Origin: an uncultured Mycoplasmatota bacterium
GTDB taxonomy: Bacteria > Bacillota_I > Bacilli_A > RF39 > UBA660
Direction of reading: 5' to 3'
Length of the DNA: 64,000 nt
Assembly (NCBI GenBank): GCA_947646095.1
Contig: CANSFI010000001.1
Span: 8,402 to 72,401 of the forward strand
Below are positions 1 through 64,000 of the stretch, one piece after another (within the stretch, counting starts at the first letter, position 1; each line of letters starts with the position of its first letter). The position numbers and the translations under genes are program-made. The notes beneath the pieces were generated by a model. That model searched no databases. It was not told the DNA's origin and saw only the letters and a program-made list of their open reading frames with translations.

Positions 1-1
1 A

Positions 2-829
2 TTAGAAAGTAAAACAGAGATAGAAACGGCTTTAGAAGGAGCAGATATGGTTTTTGTTACCTGTGGAATGGGTGGAGGAACTGGTACTGGTGCAGCTCCA
101 GTTATTGCAGATATAGCTCAACAGATGGGGGCCTTAACTGTTGGTATAGTTACTAAACCATTCTCATTTGAGGGAAGAAAACGTATGGAACAAGCAGTTC
201 AAGGTTTAGCAGAATTAAAAGAACATGTTGATACTTTGATTGTAATTCCAAATGATCGTTTAAGAGAAATAATAGATAAATCAACACCTTTATTAGAATC
301 TTTTAAAGAAGTTGATAATGTACTTCGTAGAGGTGTACAATCAATATCTGATTTGATTGCAGTATCAGGATTAATTAACTTGGATTTTGCAGATGTTAAA
401 TCAGTAATGGAACATCGTGGTAATGCTTTAATTGGTATTGGTATGGGTGTTGGAGAAGGAAGAGCTACAGAAGCTGCTAAACAAGCAGTATCTAGTCCAC
501 TTCTTGAAACAAGCATTAATGGAGCAACTGATGCAATTATCAATGTTACAGGTGGATCTAATTTAACTTTATTTGAAGTAGAAGAAGCAGCAGAAGCTAT
601 TAGATCATCTGCTAATACTGATATAAATACTATATTTGGAGCAGTAATTAACGAAAATTTAAATGATGAAATTATAGTTACAGTAATTGCTACAGGTTTT
701 GATGATGATAAAGAACCTTTATATCGCAACTATAATAAACAAGACGAAGTAGAAAAACTAGAGATTAATGAATCAGATGATGATAGTGATGCTATAATAC
801 CAGCATTCCTAAGAAAAAGAGGATTTTAA
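2..829 (+). CDS. ftsZ: Cell-division GTPase FtsZ, 5' end cut by the window edge
   Basis: Frame is open from nt 2 ([19 protein letters not shown]...). Tubulin signature [15 protein letters not shown], and C-terminal IPAFLRKR tail. Stop at 827-829. Confidence 0.95.
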
Positions 830-939
830 AATATCCTATGTTTTGATATAAATTAACATAAAATTTGCTAAATAATTTTGAAAATATTAAAAACTATGAT
901 ATAATGTATACAGATGAGGAATTCCTCATACAATAAAAA

Positions 940-1168
940 AGAGATATACTTTATTGTTAGGTGTGTCTCAAAATATTTTGGCTATTTCTAGCCGTTTGTT
1001 TTGATAACACTATATCAATTACAAAGATGATAGGTGTTATTTTTTGTCTAAACTTTTTATTAAATATATTATAATTAGTACTAAAGCTAATTCTAACATA
1101 AATACCTTTCCAGTTCATAAGACATCACCTCAATTCATGAGGAACACCTAACAATAAAGTATATCTCT
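940..1168. repeat. Perfect 25-bp inverted repeats (940-964 and 1144-1168) bracketing a 179-bp AT-rich spacer; candidate invertible switch or MITE
   Basis: AGAGATATACTTTATTGTTAGGTGT at 940-964 is the exact reverse complement of 1144-1168. The spacer holds a minus-strand TTAGAA-17-TATAAT (1096-1091 and 1073-1068). Flanks are TAAAAA-like on both sides. Confidence 0.9.
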
Positions 1169-1287
1169 AAAAACATTATACTAGAGATTTAACTTAAAGT
1201 AAACTTAATTCGTTAATTTTTTATTGATTATTTTGGATTTAATAAGTCAAAATTTATATTATAATTTTAATCATTAATGTAAATTTG

Positions 1288-1296
1288 TGATATAAT
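1288..1296 (+). promoter_or_regulatory. Extended -10 (TGaTATAAT) in front of the ancestral pilin start
   Basis: TGATATAAT at 1288-1296, 25 nt upstream of ATG 1321, followed by RBS AAGGAG. The -35 is poor. AT-rich background limits confidence. Confidence 0.3.
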
Positions 1297-1320
1297 TAAT
1301 AAAGAAAGGAGAATTAAAAA

Positions 1321-1341
1321 ATGAAAAAGAAAGGATTTACA
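1321..1341 (+). pseudogene. Orphaned 5' end (MKKKGFT) of a prepilin gene severed by an IS insertion
   Basis: RBS AAGGAG plus ATG AAA AAG AAA GGA TTT ACA. The pilin-like reading ends exactly at the IS left terminus (1342). The same GFT codons reappear at 2765-2774 and continue as LIELLAV. Confidence 0.75.
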
Positions 1342-2766
1342 CCAATGCTGTCAACTTAAGGATAGACATTCATAATACTATCTGTTAAAATGAAAATAGA
1401 GGTGGTATGTAGATGTCGTTATATACTAAGCTTACTGGTATAAATAAAACAATAGCTGCTACTTATGAAAAAAACTGTTGGAAACTTAAAGAAACATCAT
1501 TTATAAGAAATAGAAAGATGGATTATGAAACATTAGTTAAAAGTATAATATTCAAAAAAGGACAGACATTGGTATTAGAAATAGACGAATTTACAAAAAA
1601 AATGGAGACACAAAAAATAACAAAGCAGGCATATTCAAAGCAAAGACAAAATTTAGATCCTAAAGTATTTAAACATTTAAACGACGAATATATAAAAAAA
1701 ATATATGAAGAAATAAAAGTAAAAAGATATAAAAAGTATATAGTAATATCAGTAGATGGAAGTACAATCGAATTGCCAAATAGCGAGGAATTAAAGAAAC
1801 ATTATGGATTGTGTGAAGGACAAAAAGGAAGTGTAGGAAGAGTAAGGGCAAAATCATTAGGTATATACGATAGTTTAAACAAAATAATGGTAAAAAGTAA
1901 TATAGATCCATATAACGTAAGTGAAAAATATCAAATAATAAAAATGCTAGATGAAGTAAAAGAGTTCTACAAAGAAGAAGAAATAATAATGGTATTTGAT
2001 AGATATTATTTCGGAATATCATTTATAAATATGTTAGAAGAAAAAGGAATAAAATATTTAATGAGAATGAGATAAAATCACTATAAAAAAGAGAAAACAG
2101 AAATGAAAAGCAAAGATGAAATAGTGAAATTAAAAGTTAGAAAAAATAGTATATTTTATGCGAATGAAGAGGAAAAAGAAAAATTAAAAGAAAAAAATAT
2201 GTGGAAACAAGAATAATAAAACTAACATTAGAAACAGGAGCCGAAGAACATTTAAGTACTAATTTAAGCAAGGAAGAATTAAGTATAAAAGAGGCAAAAG
2301 AACTGTATTTTACAAGATGGAATATAGAAAAATCATTTGATATAATAAAAAACAAATTAAATATAGAAAATTTTTCTTCAAAAAAAGTAATAGGAGTAGA
2401 ACAGGAGTTTTATGCCCAAATTATGGTATATAATATGATAGAAGATTTAAAAAGAGATGCAGAAGAAGGAGTAAAAAAGAGACATATTTAAAATATGAAT
2501 ATAAAATAAACATGAATATATTGGCAGGAAAATTTAAGAAGGAATTTATAGAAGTATTAATATCACCAACTGTAGAAGAAAGTACAAAAAGATATATGAA
2601 TATGATAGAAGAATTAAGAAAAAATGTTGTGCCAATAAAACCAGGAAGAAGATTTGAAAGAAGAAAAATGCATAGTATGAATAAGTATAGAAGTAATTTA
2701 AGGAGAAATGTATAATGAAAAAGTATTTAAAAACAAAGGGAAAAGAGTTTAAGTTGACAACATTGG
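1342..2766 (+). mobile_element. IS4-family insertion sequence (1425 bp), transposase inactivated
   Basis: Terminal IRs are CCAATGCTGTCAACTTAAG (1342-1360) and the reverse complement of 2748-2766 (17/19 match). An 8-bp direct repeat GATTTACA lies at 1334-1341 and 2767-2774. The internal DDE transposase carries the Y-x2-R-x3-E-x6-K signature (YFTRWNIEKSFDIIK). Confidence 0.85.
1413..2715 (+). pseudogene. IS4-family DDE transposase broken into three ORFs
   Basis: In-frame TAA at 2073-2075 with homology continuing after it (NHYKKEKTEMKSKDEIVKL). Frameshift in the A-run near 2190-2200. Second frameshift in the A-run at 2473-2478 (KKETYLKYEYKINMNILAGKF continues in another frame). Confidence 0.85.
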
Positions 2767-3815
2767 GATTTACACTTATAGAATTACTTGCAGTAATAAT
2801 AATACTCTCTATAATAGCCCTAATTACAGTACCAGTAATAATGAATATAATAGAAAGAGCTAATAAGAGTGCATTTAAAGATTCAGCATATGGAATAATC
2901 AAAGCAGGTGAATTACATTATGCTGATAAACTATTAGATCATGCTGGTATGACAAATGATATAACATTTACTTTTCCTGAAGCTACAGGACTAGATATAA
3001 AAGGATCAAGACCAAAAAGTGGAAATATGAAAGTAACTAAAGATGGTAAAATAGAACTTGCTATAAGTAATGGAAAATGGTGTGCTAGAAAAAGTTTAAA
3101 TGAAGAAGAGATAACTATAGATAATAATATAAAAGATTGTTCATTAATAAAAATACCAAATCCAATCATAATAACAAATAATAATTGTCTAACAGAAGGA
3201 ATATGTGAAAATGGAGTATTAGTAAATGTCAAAGTAAACGATACAGAAAACCATAATTTCTATGTAATTGGTGATACAAATGGAGAATTAACACTAATAA
3301 TGGATAGAAATTTAGGAAGTGATGTGGAATGGATAACTAAAGAAGATTATTTAGCAGCAGGTGGTACAAAAAGTTGGGTATCTTATGGAAATAATGATAA
3401 AGGTCCACTAACAGCTTTAAAAACTTTAGAATATAGAACTAAAAATTGGTCTAATATAGATGCTTATGATTATGAATTAATAGATGATAGCAAAGAAAAT
3501 GTATATCAGCCAATAAAAATAGCTGGTGCTAGAGCAAGATTGTTAACTTTGACAGAAGCAAAAAATTTGGGATGTGAAAGTGCTTTGGTTGAAAAAAGTT
3601 GCCCAGAATATTTATATGATAATTTATTTAGTACTAATCATGCAGATGATCAAATAGCTTATTGGTTGTCTACAGCAACTAAGAAATCTTCGTTTTATGC
3701 AGCTTACAATAAATATTTTATGTATTATAAAGGAACTTTTAAAAGTTATGCAAATGTTAGTATTGGGAATCGCCAAGGACTTCGCCCAGTTATAAAAATA
3801 TCTAAAACTATATAA
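2715..3815 (+). CDS. Prepilin-type N-terminal cleavage/methylation protein (paralog 1) with IS-encoded leader and a large C-terminal module
   Basis: MKKYLKTKGKEFKLTTLG|FTLIELLAVIIILSIIALITVP is a class III signal. ATG 2715 and RBS AGGAG (2701-2705) lie inside the IS right end. The C-terminus ends GLRPVIKIS and is paralogous to 9257-10336. Confidence 0.8.
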   Translation: MKKYLKTKGKEFKLTTLGFTLIELLAVIIILSIIALITVPVIMNIIERANKSAFKDSAYGIIKAGELHYADKLLDHAGMTNDITFTFPEATGLDIKGSRPKSGNMKVTKDGKIELAISNGKWCARKSLNEEEITIDNNIKDCSLIKIPNPIIITNNNCLTEGICENGVLVNVKVNDTENHNFYVIGDTNGELTLIMDRNLGSDVEWITKEDYLAAGGTKSWVSYGNNDKGPLTALKTLEYRTKNWSNIDAYDYELIDDSKENVYQPIKIAGARARLLTLTEAKNLGCESALVEKSCPEYLYDNLFSTNHADDQIAYWLSTATKKSSFYAAYNKYFMYYKGTFKSYANVSIGNRQGLRPVIKISKTI

Positions 3816-3822
3816 TTTAATA

Positions 3823-3860
3823 AAAGAATTAGAAAAATAATAAATTTCTAATTCTTTTTG
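3823..3860. terminator. Bidirectional rho-independent terminator between convergent genes
   Basis: 13-bp perfect stem AAAGAATTAGAAA / TTTCTAATTCTTT with a 9-nt loop. T-run on the plus strand and A-run on the other side. Confidence 0.7.
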
Positions 3861-3862
3861 CA

Positions 3863-4183
3863 TTATTCTGATATTTTAATTTTAATAGTTAAACTTTTTT
3901 TTAATTTCATTATTAGTATAAATCCTAAATATAAAATAATAGAAAAAATTAAAAAAATAACTATAAAAAATAATGGAAATATAATTAGGTTTATTATACC
4001 TGATAAAACACCTGGTTCTTTTGTACCTATATTTAAATAAACATAAAAATAAGTACTAAATAAATTAAATAAGGCCCCAAAGCAAGCGATAATCCCAGAT
4101 ATAATACCTGAACCTAAAGCACCAATTAAAATTAATTTGATATAAGAACTAAAACTAATTTTTTCTAATTTCGTTTCTTTCAT
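3863..4183 (-). CDS. Small hypothetical membrane protein (three predicted TM helices)
   Basis: 106-aa ORF with hydrophobic segments, convergent with pilin 1. No recognisable family. Confidence 0.45.
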   Translation of the reverse strand: MKETKLEKISFSSYIKLILIGALGSGIISGIIACFGALFNLFSTYFYVYLNIGTKEPGVLSGIINLIIFPLFFIVIFLIFSIILYLGFILIMKLKKSLTIKIKISE

Positions 4184-4315
4184 AAAGTCCCTCCTAAATT
4201 AATTATATCAACATTTATAAATAATTTATATATTTATGTTACAATTTTGTAATGATGTTTGTCACTTAATTGTAATATAAAATTAATATAATTATTTTCT
4301 AAGGAGAATATTTAT

Positions 4316-5173
4316 ATGGCTAAAAAAAGATTAAAGAAAAAATTTAAATTAATATTTAAACTTTTGATTATAATACCTTTATTAATTTTAATAAAAAATG
4401 TTATTTTTACTAAAAAATTAGAAAAGAGGATAAAACCAGATTTTCAAGTATTAGAAGAAAATATAGATGAAAAATATGCCTATTTACCTCAAACAGATAC
4501 ATTTGATAAATTAAAACAATTAATAGAAAAAGATAAAAAAGTAGAAAAAATTTTAGATAATTATTTAGAATATCCAGAAGATCTTTTAATGATGTTATCT
4601 AAAAATATTGAAATGTTAGATTTTGTTTTAGAATTTAATAATCAAAAAGGAAAAACACTTGATGATAATGTAGGTAAAATAAAAAAAGATGAAATCCCAT
4701 TATTGTTACAATGGGATAAAAGATGGGGTTATACCAAATATGGAGATAATTATTTAGCAATAAATGGATGTGCCCCCACAACTCTTTCAATGGTTATAGC
4801 AGGACTTACTGGTAACAATAAAATTACACCAGCTGTTATTTCTAAATATGCTAAAGAAAATGGATACTATGTTGAAGGAATTGGAACAAGTTGGGATATT
4901 ATGACAGTTGGAGCTAAACACTTTGGTATTACTGGTACTAATATAAACTTAAATAAAAACGATATATATTATTATTTAGAAAATGGAAATCCTATAATTT
5001 GTAGTATGGCACCAGGTGATTTTACTACCACAGGACACTTTATAGTATTGACACAAATAAAAAATGGAAAAATAAAAGTAAATGATCCAAATAGTAAAAG
5101 TAGAAGTAATAAGCTATGGGATTATGAAATATTAGAATCACAAATAAAAAACTTATGGGTATTTCAAAAATAG
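4316..5173 (+). CDS. Membrane-anchored C39-like cysteine peptidase domain protein
   Basis: N-terminal TM anchor. WDKRWGY...INGCAPTTLSMV (catalytic Cys context) and GHFIVL...NDPN (His context), as in the C39-like (YvpB-type) family. Confidence 0.65.
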   Translation: MAKKRLKKKFKLIFKLLIIIPLLILIKNVIFTKKLEKRIKPDFQVLEENIDEKYAYLPQTDTFDKLKQLIEKDKKVEKILDNYLEYPEDLLMMLSKNIEMLDFVLEFNNQKGKTLDDNVGKIKKDEIPLLLQWDKRWGYTKYGDNYLAINGCAPTTLSMVIAGLTGNNKITPAVISKYAKENGYYVEGIGTSWDIMTVGAKHFGITGTNINLNKNDIYYYLENGNPIICSMAPGDFTTTGHFIVLTQIKNGKIKVNDPNSKSRSNKLWDYEILESQIKNLWVFQK

Positions 5174-5186
5174 ATAGGATGATTTT

Positions 5187-6011
5187 ATGAAAAGAAAAAC
5201 ATTAACACAAACTCTACCATTTTTATTACCAATTAGAATATGGCAAAGAAATTTATTTTTTAAGATATCATTATATTTTGATAAAAATATATATTCTAAA
5301 AGGATAGGTGATGAACTTAAATATGAAGTATGTAAAACAAAAACTTTGATGATTAATGAAAATAGTGGTTATAATATTATTTATCAAAAAAATAAAGTCC
5401 ATAATTTAAAAATTATTAGTAAAACAATGAATAAAATATTAATTTATCCAAATGAAACATTTTCTTTTTGTTATTTACTTAAAAATACAAAAAAATATGG
5501 AAAACTAAAAGAAGGACTTATTTCAGTTAACAATAAAATAATTACTAAAAAGGGTGGAGGTTTATGTCATTTAAGTAATTTATTATATTATTCTTTCCTA
5601 TTAACGCCTCTTACTATAGTTGAAAGGCATGGTCATAAAGTCAAATCCCTTCCTAATCCTGATCAAAATTCTTTAGAAGGTGTAGATGCTACAATTAATA
5701 GTGGATGGCTAGATTTAAAAGTAAGAAACGATACTAAAAACATATATCAAATTATAATTGATTTTGATCAGGATTATATGTATGTAAAAATACTTTGTAA
5801 TAAAGATTTAAACTTTTATTCTACTATTATAAATGATAATTTTGAATATATAAAAAAGAATGACAAAATATATGAAAGTGTATCTGTAATTAAATTAACA
5901 AAAGATAAAAAAACAGATAGGATTGTAAAAAAACAGAAACTATATGATGAAGTTGTTTTAATTAATTATGAACTTCCTAAGAATGTAAGGATAAGAAAAT
6001 TAAATGATTAA
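5187..6011 (+). CDS. VanW-family protein
   Basis: KKGGGLCHLSNLLYY...IVERHGH...GVDATI...DLKVRND matches the VanW-domain core. Confidence 0.8.
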   Translation: MKRKTLTQTLPFLLPIRIWQRNLFFKISLYFDKNIYSKRIGDELKYEVCKTKTLMINENSGYNIIYQKNKVHNLKIISKTMNKILIYPNETFSFCYLLKNTKKYGKLKEGLISVNNKIITKKGGGLCHLSNLLYYSFLLTPLTIVERHGHKVKSLPNPDQNSLEGVDATINSGWLDLKVRNDTKNIYQIIIDFDQDYMYVKILCNKDLNFYSTIINDNFEYIKKNDKIYESVSVIKLTKDKKTDRIVKKQKLYDEVVLINYELPKNVRIRKLND

Positions 6012-6981
6012 AGACAAATACTTAAATATTGATTTATACAGATTAATTGCCTCTTTTTTAGTTGTTGCTATTCATACATATCCATTAGATTTTATAAGCC
6101 CTAATTTAGATTATTTTTTTACTAGAATTTTATTTAGAATTGCTGTTCCTTTATTTGTTATGATAACAGGTTATTATATTATACCCAGAGCTTTAAAAGA
6201 TAAAAATGAATTAAAAAAATATACATTAAAAATAATAAAAATATATTTAATTAGTATAATAATTTATTTACCACTCAATATATATAATGGTTATTTTAAT
6301 AACTTTAATATTTTTACTTTTATTAAAGATATATTTTTAAATGGTATATTTTATCATTTATGGTATTTTCCAGCTTTAATATTAGGGTTATGGTTAACTT
6401 ACTTTATTATAAAAAAATTTAAATTTAAAGTAATAATTACACTTATTAGTCTACTTTATATAATTGGTTTATTTGGAGATAGTTATTATTATTTAATTAG
6501 TGATAATTTAATATTAAGAAATATTTATGATTTTATTTTTATATTTTTTGATTATACAAGAAACGGTTTATTTTATATACCAATATTTCTTTATATGGGC
6601 TATTACTTTAATAATAAAAAATTTAACAAGTTAAATATATATTTAATTATATCCTTAATCCTTATGATGATAGAAGGTATTATTCTATATATATTTAAAA
6701 TTCCTAAGCATAATAGTATGTACTTATTTTTAATTCCTACAATGTTTTTAATATTTAATTTTATAATTAATAAAAATTTAAAAACAGATAAAAAAATTAG
6801 AAATTGTGCAACTTATTTATATATTATGCACCCATTATTTATAGTAATAATTAGACTTTTATCTAAAATATTAAAATTCAAAACTTTAAATAATAGTTTT
6901 ATTAATTATATATTAGTTATATTATCAACAATACTATTTATTTCATTAATTAATAAACTAAAAAAATATAAAAAAGGATGA
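6004..6981 (+). CDS. Acyltransferase family 3 integral membrane protein
   Basis: About 10 TM helices. N-terminal LDIYRLIASFLVVAIHTYP motif typical of acyltransferase-3 / OatA-like proteins. Overlaps the vanW-like stop by 8 nt. Confidence 0.7.
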   Translation: MIKDKYLNIDLYRLIASFLVVAIHTYPLDFISPNLDYFFTRILFRIAVPLFVMITGYYIIPRALKDKNELKKYTLKIIKIYLISIIIYLPLNIYNGYFNNFNIFTFIKDIFLNGIFYHLWYFPALILGLWLTYFIIKKFKFKVIITLISLLYIIGLFGDSYYYLISDNLILRNIYDFIFIFFDYTRNGLFYIPIFLYMGYYFNNKKFNKLNIYLIISLILMMIEGIILYIFKIPKHNSMYLFLIPTMFLIFNFIINKNLKTDKKIRNCATYLYIMHPLFIVIIRLLSKILKFKTLNNSFINYILVILSTILFISLINKLKKYKKG

Positions 6982-6985
6982 TTTT

Positions 6986-7465
6986 ATGAAACAGAAAAAA
7001 CTAACTTATATTTTATTTATTATTTATATATTACTTTTATCTTGGCTTATATTATTTAAAATGCAATTTGATTTAAGATTACTTCCAAATATTAGAATAA
7101 TTAATTTAATCCCTTTTAATGAATCTATGCAAAGTGAAGTAATAAACAATATATTAGTTTTTATTCCTGTAGGTATTTATATAACTATACTTTGGAAAGA
7201 TAAAAAAATTTATTATAAAATAATTTTTGTTATTATACTTTCTTTAATGTATGAAATTATACAATTTATATTTGGCATAGGGATAACTGATATAACTGAT
7301 ATCCTTATGAATACATTAGGTGGAACTATTGGAATATTTATTATATATTTAATATATAAAATATTTAAAAATGAAAAAATAGATAAAGTATTAAATATTT
7401 TAGCTTTAATTTCAACTATATTTATACTATCATTTATTTCAATATTAATTATAGCAAATCTCTAA
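6986..7465 (+). CDS. VanZ-family membrane protein
   Basis: INLIPF...NILVFIPVG...YEIIQF...DITDILMNTLGGTIG pattern of VanZ-like proteins. Confidence 0.75.
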   Translation: MKQKKLTYILFIIYILLLSWLILFKMQFDLRLLPNIRIINLIPFNESMQSEVINNILVFIPVGIYITILWKDKKIYYKIIFVIILSLMYEIIQFIFGIGITDITDILMNTLGGTIGIFIIYLIYKIFKNEKIDKVLNILALISTIFILSFISILIIANL

Positions 7466-7495
7466 GACATTAATATTAATTTATTGATGTCTTTT
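7464..7495 (+). terminator. Rho-independent terminator after the vanZ-like gene
   Basis: AAGACAT (7464-7470) pairs with ATGTCTT (7487-7493), followed by a T-run. Confidence 0.45.
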
Positions 7496-7595
7496 ACGTT
7501 ATAATAGAAATATCAAGTAATTTTATTCTATATGTAAAATAGATTTGATAGACTATATATATCTTAATATATAGTTTTTTTAAAAGAGGAAAACT

Positions 7596-8105
7596 ATGAG
7601 TTTAGATAAAAAAATAGTCGAAATTAGAAAAAATAATAATTTAAGTCAAGAAGACTTAGCTGAGATTTTAAATGTATTAAGACAAACTATTTCTAATTGG
7701 GAAAATATGAAATGTTATCCTGATATACAAACAATTATTATAAGCGATCAGTTTAAAATATCACCAGATGAATTATTAAAGGATGATATGAAAATGGTAA
7801 AAGACATTGATGAAAAAGTTTCTAAAAATTCTAAATTAAAAATTATAATAGCTATATTAACTATGTTAATATTTTTAGTGTTTTCGTTTTTAATTTTAAA
7901 AAACTATATAGGTAGTGAAAATAAAAGGAAAAATGAATCTATATATCAAAAAATTATAATCAATTTAAATATATTAAGTTTTGAAAAGATGGATGATATT
8001 GCTTTTTCAAATTTAATAGAAAATGGTGTCAAATATTCTATATATTCTAAAATGCCAGAAGTATTAGAAAAAGGTATCTCTGCTAGATACTTGATGAAAT
8101 ATTAA
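7596..8105 (+). CDS. XRE-family HTH regulator with a C-terminal TM segment
   Basis: LSQEDLAEILNVLRQTISNWENMKCYPD helix-turn-helix, then a hydrophobic helix IIIAILTMLIFLVFSFLIL. Confidence 0.75.
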   Translation: MSLDKKIVEIRKNNNLSQEDLAEILNVLRQTISNWENMKCYPDIQTIIISDQFKISPDELLKDDMKMVKDIDEKVSKNSKLKIIIAILTMLIFLVFSFLILKNYIGSENKRKNESIYQKIIINLNILSFEKMDDIAFSNLIENGVKYSIYSKMPEVLEKGISARYLMKY

Positions 8106-8433
8106 TGCTATTTGATTATAATGATGATAGTGTAGAAATTACGTATAAATAAAAAATGTAGTAACATTATATTGTAATAAACAATGAGATTAAAAAATGA
8201 CAAAACAAATAGTATAGAGATTTATAATGATAATAAAGAAAAAACAAAAGAAGTAATTAATAAGATGGTAGAATTATTTGATGAAATATATAAATAAAGA
8301 TTGATTCTAAAGGGACTGTCATGAAATAAAATAATTTTATGCAGTTTTTAAATTTTAATTTATTTAAAATATAGACAAAAAGATATTAATGTTATAAAAT
8401 TAATATAGAAATAAACAATAAAGGAGTGAAATA

Positions 8434-9111
8434 ATGAAACGAGGATTTACTTTAATAGAATTACTTGCAGTAATAATACTTCTTTCTATTATAGCCTTAA
8501 TTACTGTGCCAACCATTATGAATATAATAGAAAAAGCTAAAAAAAGTTCATTTAAAGATAGTGCTTATGGAATTATTAAAGCAGGAGAATTAAGTTATTC
8601 AAAAAAATTATTAGATCCAAATAGTACATTAACAGATATGGCATTTACTTTTCCAGAAGCAGAAGGACTTGAAATAAAAGGAACAAAACCTAAAAGTGGG
8701 ACAATGATAATAAATACAGAAGGTAAAGTAAGTCTTAGTATAACTGATGGAAAATATTGCGCTAAAAAAGATTATAGTGATGATAATATAACAATAACTG
8801 ATAATGTAGAAGATTGCAAGGAAACTAAAAAAGCTATGAGAAGATCAATGATAGTTAATAAATTGATAACTGACTTAAAAGTATCAGAAACAAATATAGA
8901 ATTAAATTTAAATGAAAGTCGTTTTATAACAGCAACAATAAGTCCAAGTGATGCGACTAATAAAAGTTTAACATGGATGACTGAAAATCCTTCTATAGTT
9001 ATAGTAGAAGTTGGCAAAGTAACAGGGTTAAGTAAGGGAACAACAAAAATAACAGTTGAAGCAATGGATGGAAGTAATATCAGAAAAGAAATAAATATAA
9101 CAGTAAAATAA
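8434..9111 (+). CDS. Prepilin-type protein (paralog 2) with a canonical short leader and a C-terminal Big_2-like Ig domain
   Basis: MKRG|FTLIELLAVIILLSIIALITVP. The first ~110 aa are highly similar to paralog 1. The C-terminal ATISPSDATNKSLTWMTENPSIV...GTTKITVEA resembles bacterial Ig-like group 2. Confidence 0.85.
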   Translation: MKRGFTLIELLAVIILLSIIALITVPTIMNIIEKAKKSSFKDSAYGIIKAGELSYSKKLLDPNSTLTDMAFTFPEAEGLEIKGTKPKSGTMIINTEGKVSLSITDGKYCAKKDYSDDNITITDNVEDCKETKKAMRRSMIVNKLITDLKVSETNIELNLNESRFITATISPSDATNKSLTWMTENPSIVIVEVGKVTGLSKGTTKITVEAMDGSNIRKEINITVK

Positions 9112-9122
9112 AAATAATTATA

Positions 9123-9140
9123 ATGAAATTAGGATTTACA
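9123..9140 (+). pseudogene. Orphaned ancestral start (MKLGFT) of pilin paralog 3
   Basis: ATG AAA TTA GGA TTT ACA, then TCAATTAAG. This resembles the IS left end CCAA[TGCTGTCAAC]TTAAG with 10 nt missing. The reading frame closes after 5 more codons. Confidence 0.55.
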
Positions 9141-9305
9141 TCAATTAAGATAATTTAAAACTAATAAATAATTGATAAAACCAATATCAAAATATAATTT
9201 GAAATAAAATAATTAAATTATTTTCATATAAATATAAACAAATTGGAGGAATAATAATGAAAAACAATACATTGAAAAATGAAAAGAAAAAGATCACAAC
9301 ATTAG
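9141..9305 (+). mobile_element. 165-bp scar of the same IS4-family element (both ends retained, body deleted)
   Basis: Left: TCAATTAAGATA versus IS CCAATGCTGTCAACTTAAGGATA. Right: AAGATCACAACATTAG versus IS AAGTTGACAACATTGG. It is followed by CCTTTACA where the intact copy has the duplicated GATTTACA. ATG 9257 lies 49 nt from the scar end, versus 52 nt in the intact IS. Confidence 0.55.
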
Positions 9306-10336
9306 CCTTTACATTAGTAGAATTAATAGGGGTAATAACACTACTTGGATTAATCATGATAATAGTAACACCACCAATAATAAATCAAATAAGAAATAGT
9401 GAAGGTAAACTAGATGAAGCAATAGAGACTTTAATTTATTCAGCTACTGATTTATATATAGATAGTAAAAAAAATGATTATCCTAAAAATAATGATAATA
9501 TATATTGTGTAACATTAAAAGAATTAGTAGATGATGGAAAATTAAAAGAACCAATTTTAAATAGTAAAGGAAAAGAAATAGATTTAAATAAATATGTAAA
9601 AATAGAAGTAAAAAATAACCAATATAAATATTTAATAACAGATGAATGTAGTGGTATAATACAAAGTAGTATTTTAACATCTACTGATGCTTGTTTAAAA
9701 GATGGTAGTGTTTGTTCAAATGGAGTATTAGTAAACGTTAAAGTAAATGATAATGAAGATTATGACTTTTATATAATTGATGATGATGGTGAAAATCTAA
9801 CACTTATAATGAATCAAAACTTGGGTGATAATGTTGCTTGGATAATTAAAGAAGATTATATAGCTTTTGGAGGAACTACATCTACTTGGAGTAATAGTAG
9901 CAGCGGTAGAATTAATACGAAAGGTCCAAGAACAGCACTTAAAACATTGGAAGAAAGAACATCTGATTGGACAAATATACCATTAATGACTTATGTATTA
10001 ATAGATGATAAACCAGATGCTGATGGAACAACAGCAAGATATTCACCAATTGAAATAAAGAATCTAAGAGCAAGAATGTTGACTTATACAGAAGCAGTAT
10101 CATTGGGATGTGAATTTAATAAAAGTGGTTCTTGTCCAGAGTATTTAAGGGAAAATTTAGTTGTTGCATCAACTTCAGGACAACCATCAGCATATTGGTT
10201 ATCAACAGCCCGTTCTTTCTCCAATACTTATACAGATGCATTTAAAATAATGACAAATACTCTTGGCGGTGATTATGCATATGATATTAATTTTACAGGA
10301 GTAAGACCAGTAATAAAAATTTCTAAAAAAGCATAA
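9257..10336 (+). CDS. Prepilin-type protein (paralog 3) with IS-scar-derived leader and Ala at position -1
   Basis: MKNNTLKNEKKKITTLA|FTLVELIGVITLLGLIMI. The C-terminal ~200 aa are paralogous to 2715-3815 (NGVLVNVKVND..., YWLSTA..., GVRPVIKIS). Confidence 0.8.
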   Translation: MKNNTLKNEKKKITTLAFTLVELIGVITLLGLIMIIVTPPIINQIRNSEGKLDEAIETLIYSATDLYIDSKKNDYPKNNDNIYCVTLKELVDDGKLKEPILNSKGKEIDLNKYVKIEVKNNQYKYLITDECSGIIQSSILTSTDACLKDGSVCSNGVLVNVKVNDNEDYDFYIIDDDGENLTLIMNQNLGDNVAWIIKEDYIAFGGTTSTWSNSSSGRINTKGPRTALKTLEERTSDWTNIPLMTYVLIDDKPDADGTTARYSPIEIKNLRARMLTYTEAVSLGCEFNKSGSCPEYLRENLVVASTSGQPSAYWLSTARSFSNTYTDAFKIMTNTLGGDYAYDINFTGVRPVIKISKKA

Positions 10337-10340
10337 AACG

Positions 10341-10365
10341 ACACTAAATATAGTGTTTTTTTTTT
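10341..10365 (+). terminator. Rho-independent terminator directly upstream of spoIIGA
   Basis: ACACTA-AATA-TAGTGT hairpin followed by 9 T residues. Confidence 0.6.
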
Positions 10366-10385
10366 ATAATGAAAATGGTGATAAA

Positions 10386-11174
10386 ATGAAAATATATTTA
10401 GATTTAGTTTTAATTCTTAATTTTATCTTTGATTTTTTATTACTTGCATCAGTGTCAATATTTTTAAGAAGAAACGTAACTTTAACTAGACTTATTTTAG
10501 GAGCTTTTATAGGAAGTATTAGTATATTATGTTTATTTATAAATATCAATTCATTTGAACTATTTGTAATTAAAATATTTATAAGTATTTTAATGGTATT
10601 AATAACATTTAATTATAGAAGTATAAAATATACTTTAAAAAATATGTTTTATTTATATACAACTAGTATGATATTAGGAGGATTTTTATATTTCTTAAAT
10701 GTAGAGTTTTCTTATAAACAAATAGGTATGGTTTTTTATCATAATGGACTTAGTATAAATGTAATAGTATTAATAATTTTATCACCACTAATACTATATT
10801 TTTATACAAAACAAATTAAAGAGTTAAAAAATAATTATAGTAATTATTATAAAGTAAAAATAAAAATGGATAAGCATATAATTAATTGTAATGGATTTCT
10901 AGATACAGGAAATAAATTAGAAGATCCATACTTTCATAAGCCAGTTATAATTTTAGATAAAAGAAAAATAGTTTTTGATATAAACGAATTTGAAATGATA
11001 TTAGTACCAATTCTAACAGTAAATGGTACTAGTATGATTAAGTGTTTTAAAGCAGATTATATAGATATAGAAGGAATAGGAATTAAAAATAATTTTTTAA
11101 TAGGTATTATGGAAGATAAAATTAAAATAGATGGAGTAGATGTAATTTTAAATACTAAGTTATTGGAGGGATAA
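10386..11174 (+). CDS. spoIIGA: Sigma-E processing aspartic peptidase SpoIIGA
   Basis: MKIYLDLVLILNFIFDFLLL with multi-TM N-terminal half, catalytic GFLDTGNKLEDP, position immediately before sigE, and RBS GGTGA. The upstream in-frame ATG at 10353 lies in the terminator. Confidence 0.9.
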   Translation: MKIYLDLVLILNFIFDFLLLASVSIFLRRNVTLTRLILGAFIGSISILCLFININSFELFVIKIFISILMVLITFNYRSIKYTLKNMFYLYTTSMILGGFLYFLNVEFSYKQIGMVFYHNGLSINVIVLIILSPLILYFYTKQIKELKNNYSNYYKVKIKMDKHIINCNGFLDTGNKLEDPYFHKPVIILDKRKIVFDINEFEMILVPILTVNGTSMIKCFKADYIDIEGIGIKNNFLIGIMEDKIKIDGVDVILNTKLLEG

Positions 11175-11175
11175 G

Positions 11176-11868
11176 ATGATAAAGAAAATAATTGATTTTA
11201 TAATTAGAATTTTTAATGAAAATGTTGGTATTTTTTATGTTGGAAGTGCTGATAAATTACCAGAACCATTATCTAAAGAAGAAGAAATTAAATATGTTGA
11301 ACTTTCTATGAATGGAGATGAAATGGCAAGAGCAAAACTTATAGAACATAATTTAAGATTGGTAGTTTTTTTATCTAAAAAATATGAAAATACTAATGTA
11401 GATTTAGAAGATTTAGTAAGTATTGGAACAATAGGTTTAATTAAAGGAGTTAATACTTATAAATTAGACAAAAATATTAAACTTGCAACCTATGCATCTC
11501 GTTGTATAGATAATGAAATATTAATGTTTTTAAGGAAAAATAAAAAAAGAAGAGGAGAAGTAAGTTTTGAAGATAGTTTAAGTTATGATGCTGAGGGAAA
11601 TGAACTACACTTAGAAGATATTTTAGGAACTGAATCTGATATAGTAACTAAAAACTTAGAACAAGAAACAGATAAAAAACTATTATATGACGAAATATCT
11701 AAATTAAATGGTCGTGATAAACAAATAATGATTTTAAGATATGGATTATATGGTAGAGAAGAAATGACTCAAAAAGATGTAGCAACTGTTTTAGGAATAT
11801 CACAATCATACATATCTAGAATTGAAAAAAAAGTTATTAGAAGACTTAAAAATTTAATGAAAATATAA
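11176..11868 (+). CDS. sigE: Sporulation sigma factor E (pro-sigma-E)
   Basis: N-terminal pro-sequence, then YVGSADKLPEPLSKEEE, LIEHNLRLVVFLSKKY, ATYASRCIDNEILMFLRK, and a region 4 HTH. RBS GGAGGG. Confidence 0.93.
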   Translation: MIKKIIDFIIRIFNENVGIFYVGSADKLPEPLSKEEEIKYVELSMNGDEMARAKLIEHNLRLVVFLSKKYENTNVDLEDLVSIGTIGLIKGVNTYKLDKNIKLATYASRCIDNEILMFLRKNKKRRGEVSFEDSLSYDAEGNELHLEDILGTESDIVTKNLEQETDKKLLYDEISKLNGRDKQIMILRYGLYGREEMTQKDVATVLGISQSYISRIEKKVIRRLKNLMKI

Positions 11869-12215
11869 TTAATTATTTTAGAATAATAAAAAGGACGATT
11901 ATGAAATAGATTTATAATTGTCTTATTTTAATATTAATTGTTTGATCCAAGTTTTATGATTATTGGTAATATGTTGTTTTTTTTTAATATCAATAAAAGG
12001 TTTTGTTGATAAAGTTAAAAAGTACGAAGATATTATATATGAACATTAAGATGAAGAACTTAAAAGATAAAATATAATATATTTATTCTAAAAATAATTT
12101 ATTTTTATATTCAAAAGTTATTTTCCTAATTATAAAGTATATTTAATTATTTAAAGAGTAATAAGTATAGATAAAAAATATAAAGAAGCGAGACATACAA
12201 AAATATACTATAATT

Positions 12216-12243
12216 AATAAAAAAGCAAAATGTTATCTTGCTT
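12216..12243 (-). terminator. Terminator of the minus-strand sigG-containing unit
   Basis: On the minus strand AAGCAA-9 nt-TTGCTT is followed by TTTTTT. Confidence 0.45.
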
Positions 12244-12295
12244 CTGTTATGAAAAGTTATTATTTACATTAAGATTTTATTTTACAATTAATTAA

Positions 12296-12820
12296 CTACC
12301 TTTTTTTATAAGTTTTAACAAAAGGTTGTTTTTCTTTTTCTAATTCATCTATTTTAGTATCTATCTGTTTAACTAATTCATCATCAATTTCTTCTTTTGT
12401 TTCAAATTGATTGAATGATTCTATATTATTTATACTTTCCTTAGTTTCTTCTTTAGTTGATTTATTATTTATAACACATTTTACTGAATTATTAGAATCT
12501 GAATTATCTTCATTTTTTAATTTTTCATATTTTTCTTTTAATTTTTCATATTTTGGATTAGTTAAATTATCATGTAAAACATAAGAGAAAAATGTTAAAG
12601 AAATTCCACCTGTCATTAGAGTTCCTATTAATGGTAAGAGAAAGTTTGTAACAATTGGTAGCGATATAATACATCCAACACATATAATATCTAACATAAT
12701 TTTAAATGGACCAACTAAATCAGGAACTGACTTTCCAATTGGGAAAAATGCATCAAAAAGAGCTTCTTTTCTATATTCTTTAATTTCATTTTTTATTTTT
12801 TTTAATTCATTATTTTTCAT
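12296..12820 (-). CDS. Hypothetical membrane protein with an acidic/lysine-rich C-terminal tail
   Basis: 174-aa ORF with two hydrophobic helices, downstream of sigG on the same strand. No family recognised. Confidence 0.45.
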   Translation of the reverse strand: MKNNELKKIKNEIKEYRKEALFDAFFPIGKSVPDLVGPFKIMLDIICVGCIISLPIVTNFLLPLIGTLMTGGISLTFFSYVLHDNLTNPKYEKLKEKYEKLKNEDNSDSNNSVKCVINNKSTKEETKESINNIESFNQFETKEEIDDELVKQIDTKIDELEKEKQPFVKTYKKR

Positions 12821-12907
12821 AATTCACCTCTTTAATGGCTAATATTATAATATAAATGTATGAATTTGTAAATAAAAAAATGATAATAAAAATTACCATT
12901 AAAATAA

Positions 12908-13684
12908 TTATTCAACCATTTTTTTAATGTTATCAATACCACTTTTTTCAAGTCTGGATATTTGAGCTTGTGATATTCCTAATTCATTTGCAAGTTCTAC
13001 TTGTGTTTTGCCAACTAAAAATCTTTCACATAAAATAAATCTTTCTTTTTCTTTTAATTTATTTAAAGCCTCTTTAACAGCTATTTTAGTATCTAAATCA
13101 TAATAATTATCTTTTTTGTCTTCTAATTGATCAGATAAATAAATAGTATCACTACCATCATTATATATAGGTTCAAACATACTAATAGTATCTTTCATAG
13201 AATTTATAGCCATAGCTACATCAACTTCTGGAACATTCATAGCTTGAGCTATTTCTTTAATACTGGGTTCTCTTTCGTTATTAATAGACAATTCTTCTTT
13301 TTTTTGTAATGCATGAAATGCTAAATCTTTAATACTACGAGATATTCTTACACTACTATTATCTCTTAAGTATCTTTTAATTTCCCCCATAATCATAGGA
13401 ACACTATAGGTAGAAAATTTAACATCATAATTTAAGTCAAAATTTTCAATAGCTTTTATTAAACCAACACATCCAACCTGAAATAAATCATCCATATTTT
13501 CATTTCGATTAGTAAACTTCTTTAAAATACTTAATACTAATTTTAAATTACAATTAATAAGTCTATCTTTCGCAAAACAATCACCTTCATGCATTTTTTT
13601 AAATAGTGTCATTTGTTCTTCATTAGATAAGACTTCAATATTCGCAGTATTCACGCCACTTATTTCTACTTTATGACGTGACAT
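12908..13684 (-). CDS. sigG: Forespore sigma factor G
   Basis: MSRHKVEISGVNTANIEVLSNEE..., DDLFQVGCVGLIKAIENFD, FSTYSVPMIMGEIKRYLRDNSSVRISRS. RBS AAGGAG 7 nt before ATG 13684, so the ORF-track start at 13699 is less likely. SigF cannot be fully excluded by eye. Confidence 0.85.
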   Translation of the reverse strand: MSRHKVEISGVNTANIEVLSNEEQMTLFKKMHEGDCFAKDRLINCNLKLVLSILKKFTNRNENMDDLFQVGCVGLIKAIENFDLNYDVKFSTYSVPMIMGEIKRYLRDNSSVRISRSIKDLAFHALQKKEELSINNEREPSIKEIAQAMNVPEVDVAMAINSMKDTISMFEPIYNDGSDTIYLSDQLEDKKDNYYDLDTKIAVKEALNKLKEKERFILCERFLVGKTQVELANELGISQAQISRLEKSGIDNIKKMVE

Positions 13685-13701
13685 ATTATCTCCTTTCATA
13701 T

Positions 13702-13732
13702 TAGTTATGATAAAATGATAAAAAAATTATAC
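13702..13732 (-). promoter_or_regulatory. Forespore-type (SigF/SigG-like) promoter candidate for sigG
   Basis: The minus strand reads GTATA-18 nt-CATAACTA, close to the GTATA / CATAnTA forespore consensus, about 20 nt upstream of the RBS. Confidence 0.4.
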
Positions 13733-14002
13733 ATTTAAATTAATAAACTACTTTTTTAAACCATATAAAAATAATTCTAAATTTAATGATAGCTATTTTA
13801 AAATTGATATAATAGTTGTTTATAATATTAAAATAGTAGAATCAAAAAGGCATAAATCAAAAAATATTAGAACATGTAAAAACTTTTCAAAAAGTTATTA
13901 ATAAATGTAATTAAAATAGCTAGTGAAAAGAAATGATAGTGGTTATTTACTCTTTTTTAGTTTAAAAATCTATGAATTTCATATACTTAAATAGGTGGTA
14001 TT

Positions 14003-14233
14003 ATGAGACTTTCTGATTTACAAAATAAAGATATCGTTAATATAACAGATGGTAGAAAAATAGGTAATATTATCGATATTAATATAAGTGTACAAGGACA
14101 TATGGAAGGTTTGATAGTTGAAAAAAGCAAATTTTTAGTTTCGATGTTTTCAAATAAAGATGAAATAGAAGTTAAATGGAATCAAATTGAGAAAATAGGT
14201 GAAGATGTTATTTTAGTTAGACTTACATTGTAA
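14003..14233 (+). CDS. ylmC: YlmC/YmxH-family sporulation protein (PRC-barrel)
   Basis: MRLSDLQNKDIVNITDGRKIGNIIDI... is the typical 76-aa family member that lies near sigG in Bacilli and Clostridia. Confidence 0.8.
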   Translation: MRLSDLQNKDIVNITDGRKIGNIIDINISVQGHMEGLIVEKSKFLVSMFSNKDEIEVKWNQIEKIGEDVILVRLTL

Positions 14234-14313
14234 ATATTACAAATTATTAATAATTTATGATTTGATTTACTTAATAAAATATAAGTGCTATAATTAAATT
14301 GGAGATGGTAGAA

Positions 14314-15360
14314 ATGGATAAAATAAAAATAAATATGTTATCTAGTGCTGAAAAAGTAGAGGGTCAAGGAGTAAAAAGTGCTTATTTAGAACAAGTTAAT
14401 CTTCTAAAAAGAGGCGCAAGTGATATATTTGATATTTCAATTAATAGTATTAAAAAAGCTGATATAATTCATCATCACACTATAGATTTAGAACATTTTT
14501 TTAGAATGCAAGCTAGTGATTCTATTAATGTTGCATATGTTCATTTTTTGCCTACTACTTTAGATGGTAGTATAAAATTACCTAAAGCAATATTTCCAGT
14601 CTTTAAAAAATATGTTATTAATTTTTATAATAGTGCAGATTACTTAGTAGTCGTTAATCCTAGCTTTATTAAAGATTTAGTAGCTTGTGGTATTGAGAAA
14701 GATAAAATAGTATATATACCTAATTATGTATCTAAAGAAAAGTTTTATAAAAAAAATAAAGAGGAAAATAAAAAAATTAGACAAAAATATGGCTTTAAAG
14801 AAGATGACTTTATTGTATTAGGAGCAGGTCAAGTTCAAACTAGAAAAGGTGTTAAGGAATTTGTTGAAGTAGCTAAAAAAACACCTGATATTTCTTATAT
14901 ATGGTGTGGCGGATTCTCTTTTGGAAAAATGACAGATGGTTATGATCAACTAAAAGATATAGTTGATAATCCCCCTAAGAATGTTAAATTTTTAGGAATT
15001 GTACCAAGGGAAGAGATGAATGATATATATAATATAGCTGATATTCTATTTGTACCTTCATATAATGAATTATTCCCAATGACTATATTAGAAGCCGTTA
15101 ATGTTAATAAACCATTACTTCTTAGAAATTTAGACTTATATAAAGATATTTTATTTGATAAATATTTATTTGGTAATAATAATAAAGAATTTATAGAAAA
15201 AATAAATGAATTAAAAAATAGTAAAGAGTTATATAATAAATATAGTAAATATTCTAAAGAAATAAGTGAATTTTATTCTAAGGAAAATGTATTAAAATTA
15301 TGGATAAAATTTTATACTAAAATTTATAATGAAAGAAAAGATAAGCTAGTAAACAACTAG
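14314..15360 (+). CDS. Glycosyltransferase family 4 (GT-B, GT1 clan)
   Basis: GQGV...HHH N-terminal domain. C-terminal RKGVKEF...LFVPSYNELFPMTILEA (EX7E-type motif). ATG 14314 is preferred because GGAG lies 9 nt upstream. Confidence 0.75.
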   Translation: MDKIKINMLSSAEKVEGQGVKSAYLEQVNLLKRGASDIFDISINSIKKADIIHHHTIDLEHFFRMQASDSINVAYVHFLPTTLDGSIKLPKAIFPVFKKYVINFYNSADYLVVVNPSFIKDLVACGIEKDKIVYIPNYVSKEKFYKKNKEENKKIRQKYGFKEDDFIVLGAGQVQTRKGVKEFVEVAKKTPDISYIWCGGFSFGKMTDGYDQLKDIVDNPPKNVKFLGIVPREEMNDIYNIADILFVPSYNELFPMTILEAVNVNKPLLLRNLDLYKDILFDKYLFGNNNKEFIEKINELKNSKELYNKYSKYSKEISEFYSKENVLKLWIKFYTKIYNERKDKLVNN

Positions 15361-15390
15361 TTTTTTTGATATAATTAAAAAGGTGAAAAC

Positions 15391-16356
15391 ATGAAAAAAT
15401 ATTTAAAATACATATCGATAATATTAATTATTTTACTTTTGATATTTATATATTTAACTAAAACAAATGAGTATAGTACTAATTTATTTTATATGGATAC
15501 TTATATTAGTATTAAAATAAATGACAATAATAAAAATAAAGTAAAAAGAGCTTTTAAAGAAGCTGAAAACTTATATAAAACTTATCATAATTTAACTGAT
15601 CGTTATAATAAATCTAGTCAATTATATCTAATCAATCATACAAAAGATAAAACTAAGATAGATAAAGAATTATATAATTTAATTAAATATTCTTATGATT
15701 GGTATTTTAAAACTGATGGATTATTCAATATAAATATGGGTAGTATTATTGATGTTTGGGCATATTATCGAGATAATAAAAAAGGTATACCAGATATATC
15801 AGAATTACAATTTGATAATAATATAGATAATATTATTTTATTAGATAATAATGAGATTATAAATAAAGGCAATATTGATTTAGGAGGTATAGTTAAAGGT
15901 TATGTGACTAAATTAGTTGGTGAATGCTTTGAAAAAATAGGTATTAAAGACTATATTATAAATGCTGGAGGTAATGTTTTAGTTGGAAAAAAGACTAAAG
16001 ATAATTATAAAATAGGAATAGAAAGCCCTTTAAAAGATGGAAACATATATCAAATAGTAAATGGCAATAATATAAGTGTAGTAACAAGTGGTAGTTATGA
16101 AAGATTTTATGAATATGAAGGACAAATATACCATCATATTATAAATCCTAATACTTTGTATCCTAGTAATTATATGAAAAGTGTAACAATAATTAGTAAC
16201 GATAGTGCTTTAGCTGATATATTATCAACAACTTTATTTTTAATGCCAATTGAAAAAGGAAAAGAATATTTAAAAAAGTTTAACAATGTTGAAGCAATTT
16301 GGTATGATAATAATAACAACATTATAAAGACAGAAGGATTTAGTAAATATGAATAA
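15391..16356 (+). CDS. apbE: FAD:protein FMN transferase (ApbE family), membrane-anchored
   Basis: FYMDTYISIKI, DLGGIVKGY, SGSYERF...HHIINPNT motifs. N-terminal signal/anchor. Confidence 0.85.
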   Translation: MKKYLKYISIILIILLLIFIYLTKTNEYSTNLFYMDTYISIKINDNNKNKVKRAFKEAENLYKTYHNLTDRYNKSSQLYLINHTKDKTKIDKELYNLIKYSYDWYFKTDGLFNINMGSIIDVWAYYRDNKKGIPDISELQFDNNIDNIILLDNNEIINKGNIDLGGIVKGYVTKLVGECFEKIGIKDYIINAGGNVLVGKKTKDNYKIGIESPLKDGNIYQIVNGNNISVVTSGSYERFYEYEGQIYHHIINPNTLYPSNYMKSVTIISNDSALADILSTTLFLMPIEKGKEYLKKFNNVEAIWYDNNNNIIKTEGFSKYE

Positions 16357-16714
16357 AAAAGATTTACAATTAATAATTGTTTTAATATTAATATCAGTAA
16401 ATATTTTATTTGGGTTTAAAATAGTTAATCAAAAAGAAAACAAGAAAGCAATTGTTTATTATGAAAATAAAGAAATTTTATCAATTGATTTAAATGATAA
16501 GCAAGAAAAAACTTATGAAGTAGAAGGTTATAATGGAAAAGTTAAAATTGTATCTAAAAATGGCAAAGTAAAAGTATTAGAAGAAAAAAGTCCTCTACAT
16601 TTATGTTCTAAACAAGGTTATATTAGCGCTTCTTATGAAACTATAGTATGTTTACCTAATAAAATAGTAATTAAAATAAAAACTAGTAATAATTTAGATA
16701 CAATAGTAAAATAG
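16349..16714 (+). CDS. NusG domain II-containing protein
   Basis: N-terminal TM, then beta-rich YEVEGYNGKVKIVSKNGKVKVLEEKSPLHLCSKQGYIS...IVCLPNKIVIKI. Overlaps the apbE stop. Confidence 0.7.
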   Translation: MNKKDLQLIIVLILISVNILFGFKIVNQKENKKAIVYYENKEILSIDLNDKQEKTYEVEGYNGKVKIVSKNGKVKVLEEKSPLHLCSKQGYISASYETIVCLPNKIVIKIKTSNNLDTIVK

Positions 16715-16721
16715 GTGAATT

Positions 16722-17228
16722 ATGGAATTAAAAAAATATACAAGATTATCTCTTTTTATAGCACTCTCAGTTGTTTTAAATTTAATAGAGAGTATTATTC
16801 CTATATTTAATGGATATATTCCTGGACTAAAATTAGGTTTAGCTAATACCATTATTTTATTTGTTTTATATACTTATTCTTTTAAAGATGCCTTATATGT
16901 ATCAATTGTTAGAGTATTTGTTGTAGGTATTCTTAGAACAGGAATTTTTAGTGTTAGTTTTTTCTTTAGCTTAGGTGGAGCTTTCTTAAGCATTATTATG
17001 ATGTCTATTATAAAAAAAATAAGTCATTTATCAATAATTGGAATAAGTATTATTGGTTCAGTTTTCCATAGTTTAGGACAAATAATAATAGCTACAATAT
17101 TTATAAAAACCAATACATTATATTATTTATCTTGGTTAATATTATTTTCCATACCAACAGGAATAATAACTGGAATAATAGCAAAAGAATTAATAAAAGT
17201 ATTTGAAAAAATAGACTTAAAATATTGA
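16722..17228 (+). CDS. Gx transporter family protein (heptaprenyl diphosphate synthase component I-like)
   Basis: LNLIESIIPIFNGYIPGLKLGLANTIILF...VRVFVVGILRTG is the family core. Confidence 0.75.
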   Translation: MELKKYTRLSLFIALSVVLNLIESIIPIFNGYIPGLKLGLANTIILFVLYTYSFKDALYVSIVRVFVVGILRTGIFSVSFFFSLGGAFLSIIMMSIIKKISHLSIIGISIIGSVFHSLGQIIIATIFIKTNTLYYLSWLILFSIPTGIITGIIAKELIKVFEKIDLKY

Positions 17229-17273
17229 CAATTTAGTTTTAAAGGATTATATTATCTTCTTAAGAGGTATATT

Positions 17274-18299
17274 ATGAATGAATTAAGCAATAATAAATTT
17301 TTTCTATTTAAAAATTATTTTGATTTACTATATAATTTAAATAAAACATATCAAACTTTAGAATCATTAAAAAAAGATGAACAAAAAAGTTTAAATGATT
17401 GCAAAAAAAATTTATTAAATAAGAAAAAAATGATTAAAAATCAAAAGGATTTATTAGAAGAGACTAGAAAATTACTACTAACAAAAGAACAATTATTTAA
17501 TAAAGAATATAATCAAACATTTAAAATAGAATTAGACAAAATAAATATTAAATTAGAAGTATTATTAAGAACTCAAATGGATAATGATAACAAAATAATA
17601 CAATTATCTTATCAAATAAATGTTCTTAATAAAAGAACTGGTAAACATAAAAATAAAATAGTAGAATTAGAGGAAATTTTAAATAAAGTTAAAGAACAAA
17701 TTAAATTAGAATATGATAAAATAATCTGGAGTGATTTATTAAAAAAAACTAATATAGGTATTCCAAGCTATTTAAATAATATAAAAAATAATGAATTAAA
17801 AGAAGAATTAATTAAATTATTTAAAACAAATGTACAAATAGAAAATAGTTTAATTAGAATGATTTATAATTGTTCTAAACAAATTATTAAAGATGAAAAT
17901 TTTAAAAATATTAGTTTAATTATTGAGAATATTAGTTTTATATTAAATGTTAATGAAAAAATTTATAAATTAATTTATAAATTAAGTGAAATAAATAAAA
18001 TTAATAATAATACAATTGGTTCTTTAAAGGAATTAACATCTTTATTAAATAATGTTTTAACATCTACTAAAGTAGATAATAAAATAATATCATTAGATTT
18101 GGAAAATTTAAAAGTAGAAACAGAATTAAATGATTATATTGTAAATAAAAATTGCAGACCACCTATTTTATTTAAATCACAAATATTAAGCCAAACATTA
18201 ATTTCAGAAGTAGTTTGTGATATAGATAAATTAACTAATGAATATTTAAGTAATAAAATGGTAAAATCATATGTAAATAAAAAGACTAGTAATAAATAA
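17274..18299 (+). CDS. Hypothetical coiled-coil protein
   Basis: 341 aa, K/E/N/L-rich heptad-like sequence. No signal peptide and no family recognised. Confidence 0.45.
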   Translation: MNELSNNKFFLFKNYFDLLYNLNKTYQTLESLKKDEQKSLNDCKKNLLNKKKMIKNQKDLLEETRKLLLTKEQLFNKEYNQTFKIELDKINIKLEVLLRTQMDNDNKIIQLSYQINVLNKRTGKHKNKIVELEEILNKVKEQIKLEYDKIIWSDLLKKTNIGIPSYLNNIKNNELKEELIKLFKTNVQIENSLIRMIYNCSKQIIKDENFKNISLIIENISFILNVNEKIYKLIYKLSEINKINNNTIGSLKELTSLLNNVLTSTKVDNKIISLDLENLKVETELNDYIVNKNCRPPILFKSQILSQTLISEVVCDIDKLTNEYLSNKMVKSYVNKKTSNK

Positions 18300-18366
18300 T
18301 TTAGTCTTTTTTTCTTGATATTACAAAATATTTATTATAAAATTAATGTAACATAGGGAGGATATT

Positions 18367-18840
18367 ATGAAAAGAATTCTAGCTGTTTTAGCACTTATTT
18401 GTTTAATTGGTATTTCTGGTTGTACACCAGTAGAAGAAGGAATTTATAAAGAAGGAACATATTATGGAACAGCACTTGATAATTATGGTGGAGAAAATAA
18501 TACAGTCATAGCTGTTGTGTATGTAGGTAGTGAAGGTTTGATAAAATCAGTATATTTAGATACAACAATTGCTAAAGAAGAACTTATCACTACTAAAAAA
18601 GCTTTAGGTCAAGATTACGGTATGAAAGAAACATCAAAAAATAAAGGAGTAATCGAAAATGGAGCAGAATGGGATGAACAAGTAAAAAACTTGGAAAATA
18701 AAATAATAGAAGAACAAAATTTAGATTGGATAAATTGGAGTGATTCCAAAAAAACAGTTACCGATTCAGTTAGTGGTGTTACTATCAAAATAAATGCTTT
18801 GGTTGAAGCCGTAACTAAAGCTATAGAACAAGCAAAATGA
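18367..18840 (+). CDS. FMN-binding-domain lipoprotein, a likely ApbE substrate
   Basis: Lipobox LIGISG|C. GTYYGTA...VIAVVYVGSEGLIKSVYLD. C-terminal TDSVSGVTIKINALVEAV resembles the Dxx(S/T)GA(T/S) flavinylation motif. Confidence 0.65.
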   Translation: MKRILAVLALICLIGISGCTPVEEGIYKEGTYYGTALDNYGGENNTVIAVVYVGSEGLIKSVYLDTTIAKEELITTKKALGQDYGMKETSKNKGVIENGAEWDEQVKNLENKIIEEQNLDWINWSDSKKTVTDSVSGVTIKINALVEAVTKAIEQAK

Positions 18841-18884
18841 TTACTGAATTAATCGGTAATTTTTTGATGTATATAGGAGGAATT

Positions 18885-19586
18885 ATGAATAAAAGAAATA
18901 TCATTATAAGTTTAATTTTTATGTTAATATTAGTTTTGTTGTTTATAGTATTTAAACCTAAAAAGAAAAAAACGAAAGAAATAGAAGAAATAATATGTAC
19001 AAAGAATTGTAAAAGTGGTGACACTATGAAATTAAAAGATGGAAGTATTTGGCATGTTATTTCATATAGTAAATCTAAAGTCATATTATTTAGTGATGCT
19101 AATATAGACTTAGAAGGTAATTATTTGCCAGTTGATAAAACATCACTTAGAAATACAGGACAACCAGTAGCGTTCGATAAGAAAAATGTAAGAACAACCG
19201 AAAAAAATCCATATTGCATTTATCCTGATTTAGGATGTAGTGTTTACGAAAAAAATAATATTGATGTTTTTGAAGATAGTAGTATAAAGAAATTAATTGA
19301 TACTAAATTTGTACCAAAAATAAAGGAAACATTAGAAACTGATGATATAATTGTTCGTTTATTAAAACGTGATGAGTTTTTATTTTTTAAAGAACTACAA
19401 AATCAAAACAAAACATATTATAATTGGTTATATTATAGTGGATATTGGTTAATATCAGGTTATAATCAATATAGTGTTTATGCTATAGAAGAAGGAAAAG
19501 AACAAATTAGTAATATTACACCATATATAGCTTATAAAGTAGGAATACGACCTGTAATAGAGGTTAGTTCAGATTTATTTAAATAG
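18885..19586 (+). CDS. Membrane-anchored extracellular protein sharing the pilin C-terminal module
   Basis: RBS AGGAGG before ATG 18885 and an N-terminal TM. C-terminal GYWLISG...VGIRPVIEVS parallels AYWLST...G[LV]RPVIKIS of pilin paralogs 1 and 3. Confidence 0.55.
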   Translation: MNKRNIIISLIFMLILVLLFIVFKPKKKKTKEIEEIICTKNCKSGDTMKLKDGSIWHVISYSKSKVILFSDANIDLEGNYLPVDKTSLRNTGQPVAFDKKNVRTTEKNPYCIYPDLGCSVYEKNNIDVFEDSSIKKLIDTKFVPKIKETLETDDIIVRLLKRDEFLFFKELQNQNKTYYNWLYYSGYWLISGYNQYSVYAIEEGKEQISNITPYIAYKVGIRPVIEVSSDLFK

Positions 19587-19654
19587 TTTAAAACACTATA
19601 CAATTATGTCGAATTTTGTTATAATATATTTGGAAAAAGTAGAGAGGAGATATT

Positions 19655-21721
19655 ATGAAACGAATAAGTATAATTATATGTTTAGTATTTTTTTCTCTTT
19701 TTATTAACTTAAATATAGTTAGTGCTAAATCTACAGCCTCAACAGGAGTAAATGAATTATATATAAGATCATTGCCAACTACAGATTCTTTAGCGCAATT
19801 TAAAATCCCTCATAGTACAACAATTACTTTAATAAGTGATACCGAAAAAAGTGGTAATGGTTGTGATAAAAATTGGTTTCAAATTGAGTACGATAAATAT
19901 TCAGGATATGTATGTAGTGAATATTTAACTAATATAAATTGGGAACAAACCAAAGAAAGTAATGAAAATATAGATAATGGTGAAACAACTGAAACTAATA
20001 ATACTAAAAGTAATGAAACGTTATATCTTCAAGAATTAGCTAAATTTCCAGATAGTTATAAATCTAAAATAGAAGCTTTACATAAAATCTATCCTAATGC
20101 TATTTTTAAAGCTCAGAATATTAATACAACTTTTGATAACTTTTCTACTTATCAATATAAAGGCTATGATAAGGGTAGTTTATCAGGCTGTTCAATTGGG
20201 ATAGCTGTAGGAAGAAGTTTAATAGAAGATACTAATGGTAGTCGTGATGGATTAAAATCATTAGAATCTTGGGCATACAATCCATTAACAGATACTTTTA
20301 ATACATCTTATTATGGTGGAGAACAAGGGAGATGGTATGCTCCAAGTCTAGATACAGTAAAATACTATGTTGATCCTAGAAATTTTTTAAATAGTACTAA
20401 AGTATTTATGTTTGAGCAACTTTCATATGCTGGTGATTATTATACTGAAGAAAATATTGAAAAAATGCTAAAAGGGACATTTATGTCTAATAAAAATGTA
20501 AGTGGTAGAGATAATAAAACATTTGCCCAAACTTTCTTAGATGCAGGAAAAACCCATAATGTAAATCCTTATTTTTTAGTTTCTCGAGTTATTCAAGAAA
20601 TCGGAACAACAAGAACAACTATGGTAAGTGGTACTTGGACTGAATATAATAAAGCTTATTATGGATATTATAATTTTTACAATATTAAGGCAGCTGGAAA
20701 TAGTGTTAATGAAACTATTAAAAATGGTTTAGCTCATGCTAAAAGTCAAGGATGGAATAACGAATACGATGCTATTGTTGGGGGAGCTAAATTTTTGGCT
20801 CAAGATTATATATCTCAAGGACAAAATACTACATATTTTCAAAAATTTGATGTATATGGTCCATGCTATGCTTATCATCAATATATGCAAAATATTGAAG
20901 CGCCATATCATGAAGTAAATAAAGTTTATAATACCTATAATAGTACTGGTTTACTTCAAAGTAATTTTGTATTTGTGATTCCAGTTTATAATAATATGCC
21001 TACAAGTACATCACTTCCAGATTCTAGAAGTAGTAATAATTATTTAAGAGATTTAACAATCAATGGTACTACTATTAATGGATTTAATTATCAAAAGAAT
21101 GAATATACTATTAATGTTTCTCCTTTAATATCTTCAGTAGAAATAGCAGTTACTAAAGCAAGTCAAAAATCTAGTGTTACAGGAACAGGAAGTTTTAACT
21201 TAACAGGTACTAGTCAAACTAAAGAAATTGTTGTTACTGCTCAAAATGGAACTAAAAGAACATATAAAATAACAGTAACAAAAGATACTAATATTCCAAT
21301 TAGTATTAGTGAAATTTTAAATACAATGTTAGTTAATAGTGATGGAACATATATTAGTAGTATAAAATTAAATACAAAAGTTAGTGAATTTATTGAAAGT
21401 GCTAAAAAAGTAGATAGTAAAGCTAGTGTTACAGTAAAAAATAAACAAGGAAATCAAATTCTTGCAACAGGAGATAGTGTAACTATTACAAGTGGTAATG
21501 ATACTAAAACATTTACTGTTGTAATATATGGAGACTTAACAGGTGATGGCATTATAAATTCAGCTGATTTACTTAAAATGCGTCAACATTTAATTGGTTC
21601 AACTAAATTAGCAAAAGCTTACAATATAGCTGCTAATATTAACAAAGATGAAGTTATAAATTCAGGAGATTTACTTAAACTTCGTCAGCACTTAATTGGT
21701 TCTGCAACCATCGTTCAGTAG
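19655..21721 (+). CDS. Secreted SH3b / N-acetylglucosaminidase / cadherin-like beta-sandwich / dockerin protein
   Basis: Signal peptide. SH3b-like NELYIRSLPT...YSGYVCSEYL. Glucosaminidase FLDAGKTHNVNPYFLVSRVIQEIG. NNYLRDLTINGTTINGFNYQKNEYTINV repeat. Two dockerin segments, GDLTGDGIINSADLLKMRQHLIG and NINKDEVINSGDLLKLRQHLIG. Confidence 0.8.
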   Translation: MKRISIIICLVFFSLFINLNIVSAKSTASTGVNELYIRSLPTTDSLAQFKIPHSTTITLISDTEKSGNGCDKNWFQIEYDKYSGYVCSEYLTNINWEQTKESNENIDNGETTETNNTKSNETLYLQELAKFPDSYKSKIEALHKIYPNAIFKAQNINTTFDNFSTYQYKGYDKGSLSGCSIGIAVGRSLIEDTNGSRDGLKSLESWAYNPLTDTFNTSYYGGEQGRWYAPSLDTVKYYVDPRNFLNSTKVFMFEQLSYAGDYYTEENIEKMLKGTFMSNKNVSGRDNKTFAQTFLDAGKTHNVNPYFLVSRVIQEIGTTRTTMVSGTWTEYNKAYYGYYNFYNIKAAGNSVNETIKNGLAHAKSQGWNNEYDAIVGGAKFLAQDYISQGQNTTYFQKFDVYGPCYAYHQYMQNIEAPYHEVNKVYNTYNSTGLLQSNFVFVIPVYNNMPTSTSLPDSRSSNNYLRDLTINGTTINGFNYQKNEYTINVSPLISSVEIAVTKASQKSSVTGTGSFNLTGTSQTKEIVVTAQNGTKRTYKITVTKDTNIPISISEILNTMLVNSDGTYISSIKLNTKVSEFIESAKKVDSKASVTVKNKQGNQILATGDSVTITSGNDTKTFTVVIYGDLTGDGIINSADLLKMRQHLIGSTKLAKAYNIAANINKDEVINSGDLLKLRQHLIGSATIVQ

Positions 21722-21734
21722 GAGGTAAAATAAA

Positions 21735-23195
21735 GTGAAAAAAGTAAGTATGATTTTAGTAGGAATATTTTGTTTGTTTTTAGGGATCGATAAGATATTT
21801 GCTGCTGGTAGTATTAATGTTAATAAATCAAGTATGTATTTAGGTGATTCAGTTACTGTATCAGTTACGGTTACAAATGCTGCTGCTTGGGAAATTCATG
21901 TAGGTGTTAGTGGCTCAGCTAGTGCTTCTAATTGTGGTACTTTAAATTGGGCAGATAGTGATGCTAATGCTCAAAATACTTCTCGTACATATACAACTAC
22001 TTGTAAACCAACTAAAACAGGTAGTGTTAATTTTGTACTAAGTGGTAACACAACAGATGCTTTTGGTAATACAGTTAATATATCAGGTAGTAGGACTGTT
22101 TATATTAATAATAAACCAACAACTCCTTCTAATAATACTCAAACAACTAAACCAAATAATAGTACTCAAAATAATAATGGTACAGTAACGCCTAAATCAT
22201 CAGTTAACTATTTAAAATCTTTAGAAATAGAAGGTAAACAAATAAATCCTAAATTTAATAAAGAAACATTAGAATATTCTATTGAATTAGAATCAGGTAC
22301 TACTAGTATTAATATAAAAGCAACTCCTGAAGATAATAAAGCTAATATAGTTGGGACAGGTATAAAAAAAGTTACAGAAGGGGTTAATAACTTTGAGATA
22401 GTAGTTACTGCTGAAAATGGAAGTAAAAGAACCTATAAACTAAAAGCCACAGTTAAAGAAAAAGATCCTATTATTGTTACAGTTGATAATGAAGAATATA
22501 CTGTTATAAGAAAAAGAGATCAGTTAATAAGTGCTAGTGCCTTTTATAGTGAAAGTACTGTTAAAATAAATGATGAAGATATACCAGCCTATTTTGGAGA
22601 AGTTACAGGTTATACTTTAGTAGGACTTAAAAATAGTGAAGGAATTATTAATTTATTTATTTATGATGAAGATAAAAATAGTTATAAATTATATAGAGAG
22701 TTTAACTTTTCTAGAACTGTTTTTTATCCAGTAGATGTTTCTTCAAAATTAATACCTAAAAATTATTTTAAATATACTACTACTATAGATGGTATAGAAG
22801 TCCCTTGTTATAAAATGGATAAAGATGATGAATTTTTACTTTTATATGGTGTCAATATAGAAAATAACAATAAAGGCTTTTATATTTATGATCCTACTGA
22901 AAATACTTTACAAAGATATAATGACAAAATATTTGATAAAGTAAATGATGAAATTAAAGTATTAGAAGCCATAATTATTGGTTTAGTTGGTGTAATAATA
23001 GTAATTGTAATCGTAGCTGCATTTCAAGGAAGTATGGGTAAAAAAGGAACTAAAAAAACAAAAAAAGTTCATAAAGCAAAAAAAATGGGAAATATTAAAG
23101 AAGAAGTCAAAGAAAATAAAGTATTAGAGGAACCAAAAGTAGAAAAATTCGATACTGAAAGAATTGATATTAATGATATAAATATTAATAAATAA
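21735..23195 (+). CDS. C-terminally anchored surface protein with a cadherin-like beta-sandwich domain
   Basis: GTG start with RBS AGGAGG, and a signal peptide. About 100-aa beta-rich N-domain, T/N/P linker, VNYLKSLEIEGKQINPKFNKETLEYSI domain, C-terminal TM IIIGLVGVIIVIVIVAAF and a K-rich tail. Confidence 0.6.
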   Translation: MKKVSMILVGIFCLFLGIDKIFAAGSINVNKSSMYLGDSVTVSVTVTNAAAWEIHVGVSGSASASNCGTLNWADSDANAQNTSRTYTTTCKPTKTGSVNFVLSGNTTDAFGNTVNISGSRTVYINNKPTTPSNNTQTTKPNNSTQNNNGTVTPKSSVNYLKSLEIEGKQINPKFNKETLEYSIELESGTTSINIKATPEDNKANIVGTGIKKVTEGVNNFEIVVTAENGSKRTYKLKATVKEKDPIIVTVDNEEYTVIRKRDQLISASAFYSESTVKINDEDIPAYFGEVTGYTLVGLKNSEGIINLFIYDEDKNSYKLYREFNFSRTVFYPVDVSSKLIPKNYFKYTTTIDGIEVPCYKMDKDDEFLLLYGVNIENNNKGFYIYDPTENTLQRYNDKIFDKVNDEIKVLEAIIIGLVGVIIVIVIVAAFQGSMGKKGTKKTKKVHKAKKMGNIKEEVKENKVLEEPKVEKFDTERIDINDININK

Positions 23196-23308
23196 GTTTT
23201 AGCAGCTTTGAATAGAATTTTATTAATTTAACTATAATGATAATAGGTGAGTATATGAAAAAAAGATAAATAATTATATCTATTAGTCTTATTATTGTTT
23301 TAGGTTTA

Positions 23309-24520
23309 TTGATTGGATTAATTGTTTATAAAAAACATATCATAGATTTAAAAAATAGAGAAATAGAAAAACAAAAACAAGAAGAAAATTTGGTAAAAAA
23401 GATTAAAGATAGTTATAATGATTATGTTAGCACTAATAAAGATTCTAAATTATATTTATTAGAAAATAATAAATATAAAGAAATTGGAACTATTTCTAAA
23501 GATACAATTATAAATTTAGAAGCAACAGATATAACATTAGAAACTAAATACTTTAAAATAGTAGGTTTAGATAGTGATTACTATATTAGTTATGAAGATA
23601 TCGTAAAAACAGAAGCAAAAGAAAAAAACAAACGTTATTTAAATTATATAAAATTAGATAAACAAATAATTACAAAAGATAAGACTAATTTTTATCTAAA
23701 TGATAAATTAATATATAGTATTGATAAATCATTTACTTTTCCAATTTATATGATCGATAATGATAAATATTATATTGAATATGATGGGAATCTTATGTAT
23801 GTTTTAAAAGATGATATTAAAGAGATCAAAGATGTTAAAAATAATGATGAATATGCAAAAGAAATGGCTGTAATTGTTTATCATTTCGTGTATGATTCAT
23901 CAAAAAATGAAGAATGTAATCAATCTATATGTCACTCTGTAACACAATTTAATAGTCACTTAGATTATATTAAAAATAATAACTTTTTTACACCAACTAT
24001 GCATGAATTTGAGCTTTTTATGGATGGAAAGATAAAATTGCCTAAAAAAAGTGTTATGATAACTATTGATGATGGTTGGTATGCTCATAATGCTTCTAGA
24101 CTTCTTACTGAACATAAACTAAATGGAACAGTATTCTTAATCACTAAAAGTTATGAAAAAGAATATGTTGCAACAGAATATGTAGAAGCACATTCTCATA
24201 CTCATGATATGCATAATCCTGGTATTTGTCCCGGTGGTCAAGGTGGAGGAATAAAATGTTTATCTAAAAGTGTTATTTTAAATGATTTAAAAACTAGCAG
24301 CGAAAAACTAGGTGGTTCAAAAGCGTTATGTTATCCATTTTATGAATATAATGATTATTCAATATCAGTTCTAAAGGAAGCTGGATATACTTTAGGATTT
24401 GCAGGATATATGGCAAATGGAACCATAAAGGCAAGAGTAGGAGCAGATAAATATAAAATTCCTAGAGTTACAATGGTAAATAATAGTAGCGTTGAATATT
24501 TAGCAAGCATAATAAATTAG
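23309..24520 (+). CDS. Polysaccharide deacetylase (NodB homology) with a damaged 5' end
   Basis: VMITIDDGWYAHN, HSHTHDMH, ALCYPFYEY motifs. ATG 23255 with RBS GGTGA is in-frame but interrupted by TAA at codon 5 (23267-23269). The ORF-track start is a TTG inside the TM anchor. Confidence 0.7.
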   Translation: MIGLIVYKKHIIDLKNREIEKQKQEENLVKKIKDSYNDYVSTNKDSKLYLLENNKYKEIGTISKDTIINLEATDITLETKYFKIVGLDSDYYISYEDIVKTEAKEKNKRYLNYIKLDKQIITKDKTNFYLNDKLIYSIDKSFTFPIYMIDNDKYYIEYDGNLMYVLKDDIKEIKDVKNNDEYAKEMAVIVYHFVYDSSKNEECNQSICHSVTQFNSHLDYIKNNNFFTPTMHEFELFMDGKIKLPKKSVMITIDDGWYAHNASRLLTEHKLNGTVFLITKSYEKEYVATEYVEAHSHTHDMHNPGICPGGQGGGIKCLSKSVILNDLKTSSEKLGGSKALCYPFYEYNDYSISVLKEAGYTLGFAGYMANGTIKARVGADKYKIPRVTMVNNSSVEYLASIIN

Positions 24521-24529
24521 AGGTGAATT

Positions 24530-25699
24530 ATGAAAAAAAATATTTTATTTGTAATAGATGAGAGAAGAATGGGGGGAGTTTCTGTTCTTCTTCAAGATAT
24601 TGTTAATATTATTAATATTGATAAATACAATATAGATATTTTGTGCTTACATAATAATGGAGAAATGTTAAATAATTTGCCTGATGGAGTAAATTTAATA
24701 TTTGGCACTAAATATTTTGAAGCTATAGATTATACATATAAAGAGGTTTTAAAAAGTAAAAATTTAAATTTAATTTTAAAAAAATTATGGATTATTTTAG
24801 ACATGAAAACAGGAAAAATTAAAAACAAGTTAAAAAAGGAGCGTGTTAAAATATTACAAAAAAAATATGATGTAGAAATAGCTTTTAAAGATGGTTTTAC
24901 AGCTTTATTTACAGCATTTGGAAATTCAAAAAAAAAGGTTCATTGGTTACATTATGAATATATAAAAACTAACCCTAATGAAAAATATGACAAATTATTT
25001 AAAAAAATTTTGCCGATATTTGATAAAATAGTAGCAGTATCTTCTGGAGTAAAAGAAGCTTTTAATAATATTTATCATTTAGAGGAAAAAACTATTGTTA
25101 TTAATAATTTGATCGATACAGATAGAATTATTGAAAAATCAAAAGAAGATGTTGATGTTATATTAGATAAAAAACAATTTAATGCTGTAAGCGTTGGAAG
25201 ATTACATCCAATGAAAGGATATGATCGATTAGTAAAAATATTAAATAATTTAAATATAGAAAATATGTTGCCTAAAAATTTTGTATTTAGATTATATGGA
25301 GATGGTCCAGATAGAAATTTATTGGAAAATCTAATTGTTAAATATCATTTGGAAGATAAAGTAAAATTAATGGGACAAGTTATGAATCCTTATAAGTATA
25401 TAAAGAGTTCAGATTTATTTTTAATGCCATCAAATTATGAACCATTTGGTTTAGTAATTGTTGAATCAATGGTTTTGAATGTTCCTGTGATCGCAACAAG
25501 TAATGCGGCAACTAAAAAATTAATAAATCATGATTTTAATGGGTATATAGTAGAAAACTCAGATAAAGGTCTTTATAATGGTTTAAAATATTTATTTGAA
25601 AACTTAGATAAAATAAAATACTATAAATCGAATCTAAAATATTACGAGTATAAAAATAATAAAATAATCAAACAAATAAATGAGGTGCTAGATATATGA
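24530..25699 (+). CDS. Glycosyltransferase family 4
   Basis: GGVSVLL N-terminus. VGRLHPMKGYDRL...LFLMPSNYEPFGLVIVESM motif. Confidence 0.8.
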   Translation: MKKNILFVIDERRMGGVSVLLQDIVNIINIDKYNIDILCLHNNGEMLNNLPDGVNLIFGTKYFEAIDYTYKEVLKSKNLNLILKKLWIILDMKTGKIKNKLKKERVKILQKKYDVEIAFKDGFTALFTAFGNSKKKVHWLHYEYIKTNPNEKYDKLFKKILPIFDKIVAVSSGVKEAFNNIYHLEEKTIVINNLIDTDRIIEKSKEDVDVILDKKQFNAVSVGRLHPMKGYDRLVKILNNLNIENMLPKNFVFRLYGDGPDRNLLENLIVKYHLEDKVKLMGQVMNPYKYIKSSDLFLMPSNYEPFGLVIVESMVLNVPVIATSNAATKKLINHDFNGYIVENSDKGLYNGLKYLFENLDKIKYYKSNLKYYEYKNNKIIKQINEVLDI

Positions 25700-27228
25700 A
25701 AGATAAGATAAGGGAATTAATTAAAAATAATAAAAATTTGTTGGGATTATTATGTCTTTTTATCATAATACAACCAATTTTAGATATAAATTGTTTATTT
25801 AGAAATAAGAATTTACAATTATTTGGATTTACAATTCCAACATTAGTTAGATGCTTGTTTATAGGTATATTAACATTAATAACTATAAAAAACGCTAAAA
25901 ATAAAAAAAATTATATATATCTTTCTATTTATTTTGGTGTTATTTTAGTATATACTATTATTCATCATTTAATTTCAAGTGATCAAAATATTGTTATACC
26001 TACATCATATGCATATTCTTTATTTTCAGAATTATTTTATATTATAAGGATGATTTTGCCACTTACCATAATTTATTTTACTAAAAAATCAAATGTTGAT
26101 TATCAAAAATTTAGTAGAACAATATTAGTTTCTTCTTTTATAATTGGATTTGTAATATTTATTGGTAATACTTTATGCATATCATATACTTCTTATGAAA
26201 CTAAAACTAATATTACAACATTGAATTGGATTGGTTGGCTATTTAATGATTTATCAAAGTATAATTATAATGAATTAACTTCAAAAGGTTGGTTTTATAT
26301 GGCTAATCAAGTAAGTGGTCTAATGATTTTACTTTTACCATTTTGCTTATATGATGTATTAAAAAAAACTAGAAAATTCAATATTATTACTTCATTTTTA
26401 TTAATTATTTCCATGATTATGATTGGAACTAGAACAGCAGCTTATGGATGGATTTTAATATATATATGTTTAATAATTGTTTTATTTTATCTAAGGATTT
26501 TGAAAAAAGAAACTTGGTGGAATTTTAAACGTTTGATACCTTTTTTATTAATACTAGTAATAGGAATATTTTTTCTTGCTATTTCCCCTATAAATAATCG
26601 AAAATATGGTTATAAATTAGGTGATCTTAATAGTTTAGGAAAGAAACCCAGTGATGATACTTCAGTAGATATCAGAGAAAAATATATTCTTGATAGTTAT
26701 AAAGTTTTTGGTATTCAAGAAAGATATGTAAAAAAACTATATAATTATAAATTTGATTCAGATTTTTGGTTTAATGTTTTTGAATTATCTAAGAAAAATG
26801 GAGTTATAGAAAATCGAGAAATGCAAACATTGATTTCGAATAGAATTGATGAACTAAATGGGAGTAAGTTGAAATATAAATTGTTTGGTTATTCTTTTTC
26901 GAGAATGCGTAATGGTGGCATATATATGGAACACGATTTTATTGTACAAGCTTTTACTATGGGGTATATTGGTTTAATACTTTTAGTTGGACCATATATT
27001 GCTATAATGGTATTAGTTTCATTAAAAATTTTAAAGAAACTTAAAAATCAGCCAAAATTGATTAGTATAACATTTGTTATAGCGATTTGTGCACTTCTTG
27101 GAGTTTCAGTATTTTCAGGTCATATACTAGATGAACTATTCGTAACAATTTATTTAGGATTTATTTGTGGCTTCTTTTGGAAAACAACCAATATAGGAGA
27201 GGTTAAATTTGATGAAAAAGAATGTTAA
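25696..27228 (+). CDS. O-antigen ligase/polymerase-like (Wzy-type) multi-TM protein
   Basis: More than 10 TM helices. MIGTRTAAYGWILIY segment and a large loop, as in O-antigen polymerase-like proteins. Overlaps the upstream stop. Confidence 0.55.
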   Translation: MKDKIRELIKNNKNLLGLLCLFIIIQPILDINCLFRNKNLQLFGFTIPTLVRCLFIGILTLITIKNAKNKKNYIYLSIYFGVILVYTIIHHLISSDQNIVIPTSYAYSLFSELFYIIRMILPLTIIYFTKKSNVDYQKFSRTILVSSFIIGFVIFIGNTLCISYTSYETKTNITTLNWIGWLFNDLSKYNYNELTSKGWFYMANQVSGLMILLLPFCLYDVLKKTRKFNIITSFLLIISMIMIGTRTAAYGWILIYICLIIVLFYLRILKKETWWNFKRLIPFLLILVIGIFFLAISPINNRKYGYKLGDLNSLGKKPSDDTSVDIREKYILDSYKVFGIQERYVKKLYNYKFDSDFWFNVFELSKKNGVIENREMQTLISNRIDELNGSKLKYKLFGYSFSRMRNGGIYMEHDFIVQAFTMGYIGLILLVGPYIAIMVLVSLKILKKLKNQPKLISITFVIAICALLGVSVFSGHILDELFVTIYLGFICGFFWKTTNIGEVKFDEKEC

Positions 27229-28180
27229 ACTAAGTGTTATTATTCCTTGTTATAATGTAAGTGAATATATTGAAAAATGTATTTTAAGTTTGATTAATCA
27301 AACTTTGACTGATATTGAAATAATAGCAGTTAACGATGGTTCCAAAGATGATACAATAGAAAAATTAAATAAACTTGCTAAAAAATATTCTAATATTATT
27401 GTAATTAATAAAAAAAATGAAGGTGTATCAATTGCTAGAAATAGGGCTTTAGAAATCGCCCATGGAGATTATATTGGCTTTATGGATAGTGATGATTGGG
27501 CTAATAGTGATATGTATGAAAAACTATATAATAAAGCTATAAAAGGTGATTATGATATAGTTGCATGTGATACAAATGCTATATATCCAGATAATATAAA
27601 ATATATTTCTTCCAATATAGGGGATAATAGTTCTAATAGAGAACTTATGATAAATGCTTATGCAGTTATTTGGAATAAAATTTATAGAAGAAAATTGCTT
27701 GAAAATATTAAATTTAAAGAACATATGACTTTTTGTGAAGATGTTAGATTTTTATATATGATTTATTCACGAGTTAATAAAATAGGAGTAATTAAAGAAC
27801 CATTATATAACTATTTGCAAAGACAAGGATCATTAACTTATACTTACAATGAAAAATTATATCAATTAATAGAAAGTTTAGATGATATAATAGATTATTA
27901 TAAAAAAGAAAAAAAATTTAACAAATATAAAGAAGAATTAGAATATTCATATGTTAGATATTTATATGCTACTTTTATAAAAAGATTAGCAAAAACAAAA
28001 AACAAAAAAGAATTTAAAAAAGGAGTAAAATATGTAATAGAAAAAGTGAATAATACTTTTCCTAATTATAAAAAAAATAAATATATAAAAAATAAATCTT
28101 TTAAAAGTATTTATTTAAAATATTTCAATAAAACAATTTCTAAATTAGTATTTTTAAAAGAAAAAAACACTATGAATTGA
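27212..28180 (+). CDS. Glycosyltransferase family 2
   Basis: LSVIIPCYNVSEYIEKCILSLINQTLTDIEIIAVNDGSKDDT and FMDSDDW (DxD). Confidence 0.85.
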   Translation: MKKNVKLSVIIPCYNVSEYIEKCILSLINQTLTDIEIIAVNDGSKDDTIEKLNKLAKKYSNIIVINKKNEGVSIARNRALEIAHGDYIGFMDSDDWANSDMYEKLYNKAIKGDYDIVACDTNAIYPDNIKYISSNIGDNSSNRELMINAYAVIWNKIYRRKLLENIKFKEHMTFCEDVRFLYMIYSRVNKIGVIKEPLYNYLQRQGSLTYTYNEKLYQLIESLDDIIDYYKKEKKFNKYKEELEYSYVRYLYATFIKRLAKTKNKKEFKKGVKYVIEKVNNTFPNYKKNKYIKNKSFKSIYLKYFNKTISKLVFLKEKNTMN

Positions 28181-28189
28181 GGGTTATTT

Positions 28190-29023
28190 ATGAAACGAAT
28201 AAGTTTTAAGCAAACTAAAAAATTATATGGAAATTTATATTTTAAAATAATATTTTATTTAATGATTATAATTATGGCAGTTTTATTAGGAGTGTTAATT
28301 TATTTTAATTTTATAATTGAACAAAAAATACCAATATTAACTTATCATAATATAATTCCAGATGAGCTTTATGATAAATATAAAAAGGATTCTTTTTTAA
28401 CAAAAGAATCAACTTTAAAAAAGCAATTGGATTATCTTAAAAAACATAATTTCAAAACATTATCATTAGATGAATATTATTGTTGGAAAATAGGTAAATG
28501 TAAAATACCACGTAAGTCTGTTTTAATAACATTTGATGATGGATGGTCATCTGTTTATAAATATGCTTTACCAATTTTAAAAGAAAATAATCAGAAAGCA
28601 ACATCATTTGTTATTTACTATCATGTAGTTAATCATGTTGATGATATAAAACATCCATATTCTTATTTGACTTTAGATATGATAAAGGATTCTAAAAAAG
28701 AATATTCAAATCTAGAATATTCATCACATTCATATGGTATGCACAATAGAGAAGGTCATGAAAATAGACCTAATAGTGTTATTGAAAAAGATATTAAAGA
28801 GGTAAAAAAATATAATCAAAATAAATATTATGCTTATCCAAACGGTTGGTTTAGCGATGACTATATTCGAATTTTAAAAGAAAACGGATATAAAATGGCA
28901 TTTAGATTTGGTCCATATGCTAATTCATCTAAAAAAGATGATAATTATAAAATAAATAGATTAGTAGCTGGAGAAATGTTGCCATATTGGAAATTTGTAA
29001 TAAAAATGAATTTTAGATATTAG
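28190..29023 (+). CDS. Polysaccharide deacetylase, membrane-anchored
   Basis: VLITFDDGWSSVY and SHSYGMH motifs. N-terminal TM. Confidence 0.75.
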   Translation: MKRISFKQTKKLYGNLYFKIIFYLMIIIMAVLLGVLIYFNFIIEQKIPILTYHNIIPDELYDKYKKDSFLTKESTLKKQLDYLKKHNFKTLSLDEYYCWKIGKCKIPRKSVLITFDDGWSSVYKYALPILKENNQKATSFVIYYHVVNHVDDIKHPYSYLTLDMIKDSKKEYSNLEYSSHSYGMHNREGHENRPNSVIEKDIKEVKKYNQNKYYAYPNGWFSDDYIRILKENGYKMAFRFGPYANSSKKDDNYKINRLVAGEMLPYWKFVIKMNFRY

Positions 29024-29033
29024 AAGGTGTGTA

Positions 29034-30233
29034 ATGAAGAAAATATTAAAAAAAATCTGGTATCATATAAAGGAATTTTTAAAAAAGGTAAGAAATTTCT
29101 TGTATAGGAATCCAATAACAGAATTAATACCTGTTAAAAATCAAATATTAGTAGAATCAATACCAGATTTTGCTGATAATTCATATGCTTTTTATAAAGT
29201 GTTATTAAAACATGATTATCAAAAAAAATATAAAATAATTTGGATGACTCAAAAAGATGAAATAAATTCCAAATTTAAAAGAGATGATATTTATTATTTT
29301 AATGAATATAAAAAAGGAGTAATTAATTTTTTAAAAAAGCACTGGCTTATTAATAGATCTAAATTTATAATTACTTGCAATCGTTTTTATCATAAAAAAA
29401 CCAAAAAACAAACTATTATATATCTTACTCATGGAATGCCTTTAAAAGATTGTACTAAAATTAGAATGAATTATTATGATACCGATTTTTCTATATCTAA
29501 TTCAGATTTCTTTTTAAATGAATTGGCTCCAGTTTTGAATATTCCAAAGGACAAATTTGAAATTTTTCAATCTCCTAGAAATGATGATTTATTTGATAAA
29601 AGTATTGATATTAAAAAGAAGATGTATCTAGAAAATAAAAAAGTAATTGTTTGGCTTCCTACATTTAGAAATATGAGTAATAGTAATCGAATTGATTCAA
29701 CTTTTGATATGCCTCTTGGATTGCCAATCTTATATAAAATACAAGATATTGAAAAACTAAATGAGCAATTAAAAAATAGTAATGTATTTTTGATATTAAA
29801 ACCTCATTTTGCTCAAGATTTAAGTAAAATAAAGACAAAAATTTATAGTAATTTTAAAATAATGTATAATAAAGATTTAGATGACCTTGGAATATCATTA
29901 TATCATTTACTCGGGCAATCTGATGGATTAATAACTGATTATTCTTCAGTTTATTATGATTATTTATTAACAAATAAACCTGTTGGACTTACAATTGATG
30001 ATTTAAAAGAATATTCCGAAAATTTAGGAATAACTTATGATTATAAAACAGTTGTTAAAGGTCATTATATTGAAAATTTAAGTGATTTTATTGATTTTGT
30101 TAATGATATTAGTTTAGATAAAGATACTTACAAAAAAGAAAGAGATAAGACATTAAAATTATTAAATATGGATATGGAAGGAAATTATTCTGAAAAAATA
30201 TTTAAATATTTACAAGATAGATTTAATTTCTAA
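29034..30233 (+). CDS. CDP-glycerol glycerophosphotransferase (TagB/TagF family)
   Basis: VIVWLPTFRN, ILKPHF, LITDYSSVYYDYLLTNKP motifs. Confidence 0.8.
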   Translation: MKKILKKIWYHIKEFLKKVRNFLYRNPITELIPVKNQILVESIPDFADNSYAFYKVLLKHDYQKKYKIIWMTQKDEINSKFKRDDIYYFNEYKKGVINFLKKHWLINRSKFIITCNRFYHKKTKKQTIIYLTHGMPLKDCTKIRMNYYDTDFSISNSDFFLNELAPVLNIPKDKFEIFQSPRNDDLFDKSIDIKKKMYLENKKVIVWLPTFRNMSNSNRIDSTFDMPLGLPILYKIQDIEKLNEQLKNSNVFLILKPHFAQDLSKIKTKIYSNFKIMYNKDLDDLGISLYHLLGQSDGLITDYSSVYYDYLLTNKPVGLTIDDLKEYSENLGITYDYKTVVKGHYIENLSDFIDFVNDISLDKDTYKKERDKTLKLLNMDMEGNYSEKIFKYLQDRFNF

Positions 30234-30244
30234 GAGGTGATTTA

Positions 30245-31702
30245 ATGAGTAAAAAGAAAGTAGTTTTAAATTATATTTATAGTTCATTTTATCAACTATT
30301 CTTAATAATTGTTCCTCTTATCACAGCTCCATATTTAGCCAGAACTCTACTTCCAGAAGCAGTTGGTATCAATAGTTATGTAAGTTCAGTCGTTCAAATA
30401 TTTGGACTTTTAGGTTTAATTGGTTTAAATAATTATTCTATAAGAGAAATAGCTTATGTTAGAGATGATAAAGAAAAGTTAAATAAAGTATTTAATGAAC
30501 TATTTTTCTTAAGAATAATATGCTTTATTATTACTGTTATAGTGTATTTAATATATGCATATTTTTCAGAATATAGAATGTATTTTATAGTTCAACTGGT
30601 AGCTGTATTTGGAATATTTGTTGATATCTCTTGGTTATATGCTGGATTAGAAGAATTTAAAATGACAGTAACTAGAAGTTTTATTGTCAAAATAATTAAT
30701 GTTATAAATATATTTTTATTTATTCATGGACCAGAAGATTTATATTTATTCATGTTTATTTCTTCTGTATATTCTGCTATAGGAAATTTAATACTTTATA
30801 CTGGAATAAAAAAAAGAGTTGGAAAAATAAAAATAAAAAATTTAAATATCAAAAAACATTTAATACCAACTATAAAATTATTTGCACCACAAGTAGCTTC
30901 TTTAGTCTATCTTCAATGCGATAAAATGATGATTAAATTTTTAAGTGATAATGTAAGTAACGTTGGATTTTATGATCAAGCAGAAAGAATTGTTAAAATG
31001 CCACTTGCATTAATTACAGCATTAAGTAGTGTAATGTTGCCTAGAGTAGCAAATGAATTTAATAAAAACAACAAAGAAAATATAAAAAAATATGTAAAAA
31101 CAGCCTTTAACTTTTCACTGTTTATGGCTATTCCATTAATGTTTGGTTTAATAGCAATTTCTTCTACAATGATACCATGGTTTTTAGGTGATGGTTATGA
31201 CAAAGTTATATCTGTTATGATGATGGTTAGTCCAATTGTTTTATTTATTTCTTTATCTTCTGTATCAGGAACACAATATTTAACAGCAGTTAATAACACT
31301 AAACTTCTTACAATTTCTTATGTGATTGGTGCTATGTTAAATTTAATTATTAATTATTTCTTAATTCCAAAGTTTGGACCAGTTGGGGCAGCTATTGGTA
31401 CTGTAATAGCTGAATTTACAGTTTTCTTTGTTCAAATAATTAATATTAAAGAAATAATAAAATTTTCTGAACTTATATATATGGCATTTAAATATATAAT
31501 TTCAGGAATATGTATGCTTATAATCTGTATAATAGTTGGTAATTATTTTGGAACAACTATTATATCTACAATAATACAAATTATAAGTGGTTTTACTATT
31601 TATATGGTTTTACTATTTATATTTAGAGATAAATTTTTTATTGAAATATCAAATAAAATGATATATATTATTAAAAAAAGATTAATTAAAAAGATAGATT
31701 GA
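30245..31702 (+). CDS. Polysaccharide flippase (Wzx / MOP superfamily)
   Basis: 14-TM profile, ITAPYLARTLLPEAVGI N-terminus, and GPVGAAIGTVIAEF near the C-terminus. Confidence 0.8.
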   Translation: MSKKKVVLNYIYSSFYQLFLIIVPLITAPYLARTLLPEAVGINSYVSSVVQIFGLLGLIGLNNYSIREIAYVRDDKEKLNKVFNELFFLRIICFIITVIVYLIYAYFSEYRMYFIVQLVAVFGIFVDISWLYAGLEEFKMTVTRSFIVKIINVINIFLFIHGPEDLYLFMFISSVYSAIGNLILYTGIKKRVGKIKIKNLNIKKHLIPTIKLFAPQVASLVYLQCDKMMIKFLSDNVSNVGFYDQAERIVKMPLALITALSSVMLPRVANEFNKNNKENIKKYVKTAFNFSLFMAIPLMFGLIAISSTMIPWFLGDGYDKVISVMMMVSPIVLFISLSSVSGTQYLTAVNNTKLLTISYVIGAMLNLIINYFLIPKFGPVGAAIGTVIAEFTVFFVQIINIKEIIKFSELIYMAFKYIISGICMLIICIIVGNYFGTTIISTIIQIISGFTIYMVLLFIFRDKFFIEISNKMIYIIKKRLIKKID

Positions 31703-31714
31703 GGAGGTATTTTA

Positions 31715-32443
31715 ATGAAGGAAAAAAGAAAAACCATCGCACTGTTAACAGCGGCAGGGGTAGGAACAAGAACCCATCAAGATATTCCAAAACAATTTTT
31801 ACATATTGATAATAAACCACTTATAGTTTATACAATGGAGGCATTTGAAAAACATCCTAATATTGATGAAATTATTGTTGTATGCTTAGATGGATGGCAT
31901 GATATTCTAAGAGCATACGCTAAGCAATTCAATATAAGTAAATTAAAATATATTGTATCAGGTGGAAGTACTGGACAAGAATCAATATATAATGGTTTAA
32001 TTGAATTACAAAAACATTGTAATAAAAACGATATTGTATTAATTCATGATGGCAATAGAGCGTTAATATCACAAGAAATAATTTCAAATTCATTATCAAC
32101 ATTTGAAAAATATGGTAGTGCAGTAGCTGCTATTCCTTGTGTTGAAGCTATATTTATAAGTGATGATGGAGTTGTTTCAGAATCACAAATTCCAAGAGAA
32201 AAATTATTTAGAACACAGACACCACATGTATATACTTTGGAAAAATTATTATGGGCACATGATGAAGCTAAAAAAAGAGGTATCACTAACACAACTGCTT
32301 CATGTACACTAATGCAAATGTTAGGAGAAAAAACTTATTTTAGTATTGGATCTGAAAAAAATTTAAAGGTAACGACTATAGATGATATTGAAATGTTTCA
32401 AGCTTTGTTAAATACTCAATTATCAAACTACATAAAAAGGTGA
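31715..32443 (+). CDS. IspD/TarI-type alditol-phosphate cytidylyltransferase
   Basis: IALLTAAGVGTRTHQDIPKQFLHIDNKPLIVYT, IHDGNRALIS, FRTQTPH. The polysaccharide-locus context favours a TarI-like role over IspD. Confidence 0.75.
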   Translation: MKEKRKTIALLTAAGVGTRTHQDIPKQFLHIDNKPLIVYTMEAFEKHPNIDEIIVVCLDGWHDILRAYAKQFNISKLKYIVSGGSTGQESIYNGLIELQKHCNKNDIVLIHDGNRALISQEIISNSLSTFEKYGSAVAAIPCVEAIFISDDGVVSESQIPREKLFRTQTPHVYTLEKLLWAHDEAKKRGITNTTASCTLMQMLGEKTYFSIGSEKNLKVTTIDDIEMFQALLNTQLSNYIKR

Positions 32444-32446
32444 TTT

Positions 32447-33523
32447 ATGATTAATAATAAAAAATATGTAAAAAAAATAAATGAAATATGTGATTTGAAT
32501 TATGACTTTAATGAATTTAAAGGTAAAACATTTTTAGTGGTAGGTGCAACAGGTTTAATTGGAACATTTTTAATTGATGTATTAATGAATTTAAATAATA
32601 AATTAAAACTTAATTGTAATATTATAGCTGTATGTAGAAATGTAAATAAAGCAGAAGATAGGTTTTCAAAATATTTAAATTATAAAAATTTTAAAATATA
32701 TTCTATTGATATAAATCAAAAAATAGATATTGAAGATAGTATAGATTATATTATTCATGGCGCTAGTAATACTCATCCTTTAGCTTATTCTAATGACCCA
32801 ATAGGAACAATAACTACTAATGTAATAGGAACATATAATTTGCTTAATTTAGCTGTTCAGAAAAAAATAAGTAAGTTTATTTTTCTATCATCAGTTGAAA
32901 TATATGGAGAAAATAACACTGATAAAAAAGAATTTTCAGAAACAGATTTAGGTTATCTTAATTGTAATACATTAAGGGCTGGTTACCCTGAAAGTAAAAG
33001 ATTAGGTGAAGCATTGTGTCAAGCTTATATTAAAGAATCTGATTTAGATATAACTGTTGCCCGTTTACCAAGAGTATATGGTCCTACAATTTTAAAGGAT
33101 GATAGTAAAGCTTTATCACAATTTATTAATAAAGCAATTAATAATGAAAATATTATTTTAAAAAGTGAAGGAAAACAATTTTATTCTTATGGGTATGTAG
33201 GTGATATAGTATCTTCTATTTTATTTCTTATTTTAAATGGTGAAACTGGAGAAGCATATAATGTATCATCACCTAAATCAGATATAACACTTAAAGATTT
33301 AGCTAATTTAATTTCAAATTATGTTGGTAAGCAAGTTGTATTTGAACTTCCATCAGAACAAGAAAGAAAAGGTTATTCTACAGCAACCACAGCAATATTA
33401 GACTCATCCAAAATAAGAAATTTAGGTTGGACTGATATTACACCAATAGAGGAAGGAATTAAAAATACAATTGATATATTAAAAAAGGAAAATAATGAAA
33501 AAATTAATAATTCAAGCATTTAG
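32447..33523 (+). CDS. NAD-dependent epimerase/dehydratase (extended SDR)
   Basis: VVGATGLIGTFL Rossmann motif and YPESKRLGE (YxxxK). Confidence 0.8.
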   Translation: MINNKKYVKKINEICDLNYDFNEFKGKTFLVVGATGLIGTFLIDVLMNLNNKLKLNCNIIAVCRNVNKAEDRFSKYLNYKNFKIYSIDINQKIDIEDSIDYIIHGASNTHPLAYSNDPIGTITTNVIGTYNLLNLAVQKKISKFIFLSSVEIYGENNTDKKEFSETDLGYLNCNTLRAGYPESKRLGEALCQAYIKESDLDITVARLPRVYGPTILKDDSKALSQFINKAINNENIILKSEGKQFYSYGYVGDIVSSILFLILNGETGEAYNVSSPKSDITLKDLANLISNYVGKQVVFELPSEQERKGYSTATTAILDSSKIRNLGWTDITPIEEGIKNTIDILKKENNEKINNSSI

Positions 33524-33920
33524 TTTTTTTGGTATATCTGGCATAGGTTGGATAATGGATATGGTAGTATACACCATTTTAACATCCATAAGTATTAATG
33601 AATTAATTTCTAATATTATTAGTTCTGGAATAGCTGTAACTTTTGTATATTTAATTTCTACTAAAAAATTATTTAAAAATGGTAGTGAAAAAATAGATTT
33701 AAAGAAAAAATATATTTTATATATCATTTATCAAATAACAATGATCAGTTTTTCATCTTGTATTATTTTTAAACTTGCTAACGCTTTAATTAATACAAAT
33801 ATTTCTTTACTAATTAAATTTAATTCAATAAGTGCAAAAATTATTGTAACACCATTTACTATGGTAATTAACTTTATTTTTATGAAATTTTTAATAGAAA
33901 AAGTAGGTAAAAATGGATAG
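33495..33920 (+). CDS. GtrA-family membrane protein
   Basis: 141 aa with 4 TM helices. FSFFGISGIGWIMDMVVY and a C-terminal FIFMKFLIEK pattern. Confidence 0.7.
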   Translation: MKKLIIQAFSFFGISGIGWIMDMVVYTILTSISINELISNIISSGIAVTFVYLISTKKLFKNGSEKIDLKKKYILYIIYQITMISFSSCIIFKLANALINTNISLLIKFNSISAKIIVTPFTMVINFIFMKFLIEKVGKNG

Positions 33921-33958
33921 TTTTATATTAAAATATTTTAAATAATGAGAGGAGCAAT

Positions 33959-35050
33959 TTGATCCTTTTATTTTACTCAAAATTAAATTATTATTATCAT
34001 CTAATTTATGTTATAATTTCAGTGGGTGGTAGTATGGTTTTCATATTTTTATTATTGATAGTTATATATTTAATTAGTATTAAAATAAATTTTAAAGATC
34101 TAAATTTTAATTATATTGATAGAAGTAATACAACTATTATTAATGGAATATTTGTAGTTATTGTCTTTTTTAGTCATTTTTTAAGTTATAATACTAATTT
34201 AAATATTTATGATAAATCATTAAATTTTATAATTATAAAATTAGGACAACTAATAGTAGCAACTTTCTTATTTTATTCGGGATTTGGTATATATGAAAAA
34301 ATCAAAAAAAATAAAGAACAATATATTGATAGCTTTTTCAAAAAAAGATTTATTCCAACCTTTTTAAATTTTTGGGTAGCTATATTATTATTTTTATTAT
34401 TAAATTTAGTTTTAAAAAGGACATATTCAATAAAAAATATTTTACTTTCTTTTATAGGTTGGGAATCAATAGGTAATAGTAATTGGTATATGTTTGCTAT
34501 ATTTTATTTATATTTATCAGTTTTATTTAGCTTTAAATTATTTAAAGGAGAAGATAAATATAATTTAATAATTATAACTATATTAACATTTATATATGTT
34601 TATTATATTAATATATATAGATTTCCTCATTGGTGTACAACAATATTATGCTTTGTAGGTGGAATGTGGTATTCATTTTTTAAAGACAAAATAGATGCAT
34701 TTGTTATGAGAAATTTTAAGAGTTATATAGGTACTATTATTATTTCAGGTTTGTTATTACTTATCTTTTACCATGAACGAAGCAATATTTATATCCACAA
34801 TTTACTTTCGATTACCTTTGTTTTTATGATAAATTTGTTTAATATGAAAGTAACATCAAATAGTAAAATACTATTATTTTTAGGAAAAAATGTTTTTTGG
34901 ATTTACATTTTACAAAGAATTTCCATGATAATATTTCAAAATAGATTGAATATTTATTTATATTTTATTATTTGTTTAAGTATCACTTTAGTACTTGCTA
35001 TAATTTTAAAAAATATAACATCAAAATTATGGAACAAATTATTGAAATAA
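33959..35050 (+). CDS. Acyltransferase family 3 membrane protein
   Basis: INGIFVVIVFFSHF motif and multi-TM profile. TTG 33959 has AGGAG 5 nt upstream; ATG 34034 is an alternative start. Confidence 0.6.
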   Translation: MILLFYSKLNYYYHLIYVIISVGGSMVFIFLLLIVIYLISIKINFKDLNFNYIDRSNTTIINGIFVVIVFFSHFLSYNTNLNIYDKSLNFIIIKLGQLIVATFLFYSGFGIYEKIKKNKEQYIDSFFKKRFIPTFLNFWVAILLFLLLNLVLKRTYSIKNILLSFIGWESIGNSNWYMFAIFYLYLSVLFSFKLFKGEDKYNLIIITILTFIYVYYINIYRFPHWCTTILCFVGGMWYSFFKDKIDAFVMRNFKSYIGTIIISGLLLLIFYHERSNIYIHNLLSITFVFMINLFNMKVTSNSKILLFLGKNVFWIYILQRISMIIFQNRLNIYLYFIICLSITLVLAIILKNITSKLWNKLLK

Positions 35051-35055
35051 ATTAA

Positions 35056-35093
35056 AATAGATTGATTAGAATATTTATAATTAATCTATTTTT
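35056..35093 (+). terminator. Rho-independent terminator inside the glycopolymer locus
   Basis: AATAGATTGATT / AATTAATCTATT 12-bp stem with one mismatch, followed by T residues. Confidence 0.45.
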
Positions 35094-35146
35094 ATTATTC
35101 AAAATTTAGAACATTCGGTAATAGGGTATATAACATATTATTCTCA

Positions 35147-35497
35147 ATGGTAGTACATAGAAAAATATATGATTTAGGTTCAGGACTAAATATGTATAAA
35201 GTAAATAGTTTAGAAAGTGAATATTATTTAAAATTTCCAGATAATTTAACTTTCAATTGTTATATGCTTTTAGCAATTAATTGTTATAAACAAAAAATAA
35301 AGTTTTTTCCAATATCTTGGAGAGAAGATGATCAAGTTTCAAATGTTAAAATGGTAAGTCAGGCATTTAATACTTTTAAACTAGTATTATCTTATCTTTT
35401 TAAAAGAAAAAGATATTTACAATCGGAATTGAGAACTAAAATAGTATCTGATTATAATTTCGAAACAATTTATGAGAAAAAGAAAGGATCTAAATAA
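35147..35497 (+). pseudogene. C-terminal remnant of a GT2 (bactoprenol/dolichol-phosphate glycosyltransferase-like) gene
   Basis: Only the last ~115 aa are present (FPISWREDDQVSNVKMV...), with no catalytic N-domain and no RBS. It lies after a terminator. Confidence 0.4.
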
Positions 35498-35498
35498 A

Positions 35499-36239
35499 AT
35501 GAAAAAGATACATTTAATTATGCCAATGGGTGGGGCTGGTTCAAGATTTTTCAAAGATGGTTTTATTGTTCCAAAACCACTTATTGAAATTTATGATAAA
35601 CCTTTTTTATATTGGGCTACAAAAAGTATAACTAATTACATTGATATTTATGATCTTACTTTTGTTGTATTACAAGAGCATATTGATAAATTTAAAATAG
35701 ATGAAGTTATAAAAAAATATTTCAAAGATGCTAATATTGTATTTATTCCTGAAGTATTAAAAGGAGCAGTTTTAACATGCATTGAAGGAATTAAAAACAT
35801 TAATGATGATTTGCCAATAGTTTTTAATGATTGTGATCATATTTTTAGATGTCAAAGTTTTGCTGATTATTGTAATAAAGGGGAATTTGATGATATAGAT
35901 GGAGCATTACTATCTTTTAAATCAAATGATCCTAAATTTAGTTTTTTGAAACTTAATTATCAAGGATATGTAATAGAAACAGTAGAAAAAGTAGTTGTTA
36001 GCAATAATGCAATTTGTGGAGCATATTATTTTAGAAATAAAGATTTATTTTTAAAGATGACTAATGAATATTTAGAAAAGTGTAATTATTCAGAATATTT
36101 TGTAAGTGGTGTTTATAACATTATGGCATCTCATAATAAAAAAATAGTAAACTTTAATGTTGATAGTCACGTACCATTTGGAACACCAGAAGAATATGAG
36201 ATTGCTAAAAAATCAAATGAATTTGAGGTTTTAAAATAA
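35499..36239 (+). CDS. Sugar/alcohol-phosphate nucleotidyltransferase
   Basis: IHLIMPMGGAGSRFFKDGFIVPKPLIEIYDKPF is the N-terminal NTP-transferase signature. Confidence 0.7.
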   Translation: MKKIHLIMPMGGAGSRFFKDGFIVPKPLIEIYDKPFLYWATKSITNYIDIYDLTFVVLQEHIDKFKIDEVIKKYFKDANIVFIPEVLKGAVLTCIEGIKNINDDLPIVFNDCDHIFRCQSFADYCNKGEFDDIDGALLSFKSNDPKFSFLKLNYQGYVIETVEKVVVSNNAICGAYYFRNKDLFLKMTNEYLEKCNYSEYFVSGVYNIMASHNKKIVNFNVDSHVPFGTPEEYEIAKKSNEFEVLK

Positions 36240-36242
36240 ACT

Positions 36243-38138
36243 ATGAGTTATATATTTCTTACATTAGCTATTTTGGTTTTAATAATAGCTCATTTAATAA
36301 AAATATATCGATGGAAACTATTTATTGGTATATATGAAATTCCAAAAGATAAAATTTTGTTGAATTCTCTTTCTTGGGGGTATTTAATAAATACCTTTAT
36401 TCCCTTTCATATTGGAGATTTATTTAGAGCATTTATTTCTGGTAGAAAAATGAAAAATGGGGTTTCTTTTTCATTAGCTACTATAATAGTAGATAGATTT
36501 TTAGATATTTTAATAATAGCAATTTTATTCATATCGTTATATTTTTTAGGATTTAGAAGTAAGATTGTTTTAAATTCAGTCGTATTTTATATATTTTTGT
36601 TTATTTTTATAGTTTTGTTTATTTTATTTGGCATAAAGAACAATAAATGTATAAAGCATATTATAAAAAATATATCAAGTATTTTTAACAAATCAATAGA
36701 ACTAAAAATATTGAAGACAACATGGTTTACAATTAATACCTTTAAAGACTTACTTAATAAAATATCAAAATTAAAGTTATTTAGTAGTACATTTTTTATG
36801 TGGGGAATGTATTTTATATCATATGCGTTATTCGCATTATCTTTAAAGAGTAGTGGATATAATGTAGGATTAATTGATATTTTGTTATCATTATTTGCTT
36901 CTGGAAATATGCAAGCCTCTACTATAGGAATGATTATTAATTTAACAGATATTGGTTTAATGACACTAGTTTATTTAATTGTCCCTGTTATTATAATGTT
37001 AATTTATTCATATTTTATAAGAGAAAATGTACCTAGTAAAAATACAAGTTATATTAATATTGTTCCACATATTAAAGAAAATGATCGTTTAGCTTTTTTA
37101 GAGGCCTATTTTGAAGGAAATAATCGTGAATATTTTAAAAATTATATGAAAATTAATAGTGATATTTCAATTATTCAGGATTATTCTGCTGGTAGTAATG
37201 CTACTACTATGCTATGCACTGATGATACTTCAATGTTTTATCGTAAATATGCTTTTGGAAGTGCTGGACAAAAACTTTATGAGCAAGTAAATTGGATTAT
37301 TGAGCATCAAAAGGCAATATCATTAACGAGTATCAATAACATAAAAAAAAGTAATGGATATTGTTGTTATGATATGCCATATTTAAAAGAAAGTATTGGA
37401 TGTTTTAATTATATTCATTCAACAGATGTTAAAACTAGTTGGAATTTATTAGAAAAAGTATTAAATGATTTAGAAAAAAATTTATATTGCCTTAATAAAC
37501 GGATTGCTGATAGTAAAAGTATAAAAAAATATATAGAATCAAAGGTTATAAATAATTTAAAAATTTTAACTGATTCTAAAGAAGTAAAAGAATTAGAAAA
37601 ATATGATTATTTAATTATTAATGGTAAAAAATATAAAAATTTTAAACATTTTGAAAAATATTTAAATTCGGAGTATCTATATAACATATTTAAAAATGAT
37701 AAATATTCTGATATTCATGGAGATTTAACAATCGAAAATATTATATGTATGCAAACAGGCAAAAATAACTATTATATTATTGATCCCAATACAGGAAACA
37801 TTCATGATTCCGCTAATTTAGATTATGCAAAACTATTACAGTCTTTGCATGGAGGATACGAATTTTTAATGCATACACCATCAGTTGATGTTGTTGCTAA
37901 TAAAATCAATTATATGCGAAGTAGAACATCTATATATGATGAAATTTTTGAAAAGTATAAAGATTATTTAGAACAAAAATTTGGATTAGAAAAGACAAAA
38001 AGTATTTTTTATCATGAGATTGTACATTGGCTTAGATTGTTACCATATAAAATAAACAAAGACCGAGATAGATTTATTATGTTTTATGCAGGTTTTATTA
38101 TTGTTTTAAATGAGGTGATTGAGTTTTATGAAAAATAA
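36243..38138 (+). CDS. Fusion of an LPG-synthase-type TM (flippase-like) domain and an APH/choline-kinase-like kinase domain
   Basis: N-terminal half: HLIKIYRWKLF...NTFIPFHIGDLFRAF with about 8 TM helices. C-terminal half: kinase-like Brenner motif IHGDLTIENII and YIIDPNTG. Confidence 0.6.
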   Translation: MSYIFLTLAILVLIIAHLIKIYRWKLFIGIYEIPKDKILLNSLSWGYLINTFIPFHIGDLFRAFISGRKMKNGVSFSLATIIVDRFLDILIIAILFISLYFLGFRSKIVLNSVVFYIFLFIFIVLFILFGIKNNKCIKHIIKNISSIFNKSIELKILKTTWFTINTFKDLLNKISKLKLFSSTFFMWGMYFISYALFALSLKSSGYNVGLIDILLSLFASGNMQASTIGMIINLTDIGLMTLVYLIVPVIIMLIYSYFIRENVPSKNTSYINIVPHIKENDRLAFLEAYFEGNNREYFKNYMKINSDISIIQDYSAGSNATTMLCTDDTSMFYRKYAFGSAGQKLYEQVNWIIEHQKAISLTSINNIKKSNGYCCYDMPYLKESIGCFNYIHSTDVKTSWNLLEKVLNDLEKNLYCLNKRIADSKSIKKYIESKVINNLKILTDSKEVKELEKYDYLIINGKKYKNFKHFEKYLNSEYLYNIFKNDKYSDIHGDLTIENIICMQTGKNNYYIIDPNTGNIHDSANLDYAKLLQSLHGGYEFLMHTPSVDVVANKINYMRSRTSIYDEIFEKYKDYLEQKFGLEKTKSIFYHEIVHWLRLLPYKINKDRDRFIMFYAGFIIVLNEVIEFYEK

Positions 38139-38691
38139 ATTAGCAATCTTTGATATGGATGGAACATTATTTGATACAAAAGATGTTAATTATCATGCAT
38201 ATTTAAAAGCTTTGCAAAAATTTAATTTTAATATCAACTATGATTATTATTGTAGCGAATGTAATGGTAGATTATATAAACAATTTTTACCTACAATTAT
38301 TGGAGAAAACAATAATAAAATAATGGAAAAGATACATGCTATAAAAAAAGAAAGTTATGGCGAATTTTTAGATAAAGCTATTGTGAATAATCATTTATTT
38401 GAAATACTTAATTTAATAAAAGAAAAATATTATATCGCGTTAGTTACAACAGCTTCTAAACAAAATACCTTAGATATTTTAAAAAAGTTTAATAAAACTG
38501 ATTGTTTTGATTTAATTTTGACCCATGATGATATAATCAACCCAAAACCAAATCCAGAAGGATTTATTAAAGCTATGGATTATTTTAATATAAAATCAGA
38601 TAATTGTATTATATTTGAGGATTCTAAACCAGGAATTGAAGCTGCTATAAATAGTGGTGGAAGTGTTTTTGTTGTTAAGGGATTTAATTAA
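38128..38691 (+). CDS. HAD-superfamily hydrolase
   Basis: AIFDMDGTLFDT (DxDGT), VTTASK, FEDSKPGIEAA. RBS GAGGTGA 9 nt before ATG 38128. Confidence 0.8.
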   Translation: MKNKLAIFDMDGTLFDTKDVNYHAYLKALQKFNFNINYDYYCSECNGRLYKQFLPTIIGENNNKIMEKIHAIKKESYGEFLDKAIVNNHLFEILNLIKEKYYIALVTTASKQNTLDILKKFNKTDCFDLILTHDDIINPKPNPEGFIKAMDYFNIKSDNCIIFEDSKPGIEAAINSGGSVFVVKGFN

Positions 38692-38703
38692 GGTAGGTGA
38701 CAT

Positions 38704-40254
38704 ATGAAAAATAATTTAATAAGTATTATTATAGCTTTAATACATTTTATAATCACTTTTTTTACTGATAAATTAATAATTAATTTTGACAAATTTAATA
38801 TCATTAATTATATTGGATGTAAAATATTACTATTAATAATTTTATTCTTTACTTATAGATTTTTGATAAAAATTTTTATTGAAAAAGATACAGAATCTAA
38901 AAAGTATTTTAAACATTTTCTAATATGTTTTATACCACTTTTTATTATATTTCTTTTTGTTTATCCAGGTATTTGGTTTGGAAGTGATGTATTTAATTTC
39001 TTTTCTTTTACAACAGGAGTAGATTTCCTTTATTATTTGCATTATCTATCTTCAGTATTTTATTCAATTGGTTTAATGATTTTTCCTGTACCAAGTGGGG
39101 CTATTTTATTACAAGTAATTATGTTTTGTATAGTTATATCTTATATAACTAAAAATACGTTTGAATTATTTAATAATAAAAAAATATGTTATTTGATATA
39201 TTTACCACTTTTCTTAATGCATACACTTTTTTATGTATATTTTGCTAACCGCCCTATTATGTTTGGAATAGCCTATTTATTTTTAATTAGTATTTTAGTA
39301 TTTGATTATTTATTTAAAAATAAGCTTACAACAAAAAAATTAATAATTTTAATAGTTTTAAATGGGGTAGTAGCTAATTGGCGAAGCGAAAGTATTTATT
39401 TAGTGTTAGCGTTACCTTTATTAGTGTTTATTGTATATAAAGAAAGTATTAATTTAAAAAACATTTTAAAAATAGGTTTATCATTTTTATCAGTCTTTAT
39501 TTTAGTATCTATACCACAACGTTTAGATGGAAAATCTTTAAGCAGAAATCTACCGATGGTTGTAAATCCTTTATCATATATGTTAACTCAAGATTTAAAG
39601 GGTGAAAATTTAGAAGAAAATTTAGCAAAAATCAATAAAGTATTAGATATAGAAATTATGAAGAAAAATGCTTCTTATATTGAAACATATGCTATTTGGA
39701 AAGATGGAGGTTGTATTAAGAAATTTACTGAAGAGGAATATAAAGAATTTTTAAATGCTTACATTGATATTGTTAAAAATAATTTTCCAATTTTTATTAA
39801 AACAAAATTATTAACATTTGCGAATGCAAGCGGTATTTATATCGATAATTTTACTTCTAAAAATTTATATTCTAATGAAAATGATAGAGTGTTAGATCGA
39901 AAAGATACTAAAACAATTTTTGGATATAAAACTAGAAAATTTGTTGTTTCTATTTTAGAAGGAAAAGCATATAATAGTGATATACCTTGTAGACCATACT
40001 GTTTAACAAATAATTTTTTGATTCCAATAATTATAATTGGTTTGTTATTTGTAACTTCAATATTTAAGAAAGATTTATTTTTGTTTTTAATTTGTGGAAT
40101 GTTATTAGGTCATACATTTATACTATTTATTACTGCACCTGCTAGTTATTTTATGTATTACTTTAATGTATTTTTGACAGGATGGTTTATAGGTATGATT
40201 TATTTAATAAAAATGATAGTTGAGTTTAAAAATAAAAAGCCAAAATTATCATAA
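38704..40254 (+). CDS. Large polytopic membrane protein, last gene of the glycopolymer locus
   Basis: 516 aa with more than 10 TM helices and a ~150-aa soluble loop. No family recognised. Confidence 0.45.
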   Translation: MKNNLISIIIALIHFIITFFTDKLIINFDKFNIINYIGCKILLLIILFFTYRFLIKIFIEKDTESKKYFKHFLICFIPLFIIFLFVYPGIWFGSDVFNFFSFTTGVDFLYYLHYLSSVFYSIGLMIFPVPSGAILLQVIMFCIVISYITKNTFELFNNKKICYLIYLPLFLMHTLFYVYFANRPIMFGIAYLFLISILVFDYLFKNKLTTKKLIILIVLNGVVANWRSESIYLVLALPLLVFIVYKESINLKNILKIGLSFLSVFILVSIPQRLDGKSLSRNLPMVVNPLSYMLTQDLKGENLEENLAKINKVLDIEIMKKNASYIETYAIWKDGGCIKKFTEEEYKEFLNAYIDIVKNNFPIFIKTKLLTFANASGIYIDNFTSKNLYSNENDRVLDRKDTKTIFGYKTRKFVVSILEGKAYNSDIPCRPYCLTNNFLIPIIIIGLLFVTSIFKKDLFLFLICGMLLGHTFILFITAPASYFMYYFNVFLTGWFIGMIYLIKMIVEFKNKKPKLS

Positions 40255-40261
40255 TCTCAAT

Positions 40262-40290
40262 TTGACTAATTGCATAAAATATGTTAGAAT
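40262..40290 (+). promoter_or_regulatory. Near-consensus sigma-A promoter driving the structured RNA
   Basis: TTGACT (40262-40267), 17 nt, TGtTAGAAT (extended -10, 40285-40290). Confidence 0.6.
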
Positions 40291-40296
40291 TAAATT

Positions 40297-40926
40297 TGTA
40301 AATCAAGTGGCACATTATTCTAGTCAATATGATTTATTATGAAGACGGGGCTAAAAATCCGTTAAAGAGCATATCTGTGAAACTTTTGGTGCTTGCTTCT
40401 TACGCCCAGTTTGGGGTGGGTGCTGGAAGGTAGAGTGTTGGGCGCACGTAATGGCATACGTCAAACGACCCAGCATTCATGGAGACCTAAACTTGTGGTA
40501 AGCATATACACATTGATTGTTGATCTGACTTACTACGACTTAGGCTTGAACCTACTTTGTGGCGAAAGTTATGAGTAGTGTAGCTTGTCTTGAGTGGATA
40601 CTTGGGATAAATGATCTATTTTAAATAATTTATAGCTAAAGTTATTTAAAAATCGCATTTTGAAACTGTATCTGCAAAAAAGAATTAATAATAAATCAAT
40701 TGAGGAGGAAATCTCCTAGAGTGACATTAATATGGGATTGCAGTGCGTACTAAGTGGCAATCGAGTAATATATTAGGTGACTATATATCTATTTCTTTAA
40801 AGGGGAACCGCAAGATGGTAACGTCTTGTAGAAATAGGGGAAATCCAACTCGACCTAAGACGTAAAGTTAACTATATTAATAGCCATACAAACAAGATTA
40901 TAAAGGGAATTTCCCTTTTTATTTTT
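40297..40926 (+). ncRNA. ole: Large structured ncRNA of about 630 nt, interpreted as OLE (ornate, large, extremophilic) RNA
   Basis: A GC-rich island in a 25% GC genome with no credible ORF and many local and long-range complementary segments. Examples: ACGTA/TACGT, AGGAG-GAAAT-CTCCT, ACGTCTT/AAGACGT, TTAAATAA/TTATTTAA. It has its own promoter and ends in AAAGGGAATTCCCTTT plus a T-run. A small OapA-like membrane protein gene lies immediately downstream. The 5' end is estimated. Confidence 0.55.
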
Positions 40927-40941
40927 GAATAGAGGTGGCTT

Positions 40942-41484
40942 ATGGCAAAAAAGAAAAACAATGAATCTATATGGATATTGAAAATAACTTTTCTAGCTTT
41001 CTTTATATCAATGATATTTTCCTTTGTTTCAGAAATCGCATTAAGCAATACTAACATTATAATAGGTACAATAATTTTATTAGTATTTATTTTACTTGGT
41101 GTATTTTTTGATATGGTAGGAGTAGCTGTTACAGCGGCTGATGAAAAACCATTACATTCAATGAACGCAAGAAAAGTTAAAGGAGCAGATGTAGCAACCA
41201 TATTTAAGAAGAATGCTGCTAAAGTATCATCATTTTGTAATGATGTAGTAGGTGATATTTGTGGAATAATCTCTGGTTCTGCTGGAGTTGTAATAGCTGC
41301 ATCCATAACTAAAATTATAAGTATTAATCCATTATATATAAGTTTAGTAATTACAGCTTTAGTAGCGTCCCTTACTATTGGTGGTAAAGCTGTAGGTAAA
41401 GGCATAGCTATAAAAAATAGTAATAAAATCCTATATGGATTTTCTAAATTTATATCGTATTTTTATCATCCTAAAAATAAGTAA
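40942..41484 (+). CDS. oapA: Small 4-TM DUF21/CNNM-TM-like membrane protein, interpreted as the OLE-associated protein OapA
   Basis: 180 aa. SEIAL motif in TM1 and a DVVGD (DxxxD) motif. RBS AGAGGTGG. It begins 16 nt after the RNA terminator. Confidence 0.55.
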   Translation: MAKKKNNESIWILKITFLAFFISMIFSFVSEIALSNTNIIIGTIILLVFILLGVFFDMVGVAVTAADEKPLHSMNARKVKGADVATIFKKNAAKVSSFCNDVVGDICGIISGSAGVVIAASITKIISINPLYISLVITALVASLTIGGKAVGKGIAIKNSNKILYGFSKFISYFYHPKNK

Positions 41485-41504
41485 TATCATTTATATATGA
41501 ATTA

Positions 41505-41533
41505 TTGATAAAAATAATTGATGATGTTATAAT
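41505..41533 (+). promoter_or_regulatory. Orphan consensus promoter with no ORF downstream
   Basis: TTGATA (41505-41510), 17 nt, TGtTATAAT (41528-41533). The next ~160 nt contain only ORFs of 9 codons or fewer. Confidence 0.4.
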
Positions 41534-41677
41534 GTTTAGTATTTTATGTAACATTTTGTGTAATCAAAATGTGTTATAAAATTATTGCACCAAATTTCTG
41601 ACAAATATGCTTATAAGGGGAAAGTAAAGTTTTTCTATTTTGGATTTTTCTCTAATTTTTGAATATTGAGTGATATT

Positions 41678-41702
41678 AATATCAAAATGATATTATTTTT
41701 TT
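41678..41702 (+). terminator. Weak AT-rich terminator-like hairpin about 160 nt after the orphan promoter
   Basis: AATATC-AAAAT-GATATT followed by A and 7 T residues. The stem has only one GC pair. Confidence 0.3.
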
Positions 41703-41707
41703 AACTT

Positions 41708-42209
41708 TTAAATACAATTTCCCCTTACTACTAAAGTATGGAATCCTGAAATAAATTCATTTTTTATATGGGCGACTTCACTAACACGAAGGCCACAGAA
41801 AAAAAACAAGTAAAAGCCAATATTTGTGTTTTAAGTGTTTTTTATAATTAACTATTTTTACAAATTGTTCTGTTGGAAGAATAGTAGGTAACCTTTTAAT
41901 CACTTTAGAAGTTGGTAGTAATAATTTGTCGAAACGTTTATTAAAACAAACGATATATAACAATTTTATTGAAGCAACAGCAACATTGTAAGTGTATTTA
42001 CTTTTATTTGGTTTAATAAAACAATCGTTTAAATAAGGAATAATATCTTGTTCTGATAAGAGGGTTATATCAGTATTTGAATCATAATATGTAAAGAAAT
42101 TGTTTAAAGCACATTTGTAGTTTATAAATGTGTTTTCACTGCACCACCTTAACGTTAAGTTTTCATGGATTTTGTTAATCCATAATTTTTGATTTTCATC
42201 AGTATTCAT
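41708..42209 (-). pseudogene. Tyrosine recombinase (XerC/D-integrase type), frameshifted and 3'-truncated
   Basis: N-terminal SAM-like core-binding domain. The ORF stops at 41781. A 1-nt shift in the 8-nt homopolymer at 41799-41806 restores CGLRVSEVAHIK (box I with the catalytic Arg). The frame then ends at 41708, and the rest of the catalytic domain is absent. Confidence 0.7.
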
Positions 42210-42653
42210 AAAAAAATCTCTTCAAATTACTAAAGAGAGAAATAGGATTTTGAAATTTCTAAAAATAGTGTATAATATTAAGCGTGTTGAAACTATTTGT
42301 CTCTTTAGTCGGAACTATAGTATACCAACACTTTTTATTTTGCAAGACTTTATACAAAGTAATGACTTTTTGTCAGAAATTTGGTACAATTGATATAGGG
42401 TAATGGTGATAGTTTGAAAAATAAAAATGAAAATAATAACACATAAAAAAGTATTTTAGTTCAACAAGTTTAAAACTTGAAGAAATTAAGATAAATAGAT
42501 CTTTGAAATTGTTAAATATTTGTTGGGTTTAAATTAAGAATAGAAGTATCTATTCCAAGTTTAGATAACGTTTTTAAAGCGTTGTCTATAATTTGTTGAC
42601 GTTTATTTTCTAAAACTTCATTTGGAATATCAGAATAATTGATATCAATGGGA

Positions 42654-43712
42654 TTAAATATTTTCACCAGTTTGAAACATTTTATAAATACAAGTAAGCA
42701 TCATACGAGCAATAGCAATAATAGCTTTCCTATGACCATGTCTTTTCTTGATTTTAAGATATTTGTTTTTGAAATAAGGTTCCTTATTAGATTTAATGGC
42801 AGCATTAACACATTGAACAAGAGTTGGTTTAAGATAAACACCAGCAGAGAAACACGAGTAGATTTCTTTTTACCAGCACTTTCATTGTTCTGGGGTGTAA
42901 GACCAGCCCAATTACAAAGTTTCTTTGTAGTTGAAAATAAAGACATATCAGTTCCTATTTCAGAGACAATAATCATAGCAGATGTTTCAGAAATGCCAGG
43001 TACAGTCATTGCTAAATTAACATAAGGTCTTAACTCATTATTATTAATAATATAATTACTAGCATCTTCAATAGAGTTAATTGTATCATTAATAGAATTA
43101 AGATGAGTACTAGAAGCTTTTAATTTAGAAATAGTAGAATCAGGCATTGAAAATCCTTGGATAGATGTTATAATATCATCAGATTTTGATTTAGCAGATT
43201 TACCGAAGAGGTCTGATAAAACAAAATCTAAAGAGATATTAGATATAGTAAGTGAGTTTTGAATTCGTTGTTTTTCAGAAGAAGACATATTAACGAGTTT
43301 GAAACGATAACTTAATAGTTCTCTTAAATTTCTAATATGTTTAGGTGGAATAAAAGACCCAAAGCAAAGATTATGTTTGAATAAATCAGTAATCAAAATA
43401 GAATCTTTCTTGTCGGTCTTTTTTTCCTTTTACAGCTTTAATATACTTAGGATTAGCAATAGTGATATTAAAATTATCTTCTAAGATGTTAAAGATAGGA
43501 ATCCAATATTTACCAGTAGATTCCATACAGACATCATAACAATTATTAGATATTAACCAATCCTTAAAAATATTGATATTTTTATTATGAGTATAAAAGT
43601 TTTTAGTTTGATACGAAGTAACACCATGTTCATTGGTAGTACCAATCGTAGCAACAATAAAAGATTTGTGAACATCAACACCACAACAAATAGGACGAAC
43701 AATTTTAAGCAA
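42654..43712 (-). pseudogene. IS110-family (DEDD) transposase with at least two frameshifts
   Basis: N-terminus: CCGVDVHKSFIV...CMESTGKYWIPIF. C-terminus: LCNWAGLTPQNNESAGKKKS. The tail AGVYLKPTLVQCVNAAIKSNKEPYFKNKYLKIKKRHGHRKAIIAIARMMLTCIYKMFQTGENI reads in a third frame. TTG start with RBS AAAGGAG. Confidence 0.85.
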
Positions 43713-43736
43713 AAAATCACTCCTTTATGTAAATAA

Positions 43737-43923
43737 TAAAGAAGCATTAAACTAGTTATTCAAACACTGAAATATCAAGGATAAATCCAATGATTAGTTT
43801 ACGGACTTGAAGTATCACTTATTTGTGCTTGAGAAGAACAACTGACACATGTTATTATACAGACTTATCATCAAGAGGTGATGATTTCTACTCACCTCAC
43901 CATGCTTTGTAGTTGCTTCTTTA
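43737..43923 (-). ncRNA. Candidate IS110 bridge-RNA-like structured region upstream of the transposase
   Basis: 10-bp closing helix TAAAGAAGCA (43737-43746) / TGCTTCTTTA (43914-43923) enclosing 187 nt with internal hairpins such as ATCATCA-AGAGG-TGATGAT at 43867-43885. GC content is higher than the surroundings. The position matches where the IS110 family encodes its guide RNA. Confidence 0.25.
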
Positions 43924-44028
43924 GTAATTTACAAGAGTGTATTATATAAAAAAATAAATAGAAAGAACATATTTTTTGTAACGATTTGTGTCGGAAGCGA
44001 CATAGTCGCGAACGAAATGGAGGTTATT

Positions 44029-44496
44029 ATGAAAAAAGTACTTTTTATAGCTTCAACAGGAGGACATTTATCAGAATTATTACAATTAAAATCATGCTTT
44101 AATAATTATGATTACTATTTAATTACTGAAAAAACAAATTCAACAAAAAGCTTAACCAATCAGTATTCAAATGTAGACTATTTAGTATTTGGAACAAAGG
44201 ATCATATAGTTTCATATATATTTAAATTTGGTTGGAATAGTTTAAAATCGTTATATCTATATTTTAAGATAAGACCACAATATATAATTACTACTGGAAC
44301 TCATACAGCTGTACCTATATGTTATATTGGTAAAATTTTTGGTAGTAAAATTATTTTTATAGAAACATTTGCTAATAGTGAGTCAAAAACTTTAGCTGGT
44401 AAAATGCTTTATCCAATATCAAATTTATTTATAGTTCAATGGGAATCTATGCTTAAACTATATCCTAAATCAATATATGGCGGTTGGATTTATTAA
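44029..44496 (+). CDS. Alg14-like / Cps14F-PssD-type glycosyltransferase membrane subunit
   Basis: KKVLFIASTGGHLSELLQL... and FIETFANS motifs. GGAGG 5 nt before ATG 44029. Confidence 0.8.
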   Translation: MKKVLFIASTGGHLSELLQLKSCFNNYDYYLITEKTNSTKSLTNQYSNVDYLVFGTKDHIVSYIFKFGWNSLKSLYLYFKIRPQYIITTGTHTAVPICYIGKIFGSKIIFIETFANSESKTLAGKMLYPISNLFIVQWESMLKLYPKSIYGGWIY

Positions 44497-44498
44497 AT

Positions 44499-45062
44499 AT
44501 GATATTAGTAACTCTCGGAACTCAAGATAAAAGCTTTGAAAGATTATTAAAAGCTGTTCAAAAAGAAATAAATAGTGGGAATATTAAGGATAAAGTAGTA
44601 GTACAAGCAGGTTATACAAAATTTAAAAGTAAAGATATGGAAATATTTGAATTAGTTCCAATAGAAGAATTTGATACTTTAATAAAAAAATGTGATTTAT
44701 TGATAACTCATGGTGGAGTTGGTTCAATTATAGCAGGACTTAAAAATAATAAAAAAGTAATAGCAGTTCCAAGATTAAAAAAGTTTGGGGAACATACAAA
44801 TGATCATCAATTACAAATAATTAAAAATTTTTCTAACGCTGGTTATATTTTAGAACTTAACAATTTTAATAAACTTGGCGAAGTTATAAAAGAAAGTAAA
44901 AGCTTTAAACCAAAGAAATATAATAGTAATACTAAAAATATGATTAATCTTATCACAAGTTATATAAATAATGATTCAAAAAAATTTCATCCAATTAGAA
45001 GACTTTTATTATTTGTAATAATTTTACTACTATTATATTTATTATTAAATAATTTAAAATGA
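44499..45062 (+). CDS. Alg13-like / Cps14G-PssE-type glycosyltransferase catalytic subunit
   Basis: MILVTLGTQDKSFERLL and LITHGGVGSI motifs, with an extra C-terminal TM. Starts 3 nt after the partner's stop. Confidence 0.8.
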   Translation: MILVTLGTQDKSFERLLKAVQKEINSGNIKDKVVVQAGYTKFKSKDMEIFELVPIEEFDTLIKKCDLLITHGGVGSIIAGLKNNKKVIAVPRLKKFGEHTNDHQLQIIKNFSNAGYILELNNFNKLGEVIKESKSFKPKKYNSNTKNMINLITSYINNDSKKFHPIRRLLLFVIILLLLYLLLNNLK

Positions 45063-45087
45063 TTACATTGAATAAATGTAATTTTTT
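45062..45087 (+). terminator. Rho-independent terminator
   Basis: ATTACATT-GAATA-AATGTAAT perfect 8-bp stem followed by TTTTTT. Confidence 0.75.
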
Positions 45088-45165
45088 CTTGTAAAAAAAG
45101 TAAAAAAATGATATTATAATTATTATTTTTTAGAAATTAAATATTAAATGAATTGAGGTGAAACT

Positions 45166-45734
45166 ATGGTGTATGATAGTATATTTATAACATCAAAAAG
45201 TTAAAAGCAATTAACAAAAGAACAAATATGTGATTACTTTAAAAAATATCATAATAATGACATTAATATTAGAAATAAGTTTATAGAATCTAATATAGAT
45301 TTAGTTACATCATATGTACTCAAACATTTTCCAGCTTTTAAATATGATCAAAAAGAATTAGTCTATATTGGAATGATTGTTCTTATTAAAGGATTAAGTA
45401 GTTTCGATATAACTAAATGATTTGATTTTTCAATTTATACAAGTGTATGTATAAGAAATGAAATACTTAAATTTAAAAAAAGAAAATAAACATATCAGAA
45501 ATATTATAAATGAATTGCTTGATAGAGAAAAAAATTATAATACTTTATTTCTGTTTTGAAAATTATAAATTATATAAACAAAAAGACATATCTTGTAAGT
45601 TAAATTTATCACAATCAATTGTTTACAATGTGTTAAAGAATATATTAAAAAAAATAAAACAACAATTGTTAGAAATAGGCACTATTGAAATTAATAGTTA
45701 TAATAAAAAATTAAAAGCCAATAAAACTTATTAA
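45166..45734 (+). pseudogene. Decayed sigma-70-family factor gene
   Basis: RBS GAGGTGA plus ATG. Region 2-like IGMIVLIKGLSSFDITK*FDFSIYTSVCIRNEILKF. In-frame TAA (45202) and TGA (45418). The region 4 HTH (LNLSQSIVYNVLKNILKKIK) lies in a different frame (45510-45734). Confidence 0.65.
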
Positions 45735-45745
45735 GGGGGATTATA

Positions 45746-47068
45746 ATGATAAATGAAGAAAATTTAAATAAAATATATGACTCTATAATAGAAGGAAATG
45801 AATTAACTACCAAAAGATTGAATAGTTATGGATTTAATAGTAGAGATATAACAACATTAATTAATAGAAAAAAAATAAGAAGAATAAAAAGGGGATACTA
45901 TACATTTTTATCATCAAATGACTTAGTTTTATATGGTAAAAAATTAATATCATTGAAAAAATATAATGAAGCAGAAACTTGCTTTGAAAAATCATATGAA
46001 ATAAGTCCAAATGCTTTTGAAATTTGTCTTCAATTATTCTTAAGAGAAATTAAATTAAAAAATTATAGTGAAGCATTTAAATATTTTGATTGCTTATATA
46101 AAAATAGTAATAGTTATTGTATAAAAGATAATAACTTCTATTTATATTTATTAAATATGATAACAGAAGTACCAGAAAAATATAAAGAATGTATTAGAAC
46201 ATTAACATTTGATGATATAAAACTAAATATTAAAGATACTAAATTAAAAAATCCTTCTTTACAAAATAAAATAAGATTAACAGCTTATAATCGATATTTT
46301 TCATTGGCTAGTAGACAATTAAATGATTTAGTAAAACAAGAAAAACTAAGTATTTCGAATCTTATAATTAGTATATTATTAGAACAAGCATTCACAGAAC
46401 AACATTTAGTAATCGATAAAAAATTAGAATTAATAAAAAATAAACAATATCAAGAATTTATTAACTATTTAGAACAATTACAAAAAAGATATAAATTGAA
46501 TTCTGCTGATAAATATGCCCTAATATTAGCTAAAGACTTAGTCGATATTATTGATGGAAAAATACCTAACCAACAATCAATTTCTTGCAATAATATATTT
46601 AAAGCAATCGATAGTAAAAATTATGAACAGGCCTTAAAATTTAGTAAAGTTCGTTTAAAAAAAGAAAATCAAGATTTTGGTAAAAATATTATTCATATTT
46701 TATTATTAGAAATAACTAAAATATTATCAAAAAAAGGAATGAATAAATCAAATCAAAATTATGCAATTAATAATATAAAAGCAATAGCCTCTCTTATGTT
46801 ATCAAAACCAGAGATAGAAGAAGTTTGTAAAAAATTTAATTTAAATGATGAACAAAAATGTATAGTTTTATTAATACTTGCTAAAGACTTATATTTACAA
46901 GGCGATATTTTATCTGGAGATAAATATTTAAAACAGGCAGAAAAAATAAAAAGTACATCTAAAAAAATAAAAGATCTATTAGAAGAAATAAGAAAAAATA
47001 AAAATATAACCAAGGAAGATACAAAACAATTAGTATTAAAACAAGGAGGAATTAAAAATGATAAATAA
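45746..47068 (+). CDS. wHTH (AbiEi-antitoxin-like N-terminus) plus helical-repeat (TPR-like) protein, paralog A
   Basis: N-terminal LNSYGFNSRDITTLINRKKIRRIKRGYYTF resembles AbiEi-type winged helix. The remaining ~370 aa are alpha-helical repeats. RBS AAGGGGG. Confidence 0.55.
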   Translation: MINEENLNKIYDSIIEGNELTTKRLNSYGFNSRDITTLINRKKIRRIKRGYYTFLSSNDLVLYGKKLISLKKYNEAETCFEKSYEISPNAFEICLQLFLREIKLKNYSEAFKYFDCLYKNSNSYCIKDNNFYLYLLNMITEVPEKYKECIRTLTFDDIKLNIKDTKLKNPSLQNKIRLTAYNRYFSLASRQLNDLVKQEKLSISNLIISILLEQAFTEQHLVIDKKLELIKNKQYQEFINYLEQLQKRYKLNSADKYALILAKDLVDIIDGKIPNQQSISCNNIFKAIDSKNYEQALKFSKVRLKKENQDFGKNIIHILLLEITKILSKKGMNKSNQNYAINNIKAIASLMLSKPEIEEVCKKFNLNDEQKCIVLLILAKDLYLQGDILSGDKYLKQAEKIKSTSKKIKDLLEEIRKNKNITKEDTKQLVLKQGGIKNDK

Positions 47069-48353
47069 AGACAATTTAAATAAAATGTATGATATATTAA
47101 TAGGTGGTTATAAGATAACTAATGATAATTTAAATAGTTGTGGTTTTGATATCAATGATATAGATAAATTAATTGAAAATGGAGTACTAAAAAAAACACA
47201 AAAAGATATTTATGAGTTTTTATCAATAAATGATTTACTTTTATATGGAAAAGAATTATCAATACAAAAAAATTATAAAAAAGCTAATGCTTGTTTTGAA
47301 AAATGTTATAGTTTATGTCCTAACAACTATAAATTATGTGCTGAATTGTTTATGAAAAAACTAAGAACTAGTAAATATGAAGAATCTATTGAATACTTTG
47401 AATATTTATATAACAATGAAGAATATAAACCTAATAAAAATTTGTATCTATATTTATTAAGCATGCTAACAGAAGTACCAGAAAAATATAAAGAAAAAGC
47501 TAGAAATTTAAAATTCAAAGATATCAAAATAACAGATGATAATATTGAAAACCTTTGTCTAAAAAATACAATAAGATTTTCGATATTCTATAGAAAATTT
47601 CGTTTAGCAGGTAGACAATTAGAAGAATTAATCAAATTAGAAGGCTCAAACATTTATAATCGTATTATTTATGTATTAATAGAACAATCAATTAAAGAAC
47701 ATAATCTAGCAATTGATAAAAAATTAGAATTAGTAAAAAATAAACAATACCAAGAATATATTGATTATATTTTATTATTAGAAACACGTTATAAATTATT
47801 GCCATATGATAAATATTCTTTAATGTTAGCTAAAGACTTAATCGATATTATTAATGGAAAAATGGTAGAAATGAAAAAATCAAAAAGTACAAACATTTTT
47901 AAAGTAATTGAAAGTAAAGATTATAAAAAAGCTCTAAATATGAATGAAGAATATTTAAAAAAAGAAAATAAGAAGATAGATAAAAATATTATTCATATTT
48001 TATTATTAGAAATAACTAAAATGATAGAAAAAAATCCAAAAGAATCAAATCAAAATTATGTAATTGATAATATAGAATCTTTAGTATCATTAGTATTATC
48101 TGGTACTTTAATAGAAGAGGTTTGTATAAAATTTAATTTGAACGAAGAACAAAAATGTATAATCTTATTAATGTGTGCTAAGAACTTATATTTACAGGGT
48201 AATATTTTATCTGGAGATCAATACTTAAAGCAAGCAGAAAAAATAAAAAGTAAATCTAAAAAAGTAAAAGATCTATTAGAGGAGATAAAAACTAATAGAG
48301 AATTCTATCAAAATATTATTAAAGAAGATTATAAACCATTAGTTTTAAAATAA
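47058..48353 (+). CDS. wHTH plus TPR-like protein, paralog B
   Basis: Collinear with 45746-47068 at roughly half identity (for example NIIHILLLEITK, FNLN[DE]EQKCI, KQAEKIKS.SKK.KDLLEEI). The start overlaps the stop of paralog A by 11 nt. Confidence 0.55.
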   Translation: MINKDNLNKMYDILIGGYKITNDNLNSCGFDINDIDKLIENGVLKKTQKDIYEFLSINDLLLYGKELSIQKNYKKANACFEKCYSLCPNNYKLCAELFMKKLRTSKYEESIEYFEYLYNNEEYKPNKNLYLYLLSMLTEVPEKYKEKARNLKFKDIKITDDNIENLCLKNTIRFSIFYRKFRLAGRQLEELIKLEGSNIYNRIIYVLIEQSIKEHNLAIDKKLELVKNKQYQEYIDYILLLETRYKLLPYDKYSLMLAKDLIDIINGKMVEMKKSKSTNIFKVIESKDYKKALNMNEEYLKKENKKIDKNIIHILLLEITKMIEKNPKESNQNYVIDNIESLVSLVLSGTLIEEVCIKFNLNEEQKCIILLMCAKNLYLQGNILSGDQYLKQAEKIKSKSKKVKDLLEEIKTNREFYQNIIKEDYKPLVLK

Positions 48354-48387
48354 TATTTTCTATACAAAATTTATAAGATTAACTTTA

Positions 48388-48418
48388 TTGACAAATTATA
48401 TTAATAATAATATAATTT
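48388..48418 (+). promoter_or_regulatory. Consensus sigma-A promoter overlapped by a 26-bp AT palindrome (candidate PerR/Fur-type operator) upstream of rubrerythrin
   Basis: TTGACA (48388-48393), 17 nt, TATAAT (48411-48416). AAATTATATTAATAATAATATAATTT (48393-48418) is self-complementary at 12 of 13 positions. Confidence 0.5.
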
Positions 48419-48493
48419 TTATAGCAATAATGATTATAAGTCTTATTGTATGCTAACTACAAATGTAGTATTAATTAGGAAGGAATGAATTAA

Positions 48494-49033
48494 ATGGATT
48501 TAAAAGGATCAAAAACAGAACAAAATTTAATGGCTGCTTTTGCTGGTGAAAGTCAAGCTAGAAACAAATATACTTATTATGCTTCAAAAGCAAAAAAAGA
48601 AGGTTATGAACAAATAGCTGCAATTTTTAAAGAAACAGCTGATAACGAAAAAGAACATGCTAAAATATGGTTTAAATTATTACATAATAAAGAAGTACCT
48701 AATACAATTGAAAATTTAAAAGATGCTGCAGCTGGTGAAAATTATGAATGGACAGATATGTATGCTTCATTTGCTGAAACAGCTAAAGAAGAAGGTTTTA
48801 ATCATATTGCTTTTCTATTTGAAGCAGTTGGAAAAATTGAAAAAGAGCATGAAGAAAGATATAAATCATTACTTAATAATATCGAAAGTAATACTGTATT
48901 TACAAAAGAAGTACCACAAATGTGGATTTGTCGTAACTGTGGACATGTACATTATGGAGAAAAAGCACCAGAAGTGTGTCCAGTATGTAATCATCCAAAA
49001 GCATATTTTGAATTACGTAGTGAAAATTATTAA
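48494..49033 (+). CDS. rbr: Rubrerythrin
   Basis: Diiron four-helix motifs ([40 protein letters not shown]) plus a C-terminal rubredoxin-like CRNCG...CPVCNHP. Confidence 0.9.
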
Positions 49034-49042
49034 TAAATTTAA

Positions 49043-49066
49043 AATGGAGTTTTTACTTCATTTTTT
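49043..49066 (+). terminator. Terminator after rbr
   Basis: AATGGAGT-TTTT-ACTTCATT (8 bp including one G-U) followed by T residues. Confidence 0.4.
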
Positions 49067-49117
49067 CATTTATTTATAAAAAACATGATATAATGTACTA
49101 AAAGGAGCTGATAAACA

Positions 49118-50356
49118 ATGGATAAAAAAATATTAAATGCTATAAATAATGAACTAATTCGTCAACAAAATAATATCGAATTAATTGCATCTGAAAACTT
49201 TGTGAGTGAGGATGTAATGAAAATACAGGGTAGTGTATTAACTAATAAGTATGCTGAAGGATATCCTAGTAAAAGATATTATGGAGGGTGTACTAATGTA
49301 GACACTATTGAAAGTTTAGCTATTTCATACGCTTGTGAATTATTTGGTTGCAAATATGCAAATGTTCAACCACATAGTGGTAGTAGTGCTAATATGGCTG
49401 TTTACAAAGCTTTATTAAATAATGGTGATAAAGTATTGGGAATGAATTTAGATCATGGTGGCCATTTAACACATGGGCATAGAATAAATTTTAGTGGTTT
49501 AGATTATAATATAATTTCTTATAATGTAGATGAAAATACAGGATTAATTGATTATGATAAATTAATGGAAATTGCAAAGGTAGAAAAACCTAAAATGATC
49601 ATAGCAGGTGCTAGTGCTTATTCTAGGACTATCGACTTTAAAAAATTTAGAGAAGCTGCTGATAGTTGTGGGGCAGTTCTTATGGTTGATATGGCCCATA
49701 TAGCAGGTTTAGTAGCAACAAATCTTCATCCATCACCATTTCCTTATGCAGATGTTGTAACAAGTACTACTCATAAAACTTTAAGAGGACCTAGAGGTGG
49801 ACTTATTTTAACTAATAATGAAGAAATTATAGATAAAATTAATAAAACTATTTTTCCTGGTATTCAAGGTGGTCCTTTGATGCATGTAATAGGAGCTAAA
49901 GCAGAATGTTTTTATGAGGCTTTAAAACCAGAATTTAAAGAATATCAAAATCAAGTATTAAAAAATATAAAAGCATTATCTAATACTTTAATAGAAGAAG
50001 GATTTAAAATTATTTCTGGTGGAACTGATAATCATTTAATATTAGTTGATGTAAAATCAAGTGTTGACATGAATGGAAAAGAAGCAGAGCAAATATTAGA
50101 AAGTATAAATATAACTTGTAATAAAAATATGATTCCAAATGATTTAGAGTCACCATTTAAAACAAGTGGTATTCGTTTAGGGAGTCCTGCTATGACTAGT
50201 CGTGGACTAAAAGAAATAGATTTTGAAAATATTGGGCATATTATAGCTGTCTCTTTAAAAAATAAAGATAATATCGAAATATTAAATCAATTGAGATCAG
50301 AAGTAAAATCTATAACTGGTAAATATCCATTATATAAAGAGGTAAATTATGAGTAA
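49118..50356 (+). CDS. glyA: Serine hydroxymethyltransferase
   Basis: [25 protein letters not shown], and [16 protein letters not shown] (PLP lysine). Confidence 0.95.
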
Positions 50357-51197
50357 AATAATTGATGGAAAAGAAATTAGCTTAAGTATCAAAGAAGAGT
50401 TAAAAAAACAAATAGATAAATTACCTTCAAAACCTGTTTTAGTTGTTATTCAAGTAGGAAATAATGAAGCTAGCAATGTATATATAAAAAATAAAAAAAT
50501 AGCAGCATCAAATATTGGAATGGAATTTAAACATATTCATTTTGATGAAAGAATTACTGAAAATGAATTAAAAGAACAAATAAATAAATTAAATAATGAT
50601 AATAATATAAATGGAATTATAGTTCAACTTCCTTTGCCTAATCATTTAAATAGTAAAAATATTATTAATTATATTGATCCAAATAAAGATATTGATGGTC
50701 TAACTGATATTAATTTGGGTAAACTTATGAGTGGGTCAGAATGTATGACTTCTTGTACTCCTACAGGTGTAATGCAATTAATTAAGGAATATAATATTGA
50801 TTTAGGTGGTAAACATGTAGTAATTGTAGGTAGATCTAATTTGGTTGGTAAACCTTTAATTCATATGTTATTAGATGAGGATGCAACTGTAACAGTTACA
50901 CATTCAAAAACTAAAGATTTAATTTCCTTTACTAAACAAGCAGATATTTTAATAGTAGCTGTTGGAAAGAAACATTTAATAACAAATAATATGATAAAAG
51001 AAGGAGCGGTTATAATTGATGTTGGAATAAATAGAATAGATGGAAAAATATATGGTGATGTTGATTTTGAAAACGTTTTAAATAAGGCATCTTATATAAC
51101 TCCTGTACCAAAAGGAGTAGGCCCTATGACAGTAGCAATGCTTTTAAAAAACACTTTAAAAAGTTATTATATGATGAACAAAATTAATAAAAAATAG
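50349..51197 (+). CDS. folD: Bifunctional methylene-THF dehydrogenase/cyclohydrolase
   Basis: [52 protein letters not shown]. Overlaps the glyA stop. Confidence 0.93.
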
Positions 51198-51249
51198 TAT
51201 AAATTAAATAAAATTGATAATTTTAGTTATAATAATATTGGTGATTATT

Positions 51250-52029
51250 ATGGAAAAAATATTAGTAACTGGTGCTAGAAGTGGAATAATAAATTCAGTA
51301 ATTGATTCAATAATTGATAAATATTATATATATCTAACAGTGGAAAATGAAACTCAACTAAAAATGGTAAATAAAAAATACACAAATTATAATAATATTG
51401 AATGTATGAAATTAGATATAACTGATAAAAAAGATAGAGAAAAAATAGCTTTACTTGATATAGATATTTTAATATGTAATGCTGCAATTGGAGAAGGCGG
51501 ATCAGTATCAGAGATACCAATAGATAAAATTAGACATAATTTTGAAGTAAATGTTTTTTCTAACTTTGAATTAATTCAATTAGTATTAAAGAAAATGGTA
51601 AATAATAAAAAAGGTAAAATTATTGTTATGTCTTCACTAGCAGCTCATTTTCCGATTAATTTCTTAGGTTCTTATTGTTCAACTAAAGCAAGTATAAGTA
51701 TGCTTACAGCTACTTTAAAAAATGAATTAAAGTTGATAGATAATAATATTAAGATTAAATTAATTGAACCAGGATTATATCATACAGGTTTTAATCAGGT
51801 AATGTTAGAAAATAAATATGATTGGATGAATATTGATAGCTATTTTGAAAGTATTATTGAAGATATTAGAAATAGAGAAGATATATATTTCAATTTATTA
51901 GAAAAAAAGAAAATGAATTCAATTGTAAAACAAATAGTAAAAGCAATTGAGAGTAATGACAATAAATTTATTTATTCTGCACCGATAAGTCAATATTTAT
52001 TTAGTAAAATATATAATTTAATTAAATGA
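51250..52029 (+). CDS. Short-chain dehydrogenase/reductase
   Basis: ILVTGARSGI, NAAIG, YCSTKAS (YxxxK). The ORF-track TTG at 51214 is rejected in favour of ATG 51250. Confidence 0.75.
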   Translation: MEKILVTGARSGIINSVIDSIIDKYYIYLTVENETQLKMVNKKYTNYNNIECMKLDITDKKDREKIALLDIDILICNAAIGEGGSVSEIPIDKIRHNFEVNVFSNFELIQLVLKKMVNNKKGKIIVMSSLAAHFPINFLGSYCSTKASISMLTATLKNELKLIDNNIKIKLIEPGLYHTGFNQVMLENKYDWMNIDSYFESIIEDIRNREDIYFNLLEKKKMNSIVKQIVKAIESNDNKFIYSAPISQYLFSKIYNLIK

Positions 52030-52095
52030 TAAATTTATATTAGAATATATATCAATATTTTAATCTATTTTTTATAAAAATGTGTGCAATATATA

Positions 52096-52124
52096 TTGTA
52101 AAATATTATCAAGTATGTTACAAT
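52096..52124 (+). promoter_or_regulatory. Promoter of the solitary tRNA gene
   Basis: TTGTAA, 17 nt, TGtTACAAT, ending 16 nt before the tRNA 5' end. Confidence 0.5.
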
Positions 52125-52140
52125 TATATTGTTCTGTTAT

Positions 52141-52217
52141 GGCGATGTAGCTCAGTTGGCTAGAGCAACCGGTTCATACCCGGTAGGTCGTGAGTTCGAA
52201 TCTCTCCGTCGCTACCA
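52141..52217 (+). tRNA. Elongator tRNA-Met (anticodon CAT) with encoded CCA
   Basis: Cloverleaf: acceptor GGCGATG/CGTCGCT with G1-U72, D-arm GCTCAGTTGGCTAGAGC, anticodon arm ACCGG-TTCATAC-CCGGT, and T-loop GTTCGAATC. It resembles Bacillus elongator Met rather than initiator or Ile2. Confidence 0.9.
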
Positions 52218-52256
52218 GATTGATAGGAAACTCGAACTTCGAGTAATAATAGAAAA

Positions 52257-52281
52257 GCGACTTGTCAAAAAGTCGTTTTTA
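52257..52281. terminator. Terminator after the tRNA, usable in both directions
   Basis: GCGACTT-GTCAAA-AAGTCGT followed by T residues, with an A-run on the other side. Confidence 0.6.
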
Positions 52282-52345
52282 TGTTATTATGAATATGTCA
52301 AGGAAACTTGCATAAAATAAAAAAGGGAACATTCAGTTTCGCTAA

Positions 52346-52535
52346 GTTGAGTGTCTACCCAATTTAAATTAGTTAGGCACTTATTCTAAGAATGAGTGTC
52401 ATTTTTTTATTGCTAACACCAATAAGGTAGAGAGTAATAAAATGATAGCAATGAGCTTTAAAAACTTTATTATGAAAGTTTTAGTTTTCATTTTATCAAA
52501 CCTCCTCTCTGTAAGAGATTTGGTAGACACTCAAC
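52346..52535. repeat. 14-bp perfect inverted repeat flanking the small hydrophobic ORF
   Basis: GTTGAGTGTCTACC (52346-52359) is the exact reverse complement of GGTAGACACTCAAC (52522-52535). Confidence 0.85.
52399..52491 (-). CDS. 30-aa hydrophobic peptide, candidate type I toxin
   Basis: RBS AGAGGAGG 9 nt upstream of ATG. Peptide MKTKTFIIKFLKLIAIILLLSTLLVLAIKK has a single TM and lysine-rich ends. Its own promoter lies upstream. Confidence 0.4.
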   Translation of the reverse strand: MKTKTFIIKFLKLIAIILLLSTLLVLAIKK

Positions 52536-52555
52536 AACTGATATTCCCTATGAAA

Positions 52556-52584
52556 ATTATACTAGATTAATTTTTATAATACAA
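52556..52584 (-). promoter_or_regulatory. Promoter for the small-peptide mRNA
   Basis: The minus strand reads TTGTAT, 17 nt, TATAAT. The predicted 5' UTR of about 58 nt contains one arm of the 14-bp repeat. Confidence 0.45.
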
Positions 52585-52680
52585 TAAATTTAACTAAATT
52601 TTGCCAATTTAGAAAAACACACTTGCATATTGTCATAATAAGCAAGATACATTTGGTATTATTTAGAAGGAGAAATTTAT

Positions 52681-53261
52681 ATGACTTTTAAAGAAAAAGC
52701 TAAAAATTATGATAATGAATCAAGAGAAAAAACGATCTCAAACTATTGCAGAAAAGATAATGAACGTCGTTGGTGATAAACAAGAATGTATGATGATGGA
52801 ATATGGCTGTGCAACTGGATTAATATATGATATATTTAAAAAATTAACTTTGATTGATTATGAAGATGAAATGATAAATATAGTTAGAAAAAAAGTTTAT
52901 TAATCATAATATATCTAATATTATACCTATTAGAAAAGATTTAACAAAAGAAAAATATAATGCAAAAAAATTTGATGTTATATTTACTTCATTGACACTT
53001 CATCACATAGTAGATGTAAAAAATATGATAAAAACGTTTTATAGTATGTTAAATAAAGATGGTTTATTAATTATAATTGATTTAGATAAAGAAGATGGTA
53101 ATTTTCATATGGATACAAAAGATTTTAGTGGTCATAATGGATTTGAACATAAATATATAGAAAATATATTAAAGCATGTTGGATTGCTTAATATTAAATC
53201 CGAAACATTTTTCTATAGCGAAAAAAATACAATAATAAAAATATACATTCTTTTGTTATGA
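52681..53261 (+). pseudogene. Class I SAM-dependent methyltransferase broken into three or more pieces
   Basis: RBS AAGGAG plus ATG 52681. Frameshift at the A-run near 52722-52727. Motif I EYGCATGL. Stop at 52903, then TLHHIVD...LNKDGLLIIIDL continues in another frame. Confidence 0.65.
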
Positions 53262-53541
53262 TTTAATAGGATTGTATGATTCTTTAATTAGCATAATTCT
53301 AGTTTTTAAATGATTAAACTTTATATATTACAGGAATGTTTAATTGTTTAATTGTTTAATATTAGTACCTTCAACAATAACATTATAATATTCATAATCA
53401 AAAGAGTTAACAATATATTTTTTCATATTTTTAAAAGTTATATATATGTAAATATTATAAAATTATAATAAGAATATAAAAATAATTTTTAAAATGCCTA
53501 AATTTATGATAAAATAAACCTTATTATTTAGGAGGAATATT

Positions 53542-54540
53542 ATGACTAATAATAATTTAAACAGTAATACTAGCCATATAGAAAATCATTTACTAAAAAA
53601 TAATATATTAGAAATTGATGACTTTGAAAAACTTTTAATTAATGCAATTAAAAAATGTAAAGGAGAATATGTAGAAGATTTTTCTCATAATTTTAGTTTA
53701 ATTTATCCATTTACAACCGAAAATATAGCTGGTTATATAAATCAATTTGATTTAAACGATAAAACCTTATTAACGGTAGGATCATCTGGAGATCAGATTA
53801 TAAATGGTATTTTATATGGATGTAAAAGTATTACTTCCTTAGATGTAAATCCTTATACAAAGTTTTATACTTATTTAAAACTCAGTTGTATATTAGAAAT
53901 TCAAAAAGATGAGTTTTTAAAATTTTTATGTTTTAAAGATTATTCAAAATATTATAGATTTAATCCTGATATATTTAATATTAAAACATATAAAAAAATA
54001 AAACAAACTTTATCTTTATTAGATTATGAATCCTATTTAATTTGGGATAGTCTATTTCAATCATTTGAAGGAAAAACAATTAGAAATGAATTGTTTGCTT
54101 CAGATGAAAGTGAATTAGAAGTTATATTAAAGTGTAATCCTTACTTACAAAGTGAAATATCTTATCAAGAAATTCGAGAAAAAATAAAAAAAACATATTT
54201 AAACTTTATAATAGGTGATTTATTTAAAATAGATATAAAAGGTAAATTTAATAATATTTGGCTTTCTAATATTGGAACATATTTTGGAATAGATTCAGTT
54301 AAAGAAATGACAAAAAAAATGAGTTCAAACTTAAATGATGATGGTAAATTACTAATTAGTTATTTATATAGAATTACAAAAGATAGTAAATATAATTGTG
54401 AATTTAGTAATATTTATAATTTAGAAAAAGCATTTGAAATATTAAATGAGTATAATCCAGATATAATTTCCTTTTTAGGAATGGATGGTATTAAAAATAA
54501 TAATGGAAAAAAAGATTCTGTATTAATATACAAAAAATAA
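53542..54540 (+). CDS. SAM-dependent methyltransferase-fold protein (DUF3419/BtaA-like)
   Basis: LLTVGSSGDQIINGILYGCKSITSLDVNP resembles the Rossmann-like motif of this family. RBS AGGAGG. Confidence 0.5.
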   Translation: MTNNNLNSNTSHIENHLLKNNILEIDDFEKLLINAIKKCKGEYVEDFSHNFSLIYPFTTENIAGYINQFDLNDKTLLTVGSSGDQIINGILYGCKSITSLDVNPYTKFYTYLKLSCILEIQKDEFLKFLCFKDYSKYYRFNPDIFNIKTYKKIKQTLSLLDYESYLIWDSLFQSFEGKTIRNELFASDESELEVILKCNPYLQSEISYQEIREKIKKTYLNFIIGDLFKIDIKGKFNNIWLSNIGTYFGIDSVKEMTKKMSSNLNDDGKLLISYLYRITKDSKYNCEFSNIYNLEKAFEILNEYNPDIISFLGMDGIKNNNGKKDSVLIYKK

Positions 54541-54972
54541 GTTTTATAGTACGATTATAACTTGAAAGATAATTATTTAATATAAAAAATTAAAGAATAA
54601 AATATATTAGAAATATGTTAAAATAATTAGTAACAGTATCAAACCATATTTAAAAATAAAAAATTTCTACTATTAGAAGAAAAACAGTTAAAAGTTTTAT
54701 GCTATTTATAAGCGGTATATTTAAAATGGATATATTGCTTTTTTATGTTAATTTTATAAAATTATTAAATTTTGAAAAATAATATTTTGTAAATAAATAT
54801 ATGTAAATAAGGAATCTTTCCATGATATAATGTTTGTATGAGTAAAAAACTAAGGTTAAAAAATAGTATATCTGAAAATTTAACTGATTATTGTGATGGA
54901 ATAAAGCTCAATTGTTTAAATTGGAAGAAATTATATAGATAAATATTTTATATCAAAAAAGAAAGCATCTTT

Positions 54973-55268
54973 ATGAAAAAAACTGATTTAATTAATATAC
55001 CTTATATAGGTAAAAATACTAAACAAGAATTAATATAGGAATTATTTGCGTTGAAGATTTAAAAGAAAAAAATCCTGAACAATTATATAATCAGGATTAT
55101 AAAATAAAAAAACAACAAATGTGTAAATGTCAATTATATGTATTTAGAATGGCAGTTTATTATGCCGAACACAAAACTCATGAAAAACAAAAACTAAAAT
55201 GTATTGGAAATATAAAGGATATTATAATGAAAAAAAGAGGTGATAAAATGAGAAATTTGATTAAATAA
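54973..55268 (+). pseudogene. Helix-hairpin-helix 'pathogenicity locus' (Cdd1-like) gene with one frameshift
   Basis: MKKTDLINIPYIGKNTKQELI, then TAG. After a shift near 55035 it reads IGIICVEDLKEKNPEQLYNQ...CQLYVFRMAVYYAEH...KLKCIGNIKD. Confidence 0.45.
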
Positions 55269-55311
55269 GTTAGGCATAAACTTTAAATTATGCCAAATAA
55301 GGAGGCATAAT

Positions 55312-56820
55312 ATGTTAGAAATTAAAAACTTAGATATATTAATATCAGATAGATATTTAATTAAATCATTATCATTTACTTTAAATTATTCTGATAAACT
55401 AGCTATAATTGGTGAAGAAGGAAATGGAAAAACAACTTTATTAAAATCATTATTGGGAATATGTGAATATGCTGATATAAAGGGAATAGTCAATTTTAAA
55501 GGAAATACAGTTGGATATTTAGAGCAATCTATAAATGAAGAAAACTTAAATAAAAAAGTTTATGACTTTTTATTTAAAGATAATTTTGATTATTATGACA
55601 AAGTAAATAAATTATATAATTATTTAGAAAATTTAAAAATAGATGATTCTATATTAGAACAGATTATTAAAAATCTATCTGGTGGTGAAAAAGTAAAGAT
55701 AAGTATATTAAAACTTTTATTAAGTGATTATGATATATTGTTTTTAGATGAACCAACTAATGATTTAGATATAGAAACTTTAAAGTGGTTAGAAAACTTT
55801 ATTAATAGTACTAATAAACCTATACTATATGTATCTCATGATGAAACTCTTTTATCTAAAACAGCTAATATAATTCTTCATTTAGAACAATTAAAAAATA
55901 AAAAAGAATGTAAACATACTATTTTAAAAACAGATTATAATACTTATTTAGAAAACAGGATTAAAAGTATTAATAAGCAAATACAAATATCTAAATTTGA
56001 AAAAAAAGAATACAACAAAAAACAAGAACGCTTAAAACAAATAATGCAAAAAGTAGAATATCGACAAAATAATATTACAAGAGCTGATCCTCATGGTGCT
56101 AAATTATTAAAAAAGAAAATGAAAAGTTTAAAATCACAAGAAAAAAAATTAAAAAATTTCAATATAACTGAAAAACCAGATGTTGAAGAAAGTATTAATT
56201 TTTTCTTTGAAGATATAGAAATACCAAAATTGAAAAAAATAATAAATATAGATATTTTAGAATTAAAAATTCAAAATAAAATTTTATCTAAAAATATTAA
56301 ATTAGATATCGTTGGTAATACACATATATGTATAGTAGGTGAAAATGGAGTAGGTAAAACAACTTTATTGAAACAAATATATAGGACACTAAAAAATAGA
56401 ACTGATATTAAAGTTGGATATATGCCACAAGTATATGAAGATATTTTAAATGATTATGATAATGTTTTGGATTTTATTTGTTCTGAAAATAAAGAAGATA
56501 TAACTAAAGCAAGAATGTATTTAGGGAATATGAATTTTACTAAAGAAGAAATGACAGGTAAAATTCAATATTTGAGTAATGGAACAAAGGCTAAATTATT
56601 TTTAATAAAATTAGTATTTGATAAATGTAATGTTCTTATATTGGATGAACCAACTAGGAACGTAAGTCCACTTTCTAATCCTGTCATAAGAAAAGTATTA
56701 AAAAATTTTAAGGGTACAATTATTAGTGTTTCTCATGATCGCAAATATATTTCTGAAGTAATAAATGAATTATATATTTTAGATAAAAAAGGATTAATAA
56801 AAAAGGTTAATTTTAATTAG
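55312..56820 (+). CDS. ABC-F ATPase, possibly an ARE-type ribosomal protection protein
   Basis: Two ABC cassettes without TM domains (GEEGNGKTTL/LSGGEK/LFLDEPTNDLD and GENGVGKTTL/LSNGTK/LILDEPTRN) joined by a K/E/Q-rich linker of about 90 aa. Confidence 0.85.
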   Translation: MLEIKNLDILISDRYLIKSLSFTLNYSDKLAIIGEEGNGKTTLLKSLLGICEYADIKGIVNFKGNTVGYLEQSINEENLNKKVYDFLFKDNFDYYDKVNKLYNYLENLKIDDSILEQIIKNLSGGEKVKISILKLLLSDYDILFLDEPTNDLDIETLKWLENFINSTNKPILYVSHDETLLSKTANIILHLEQLKNKKECKHTILKTDYNTYLENRIKSINKQIQISKFEKKEYNKKQERLKQIMQKVEYRQNNITRADPHGAKLLKKKMKSLKSQEKKLKNFNITEKPDVEESINFFFEDIEIPKLKKIINIDILELKIQNKILSKNIKLDIVGNTHICIVGENGVGKTTLLKQIYRTLKNRTDIKVGYMPQVYEDILNDYDNVLDFICSENKEDITKARMYLGNMNFTKEEMTGKIQYLSNGTKAKLFLIKLVFDKCNVLILDEPTRNVSPLSNPVIRKVLKNFKGTIISVSHDRKYISEVINELYILDKKGLIKKVNFN

Positions 56821-57021
56821 TTCTAATAATGTTTCTTGTTAAATGATATTGTTGTCTTTTTTTTATATTTACAATTATAATCTTTAATTAATTTATTTTG
56901 TGATCACAGTAATTAAATTGTATAAATTAGTTATAATTGGTATGTTATCTAAAAATAGTAATTTATAGAGCAGATCATATTTATGATTTGCTTTTTTCAG
57001 AGAAAATATATATCTTATCTG

Positions 57022-57050
57022 TTTACAATATACCCCGTTAGGTATATAAT
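57022..57050 (+). promoter_or_regulatory. cop operon promoter with a CsoR-type operator in the spacer
   Basis: TTTACA (57022-57027), 17 nt, TATAAT (57045-57050). The spacer holds ATATACC-CCGTTA-GGTATAT (57028-57047) with 7-bp arms. Confidence 0.55.
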
Positions 57051-57068
57051 AATATAGGTGGTGATTAA

Positions 57069-57371
57069 GTGAGAAAAGAAAATTGTTGTATTAAAAAGAC
57101 TTATAGAGAGGAAAAAACTAAACAAAATCTAATTCATCGAATCAATCGAATAAGTGGGCAAATGAGAGGAGTAAAAAAAATGATTGAAGATGATTCATAC
57201 TGTAAAGATGTCCTTGTGCAGTTGTCAGCAATAGAAAATTCAGTTAGAAGTTTGTCAAATCAATTGTTAGAGAATCATTTGTATTCTTGTATTACAAGAG
57301 ATTTAAAAGATGGTAAATTAGAAACAATTGATGAAGTAGTTGATTTATTTAAAAAATTTAATCGAGGATAA
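57069..57371 (+). CDS. csoR: CsoR-family copper-sensing repressor
   Basis: RINRISGQMRGVKKMIEDDSYCKDVLVQLSAIENSVRSL...HLYSC carries the C-H-C ligand pattern. GTG start with RBS AGGTGG. Confidence 0.85.
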   Translation: MRKENCCIKKTYREEKTKQNLIHRINRISGQMRGVKKMIEDDSYCKDVLVQLSAIENSVRSLSNQLLENHLYSCITRDLKDGKLETIDEVVDLFKKFNRG

Positions 57372-57388
57372 TGGAAAGGAATAAGATT

Positions 57389-57595
57389 ATGAAAGAAATA
57401 GAATTAAAAGTAGATGGAATGTCTTGTGAGGGATGTGAAAATAGGATACAAAAAACTTTAAAAGAAATTGATGGAATAGAAAGAGTCGTAGCAGATCATG
57501 TAAAAAAGACAGTCAAAATATCGTTAGTATCTGACGTTGAAATAGATACTTTAAAAGAAACAATTGAAGACCTTGGGTTTGAAGTAGTTGATTAG
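57389..57595 (+). CDS. copZ: Copper chaperone CopZ (HMA domain)
   Basis: VDGMSCEGCENRI (MxCxxC). ATG 57389 is preferred over 57371. Confidence 0.85.
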   Translation: MKEIELKVDGMSCEGCENRIQKTLKEIDGIERVVADHVKKTVKISLVSDVEIDTLKETIEDLGFEVVD

Positions 57596-57604
57596 GGGAA
57601 AATT

Positions 57605-59812
57605 ATGAAAAAGATAATTTTATCTATCGATGGAATGACTTGCTCTGCTTGTTCAAATGGATTAGAAAAGTATCTAAATAAGCAAAATGGTGTATATAAT
57701 GCTTCTGTTAATTTAGTAATGGCTAACATGACTGTTGAGTATGATGAAAAAATATTAGATATTCATAAATTAGAAGAATACGTTAAGAAAGCAGGATTTA
57801 AAAGTCCCGGAGAGTTTAAAGAGATAAAATTGGAAAAAAAGAATAAAAATGAGAAAATTAAATTTATAATTTTTACAATTTTAGCGATAGTTTTAATGTA
57901 TATTTCAATGGGACATATGATAGGGTTGCCTATAATTTCATATTTAGAGCCACATAAAAATGTTAATAATTATGTAATCTGTTTATTTATACTTACAATT
58001 TTATTCTTAATATATGGATATGACATAATAAAAAATGGTTATAAGAACTTAATTCATAAAACTCCTAATATGGATACTTTAGTGGGAATAGGAGTTATTA
58101 CGAGTTTTTTATACAGCATTTATAATATGTATTTAATATTTAATGGAGAAACTAATTTAGTTATGAATCTATACTTTGAGTCATCTGCTATAGTCATATA
58201 TTTTATTAAGTTAGGAAGATATATAGATGGTGTTAGTAAGGATAAGACAAAAGAAGCAATAAGTAAGTTGGTAACTATAACCCCTAGTAAAGCAGTTAAA
58301 AAGATTAATAATGAATGTATAGAAGTTACTTTAGATGAAATAAAGAAAAATGATATTATTATATGTAAAGCAGGAGAGAAAATTGCAGTTGACGGTGAAA
58401 TAATATTAGGTTCTGCTCATTTTGATGATTCATTTTTAACTGGAGAAAGTAAGCCAATTAGTAAAACTATTGGAAGCAAAGTACTAGCAGGAAGTATCAA
58501 TTTTGATGGTTATATTGAATATAAGGCTGAAAGAATAGGCAAGGAATCGACTGTTTCCGAAATTGTTAGATTGGTAGTAGAAGCTACTAATACGAAAGCT
58601 CCAATCTCGAAAGTTGCCGATAAAGTATCTGGAATTTTTGTACCACTTGTTATATTAGTGGCAATTATGACTTTTATATTATATTTTGCATTAACAAAAA
58701 ACTTTGGAGAATCATTAATTACTTTTGTTACGATATTAGTAGTTGCTTGTCCTTGCAGTTTAGGACTTGCGACACCTTTAGCTATAGTTGTTAGTGAAGG
58801 ATTATGTGCCTCAAATGGCATTTTAATAAAGAAAAGTGAAGTACTTGAGAATGTTGGTAAAGTAAATACAATTGTATTCGATAAGACTGGAACTTTAACC
58901 TATGGAAAATTGAAAATAGCCAAGATTTTTAATTATAGTAATATGAATAATACAGAACTTTTACAAATTGTTGGTAGCATCGAAAAAAATTCTAATCATC
59001 CAATAGGAAATGCTTTTGTTGATTATATGAAAGAATATAAACATGAAAATTTGGAAGTTAATGATTTTGAAAATATAGCAGGTTTTGGCATTAGAGCCAA
59101 ACTAGATAATAAAGAAATATTATTAGGCAATGCAAAATTAGTTAGTAAATATAAAATAAAAAATGATTACTTAGAAACTGAAAGAGAGTTGTCTAAAAAT
59201 GGAAATTCTATAATTTATGTAATTATAGATAAGAAAATCATAGTTTTGATTGGAGTAAATGATGTTGTAAGAGATAATGTTAGTGAAGTAATTACAGAGT
59301 TAAAAAGAAATAATATCGAAACTGTAATGTTAACAGGAGACAATGAAGAAACAGCTTTAAAAATTGCTAAAGATGTAGGAATCAGTAAAGTAATAAGTAA
59401 TGTAGTTCCATCTGAAAAAGCAGATACTATTAAAAATTTAAAAAAACAAAATAAGTTTGTTATGATGTGTGGAGATGGAATTAATGATAGTCCTGCGCTG
59501 TCAAGTAGTGATATAGGTGTGAGTGTTAAAAGTGGAACAGATATAGCAATGGATTCATCTGATGTAATACTTACACAAAATGATCTAAGAAGTATATTAA
59601 AATTAATTTATATTAGTAAAAAAACATTTAGAATTATTAAGGAGAATCTTTTTTGGGCATTTTTTTATAATTGTTTGATGATTCCTATTGCTATAGGTAT
59701 TTTAAAGCCAGTTGGTATTTCGATAAATCCAATGATGGCAAGTTTAGCAATGGTATTTAGTAGCATAACAGTAATTCTAAATACACTACGATTAAAAAAA
59801 ATAAAATTATAG
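57605..59812 (+). CDS. copA: Copper-translocating P1B-type ATPase
   Basis: N-terminal HMA GMTCSACS, TGES, CPCSLGLATP, DKTGTLT, GDGINDSPAL. Confidence 0.93.
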   Translation: MKKIILSIDGMTCSACSNGLEKYLNKQNGVYNASVNLVMANMTVEYDEKILDIHKLEEYVKKAGFKSPGEFKEIKLEKKNKNEKIKFIIFTILAIVLMYISMGHMIGLPIISYLEPHKNVNNYVICLFILTILFLIYGYDIIKNGYKNLIHKTPNMDTLVGIGVITSFLYSIYNMYLIFNGETNLVMNLYFESSAIVIYFIKLGRYIDGVSKDKTKEAISKLVTITPSKAVKKINNECIEVTLDEIKKNDIIICKAGEKIAVDGEIILGSAHFDDSFLTGESKPISKTIGSKVLAGSINFDGYIEYKAERIGKESTVSEIVRLVVEATNTKAPISKVADKVSGIFVPLVILVAIMTFILYFALTKNFGESLITFVTILVVACPCSLGLATPLAIVVSEGLCASNGILIKKSEVLENVGKVNTIVFDKTGTLTYGKLKIAKIFNYSNMNNTELLQIVGSIEKNSNHPIGNAFVDYMKEYKHENLEVNDFENIAGFGIRAKLDNKEILLGNAKLVSKYKIKNDYLETERELSKNGNSIIYVIIDKKIIVLIGVNDVVRDNVSEVITELKRNNIETVMLTGDNEETALKIAKDVGISKVISNVVPSEKADTIKNLKKQNKFVMMCGDGINDSPALSSSDIGVSVKSGTDIAMDSSDVILTQNDLRSILKLIYISKKTFRIIKENLFWAFFYNCLMIPIAIGILKPVGISINPMMASLAMVFSSITVILNTLRLKKIKL

Positions 59813-59870
59813 TGGATGAAGGGAAATAATAAATTGTAATCAAAATTATAATTTGAAAGGAACTTAAATA

Positions 59871-60368
59871 ATGAATATTCACTTTGGATTTTCGTATGTA
59901 GGTTTGATATTTTTGCTAATGCTAATAATACCTAATATTATATAGAGTAAAAATAAACCTAAAGACTATGATAAATATGTTAAAAATGAGAACAAATTAT
60001 TACTATTATTTGAAAGAATTGGAGAGATATTAGTAACTTGTTTATCTTTAATATTTAGTGATTTTAATATAAATAAAATATCAAATTGGACTAGTATATT
60101 GTTAATTGCTTTAGTACTAATGATCTTATATGAAATATATTGGATAAGATACTTTAAAGGTAGTAAAACAATGAAAGATATGTATAGTAGTTTATTAAAA
60201 ATACCAGTTGCAGGTGCTACATTGCCTGTAATCGCATTTTTATTATTAGGTATATATGGTAAAAATGTATTTTTAATTATATCAGCAATAATATTAGGAA
60301 TTGGACATATTGGAATACACTTAAATCATAGAAAAGAAATTAAGTCAGTTTATGATTATAAATATTGA
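59871..60368 (+). pseudogene. Small membrane protein with an in-frame TAG at codon 25
   Basis: RBS GAAAGGA plus ATG 59871. ...LIIPNII-TAG(59943-59945)-SKNKPKDY... stays in the same frame through to the 60099-60368 ORF. A TGG-to-TAG change is the simplest explanation. Confidence 0.55.
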
Positions 60369-60441
60369 ATGTTAATAAGTATTGCTTGTAGCAACGCTCT
60401 ATTCCTTATATAATGGTTGTAAAGAAGGGAGTTGTTTTAAA

Positions 60442-60951
60442 ATGTTAAAAGAAAACATTAAACAAGTAAGAAAATCAAAAGGACTTTCACAGGAAGAACT
60501 TGCTATTAAACTAAATGTGGTAAGACAAACAATATCTAAATGGGAGCAAGGATTATCTGTTCCTGATTCAGAAATGTTAATTAGGATATCAGAGGTTTTT
60601 GAAATACCAGTAAGCACTTTGCTTGGAGAAAATATTTCAGAGTCTAAAGTGGATGATTTGAAAGTGATTTCTGAAAAATTAGAGATAATAAACTTACAAC
60701 TATTGCAAAGAAAGAATGCAAGAAGAAAAATAATTCATTGGATACTAATTTCATTATGTGCAATCATAATAATAATTTTTATCTCTTTAATCTTATTAAA
60801 TAGTCCTTATTTAAATTGGGATTATAATGATCCTGAAAATGCTGTTTTAGGAGTTGCTTTTCATTTGTTTGAATGGCTATTTGTTAGGATAGCACCAATT
60901 ATCCTTATTGTATTAATTGTTGGCATTATATTAACTCGAAGGAAAGATTAA
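60442..60951 (+). CDS. XRE-family HTH regulator with C-terminal TM helices
   Basis: LSQEELAIKLNVVRQTISKWEQGLSVPD followed by two hydrophobic helices. Confidence 0.75.
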   Translation: MLKENIKQVRKSKGLSQEELAIKLNVVRQTISKWEQGLSVPDSEMLIRISEVFEIPVSTLLGENISESKVDDLKVISEKLEIINLQLLQRKNARRKIIHWILISLCAIIIIIFISLILLNSPYLNWDYNDPENAVLGVAFHLFEWLFVRIAPIILIVLIVGIILTRRKD

Positions 60952-61085
60952 AATTATTTTCTATAATTTGATTATTAAAATAAGTATTTTTCTAATACTA
61001 GTCAAATATTACATTGAAAAATAATGAATTTTATAATATAATTAAACTATTAATAATTTTGTTGATCAGTGAAAGAGTAGTAAAC

Positions 61086-61760
61086 ATGAAAAAAAGAAGT
61101 TTTGAAAAATATGCTTTTATTTTTATAATATTTATATTAGGAAGTTTTATAGGGTTTATCCATGAAAATTTACTAACAATAATAAAAGGCCATTATCAGT
61201 TGAGACAAGGTCTTATTTATGAACCATTAATACCTATTTATGGACTAGGATTATTGGTATTTTTCCTTGTTTATCATAATCTTAATTTAAAAATATATAA
61301 TAAAAAATCAGAGATTTTAATTGCATTTGTTATAGGTTTTATAATGGGAGGAATAACTGAATATTTATGTTCCTATGTTCAAGAAAAAATATTTGGAACA
61401 GTTTCTTGGGATTACTATTATTTAAAATTTAATTTTAATGGTAGAACAAGTATCGCACATGCTACCTTTTGGGGGCTAATAGGATTATTATTTTATGAAT
61501 TAATAATGCCAATACTTGAAAAAATTAAAACTATTTTAGAAAGTAATATAATAAAAATATTAATAACAATTCTATTTATAATTTTTATCATTGATGCTAG
61601 TATAAGTATAGTAGCTTGTATTAGACAAGGTAAAAGAAAAAGGGGTATAGAAGCTAATAATTATATTGAAAAACTACTTGATACTTATTATCCAGATAAA
61701 TATTTAAATAAAATTTATAACAATGCTCGTCCTCCTAGAAAAATAAAACAAAATAAATAA
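61086..61760 (+). CDS. Polytopic membrane protein ('putative ABC-transporter type IV'-like family)
   Basis: FIIFILGSFIGFIHENLL...LIYEPLIPIYGLGLLVF core pattern. Confidence 0.55.
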   Translation: MKKRSFEKYAFIFIIFILGSFIGFIHENLLTIIKGHYQLRQGLIYEPLIPIYGLGLLVFFLVYHNLNLKIYNKKSEILIAFVIGFIMGGITEYLCSYVQEKIFGTVSWDYYYLKFNFNGRTSIAHATFWGLIGLLFYELIMPILEKIKTILESNIIKILITILFIIFIIDASISIVACIRQGKRKRGIEANNYIEKLLDTYYPDKYLNKIYNNARPPRKIKQNK

Positions 61761-61833
61761 ATCAACTCTACTTTTAAGAGGTGTTAAAATATTAAACTAA
61801 CTAGTAATATTTTCTTTGGAAAGAGGAATATTT

Positions 61834-62571
61834 ATGGATCAAAATAAAATAGGAAAATTTATAAGTGAATGTAGAAAGAAAAAAGGTTTAACACAAAATA
61901 ACATCGCTCAAAAATTAGGAGTTACTGATAAATCAGTCAGCAAATGGGAAAGAGGAATCTGTTTACCTGATGTATCCTTGTTTCAAGAATTATGTAAAAT
62001 TTTGGATATTTCTTTAAATGAACTATTTGCTGGTGAATATTTAAAAGAAAAAGAAATAGTAAAAAAATCAGAAGAAAATATTATTAATATTATAAAAAAA
62101 GAAGCTATAATTATTAAAAAATATAAAATTAAAATGGTAATAGTAGCATTTATAATAATATTTTTACTATTATTTACATCTAAAACATTATTAGTTAAAT
62201 ATGGATTAATGATTGATGATAATTTAAAATATACTCAAAAATATATAGTCAATAATGGAAATATCAAAGGAGAAGTTGATATTAATTATTTTGAAAAAAT
62301 TAGTTTAGATTTTGAAATAGGAGCTAATAAATATGGGTATGCAGTATTTAAAAATCCTAATAAAGCATTTAATACATTTAAGAAAAAATATAATAAAGTA
62401 ATAAAAGCTATTAAGAGAGAATTTAAATTACTTCCATTTTCAAATTTAACATATAAATCTTATAAAATATATGGTTGGCAATTAACTAATGGAACCGAAG
62501 AAGAAAATAAACAAGCTAGTTTTGTATCTTCATTTTTGGATATTTATGAAAATAGTTTTAATAATAAGTAG
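61834..62571 (+). CDS. XRE-family HTH regulator with a TM segment and an extracytoplasmic domain
   Basis: LTQNNIAQKLGVTDKSVSKWERGICLPD, TM VIVAFIIIFLLLF, and a ~130-aa C-terminal domain. RBS AAGAGGA before ATG 61834. Confidence 0.75.
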   Translation: MDQNKIGKFISECRKKKGLTQNNIAQKLGVTDKSVSKWERGICLPDVSLFQELCKILDISLNELFAGEYLKEKEIVKKSEENIINIIKKEAIIIKKYKIKMVIVAFIIIFLLLFTSKTLLVKYGLMIDDNLKYTQKYIVNNGNIKGEVDINYFEKISLDFEIGANKYGYAVFKNPNKAFNTFKKKYNKVIKAIKREFKLLPFSNLTYKSYKIYGWQLTNGTEEENKQASFVSSFLDIYENSFNNK

Positions 62572-62644
62572 TAGATAGAAAACTATGTACTTTATGTACT
62601 TATGAAAATGAGACACTTATAAATACTTGAGCAAAGTGAAAGGA

Positions 62645-63112
62645 ATGAAACTTAATATGAAAAATAAAATAATTAAATATACTAGTTTTATAATATTAAG
62701 TTTAATCTTTATAACAATAGATAAATTTGTTTTAATATTTAAATATGGATTTTTAGAAATATTTATATTTATTTTTAGTATTATTATTTTAATATTTAGT
62801 GTTAATCAATTATATAAACAATTAAAACTTTCTAAACTAATTAAAGTAGTGTTAGAAATCATTACCATTTTTATTATTGTTTGGTTTTCTATTTTAAGTG
62901 TTGATTATAAAAGACACAAAAATTTACAAAAACCTATATTTGTTTTATCTAAAAAACTACTTACTACAGATGGAATAGATGTAAATAATGGATTAGGCTA
63001 TGATATAATTCAAGAATATGATTTTGATTTAAAAGATAATAAAGAATATAAAAGTAAATTCTATTTATTTGGAATAAAAATAAATGAAGTAACTAGTTTA
63101 AAAAATAAATAA
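62645..63112 (+). CDS. Hypothetical membrane protein; start uncertain
   Basis: Three TM helices then a ~60-aa tail. Candidate starts are 62627 (TTG), 62645 and 62657. Confidence 0.4.
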   Translation: MKLNMKNKIIKYTSFIILSLIFITIDKFVLIFKYGFLEIFIFIFSIIILIFSVNQLYKQLKLSKLIKVVLEIITIFIIVWFSILSVDYKRHKNLQKPIFVLSKKLLTTDGIDVNNGLGYDIIQEYDFDLKDNKEYKSKFYLFGIKINEVTSLKNK

Positions 63113-63209
63113 TACACTTTAAAGATTTGTATCATTTGTATCAAAAATGAATGAAAATATTATAAAATATGTTTTTTAAGTAAAAAATTATTAGAAAATT
63201 GGTGTAGTT

Positions 63210-63883
63210 ATGAATATTGAAAATGAAATATTTAAAAGAAGATATATTGATTTAGAAAAAATAAATGATTATGGTTTTAAAAGAATAAATAATATTTATA
63301 CTTATTCAAAAAAAATTTCAGATGATTTTAGAGTAGATATAGAAATCAATGAAAATAAAATAGTATCAGGTAAAATATACGATTTAAACACAAATGAAGA
63401 ATATACAAATTTTCGCAATTATAATCAAAATGGAGAATTTGTTAATTATATTAGAGATGAATATAAGAAAGTATTAGAAGATATTGCTTTAAAATGTTTT
63501 CAAAAAAGATACTTCATAACTGAACAGTCAAATAGAATAGCAAATTTAATTTTCAATCTTTATAATGATAAATCAGAATTTGTATGGGATAGTTCACCTG
63601 GATTTGGTATATTTAGAAATCCTATTAATAGAAAATGGTATGGATTACTTATGAACATTGATAAAAGTAAAATTGATAAAAAAGTTCTGGTGAAGTTGAG
63701 GTAATAAATGTGAAATTACCACCTTCTAAAATTGCTAATTTGCTTAACCAAAAAGGTTATTATAAAGCATATCATATGAATAAAGATAATTGGATTACTA
63801 TTATATTGGATGACACTTTAAAAGATCAGGAAATATTAAATCTTATAAAGCAGAGTCATGCATTTACTGTAAAAAAGAAATAG
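63210..63883 (+). pseudogene. MmcQ/YjbR-family DNA-binding protein with a frameshift
   Basis: The ORF stops at 63704. A shift in the A-run at 63678-63683 gives ...SSGEVEVINVKLPPSKIANLL...AYHMNKDNWITIILDD..., the conserved family C-terminus, ending at TAG 63881-63883. Confidence 0.65.
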
Positions 63884-64000
63884 TAAAATTAATTTATTGT
63901 TTTATCTGTTAGTTTATAGAACTACTACATATATTAATCTAATTTTTATCAAATTTAAATAAAAAGACCTATACTTAGATCAAAATAATTTTTAGTTAAA

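Follow-up and report, generated by a model that had tools for sequence, protein, structure and literature searches.

In the window, the 64-kb stretch of DNA analyzed here, a pilin gene is interrupted at its prepilin cleavage codons by a decayed copy of an IS4-family insertion sequence (IS; 1343–2765, 1423 bp) that has 91.2% identity to an intact 1425-bp copy, L143; unless noted otherwise, features lie on the plus strand. Upstream of the IS, the normal short-leader pilin start described in an earlier sequence-only reading is present in all its parts: the original Shine-Dalgarno (SD) sequence AAGGAG (1306–1311) lies 9 nt upstream of ATG 1321, and the orphaned start reads MKKKGFT and then PMLST and a stop codon into the left inverted repeat (IR) of the IS (1321–1359). 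A candidate extended −10 promoter of the interrupted gene, TGATATAAT (1288–1296), was recognized by eye and is absent from the list of our consensus scan. The gene context of the window includes ftsZ-spoIIGA-sigE.

The ends of the IS were set by comparison with other copies. Because the base that follows the left duplication depends on the target (C before CAATG in the window, T before CAATG in L001, L124, and L173), we take CAATG...CATTG as the true ends. The left IR, CAATGCTGTCAACTTAAG (1343–1360), was found by a repeat search of the window sequence, and the right IR, with the reverse complement CAATGTTGTCAACTTAAA (2748–2765, minus strand), encodes the leader residues K-L-T-T-L; the two are 18 nt long and match at 16 of the 18 positions, and two terminal IR matches were observed versus 0.07 expected by chance. 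They are flanked by a target-site duplication of 10 bp, GGATTTACAC, of which the left copy (1333–1342) was read in the sequence and in other copies, while the right copy (2766–2775) supplies the codons for Gly(−1), Phe(+1), and Thr(+2). Because the duplication is 10 bp long, the entire Gly codon comes from the duplicated target. An IS with IRs flanked by a direct repeat had been proposed before and is borne out, but with revised dimensions: the termini 1342 and 2766 were off by one base on each side and the duplication is 10 rather than 8 bp, both by comparison with other copies, and the IRs given as 19 bp with 17 matches are 18 nt with 16. The same reading had held that other copies whose ends do not coincide with 1342 and 2766 would speak against it; the other copies shift these positions by one base on each side.

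The right end of the IS carries an SD sequence, AGGAG (2701–2705), within the Arg-Arg codons conserved at the transposase C-terminus, followed by ATG 2715, which overlaps the transposase stop TAA (2713–2715) as TAATG, and by the replacement leader MKKYLKTKGKEFKLTTL plus Gly (2715–2768). In an ORF scan, this leader opens a fused prepilin ORF of 366 aa with a DUF1566-type modular pilin body (2715–3815), beginning MKKYLKTKGKEFKLTTLG/FTLIELL (slash, cleavage site). Class III type IV pilins have a hydrophilic leader ending in Gly, Phe at +1, Glu at +5, and ~21 hydrophobic residues. The fused ORF has these features, reading MKKYLKTKGKEFKLTTLG/FTLIELLAVIIILSIIALITVP and scoring 23.3 bits with TIGR02532 (cutoff 16.3), and its leader length falls inside the range of 6–26 hydrophilic residues ending in Gly of natural pilin leaders (PMC4471445). 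Thus, the SD, the ATG, the in-frame leader, and the regenerated Gly-Phe class III site that had been ascribed to the IS right end are all there, and SD, ATG, leader, and pilin ORF are intact despite the decay of the transposase. From the sequence, we infer that the replacement leader with its Gly is a legitimate class III signal peptide and that the fused pilin is expressed and processed by prepilin peptidase. A motif scan combined with N-terminal inspection of 57 ORFs recognized no prepilin peptidase, ATPase, platform, or pilus-assembly genes in the 64-kb window.

The suggestion that the insertion placed expression under IS-internal signals holds for the translation signals only. A promoter consensus scan gave 25 promoter-like sites versus 28.3 expected and turned up no outward promoter in the IS right end that we found convincing, and the scan for terminator-like sites found none inside the IS; an Rfam search of positions 1–12000 gave no match. 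A candidate transposase promoter (TAGACA, 17 nt, TGTTAAAAT; 1363–1391), proposed by consensus only, matches at 10 of 12 positions and has TG before the −10. A likelier source of transcription is read-through that begins at the pilin promoter or at the transposase promoter.

The transposase pseudogene (1413–2715) has TAA at 2073–2075 and frameshifts near 2191 and at 2470–2481. Alignment with L143 traced the stop to a GAA-to-TAA change at 2073 and the frameshifts to the loss of 1 nt near 2191 and, at 2470–2481, the loss of 2 nt combined with the gain of 1 nt, in agreement with the earlier description of a transposase killed by one nonsense mutation and two frameshifts. The accompanying statement that the arrangement is fixed may be too strong: because the window IRs are nearly intact, an intact copy could mobilize the window IS in trans, although all sampled strains carry it.

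Four transposase pieces in the window match Pfam DDE_Tnp_1, and the intact homologous transposases have 434 aa. Assignment to the IS4 family was upheld by NCBIfam NF033592 (transpos_IS4_1; 162.1 bits versus a cutoff of 115), with other IS-family models far under their cutoffs. The ISfinder definition of this family comprises D(60-110)D(100-150)E, Y(2)R(3)E(6)K, and a duplication of about one helical turn (PMC2266710). In alignment A1, D115, D196, and E306 are invariant, at spacings of 80 and 109 residues, as are Y299, R302, E306, and K313 (window copy, YFTRWNIEKSFDIIK); the C-terminal residues M420–N433 (MHSMNKYRSNLRRN), including the Arg-Arg codons, are invariant or nearly so. The window pseudogene retains VDGS, FDRYY, and WNIEK, and exact 10-bp duplication pairs are present in the window, L001, L124, L154, L173, and L171. 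For the IS4 subgroup, the end signature -AATR--------WTW----, a length of 1400–1650 bp, and duplications of 10–13 bp have been described (PMC2266710); here, CAATGCTGTCAACTTAAGGA has AATG at positions 2–5 and TTA at positions 14–16, and the element is 1423–1425 bp long. The left end agrees with that of E. coli IS4 at 14 of 20 positions (a 20-nt comparison reaching 1362), and the transposase is only 19% identical to E. coli InsG (E 8e-12). None of the annotated plasmid transposase copies exceeded 31% identity to the clade transposase. Placement in the IS231 subgroup, prompted by a similar IR core, was rejected: the ends here begin CAAT rather than the CAT of IS231, and the IS4-subgroup signature fits better. 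IS231 is confined to the Bacillus cereus group (PMC2266710).

Insertion sites of related copies

We define the IS clade as IS4-family elements with 434-aa transposases, of which copies were sampled from many assemblies. All readable junctions (16 distinct left flanks and 17 distinct right flanks) lie at one position in prepilin genes and in one orientation, and at 16 other left junctions an M-K-K-x-G-F-T start abuts the left IR. The clade target consists of A-rich leader codons, then GGWTTTACNY (the Gly-Phe-Thr codons), and then TNATWGAA. Around the site, ~10–20 bases are conserved to the left, and highly conserved pilin N-terminal coding DNA lies to the right. In low-GC Bacilli genomes, an unbiased IR scan returned only copies at pilin starts (L027, L033+L071, and L067), an unbiased transposase-based metagenome scan returned five close relatives, all five at pilin starts, and 23 contigs with three different intact transposases had pilin junctions only. 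Six loci (window, L001, L124, L154, L173, and L033+L071) have exact 10-bp duplication pairs; because these pairs comprise four different sequences, we argue that they arose by separate transposition events. In the L067, L123, and L125 assemblies, the left and right duplications differ at 1–2 positions, which we tentatively ascribe to assemblies that became chimeric where IS copies are identical. L144 shows an apparent junction of a right end, 10 bp, and a left end. Transposase specificity may not be the whole reason for the constant orientation, as disruptive insertions in the opposite orientation could have been lost.

Outside the clade, the distant relative L171 (40% identical) has an exact 10-bp pair at a non-pilin insertion site, and the 128 nt between its transposase stop and right IR hold no called gene or leader ORF. 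Relatives in other phyla have recurring, lineage-specific targets, and in many phyla, related IS at non-pilin sites carry the conserved IR at both ends. The recurrence of the same junction and orientation throughout the clade contradicts a one-off accident at a single locus. As judged from these junctions, we conclude that the IS clade targets pilin starts in a site-specific manner.

Leader modules in diverged copies and in the window

Right ends of the clade were compared in 12 variants, all of which keep SD, ATG, and a Lys-rich leader in frame through the IR. The SD usually lies within the last Arg-Arg codons of the transposase, and in most of the full-length variants, transposase stop and ATG share bases (TAATG, TGATG, or ATGA). 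The leaders have 16–21 codons (48, 51, 54, or 63 nt, all multiples of 3), made up of 11–16 Lys-rich codons and then K-L-T-T-L encoded by the IR, with a net charge of +4 to +6; frame 0 is without stops and frame +1 has 1–3. An open frame is expected by chance with a probability of 0.17–0.39 per variant, and because the variants share ancestry, the product of these probabilities overstates the significance. In the wider IR family at non-pilin sites, an SD with an in-frame ATG is present at 3 of 133 ends. A short-query protein search for KLTTLG-led pilins returned short fragments only and added two variants, P0234 and P0235. Wherever the pilin ORF following an IS right end is complete, it is open (112–483 aa).

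Miniature inverted-repeat transposable elements (MITEs) are short, non-coding, and bounded by the IRs of the parent element and a target duplication. L173 contains such an element (4870–5054): it is 185 bp long, its IRs are perfect, its GGATTTACAT duplication is exact, and it retains SD, ATG, and leader ahead of a 445-aa pilin.

A second IS-derived leader lies in the window itself. Downstream of an unoccupied pilin paralogue, MKRG/FTLIELL (8434–9111), with an intact target GGATTTACTT at 8443–8452, the orphaned start of a third pilin (ATGAAATTAGGATTTACAT, MKLGFT; 9123–9141), of which 9132–9141 form the left duplication, is followed by a 163-bp decayed relic of the same IS type (9142–9304), as aligned to the 185-bp miniature of L173. 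The relic retains a left-end remnant CAAT..TAAG, the SD GGAGGA, and ATG 9257, and its leader MKNNTLKNEKKKITTL runs through a degenerate right IR; its duplication is mismatched, and the MITE features are present only in decayed form. Inspection of the ORF from this ATG identified an intact 359-aa pilin on the relic-derived leader (9257–10336; …ITTLA/FTLVELIG). Thus, almost all of the IS sequence is gone, yet the pilin ORF is open in 23%-GC DNA. The organism has at least five pilin paralogues; P0006 is a paralogue in the same organism that adjoins the S10 operon and is not an orthologue of the window pilin.

Among strains, the fused 366-aa ORF is intact in at least three other assemblies, and the arrangement is present in all those sampled. 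An IS-free allele of the window pilin was not found in a protein search, in which only the fused 366-aa form matched at 99% and all further matches were paralogues at ≤66%; the protein cluster of the fused pilin has two members, both of 366 aa. The pilin differs between strains at six sites, five of them non-synonymous, which are too few to inform on selection and fit diversifying selection and relaxed constraint equally. The sequence-only reading had named a KLTTLG leader in IS-free relatives as evidence that would overturn it. Among the top homologues, 117 of 120 lack such a leader and start instead with a short one or with a plain upstream extension. The native leaders of the pilin family have Lys, Arg, or Asn next to the Gly; the fused leader has T-T-L at −2 to −4, a departure that counts against our reading. 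The earlier proposal that the gene was not knocked out is favored by comparative evidence: the module is kept in the 12 variants and the 185-bp miniature, and the second window pilin is intact.

Origin of the fused pilins

We consider it probable that the window element is a decayed member of an IS4-family clade that inserts at prepilin cleavage codons with its own restart module. The staggered 10-bp cut duplicates the Gly-Phe-Thr codons, leaving one copy with the orphaned start and placing the other before the pilin body. In our working model, transcripts that read through from the promoter of the pilin, that of the transposase, or both would probably yield a transposase-pilin message, and translation from the IS ATG would give a prepilin in which a basic leader of 17–22 residues with a terminal Gly precedes an unaltered F-T-L-I-E-L helix. 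Because the replacement leader would restore the prepilin, insertion would be cheap for the host, and the many pilin paralogues per genome would act as safe landing sites. We lean, with some reserve, toward the broader proposition that the clade and its miniatures are riders of pilin genes that recognize cleavage-motif DNA and have evolved a transposase-coupled surrogate RBS, start, and basic leader, such that each insertion rebuilds a working class III signal peptide and the miniature is a mobile leader/expression cassette that rewires the expression of pilin paralogues.

The same target choice would be seen if the IS were pilin-specific and its insertion either knocked the gene out or was neutral, the paralogue being redundant, with SD, ATG, and leader incidental to A-rich, Lys-codon-rich DNA or serving only the IS, by coupling to transposase termination or by ribosome transit of the right end. 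The redundancy of pilins in this organism, the appreciable chance of an open frame in any one variant, and the mostly non-synonymous strain differences are in line with this account. However, ATG, SD, and frame are kept in 12 of 12 diverged variants, with indels in multiples of 3 only, the miniature keeps the module without a transposase to serve, the 359-codon pilin ORF behind the decayed relic is open in DNA of 23% GC, the complete downstream pilin ORFs are all intact, and the module is essentially absent from relatives that do not target pilins (3 of 133 ends). Taken together, we regard a knock-out or neutral hit as rather unlikely.

If a single ancestral insertion had instead been copied between pilin paralogues by homologous recombination or gene conversion, the highly conserved pilin N-terminal coding DNA right of the site could have provided homology, and the duplications that differ at 1–2 positions in L067, L123, and L125 would be accommodated. 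We find this very unlikely, given that only ~10–20 bases are conserved to the left, that exact 10-bp pairs of four sequences at six loci are as expected of independent staggered cuts, that the targets include unrelated pilin bodies of 112–483 aa, that relatives in other phyla have recurring targets specific to their lineages, and that strong target specificity has been described for the IS4 subgroup (PMC2266710). Viewed in isolation, the window copy is compatible with an ordinary IS that by accident landed once at cleavage codons, with an end that by chance was open and in frame. However, more than 16 independent pilin loci from many samples share its junction, orientation, and leader module, and the window itself contains a second case (9142–9304), making such an accident extremely improbable. 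Finally, the KLTTLG leader could be ancestral to the pilins and its likeness to the IS end secondary, for instance if the IS captured pilin sequence, and such leaders do exist without an upstream transposase gene (P0231 in L173 and the window gene at 9257). At both of these loci, however, orphaned original starts are present, with both IRs and an exact duplication in L173 and with remnants of both ends and a mismatched duplication in the window relic; moreover, the K-L-T-T-L codons are the right IR, which is conserved at non-pilin IS ends across many phyla, and 117 of the 120 top homologues are without this leader. We consider an ancestral leader barely conceivable.

If the fused pilins are made and processed, the clade would exemplify how a transposon can find safe harbors in signal-peptide DNA that is conserved throughout a large gene family, and its insertions would be a natural experiment on the tolerance of prepilin peptidase for different leaders. 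Pilin paralogues may then be re-regulated via transposase coupling or the miniature cassette, and mechanistic work could draw on an IS4-family transposase that is site-specific by nature and whose 10-bp-plus target is defined. For annotation, it is relevant that gene callers list the fused ORFs as ordinary long-leader pilins (P0001, P0010, and P0070) and miss orphaned starts and miniatures.

Comparison with known systems

Insertion sequences are usually viewed as gene breakers and, at best, as accidental promoter donors. Some members of the IS4 family show "spectacular apparent insertion specificity" (De Palmenaer, Siguier and Mahillon 2008, PMC2266710). The clade shares with the IS4 subgroup, represented by E. 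coli IS4, a single-ORF DDE transposase, the Y(2)R(3)E(6)K motif, a length of 1423–1425 bp, the ends, and a duplication of 10 bp (10–13 bp in the subgroup). It differs in that its target is a protein-coding motif common to a gene superfamily and in that its right end carries a translation-initiation and leader module; for the IS4 family, such a module is absent from the 2008 review (PMC2266710).

IS1397 and ISKpn1 target REP/BIME sequences (Tobes and Pareja 2006, PMC1525189) and, like the clade, land specifically and at low cost in a sequence that is conserved and present in many genomic copies. REPs are extragenic, whereas the clade site lies inside an ORF and the cost of insertion would be offset by the built-in replacement N-terminus. 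The terminal sequence of IS231A contains …TCAACTTAAG…, and in 1994 Hallet et al. reportedly observed that this element prefers the ends of Tn4430 as target. IS231A, with duplications of 10–12 bp, thus has in common with the clade a similar terminal sequence, marked target specificity, and miniature derivatives, but its targets are non-coding transposon ends and it is not known to repair an interrupted gene.

The clade appears to combine sequence-specific targeting of a protein-coding motif with a built-in replacement N-terminus, a strategy known from integrating phages and ICEs; in the papers searched, we found no account of an IS that does so, nor anything relevant on IS insertion at pilin cleavage sites or on restoration of an N-terminus by an IS. 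Temperate phages and integrative elements that insert in tRNA genes or in icd (phage 21/e14) bring a replacement gene end. In both cases, the mobile element supplies a surrogate for the displaced part of the gene, and the target stays functional, as we suggest for the fused pilins. Those elements, however, use tyrosine or serine recombinases and a homologous duplicate, whereas the clade combines a DDE transposon with a non-homologous leader, and the duplication regenerates the cleavage site. IS1, IS2, IS256, and ISAba1 have outward-facing or hybrid promoters and resemble the clade in that signals at the end of the IS drive an adjacent gene. These elements give transcription signals to any neighbor, whereas the signals of the clade are translational (SD, ATG, and in-frame peptide) and are delivered to one target position.

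Boundaries of the insertion and the fused pilin gene

The interrupted pilin gene retains its original Shine-Dalgarno (SD) sequence, AAGGAG at 1306-1311, and its original start codon, ATG 1321, which opens ATG AAA AAG AAA GGA TTT ACA C (MKKKGFT). Directly after these codons lies the left end of the insertion sequence (IS), CAATGCTGTCAACTTAAG…; its right end, …TTTAAGTTGACAACATTG, finishes at 2765, and the adjoining GGATTTACAC TTATAGAATTACTTGCA codes for G-F-T-L-I-E-L-L-A. An independent repeat search of the window recovered the terminal inverted repeat (IR), and a degenerate IR pattern has two sites in the 64 kb, both of them IS ends, versus 0.07 expected by chance. We set the precise ends by comparison with L001, a locus of the same arrangement in which GGATTTACT T precedes the left end (CAATGCTG…) and the right end (…CAACATTG) is followed by GGATTTACTT. 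Because the base at 1342 differs with the target (C in the window, T in L001), it is not part of the IS, which spans 1343-2765 (1423 bp, CAATG…CATTG) within a 10-bp target duplication, GGATTTACAC, at 1333-1342 and 2766-2775. The sequence-only reading had recognized an IS at the prepilin cleavage codons with its own SD, ATG and leader, all of which can be read in the sequence, but its termini at 1342 and 2766 were each off by one base, and its 8-bp duplication is an exact 10-bp pair of a kind that recurs in L124, L154, L173, L033+L071 and, at a non-pilin site, in the distant relative L171 (GGTGTGCGTC). With a 10-bp duplication, all three bases of the Gly codon come from duplicated target sequence.

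Four ORF fragments between the IS ends match Pfam DDE_Tnp_1 and, when rejoined, NCBIfam NF033592 'IS4 family transposase' (162 bits; cutoff 115). Alignment with an intact 1425-bp copy in L143 (91.2% identity) bears out the claim that the transposase is dead, revealing a nonsense change (GAA>TAA at 2073) as well as indels: one nucleotide is missing near 2191, and at 2470-2481 two are missing and one is added. A replacement SD, AGGAG at 2701-2705, precedes ATG 2715, which opens a fused prepilin ORF of 366 codons that begins MKKYLKTKGKEFKLTTLG/FTLIELLAV… and scores 23.3 bits with TIGR02532, a model of prepilin N-termini (cutoff 16.3). The same dead IS and fused ORF are present in at least three other assemblies (L166-L168), with 1-3 differences between strains in the IS and 6 in the pilin, 5 of them non-synonymous; homologue and cluster searches found no IS-free allele of this pilin in the protein collection.

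The organism has 23% GC and sporulation sigma-factor genes. Its pilin paralogues adjoin housekeeping loci, lying between ftsZ and spoIIGA-sigE (window 1-13700) and, in L169, on the 5' side of the S10 ribosomal operon, and no pilus-assembly genes were found near them in window 1-13700, L169 or L173. Between ftsZ and the pilin promoter region, a 31-nt inverted repeat (arms 940-970 and 1138-1168, 94% complementary, enclosing 167 nt), with neither an Rfam match nor a second copy in the window, may represent a further small element, either mobile or structured.

Site- and orientation-specific insertion at pilin starts

The IS-type leader is absent from 117 of the 120 top-ranking homologues of the fused protein; most of these have short leaders like MKKKG/FT, and a few are extended N-terminally, in frame, by sequence that bears no relation to the IS end. 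The other three, P0001, P0010 and P0070, are different pilins with an IS-type leader ending KLTTLG/FT. Three further searches were run independently of pilin sequence. The IR TTAAGTTGACARCATTG, scanned against one genome per species, belongs to a huge IS family found in many phyla; the copies from low-GC Bacilli MAGs (L027, L033+L071 and L067) all lie at pilin starts. A profile of 30 intact 434-aa transposases, scanned against metagenome contigs, returned five close relatives (L123, L124, L125, L136 and L140), all adjoining G-F-T-L-I/V-E-L, and exact look-up of the intact transposases P0121, P0132 and P0143 yielded 23 contigs in which all readable junctions are pilin junctions. Pooled over these searches, all 16 distinct left flanks read …ATG-(Lys-rich)-GGNTTYACNY/IS and all 17 distinct right flanks IS/GGNTTTACNY-TNATWGAA…, with the transposase reading towards the pilin body at every site. 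The interrupted pilins range from short (112-116 aa) to modular (333-483 aa), and all complete ones are open ORFs. These data show that insertion at GGWTTTACNY is specific for both site and orientation and produces a 10-bp duplication, and make pilin targeting by this IS clade essentially certain. L171, with a 40% identical transposase, similar IRs and 128 nt without a leader ORF between transposase stop and right IR, marks the edge of the clade. The earlier proposal that the insertion was no knock-out is supported by comparative evidence, but the arrangement should be recast as an evolved behaviour of a pilin-targeting IS clade rather than a one-off.

At L067, L123, L125 and L152/L153, left and right duplications differ at 1-2 positions, or a shared left flank leads to right flanks that differ from sample to sample. 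These mismatches probably reflect chimeric assembly across identical IS copies, the alternative being IS-mediated recombination between pilin loci. At L144 1-60, one contig carries a right IS end, GGATTTACAT and a left IS end in succession, which could be tandem copies arising by a second insertion into the regenerated target, or a circular or assembly junction. In L140 (2800-4090), a second IS of IS3-like two-ORF organisation is nested on the opposite strand between the transposase gene end and the right IR, parting the leader module from the pilin.

The leader module and pilin expression

We compared the right ends of twelve variants: ten full-length types, one miniature element and a relic in the window. 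Their leader segments measure 48, 51, 54 or 63 nt, all multiples of three, and encode a net charge of +4 to +6; the pilin frame is free of stops in all twelve while frame +1 has 1-3. By shuffling, the chance of an open frame is 0.17-0.39 for each variant, and the product, 2e-7, is only a bound because the variants are related. In most full-length variants the SD, AGGAGG or AGGAGA, comes from the transposase C-terminal Arg-Arg codons within an almost invariant C-terminus (…MHSMNKYRSNLRRN[VI] in the transposase alignment), and the leader ATG overlaps the transposase stop (TAATG, TGATG or ATGA), a classic layout for translational coupling. In L001 and L136 the ATG lies a few to about 20 nt 3' of the stop; a distinct SD, AAGGAG, is present 5' of the ATG in L001 and in the miniature element. 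Away from pilin sites, an SD with an in-frame ATG and no intervening stop occurs at just 3 of 133 ends from the wider IR family. This comparison shows that SD, ATG and leader are conserved at the IS right end, in frame with the target.

The miniature element, a 185-bp derivative bounded by perfect IRs and flanked by an exact 10-bp duplication, GGATTTACAT, lies at L173 4870-5054 and also occurs in L003, L174 and L175. L173, whose sample also yielded a strain of the window organism, bears a 445-aa pilin preceded by the orphaned start ATGAAAAGAAAAGGATTTACAT, the element and an AAGGAG-ATG-MVKNILKNKNKSLKLTTL module, without a transposase. The element's AT-rich interior has TATAAT-like sequences and could hold a promoter. 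The relic (9142-9304), a decayed 163-bp remnant of the same IS type, follows the orphaned start ATGAAATTAGGATTTACAT (MKLGFT; 9123-9141) and comprises a remnant CAAT..TAAG and some 110 bp of AT-rich sequence; GGAGGAATAATAATG…ATCACAACATTA/GCCTTTACAT then leads into a pilin of 359 aa (9257-10336) that is intact and has Ala, not Gly, at position -1. Because the IS has largely eroded while 359 codons stayed open in 23%-GC DNA, this pilin is the best available evidence that selection still maintains a gene on an IS-derived leader. In a third paralogue (8434-9111) the target, GGATTTACTT, is unoccupied.

The fused prepilin would be translated from the IS-borne start and cleaved after Gly; according to Strom and Lory (1991), reportedly, only Gly(-1) is critical for cleavage. 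Transcription could come from the pilin promoter (candidate TGATATAAT at 1288-1296), a candidate transposase promoter (1363-1391) or both; a sequence scan found no terminator-like site inside the IS and a promoter scan no convincing outward promoter. Because natural class III leaders have 6-26 hydrophilic residues with Gly at the end (PMC4471445), the basic 17-22-residue IS leader is within range. The insertion probably restores a functional pilin gene.

Relation to known elements

The window-type element has the features by which the IS4 family is assigned (PMC2266710): DDE spacing of 80 and 109 residues, a Y(2)R(3)E(6)K motif, single-ORF organisation and a target duplication of roughly 10 bp. 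Both ends conform to the IS4-subgroup signature and agree with the left IR of E. coli IS4 at 14/20 positions; identity between the clade's transposase and E. coli InsG is only 19%. Within this subgroup, strong target specificity has been noted before (PMC2266710). A genome contig scan (L004-L122) located elements bounded by the terminal repeat TTAAGTTGACAGCATTG in Chlamydiae, Cytophagales, Ignavibacteria, Clostridia and methanogens, with a recurring flank peculiar to each lineage (for example AGCGGACGCT, GGTGAACATGTAC, GTATGCAATACGCCC or CCCCAGAGGGGAAGG), which suggests that target specificity is lineage-specific across the whole IR group. Our literature search found no description of an element that pairs a protein-coding target with both a cleavage site regenerated by duplication and its own substitute translation start and leader; functionally, the nearest parallel is with phages and ICEs that bring a new end for their integration-target gene.

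Follow-up and report, generated by a model that had tools for sequence, protein, structure and literature searches.

The pilin gene that begins at position 9257 of the window, as we call the whole 64-kb stretch of DNA analysed here, is best explained as a gene now started by the decayed stump of a pilin-targeting insertion sequence (IS) of the IS4 subgroup, and we consider this explanation likely. The IS-derived stump occupies 9142-9304 on the + strand (163 bp, CAAT...CATTA), contains no transposase and separates the pilin body from an orphan pilin start upstream, MKLGFT (9123-9140). It probably supplies the Shine-Dalgarno (SD) site, the ATG at 9257 and the leader MKNNTLKNEKKKITTLA of the pilin gene, with translation from that ATG being inferred. 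What is shown is that the stump is homologous to element ends and in register with the junction, that such fusions recur in other places, and that a native allele with a short leader exists. Because the lineage always lands on the same pilin codon and supplies a leader, we regard the stump as a real, unusual case of a mobile-element end kept in a host gene.

Table 1 Features of the stump locus and of the resident IS (window positions; ↓, predicted prepilin cleavage site)
Feature	Position	Strand	Remark
Resident element of the IS4 subgroup, 1423 bp; transposase split into three ORFs	1343..2765	+	Perfect 10-bp duplications, orphan start
Pilin gene started by the resident IS	2715..3815	+	ATG 2715 overlaps the transposase stop (TAATG)
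Upstream pilin gene, native short leader (MKRG↓FTLIELL)	8434..9111	+	No terminator between gene and stump
Orphan pilin start ATG AAA TTA GGA TTT ACA T (MKLGFT)	9123..9141	+	Resembles orphan starts left of full elements
Left copy of 10-bp target duplication, GGATTTACAT	9132..9141	+	Same 10 bp duplicated in L191 and the L192 miniature
CAAT, sole recognisable remnant of the left terminal repeat	9142..9145	+	Intact elements have CAATGCTGTCAACTTAAGG
Homology to the last 130-147 nt at the right end of intact elements	9166..9304	+	Alignments to L191, L156, L020
SD site GGAGG, 7 nt before ATG 9257	9245..9249	+	Counterpart of the transposase-terminal AGGAGG
Leader MKNNTLKNEKKKITTLA, 17 codons, likely IS-derived	9257..9307	+	Last codon GCC spans the junction
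Type IV pilin-like gene, 359 aa	9257..10336	+	Mature part starts FTLVELIG; C-terminal domain DUF1566-like
Degenerate right terminal repeat, AAGATCACAACATTA	9290..9304	+	Intact form AAGTTGACAACATTG
Right copy of duplication, GCCTTTACAT	9305..9314	+	Encodes A↓FT, the prepilin cleavage site

The two copies of the 10-bp duplication on either side of the stump are 8/10 identical, as are those of the full elements L020 and L156, and lie at the target consensus of the lineage, GGnTTTACnt. The left junction, at which GGATTTACAT runs into CAAT, is the same in L191 and the L192 miniature, and an orphan pilin start precedes it. The orphan start lacks an SD site, reaches a stop after 11 codons and lies 134 nt upstream of ATG 9257. 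Motifs of its type, M-x(1-4)-G-F-T, occur four times in the window against 0.35 expected, three of the four at pilin sites. Inside the homologous block, decayed codons of the transposase C-terminus are recognisable (ATAAAACCA = I-K-P), and the GGAGG of the stump corresponds to an AGGAGG (Arg-Arg codons) that closes the transposase gene in intact elements. The right terminal repeat agrees with its intact form at 12 of 15 positions, which is suggestive only when combined with the register. The stump sequence is unchanged across six samples of the species.

Over its last 130-147 nt, the stump aligns collinearly with right ends from independent elements, in the register set by the junction. The stump and all 4095 real segments of 163 nt from the window were scored on the terminal 170 nt at the right side of L191, L156, L020, L160 and the resident IS, five independent elements; no segment scored as high as the stump (in one case 49 against a maximum of 36). 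This empirical null took the place of a shuffle test, in which local pairwise alignment of the stump to the whole IS was not significant (51/100 dinucleotide shuffles scored as high). With an nhmmer profile of 12 right ends, the stump was the top non-IS match in the window and again in register with the junction, yet reached only 5.2 bits (E = 2). A left-end profile detected nothing from 9142 onward at the stump, which shares only CAAT with the left terminal repeat. None of the normal pilin upstream regions taken as controls reached the stump's score; these were only about six sequences, too few to be useful. The sequence signal is modest (E = 2; 54-67% identity to other element ends), and we judge the stump to be a likely remnant of the pilin-targeting IS4-subgroup lineage. 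Alignment to the 185-bp L192 miniature was weak (47/4095 real segments scored as high), and descent from that particular miniature is not claimed.

The resident IS near the start of the window is flanked by perfect 10-bp copies of GGATTTACAC (1333-1342 and 2766-2775) and preceded by an orphan start, MKKKGFT (1321-1341); perfect 10-bp duplications are also found in L191 and the L192 miniature. Since the lineage makes a 10-bp duplication, we set the bounds of the resident IS at 1343-2765 and those of the stump at 9142-9304. The transposase fragments of the resident IS match Pfam DDE_Tnp_1 and NCBIfam transpos_IS4_1, and the Y(2)R(3)E(6)K signature is seen as YFTRWNIEKSFD(V/I)IK both in ORF 2201-2491 of the window and in L156, L182 and L191, whose transposases are intact (434-439 aa). 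The terminal sequence of the IS4 subgroup, -AATR--------WTW----, is met at both ends (left, CAATGCTGTCAACTTAAGG; right, reverse complement, CAATGTTGTCAACTTAAAC), as are its duplication length (10 bp, within 10-13 bp) and size (1423 bp, within 1400-1650 bp). The resident IS and its intact relatives are very likely members of the IS4 family, IS4 subgroup. The leader MKKYLKTKGKEFKLTTLG of the pilin at 2715 reads out via the terminal repeat of the resident IS, and this pilin has empty-site relatives (P0012, P0010). The stump is not a copy of the resident IS, because its last 76 nt are 56% identical to it, whereas right ends from other species are 73-84% identical. A possible invertible switch at 940-1168 lies in the same orientation in three assemblies.

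A preliminary description, made from sequence alone, had read the locus as a 165-bp scar of the same IS at the same pilin codon. Its literal statements all held: the orphan start at 9123-9140 is followed by TCAATTAAG; AAGATCACAACATTAG at 9290-9305 matches AAGTTGACAACATTGG at 13/16, with CCTTTACA next; ATG 9257 lies 49 nt from the element end, against 52 nt for ATG 2715; and the leaders read MKNNTLKNEKKKITTLA and MKKYLKTKGKEFKLTTLG. The register of its scar is corrected to the 163 bp given above. Its view of TCAATTAAG as the IS left end with 10 nt missing is dropped, because the left-end profile found nothing at the stump, and CAAT is all that the two share. "The same IS" holds only in part, for the lineage and not for the copy. 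A formal alignment, the check that it had proposed, was not significant over shuffles when made to the whole IS; 0 of 4095 real segments scored as high against element right ends.

At least 15 further pilin genes have the same element end joined to them at the -1 codon; they lie in other genomes and, in the case of a 185-bp miniature, in the same species. These fusions comprise five full elements (1.29-1.45 kb), three of which encode the intact transposases (L156, L182, L191), a further five junctions located at contig ends or close to them, a single miniature, and four to five solo or leader-only remnants (leader-only in L114, L136, L144 and L160). The miniature, L192, carries both terminal repeats and perfect duplications without a transposase, in another pilin gene of the species. 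Transposases of pilin-targeting elements are 61-68% identical to one another but at most 42% identical to those of other carriers of the same repeat. Mismatched duplications also flank the full elements L020, L156 and L182. An open out-reading frame with an SD site and a start was present in each of the 13 element ends examined, and pilin ORFs stay intact beside decayed transposases in the window and L020; some leader-only pilins are truncated (28 aa in L160, 69 aa in L136). Scanning metagenomes for junctions of the scar type (AAGNTNACAACATTNGNNTTTAC) yielded nine fusions of element and pilin, each with a terminal repeat that is nearly intact, besides some chance matches, and no second ITTLA-type scar.

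Relatives of the 9257 pilin indicate what its native start looks like. An allele that is 99.8% identical from 9304 onward (P0189/L195) starts with MKKA, a short leader also borne by close relatives, and its homology to the window stops exactly at the right edge of the stump. In both L195 and L001 the homology ends at the junction, and the upstream regions resemble window 1250-1341 instead. L195, in which the gene order is yunB-pilin-spoIIGA, is a single metagenome contig, and a chimera across pilin paralogs is possible. Homologues of the first 67 aa of the 9257 pilin were collected by an exhaustive HMMER search; a word-based search gave none. Among 181 relatives, the modal leader is 5 aa, 147 have leaders of 4-6 aa and only six have TTL/TTS-type leaders. 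Ala occupies -1 in 28 of the 181, including the closest ones (4-5 aa leaders), and in L136 an intact element end is fused to an Ala-type pilin (KLTTLA↓FTLIEL). Ala at -1 is therefore a native trait of this pilin clade and not a product of the scar. The pilin paralogs are mosaics.

These comparisons bear on the remaining claims of the preliminary description. Its core reading, that a remnant of an IS occupies the same pilin codon and that the end of this remnant supplies the leader, is supported by the recurrence, the L192 miniature and the MKKA allele, and the search it had suggested for pilins whose leaders match the IS end yielded the 15 or more cases at the same codon. Of its two scenarios, repeated targeting of the G-F-T motif is strongly favoured over gene duplication, because the same end recurs at these other pilin genes. 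The Ala at -1 that it called unusual is no effect of the scar, and its suggestion that the leader is functional stays an inference.

The 9257 protein fits a type IV pilin with a class III signal peptide, having a basic leader, Gly or Ala at -1 (here Ala), Phe at +1, Glu at +5 and about 20 hydrophobic residues (...KKKITTLA↓FTLVELIGVITLLGLIMIIV). It gave weak matches to NCBIfam GspG and ComGC, and no match in TIGR02532 and Pfam N_methyl searches. The ORF is intact over 359 codons behind a strong SD site at 7 nt spacing. The absence of a terminator after the pilin gene at 8434-9111 makes read-through from it a possible source of transcription. Promoter and terminator scans were uninformative in this 23% G+C DNA: promoter counts were no higher than in shuffles, and no terminators were found. 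No prepilin peptidase or pilus assembly genes were present among the scanned ORFs of the window. We lean slightly towards translation from ATG 9257 and cleavage at TTLA↓F, an inference without expression or processing data; a function of the IS-derived leader is likewise inferred, not shown.

Several other explanations can be considered. Chance resemblance in AT-rich DNA, with a long leader that is a native variant and a coincidental MKLGFT, draws on the non-significant shuffle test, the profile E-value of 2 and the undetected left end. It is largely refuted by the 0/4095 result against five independent ends and all but excluded once the exact register with the junction, an orphan start of a motif expected 0.35 times located 134 nt upstream of the pilin start, the native MKKA allele and the short leaders of 147/181 relatives are added. 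Duplication of the IS-bearing pilin gene (1321-3815) with later loss of the IS body from the second copy could account for two genes within 8 kb whose C-terminal domains are 72-74% identical at the DNA level. This scenario is very unlikely and was rejected on sequence divergence: the stump is further from the resident IS (56%) than are ends from other species (73-84%). The two orphan starts are also unlike (MKLGFT at the stump, MKKKGFT at the resident IS), the N-terminal modules of the mature proteins fall into separate pilin clades (A↓FTLVELIG and G↓FTLIELL, respectively), and independent targeting is seen at 15 or more other genes.

Harder to dismiss is a variant of the best explanation, not strictly exclusive of it, in which no IS or miniature ever inserted in this gene and a 5' cassette (orphan start, stump and leader) from another pilin locus was joined to it by recombination between element copies or conserved N-terminal pilin codons. 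The imperfect duplication and the similar mismatches around L020, L156 and L182 fit this possibility, and so do the mosaic paralogs and the end of L195/L001 homology at the junction, with upstreams resembling window 1250-1341. Moreover, the decay of the stump suggests age, whereas the gene next to it shares 99.8% identity with an allele that has a short leader, so the junction may owe something to recombination rather than to decay in situ. Against it, a crossover in the pilin codons puts the -1 codon on the donor side, so that the donor would need an Ala-type junction, and no donor locus was found among the loci examined. It also remains possible that the remnant is real but its leader a neutral relic, the pilin being untranslated, mis-started or uncleaved and on its way to a pseudogene. 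Six samples share an identical region, which leaves no signal of selection to read; the window lacks pilus machinery, and some leader-only pilins elsewhere are truncated. The intact 359-codon ORF with its strong SD site argues against such a relic, as do the pilin ORFs preserved beside decayed transposases (window, L020) and the open out-reading frame with SD and start in 13/13 ends.

Returning to the preferred reading of a decayed IS stump, we propose a mechanistic model. Elements of the lineage duplicate 10 bp (GGNTTTACNY) on insertion and land exactly on the codon of the residue that precedes the prepilin-peptidase cleavage site. In the last ~70 nt of the element, the two Arg codons that close the transposase gene (AGGAGG) double as an SD site, a start codon overlaps the transposase stop, and an open Lys-rich frame of 16-21 codons exits via the terminal repeat (AAG TTG ACA ACA TTG G = K-L-T-T-L-G) into the target, and the severed pilin body thereby gains a new signal leader. 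At 9257, an IS4-subgroup element or a ~185-bp miniature derivative probably inserted and decayed to the stump, so that a transposon-born ribosome site, ATG and leader would start the pilin gene, with the displaced original start left as the orphan MKLGFT. The essentially absent left terminal repeat and the 8/10 duplication weigh against this explanation, as does the Gly encoded by the orphan start where the gene itself has Ala.

It is tempting to extend the model to an IS4-subgroup lineage in very AT-rich gut Bacillota that has specialised on the prepilin-peptidase cleavage codon. Its translationally coupled SD-ATG-Lys-rich leader would rebuild a working class III signal peptide and the insertion would spare the pilin, after which, once the transposase has decayed, ends would repeatedly be retained as permanent leaders (window 9257; L114, L136, L144, L160) and serve as breakpoints at which 5' cassettes of pilins are shuffled. 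Cleavage is inferred here, and the data at hand leave this bolder reading as easily wrong as right. If true, it describes a compact, testable transposon that neutralises its own insertion cost and whose end is turned into host coding sequence, and leaders of 17-22 aa ending in ...K-L-T-T-L-G/A are predicted to be good prepilin-peptidase substrates. For annotation, pilin "N-terminal extensions" of this type and adjacent contig breaks would be transposon ends, and shared ends may explain part of the pilin paralog mosaicism in such genomes.

The IS4 subgroup comprises elements of 1400-1650 bp whose DDE transposase, encoded by a single ORF, bears Y(2)R(3)E(6)K, whose termini read -AATR...WTW and whose duplications span 10-13 bp; some members show "spectacular apparent insertion specificity" (De Palmenaer, Siguier and Mahillon 2008, PMC2266710). 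The lineage described here resembles it in transposase motif, ends, duplication, size and target specificity. It differs in that its target, the prepilin cleavage site, is a conserved motif within coding sequence, and in that the right end has an out-reading SD/ATG/leader ORF rebuilding the 5' end of the target, which is absent from that review. Neisseria REP2 repeats supply a 5' UTR, ribosome site and translational start to host ORFs, pilC1 included, and in-frame repeat ORF fusions are documented (Delihas 2011, PMC3184786). Unlike our lineage, these REP2 and MITE fusions are not IS4-derived, have no gene family targeted at a single codon and involve no signal leader replacement. With MITEs proper, L192 shares both repeats, perfect duplications and the lack of a transposase, and the stump is similar to it in size and content. 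The stump does not qualify as a MITE: it lacks a left repeat, the window has it only once, and the other loci examined gave no further copy (the rest of the genome lies outside the data), and the miniature was likewise at no more than one locus. IS10 pOUT, ISEcp1 and ISAba1 have outward or hybrid promoters, by which an element end keeps or activates downstream expression; they act on transcription only, whereas the window element also gives translation signals and protein sequence. The strategy of rendering harmless an insertion in a conserved, essential-looking sequence is shared with tRNA- or tmRNA-integrating islands and IStrons, which use duplication of a gene 3' end or, in IStrons, RNA self-splicing (PMC4227781), while here a DDE transposon replaces a coding 5' end. 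We found no description of a pilin-targeting IS in the literature searched. Target-specific IS4 elements and repeat-to-ORF fusions are already known, though not, within that literature, an IS aimed at one codon of one protein family and carrying its own replacement leader.

In the window (G+C 23%), three pilin-like genes bearing the class III motif [GA]↓FTL(I/V)EL (arrow, prepilin cleavage site) lie between ftsZ and spoIIGA-sigE. Cell-wall polysaccharide genes fill the remaining scanned part, in which no pilus machinery was found. The pilin paralogs have a mosaic structure. The N-terminal module of the first pilin is shared with the 8434 gene (77%; 2766-3065 and 8443-8742), its C-terminal module with that of the 9257 gene (74%; 3204-3355 and 9713-9864), and in paralog P0002 the 5' UTR of the first pilin (95%; L001:2566-2606 vs window 1288-1328) is joined to the N-terminal module of the 9257 gene. 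A 229-bp segment (940-1168), placed after ftsZ and before the first pilin's promoter region, is enclosed by perfect 25-nt inverted repeats (31-nt at 94%). Its orientation is identical in the window and in loci L123 and L125; a MITE and an invertible switch are both possible readings. Farther along are dockerin, SH3 and cadherin-like surface proteins (19655-23195), a long cell-wall polysaccharide cluster (23309-33523) and a full-length OLE (ornate large extremophilic) RNA (40291-40903, +, 409 bits).

The IS resident at the first pilin gene serves as the reference element. Its 18-nt terminal repeat, CCAATG(C/T)TGTCAACTTAA, has exactly two copies in the window, 1342-1359 (+) and 2749-2766 (-). 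The three ORFs between them match DDE_Tnp_1 and NCBIfam transpos_IS4_1, and represent a transposase interrupted by stops. The IS4 subgroup is defined by ends of the form -AATR--------WTW----, 10-13 bp duplications, a size of 1400-1650 bp and a Y(2)R(3)E(6)K motif (PMC2266710). With boundaries at 1343-2765 (CAATG...CATTG, 1423 bp), the resident IS meets this definition; it contains YFTRWNIEKSFDIIK for the motif, is flanked by a perfect 10-bp duplication GGATTTACAC (1333-1342 and 2766-2775), and fulfills all subgroup criteria tested. To its left, the old pilin start is stranded as ATG AAA AAG AAA GGA TTT ACA (MKKKGFT, 1321-1341); relatives P0012 (MKKKG↓FTLIELL...) and P0010 show the gene uninterrupted. 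In its right end, AGGAG (2701-2705) lies across Arg-Arg codons close to where the transposase frame ends. The following ATG 2715 overlaps the transposase stop (TAATG) and begins an open frame, MKKYLKTKGKEFKLTTLG, that crosses the terminal repeat to enter the pilin body.

Coordinates of the pilin region, the decayed IS remnant (stump) and the related miniature
Feature	Position	Remark
ftsZ	47-829	
Pilin-like genes	2715-3815; 8434-9111; 9257-10336	class III motif
Orphan start	9123-9141	
Duplication copy GGATTTACAT	9132-9141	
IS-equivalent stump	9142-9304	163 bp
Duplication copy GCCTTTACAT	9305-9314	
spoIIGA-sigE	10353-11868	
Miniature	L192:4870-5054; also L193:3310-3494, L194:4870-5054, L002:1-142	185 bp

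The preliminary description read the stump ahead of the 9257 pilin body as a scar of the same IS whose leader had been retained, and named alignments no better than shuffled AT-rich controls as grounds for refutation. Dinucleotide shuffles were borderline against the right 117 nt of the IS (1/300) and not significant against the whole IS, but an empirical control was decisive. We compared 4095 real 163-nt segments of the same AT-rich window with the right-terminal 170 nt of independent elements, and the stump outscored all of them for five ends: L191 (49 vs at most 36), L156, L020, L160 and the resident IS. For the L114 right end, 11/4095 segments score as high. With a profile built on 12 right ends taken from other genomes, the stump ranked third in the window, behind the resident IS's two ends, with a score of only 5.2 bits (E=2) and the match end in register with the junction. 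The alignments to element right ends are collinear, reach 130-147 nt from the end, and take in the SD block (CAATTTGAGGAGGAAT vs CAAATTGGAGGAAT) and decayed transposase C-terminal codons. On the left side, the window has four matches to the pattern M-x(1-4)-GFT vs 0.35 expected, and pilin sites account for three.

The left junction of the stump, GGATTTACAT followed by CAAT, is the same as in L191 and in the L192 miniature, and its duplication matches at 8/10 positions. Past CAAT the left repeat is undetectable, and the reading of a left end with 10 nt missing is not supported. The stump satisfies the criteria of a remnant, left repeat excepted, although its right repeat is suggestive only in combination with the register. 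As a separate candidate, a MITE, it does not meet the definition. Together, our results suggest that 9142-9304 is very probably IS-derived and the source of the gene's start.

A genome scan with the terminal repeat found matches in many phyla. The constant flank is peculiar to each lineage of repeat-bearing elements, which agrees with a published account of 'spectacular' target specificity in the IS4 subgroup (PMC2266710). In the scan of TTAAGTTGACARCATTGG (L003-L122), IS copies bounded by the 18-nt repeat occur in Chlamydiae, Bacteroidota, Ignavibacteria, methanogens and Bacillota; lineage flanks include TATGCGATACGCCCCTAC in Cytophagales, GTAGCAATCAGGGTC in MAG CAYTFC01 and GTGAACATGTAC in Chlamydiae. 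Such lineage-bound flanks suggest target recognition particular to each lineage.

One lineage invariably adjoins G↓FTLIEL and has an SD-ATG-Lys-rich frame in its right end. We collected its forms from the genome scan and a metagenome scan. Five are full elements of 1288-1452 bp (window, L020, L156, L182, L191), each with an orphan pilin start on its left. Five are junctions at or near contig ends: L011, L040 and L061, which are three distinct pilin genes of one metagenome-assembled genome (MAG); L178, where transposase codons persist upstream; and L002, one locus with the L192 miniature. In four leader-only remnants (L114, L136, L144, L160) an upstream transposase is undetectable, and remnant L137 keeps only ~18 nt of the element end. 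At the L137 junction (L137:11560-11600), ATTAAGTTAACAACATTG abuts GGATTTACG without an upstream start codon, and transposase fragments lie 1.3 kb off; a rearranged insertion has probably inactivated this pilin. P0080, P0083 (KLTTLA↓F) and P0100 are further cases from protein searches. The three intact transposases have 434-439 aa. Among the loci examined, transposases of the pilin-adjoining elements share 61-68% identity with one another and <=42% with other repeat carriers. The target consensus is GGnTTTACnt TaATAGAATT. Since flanking duplications are frequently imperfect (L020 8/10, L156 8/10, L182 9/10), that of the stump is not unusual.

The L192 locus shares one sample with L123, which has the window's arrangement of the pilin region. 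Its further pilin gene, P0194/P0007, has an orphan start ATG AAA AGA AAA GGA TTT ACA T (MKRKGFT) ahead, and its leader MVKNILKNKNKSLKLTTLG is supplied by a miniature with both terminal repeats intact and a perfect 10-bp duplication GGATTTACAT. In the miniature, the left repeat and the sequence next to it (the first ~21 nt agree with left ends of other elements) are joined to the right ~103 nt of the IS; the assembly of one MAG breaks within this 185-bp element. Thus, a full element with a broken transposase, a perfect-ended miniature and a decayed stump form a graded series in one species. Direct alignment of stump and miniature is weak (47/4095 real segments score as high), and descent from that particular copy is not claimed.

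All literal sequence statements of the preliminary description held on direct check of the window, and its interpretation held with corrections. 'Same IS' held in part: the lineage is the same, the copy different. It had left open whether the pilin gene duplicated after the insertion or the IS targeted the site repeatedly; the evidence favours repeated targeting and speaks against duplication. Ala at -1, presented as an oddity, occurs in 28/181 relatives with a recognisable cleavage motif and is a clade trait rather than a by-product of the scar. Leaders have 4-6 aa in 147/181 of these relatives and are of TTL/TTS type in only 6/181. The relatives closest in the mature N-terminus open with MKKA or MNKKA (P0002, P0041, P0042, P0044), and P0189, a near-identical cluster member, begins MKKA↓FTLVELIG. 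The contig that carries P0189, L195, matches the window at 99.8% identity over 1416 nt, starting at 9304 and continuing through spoIIGA, and is unrelated farther left, so the break coincides with the right edge of the stump. In all likelihood, the long IS-derived leader is not native to the 9257 gene.

The left part of L195 contains yunB, together with a 5' region that resembles window 1250-1341 at 77% identity. As a structural variant (L195:2281-3766 vs window 1250-1341 and 9304-10719), it places pilin and spoIIGA directly 3' of yunB. It could be a true rearrangement broken at the element junction or a chimeric contig; the latter is not excluded because L195 is a single short metagenome contig and the pilin paralogs share long near-identical N-terminal stretches. 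The stump is 54-67% identical to other ends, which are themselves 73-84% identical to the resident IS. It appears old, but the gene next to it hardly differs from the short-leader allele, and this tension is unresolved. Together with the Gly/Ala mismatch of the duplication copies and the mosaic paralogs, it suggests recombination, and it is tempting to speculate that 5' cassettes moved between pilin bodies at element ends or conserved pilin codons.

Each of the 13 element ends examined has an open out-reading frame equipped with SD and start, and the phase of this frame is constant, the terminal G beginning the -1 codon. Intact pilin ORFs stand next to decayed transposases in the window and L020. 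The transposase stop overlaps the leader start as TAATG or TGATG (window 2713-2717; equivalents in L020, L156, L191), and the SD is formed by the transposase's last Arg-Arg codons (window, L020, L156, L191). Judged from sequence alone, pilin translation might be coupled to transposase translation in intact elements.

We then propose a model for the 9257 gene. Its transcription would be read-through from the 8434 gene, inferred because no terminator was found between that gene and the stump. Translation would start at ATG 9257, 7 nt from GGAGG (9245-9249), and the prepilin would be cleaved at TTLA↓F. Prepilin peptidases need chiefly Gly at -1 and tolerate Ala, and they process type IVb pilin leaders of up to about 25 residues. 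Therefore, no feature of the stump-derived leader is obviously disqualifying. Two leader-only pilins elsewhere are truncated, a signal against leader function, and the stump region gives no selection test because it is invariant in six samples. With translation and cleavage only inferred, we lean modestly towards a functional leader.

An IS aimed at the prepilin cleavage codon with a replacement leader is undescribed in the literature searched, although absence there is no proof of novelty. Start-donating repeats and harmless insertion are already known. Neisseria REP2, fused to pilC1 among others, likewise donates a ribosome site and start codon, and in-frame MITE fusions are on record (PMC3184786). 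Strategies of harmless insertion include IStrons, whose insertion is likewise rendered harmless (PMC4227781).

Follow-up and report, generated by a model that had tools for sequence, protein, structure and literature searches.

A full-length OLE RNA gene with adjoining oapA in an uncultured, very AT-rich gut Bacilli genome

We identified a full-length OLE RNA gene (ole; positions 40291–40903, + strand) and, downstream on the same strand, oapA (40942–41484) in the 64-kb window (the whole stretch of DNA that was analysed). The locus is almost certainly a functional ole–oapA module of a very AT-rich uncultured gut Bacilli host, and both the RNA and the protein are under conservation.

The Rfam covariance model of OLE (RF01071, with a curated gathering score of 50 bits) matched 40291–40903 of the + strand with 408.9 bits (E = 1.2e-116), and the alignment spans model positions 1–616 of 616, that is, the RNA is not truncated and the original prediction of an OLE RNA at this site was borne out over the whole model. 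At permissive thresholds, no Rfam family besides OLE was found at E ≤ 1 in 39500–45500, a search that included the alternatives named at the outset (ROOL, GOLLD, raiA and HEARO). An unclassified large RNA is likewise excluded. The predicted GC-rich and ORF-free character also holds—the 613-nt gene has a G+C content of 36.1% (23.0% across the window), and its longest + strand open reading frame encodes 61 amino acids. An RNAalifold consensus of 24 OLEs (window copy included) contained 153 pairs, 98 of which showed compensatory changes on both sides, with a covariation term of −31.3 kcal/mol. The RNA is of the full-length type with P7 and P8, with almost every invariant consensus nucleotide retained and a score typical of full-length copies, and it lacks one small hairpin (Rfam model positions 424–435) that is missing across the whole Bacilli clade. 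By covariance model and covariation, the window RNA is a full-length OLE.

The neighbouring gene encodes the 180-amino-acid, four-transmembrane protein that had been predicted at 40942–41484, with the SEIAL and DVVGD motifs at residues 30–34 and 101–105. Its ATG lies 15–16 nt past a T-run and 38 nt past the end of the OLE model, and is preceded by a putative ribosome-binding site (GAGGTGG, 40932–40938, + strand), for which equivalent GAGGTGA sites precede the ATG in the three closest relatives (loci L001, L002 and L016). In a comparison of 29 homologs, the two aspartates that form DxxxD (D101 and D105), a motif distinctive of OapA (PMC11332333), were invariant within an FCNDVxGD block (here FCNDVVGD), and GGKAxGK was a second invariant motif. 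The only Pfam domain was CNNM (PF01595) at 24.6 bits, just below the cut-off of 28.4, and a sub-threshold CNNM match has likewise been reported for OapA (Fernando & Breaker, PMC11332333). Hydropathy analysis indicated four hydrophobic segments, and an AlphaFold2 model (pLDDT 80.9) has long helices at residues 7–35, 39–65, 92–126 and 130–158. The top four Foldseek matches of this model in the PDB were all CorB/CorC CNNM transporters (probability 1.00, TM-score 0.48–0.57; MtCorB 7m1t/7m1u and the CorC transmembrane domain 7cff), with the remainder below a probability of 0.2; 7M1U is also the top structural match of Halalkalibacterium halodurans OapA (PMC11332333). A search of PDB sequences with the 180-amino-acid protein gave no match (no OapA chain is deposited), and a search of NCBIfam returned only noise far under the cut-offs.

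Genomic linkage points the same way. An nhmmer search recovered ole homologs at 76 of 80 OapA loci, in each case upstream of the OapA homolog gene and on the same strand; among the four loci without OLE, two end at a contig edge, and two (L030 and L073) have none in the flank. From its hallmarks, its modelled fold and this recurrent position beside OLE, the predicted protein is OapA, as originally proposed. The gene is intact and, with dN/dS values of 0.07–0.15 against relatives, under purifying selection. We also scanned ten small open reading frames out of 25 candidates in the 64-kb window for an S1 or L7Ae domain of the OapB/OapC type and found none; in reduced gut clades, OapB and OapC are mostly missing (PMC11332333).

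A predicted sigma-70-type promoter (40262–40290, + strand) directly precedes ole, with the elements claimed in the original prediction: a −35 box TTGACT (40262–40267), a 17-nt spacer ending in TGT and a −10 box TAGAAT (40285–40290). Our consensus scan counted 10 of 12 consensus matches plus an extended −10 TG. The pattern alone is weak evidence, because such matches are not rare in AT-rich DNA (16 of equal quality observed in 2.1 kb versus 14.6 expected). Support for this candidate promoter comes from its positional conservation—AATTTGAC(A/T)...TGnTAnAAT occurs at a constant distance from OLE in L001, L002 and L016 and in most other loci of the Bacilli clade. In B. halodurans, OLE has been experimentally proven to have its own proximal promoter (PMC3413148).

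The terminator that was said to separate ole from oapA is also present, but its stem is weak. A terminator scan detected an intrinsic terminator-like element at 40902–40926 (+ strand), composed of the hairpin AAAGGGAATTTCCCTTT (40902–40918) and the T-run TTATTTTT, which may act as a partial terminator. The stem has a folding energy of −7.1 kcal/mol and does not stand out on its own from shuffled sequences (z = −0.97). A GGG/CCC stem is retained with differing loops in the three closest relatives, and a hairpin with a T-run between OLE and oapA occurs at 9 of the 24 loci from the clade and at 12 of the 44 remaining loci; a hairpin and T-run ahead of oapA is thus a recurrent minority arrangement. 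If this element insulated oapA fully, the two genes would be separate units, and oapA would be transcribed from a promoter within the 3′-terminal part of ole. We consider such an organization unlikely. It could draw on a weak promoter-like site within OLE (TCGACC-17-TATATT, 40850–40878) and on three loci (L009, L014 and L020) with an obvious second promoter between hairpin and oapA. However, the internal site matches the consensus at just 9 of 12 positions and is explained by constraints on the RNA, given that its bases are conserved OLE nucleotides (GACCUAAG...), the 15 nt from the T-run to the ATG are too few to hold a promoter beyond the terminator, and the weak hairpin is compatible with read-through.

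In the model organism, the OLE ribonucleoprotein is needed to tolerate alcohols, cold, excess Mg2+ and poor carbon sources. By analogy with work on H. halodurans and Clostridium, we infer that the promoter is used, where the ole transcript ends and that read-through occurs at the window locus, and propose how the single-promoter module would work. The strong extended −10 promoter would drive synthesis of an abundant 613-nt RNA, most transcripts would end at the weak hairpin and T-run, and a fraction of transcription would cross the 15-nt gap into oapA, which is predicted to have no promoter after the terminator. Lacking a promoter of its own there, oapA would be expressed such that one promoter yields much RNA and little protein. 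The CNNM-like four-helix OapA would then dimerize in the membrane and bind the OLE RNA to form a membrane-associated ribonucleoprotein.

We further analysed the neighbourhood of the module. As predicted, and as Pfam searches confirmed, ole lies between a glycopolymer locus and mobile-element debris. The upstream block (about 16 kb; 24530–40254, + strand) contains genes for GT1, O-antigen-ligase-like, GT2, deacetylase, TagF-like and Wzx-like flippase proteins, and further encodes an epimerase, an acyltransferase, a nucleotidyltransferase, an LPG-synthase-like protein, a HAD protein and a 516-amino-acid membrane protein; tblastx showed that this block is missing at the matching position in L001, the nearest relative. 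The debris (41781–43712, − strand; Pfam Phage_int_SAM_4, Transposase_20 and DEDD_Tnp_IS110) comprises an N-terminal integrase fragment (41781–42209), flanked by a 22-nt inverted repeat, and a transposase of the IS110 family that is broken into two open reading frames (42701–43396 and 43386–43712). Beyond it, on the + strand, Pfam identified an Alg14-like and Alg13-like glycosyltransferase pair (44017–45062) and a rubrerythrin–glyA–folD–SDR block (48494–52029), in which folD, paired with glyA, lies 9 kb downstream. An assembly artefact is rejected, as the same arrangement, debris included, is common to five independent public assemblies with 99.5–99.9% nucleotide identity.

The canonical OLE context given in the original prediction is correct, as we recovered nusB–(folD)–xseA–ispA–OLE–oapA–...–tlyA–nadK–argR–recN in Clostridia loci. 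Using tblastn with NusB, XseA, IspA, TlyA, NadK, ArgR and RecN queries from a canonical locus (L070), we found none of the seven in the 64-kb window, where folD is the only gene of the canonical cluster; the same queries in Clostridia located each upstream gene at 20–21 loci and each downstream gene at about 40, besides L070 itself. The prediction of an atypical context therefore stands with regard to the absence of the canonical genes from the window, but it is not unique to this genome, because the whole uncultured Bacilli clade shares that absence. Instead of the canonical cluster, the recurrent neighbours in the clade are Alg14/Alg13 upstream and rubrerythrin–glyA–folD–SDR downstream. The order Alg14–Alg13–OLE–oapA was found in L001, L026 and L086, with Alg14/Alg13 near and upstream of ole in L011, L014, L020 and L032; oapA–Rbr–GlyA–FolD–SDR was found in L017, and L013, L018, L019, L021 and L035 have incomplete forms of it after oapA, in which Rbr may or may not be joined by GlyA, FolD or SDR. 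The window contains all of these clade-typical neighbours within 10 kb, reshuffled around the glycopolymer block and the dead mobile-element genes. The closest loci are from MAGs labelled Bacillota/Bacilli, with OapA 71–75% identical and syntenic flanks. The non-canonical neighbourhood is a trait of the lineage to which local rearrangement around a variable cluster of glycopolymer genes has been added, and it gives no hint of another kind of element. The canonical cluster, nusB–(folD)–xseAB–ispA–ole–oapA–dxs–tlyA–nadK–argR–recN in its complete form, is typical of OLE loci, not defining. Two of the closest relatives (L002 and L016) have nusB–xseA downstream of oapA, and the context in the cultured Clostridium ihumii (L080) is likewise non-canonical.

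Given the debris, the pair could also be a passenger, gained by horizontal transfer or recent transposition, that was delivered by the adjoining integrase/IS110 element, an origin that we regard as very unlikely. The truncated integrase and split IS110 transposase are directly downstream, the integrase fragment sits between the arms of the 22-nt inverted repeat, and the order of ole–oapA and Alg14–Alg13 is swapped relative to L001 and L086. These two loci, however, are without mobile-element genes and are syntenic with the window for a dockerin protein, a cadherin-like protein, a deacetylase, Alg14 and Alg13, and the clade that supplies the nearest flanking genes is also the one with the nearest OLE and OapA sequences. 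As the module and its flanks share this clade, the pair appears to be vertically inherited, with the debris marking local rearrangement and not import. No direct or inverted repeats bracketing ole–oapA as an inserted element were found around the debris. Homology with L001 starts about 10 nt or less upstream of the −35 box and stops at the oapA stop codon, so that any move would have carried exactly the functional unit. That the OLE RNA is a decaying, nonfunctional relic of rearrangement is extremely improbable—although it adjoins pseudogenized mobile-element genes and misses the 424–435 hairpin (a lineage trait and not decay, given its clade-wide absence), it keeps nearly all invariant nucleotides and a full-length score, the OLE–oapA DNA is 83% identical to that of L086 versus 74–78% for flanking coding DNA, the promoter and terminator are conserved, and oapA is intact and under purifying selection.

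OLE, no member of which has a known biochemical function, is among the largest bacterial RNAs of which this is true, so that every correct identification contributes a small amount of comparative data. An extremely AT-rich full-length OLE, in which nearly every helix is rebuilt with A–U pairs, is useful for covariation analysis. An own promoter and a leaky-looking terminator recur in the clade, suggesting a simple way of setting the ratio of RNA to protein. A clade-specific linkage to surface-glycan genes replaces the isoprenoid/DNA-repair cluster. In L001 and L086, ole–oapA lies between the Alg14/Alg13 priming glycosyltransferases and flippase/polymerase genes, and in the window it is flanked by another 16-kb glycan block on one side and by Alg14/Alg13 on the other. 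The module could be a stable resident of the glycopolymer cluster in this gut Bacilli sublineage, a speculative reading to which we give little credence. If the linkage is functional, the OLE ribonucleoprotein would be coupled to the synthesis or export of envelope glycopolymers; part of the OLE RNA reportedly reaches the outer face of the membrane, according to a recent proposal, which such coupling would fit. The window copy is nothing new in kind, as OLE RNAs of gut lineages like this one have been described before, and a survey of 2,822 Bacillota genomes covers this lineage type (PMC11332333). Rfam would annotate the window ole automatically, and the locus is already in public assemblies.

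Compared with the full-length OLE described by Fernando & Breaker in 2024 (PMC11332333), the window RNA has the same length (about 610 nt), all major stems (among them P7, P8 and the long P9) aligned to the model, and the same conserved blocks (CUAGUCA, the CUAAAAAUCC loop, GCCCAG, AAUGGCAU, UAAAGGGGAACCGC, GGGAAAUCC and GACCUAAG). It also shares oapA as the next gene, an upstream promoter of its own and a host of the Bacillota anaerobe type. It differs in that its stems are rebuilt with A–U pairs, making it much more AT-rich (36% G+C), that it has no 424–435 hairpin and that it lies outside the nusB–xseA–ispA/tlyA–nadK–argR–recN cluster. Two variants have been described from uncultured gut hosts that have small AT-rich genomes and are represented solely in metagenomes: variant 1 (TANB77), with shortened P7–P9, and variant 2 (RF39 clade), without P7 and P8 (PMC11332333). 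The window copy shares this host type (NCBI labels of the nearest MAGs include Bacilli, Tenericutes and Mollicutes), but unlike these variants it keeps P7–P9 and scores in the full-length range.

Among proteins, the CNNM-family Mg2+ exporters MpfA, CorB and CorC share the predicted transmembrane-domain fold and are the sole confident structural matches of the window protein. Given that the latter is without the CBS pair and CorC_HlyC and has the DxxxD motif, which is absent from CNNM domains, it is an OapA and not an MpfA. It is likened to the OapA proteins of H. halodurans and Clostridium botulinum in being a small membrane protein of four helices whose gene directly follows ole, and in combining DxxxD with weak similarity to CNNM and a predicted fold like that of CorB.

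Searched in full against Rfam 15, the window gave only two structured-RNA matches, one to a tRNA and the other to the OLE RNA (RF01071) at 40291–40903 (+). The latter scored 408.9 bits (E = 1.2e-116; gathering score, 50) and spanned model positions 1–616 of 616 without truncation. The 613-nt region has a G+C content of 36.1% (against 23.0% for the window) and a longest same-strand open reading frame (ORF) of 61 amino acids, in keeping with the GC-rich, ORF-free OLE RNA of about 630 nt that had been proposed from sequence inspection. The large-RNA families raised as alternatives (ROOL, GOLLD, raiA and HEARO) were rejected because a permissive Rfam scan of 39500–45500 yielded OLE and no other family at E ≤ 1.

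Nearly all upper-case nucleotides of the Rfam consensus are retained in the window OLE, and most of its helices are remade with A–U pairs. RNAalifold analysis of this RNA aligned with 23 OLE RNAs from genomes encoding a homolog of the downstream protein gave 153 consensus pairs, with compensatory double changes in 98. The sole notable gap is a 12-nt hairpin (model positions 424–435; window 40725–40735) that Clostridia OLE RNAs and the Rfam consensus carry after the GAGGAAAUCUCC hairpin and before the next long-range helix. This hairpin is present in Clostridia (alignment columns 511–531) and missing in all aligned Bacilli-type OLE RNAs, that is, those of an uncultured gut clade, so that its absence is a lineage trait.

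The RNA is followed by a 180-amino-acid ORF (40942–41484 (+); ATG at 40942, with a GAGGTGG ribosome-binding site ahead) that carries the SEIAL and DVVGD motifs already noted. Its product is OapA, the membrane partner protein of OLE RNA, as judged from its sequence features, predicted fold and genomic linkage. The only Pfam match was to CNNM (PF01595), at 24.6 bits slightly below the 28.4 cut-off; Fernando & Breaker report the same sub-threshold scoring of OapA proteins, as the next-best cluster beneath true CNNM/MpfA proteins (PMC11332333). Identity as MpfA, a CNNM-family Mg2+ transporter, was rejected because CBS and CorC_HlyC domains are missing. The homolog family is large (7,404 matches at E ≤ 0.001), and in a 29-member alignment (84% to 44% identity) F98, C99, N100, D101, V102, G104 and D105 do not vary, nor do a GGKAxGK block and FDxxG; DxxxD is a distinctive feature of OapA that CNNM domains lack (PMC11332333). 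Hydropathy indicated four membrane segments. For the AlphaFold2 model (mean pLDDT 80.9, pTM 0.72), the only confident PDB fold matches were the archaeal CNNM MtCorB (7m1t and 7m1u) and the CorC transmembrane domain (7cff), with probability 1.00 and TM 0.48–0.57; all remaining PDB matches fell below 0.2 probability. 7M1U is also the reported top structural match of H. halodurans OapA (PMC11332333), and no OapA chain was found in the PDB. The dN/dS of oapA against four relatives was 0.07–0.15, with dS near saturation. Of the 80 surveyed public loci encoding a homolog, 76 have a same-strand OLE upstream (nhmmer, window OLE as query), and two of the other four are cut at a contig end. The OapA-like character originally proposed is thus borne out by domain score, motif, topology, fold and linkage.

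Several loci depart from this pairing. Two Bacilli metagenome-assembled genome (MAG) loci with OapA homologs of 55–60% identity (L030, match at 6426; L073, ~6470–6600) had no OLE in the ~6 kb upstream or in the downstream flank, with nhmmer or with Rfam; the two genes may lie apart there, or ole may have been lost. Insertions of 2.4–5.8 kb separate OLE and oapA in L005, L011, L032, L038, L045 and L076, and the otherwise tight pair can therefore be split. An Oscillospiraceae MAG contig (L075) carries two full-length OLE copies in inverted orientation ~5.3 kb apart (2465–3135(−) and 8408–9078(+); 426.7 bits each), with oapA present after only the second; either an inverted duplication or misassembly could account for the two copies.

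The consensus promoter and intrinsic terminator of the original prediction are both present. The promoter comprises a −35 TTGACT (40262–40267 (+)), a 17-nt spacer ending in TGT and a −10 TAGAAT (40285–40290), and the hairpin AAAGGGAATTTCCCTTT (40902–40918 (+)) is followed by TTATTTTT. Each is weak taken alone: 16 promoter-like sites were observed in 2.1 kb against 14.6 expected, the ole promoter match by itself not exceeding chance, and the hairpin folds at −7.1 kcal/mol (z −0.97). Support comes from conservation in the nearest relatives (L001, L002 and L016), which share a AATTTGAC(A/T)-17-TGnTAnAAT/TGATAnnnT promoter at equal distance from the RNA and retain a GGG/CCC stem 3′ of it, with differing loops and the same TTTTTATTTTT tail. 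By a simple energy-based scan, a hairpin and T-run separate OLE from oapA in 9/24 Bacilli-clade loci and 12/44 others, an arrangement that is thus recurrent but in the minority. A second promoter precedes oapA in some relatives; in the window, the gap between T-run and oapA ATG is just 15 nt, which leaves no room for one, and the only internal candidate within ole (40850–40878, 9/12) is made of conserved OLE nucleotides. In B. halodurans, OLE has an established, highly active proximal promoter of its own, plus some co-transcription with neighbours (PMC3413148). From this precedent and the signal layout here, we infer that one promoter would drive ole, a predicted leaky terminator giving plentiful RNA and letting limited transcription through into oapA. 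Of the promoter-like sites in the region, the best (41505–41533 (+); TTGATA-17-TATAAT with TG, 11/12) lies just past the oapA stop. No + strand ORF of at least 60 amino acids follows it before 42639, and the next + strand gene with a family match is Alg14 at 44017; the site may be a promoter orphaned by the rearrangement, or drive a small RNA.

The atypical context that had been noted holds with respect to the canonical cluster and does not hold with respect to the clade. The canonical operon was recovered directly in a Tepidanaerobacteraceae MAG (L070; Asp23-nusB-xseA-(xseB)-ispA-OLE-oapA-tlyA/ftsJ-...-nadK-argR-recN), whose proteins were used as tblastn queries against the 80 loci and the window. 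Upstream genes (NusB, XseA and IspA) were each found in 22–23 loci and downstream genes (TlyA, NadK, ArgR and RecN) in 42–44, and none of the seven in the 64-kb window. Matches were confined to Clostridia-type loci (L029–L079), except for nusB-xseA downstream of oapA in L002 and L016; Clostridium ihumii (L080) is also non-canonical, with transporters on either side. Bacilli-type loci, the nearest relatives of the window (labelled, for example, uncultured Bacilli, Bacillota, Tenericutes or Mollicutes at NCBI), have their own recurrent neighbours, all of which occur in the window. Alg14-like and Alg13-like glycosyltransferases (window 44017 and 44484) lie directly upstream of OLE in L001, L026 and L086, and near and upstream in L011, L014, L020 and L032. 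A rubrerythrin gene, in many cases with glyA, folD and an SDR gene after it (window 48494, 49118, 50349 and 51214), lies downstream of oapA—completely in L017 and partially in L013, L018, L019, L021 and L035. After the SDR gene comes a tRNA gene (52141–52214 (+)) that recurs behind the rubrerythrin region in L013 (96% identity, translated-comparison level), supporting conserved synteny of the downstream block.

Window 19655–24520 (dockerin/SH3 protein, cadherin-like protein and polysaccharide deacetylase genes) is syntenic with L001 and L086. There follow a 16-kb glycopolymer block (24530–40254; by Pfam GT1, O-antigen-ligase-like, GT2, deacetylase, TagF-like glycerophosphotransferase, Wzx-like flippase, epimerase, acyltransferase and others), OLE-oapA, an integrase N-terminal fragment, a split IS110 transposase and Alg14-Alg13. 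An assembly artefact was ruled out because five independent assemblies (ENA, JGI, Logan, NCBI) share the whole arrangement, debris included, at 99.5–99.9% identity. The pair sits within a reshuffled, variable surface-glycan region, since L086 has a different glycan block, downstream of oapA. The stretch homologous to L001 runs from a point a few nucleotides 5′ of the −35 box to the oapA stop codon, limits which indicate that the functional unit moved intact. The truncated integrase ORF (41781–42209 (−)) is flanked by a 22-nt inverted repeat (41584–41605/42369–42390; 95% complementary) that may mark the termini of a small, decayed mobile element. The IS110-family transposase (42701–43712 (−)) is divided between two overlapping ORFs (DEDD domain, 108 amino acids; Transposase_20 domain, 231 amino acids), identically in the five assemblies. 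Its ~300-nt leader (43713–44000 (−)) has no Rfam match, gives a somewhat more stable fold than shuffled sequences (z −2.29) and may represent the guide (‘bridge’) RNA region of the element. A 96-amino-acid ORF (2201–2491 (+)) whose sole match is to the C-terminus of a DDE transposase is a further mobile-element fragment. Elsewhere, the gene for a NusG_II-domain protein and its downstream neighbour (16349–17228 (+), ~24 kb upstream of ole) are syntenic with L086, in which the second is annotated Hpre_diP_synt_I; no link of these genes to OLE was seen. A copper-resistance-type operon (57069–59812 (+)) encodes a CsoR-like metal-sensing repressor, an HMA-domain chaperone and a P-type ATPase with an HMA domain.

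By everything tested, the RNA belongs to OLE and the protein to OapA; the one typical OLE feature lacking is the canonical cluster, which is not a defining trait. Of minor interest are the extremely AT-rich full-length OLE, the conserved promoter/leaky-terminator layout and the clade-specific link of ole-oapA to glycan genes; that this link is functional would be a mildly novel reading, which we consider improbable. A published survey of 2,822 Bacillota genomes in GTDB covers OLE and its variants in uncultured gut lineages with reduced genomes and reports that OapB and OapC are often missing there (PMC11332333); cell-wall biosynthesis already figures among the processes associated with OLE in neighbour statistics on 730 species (PMC12265935). 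Within the window, ten small ORFs (of 25 candidates) were scanned, and none has the S1 or L7Ae domain expected of OapB or OapC. Given these precedents and the fit of all tests to OLE and OapA, the locus is a correctly identified, already known element. The window RNA has stems matching P7, P8 and the long P9, which places it in the ‘full-length’ type, unlike the reduced OLE variants of the RF39 and TANB77 gut clades (PMC11332333).
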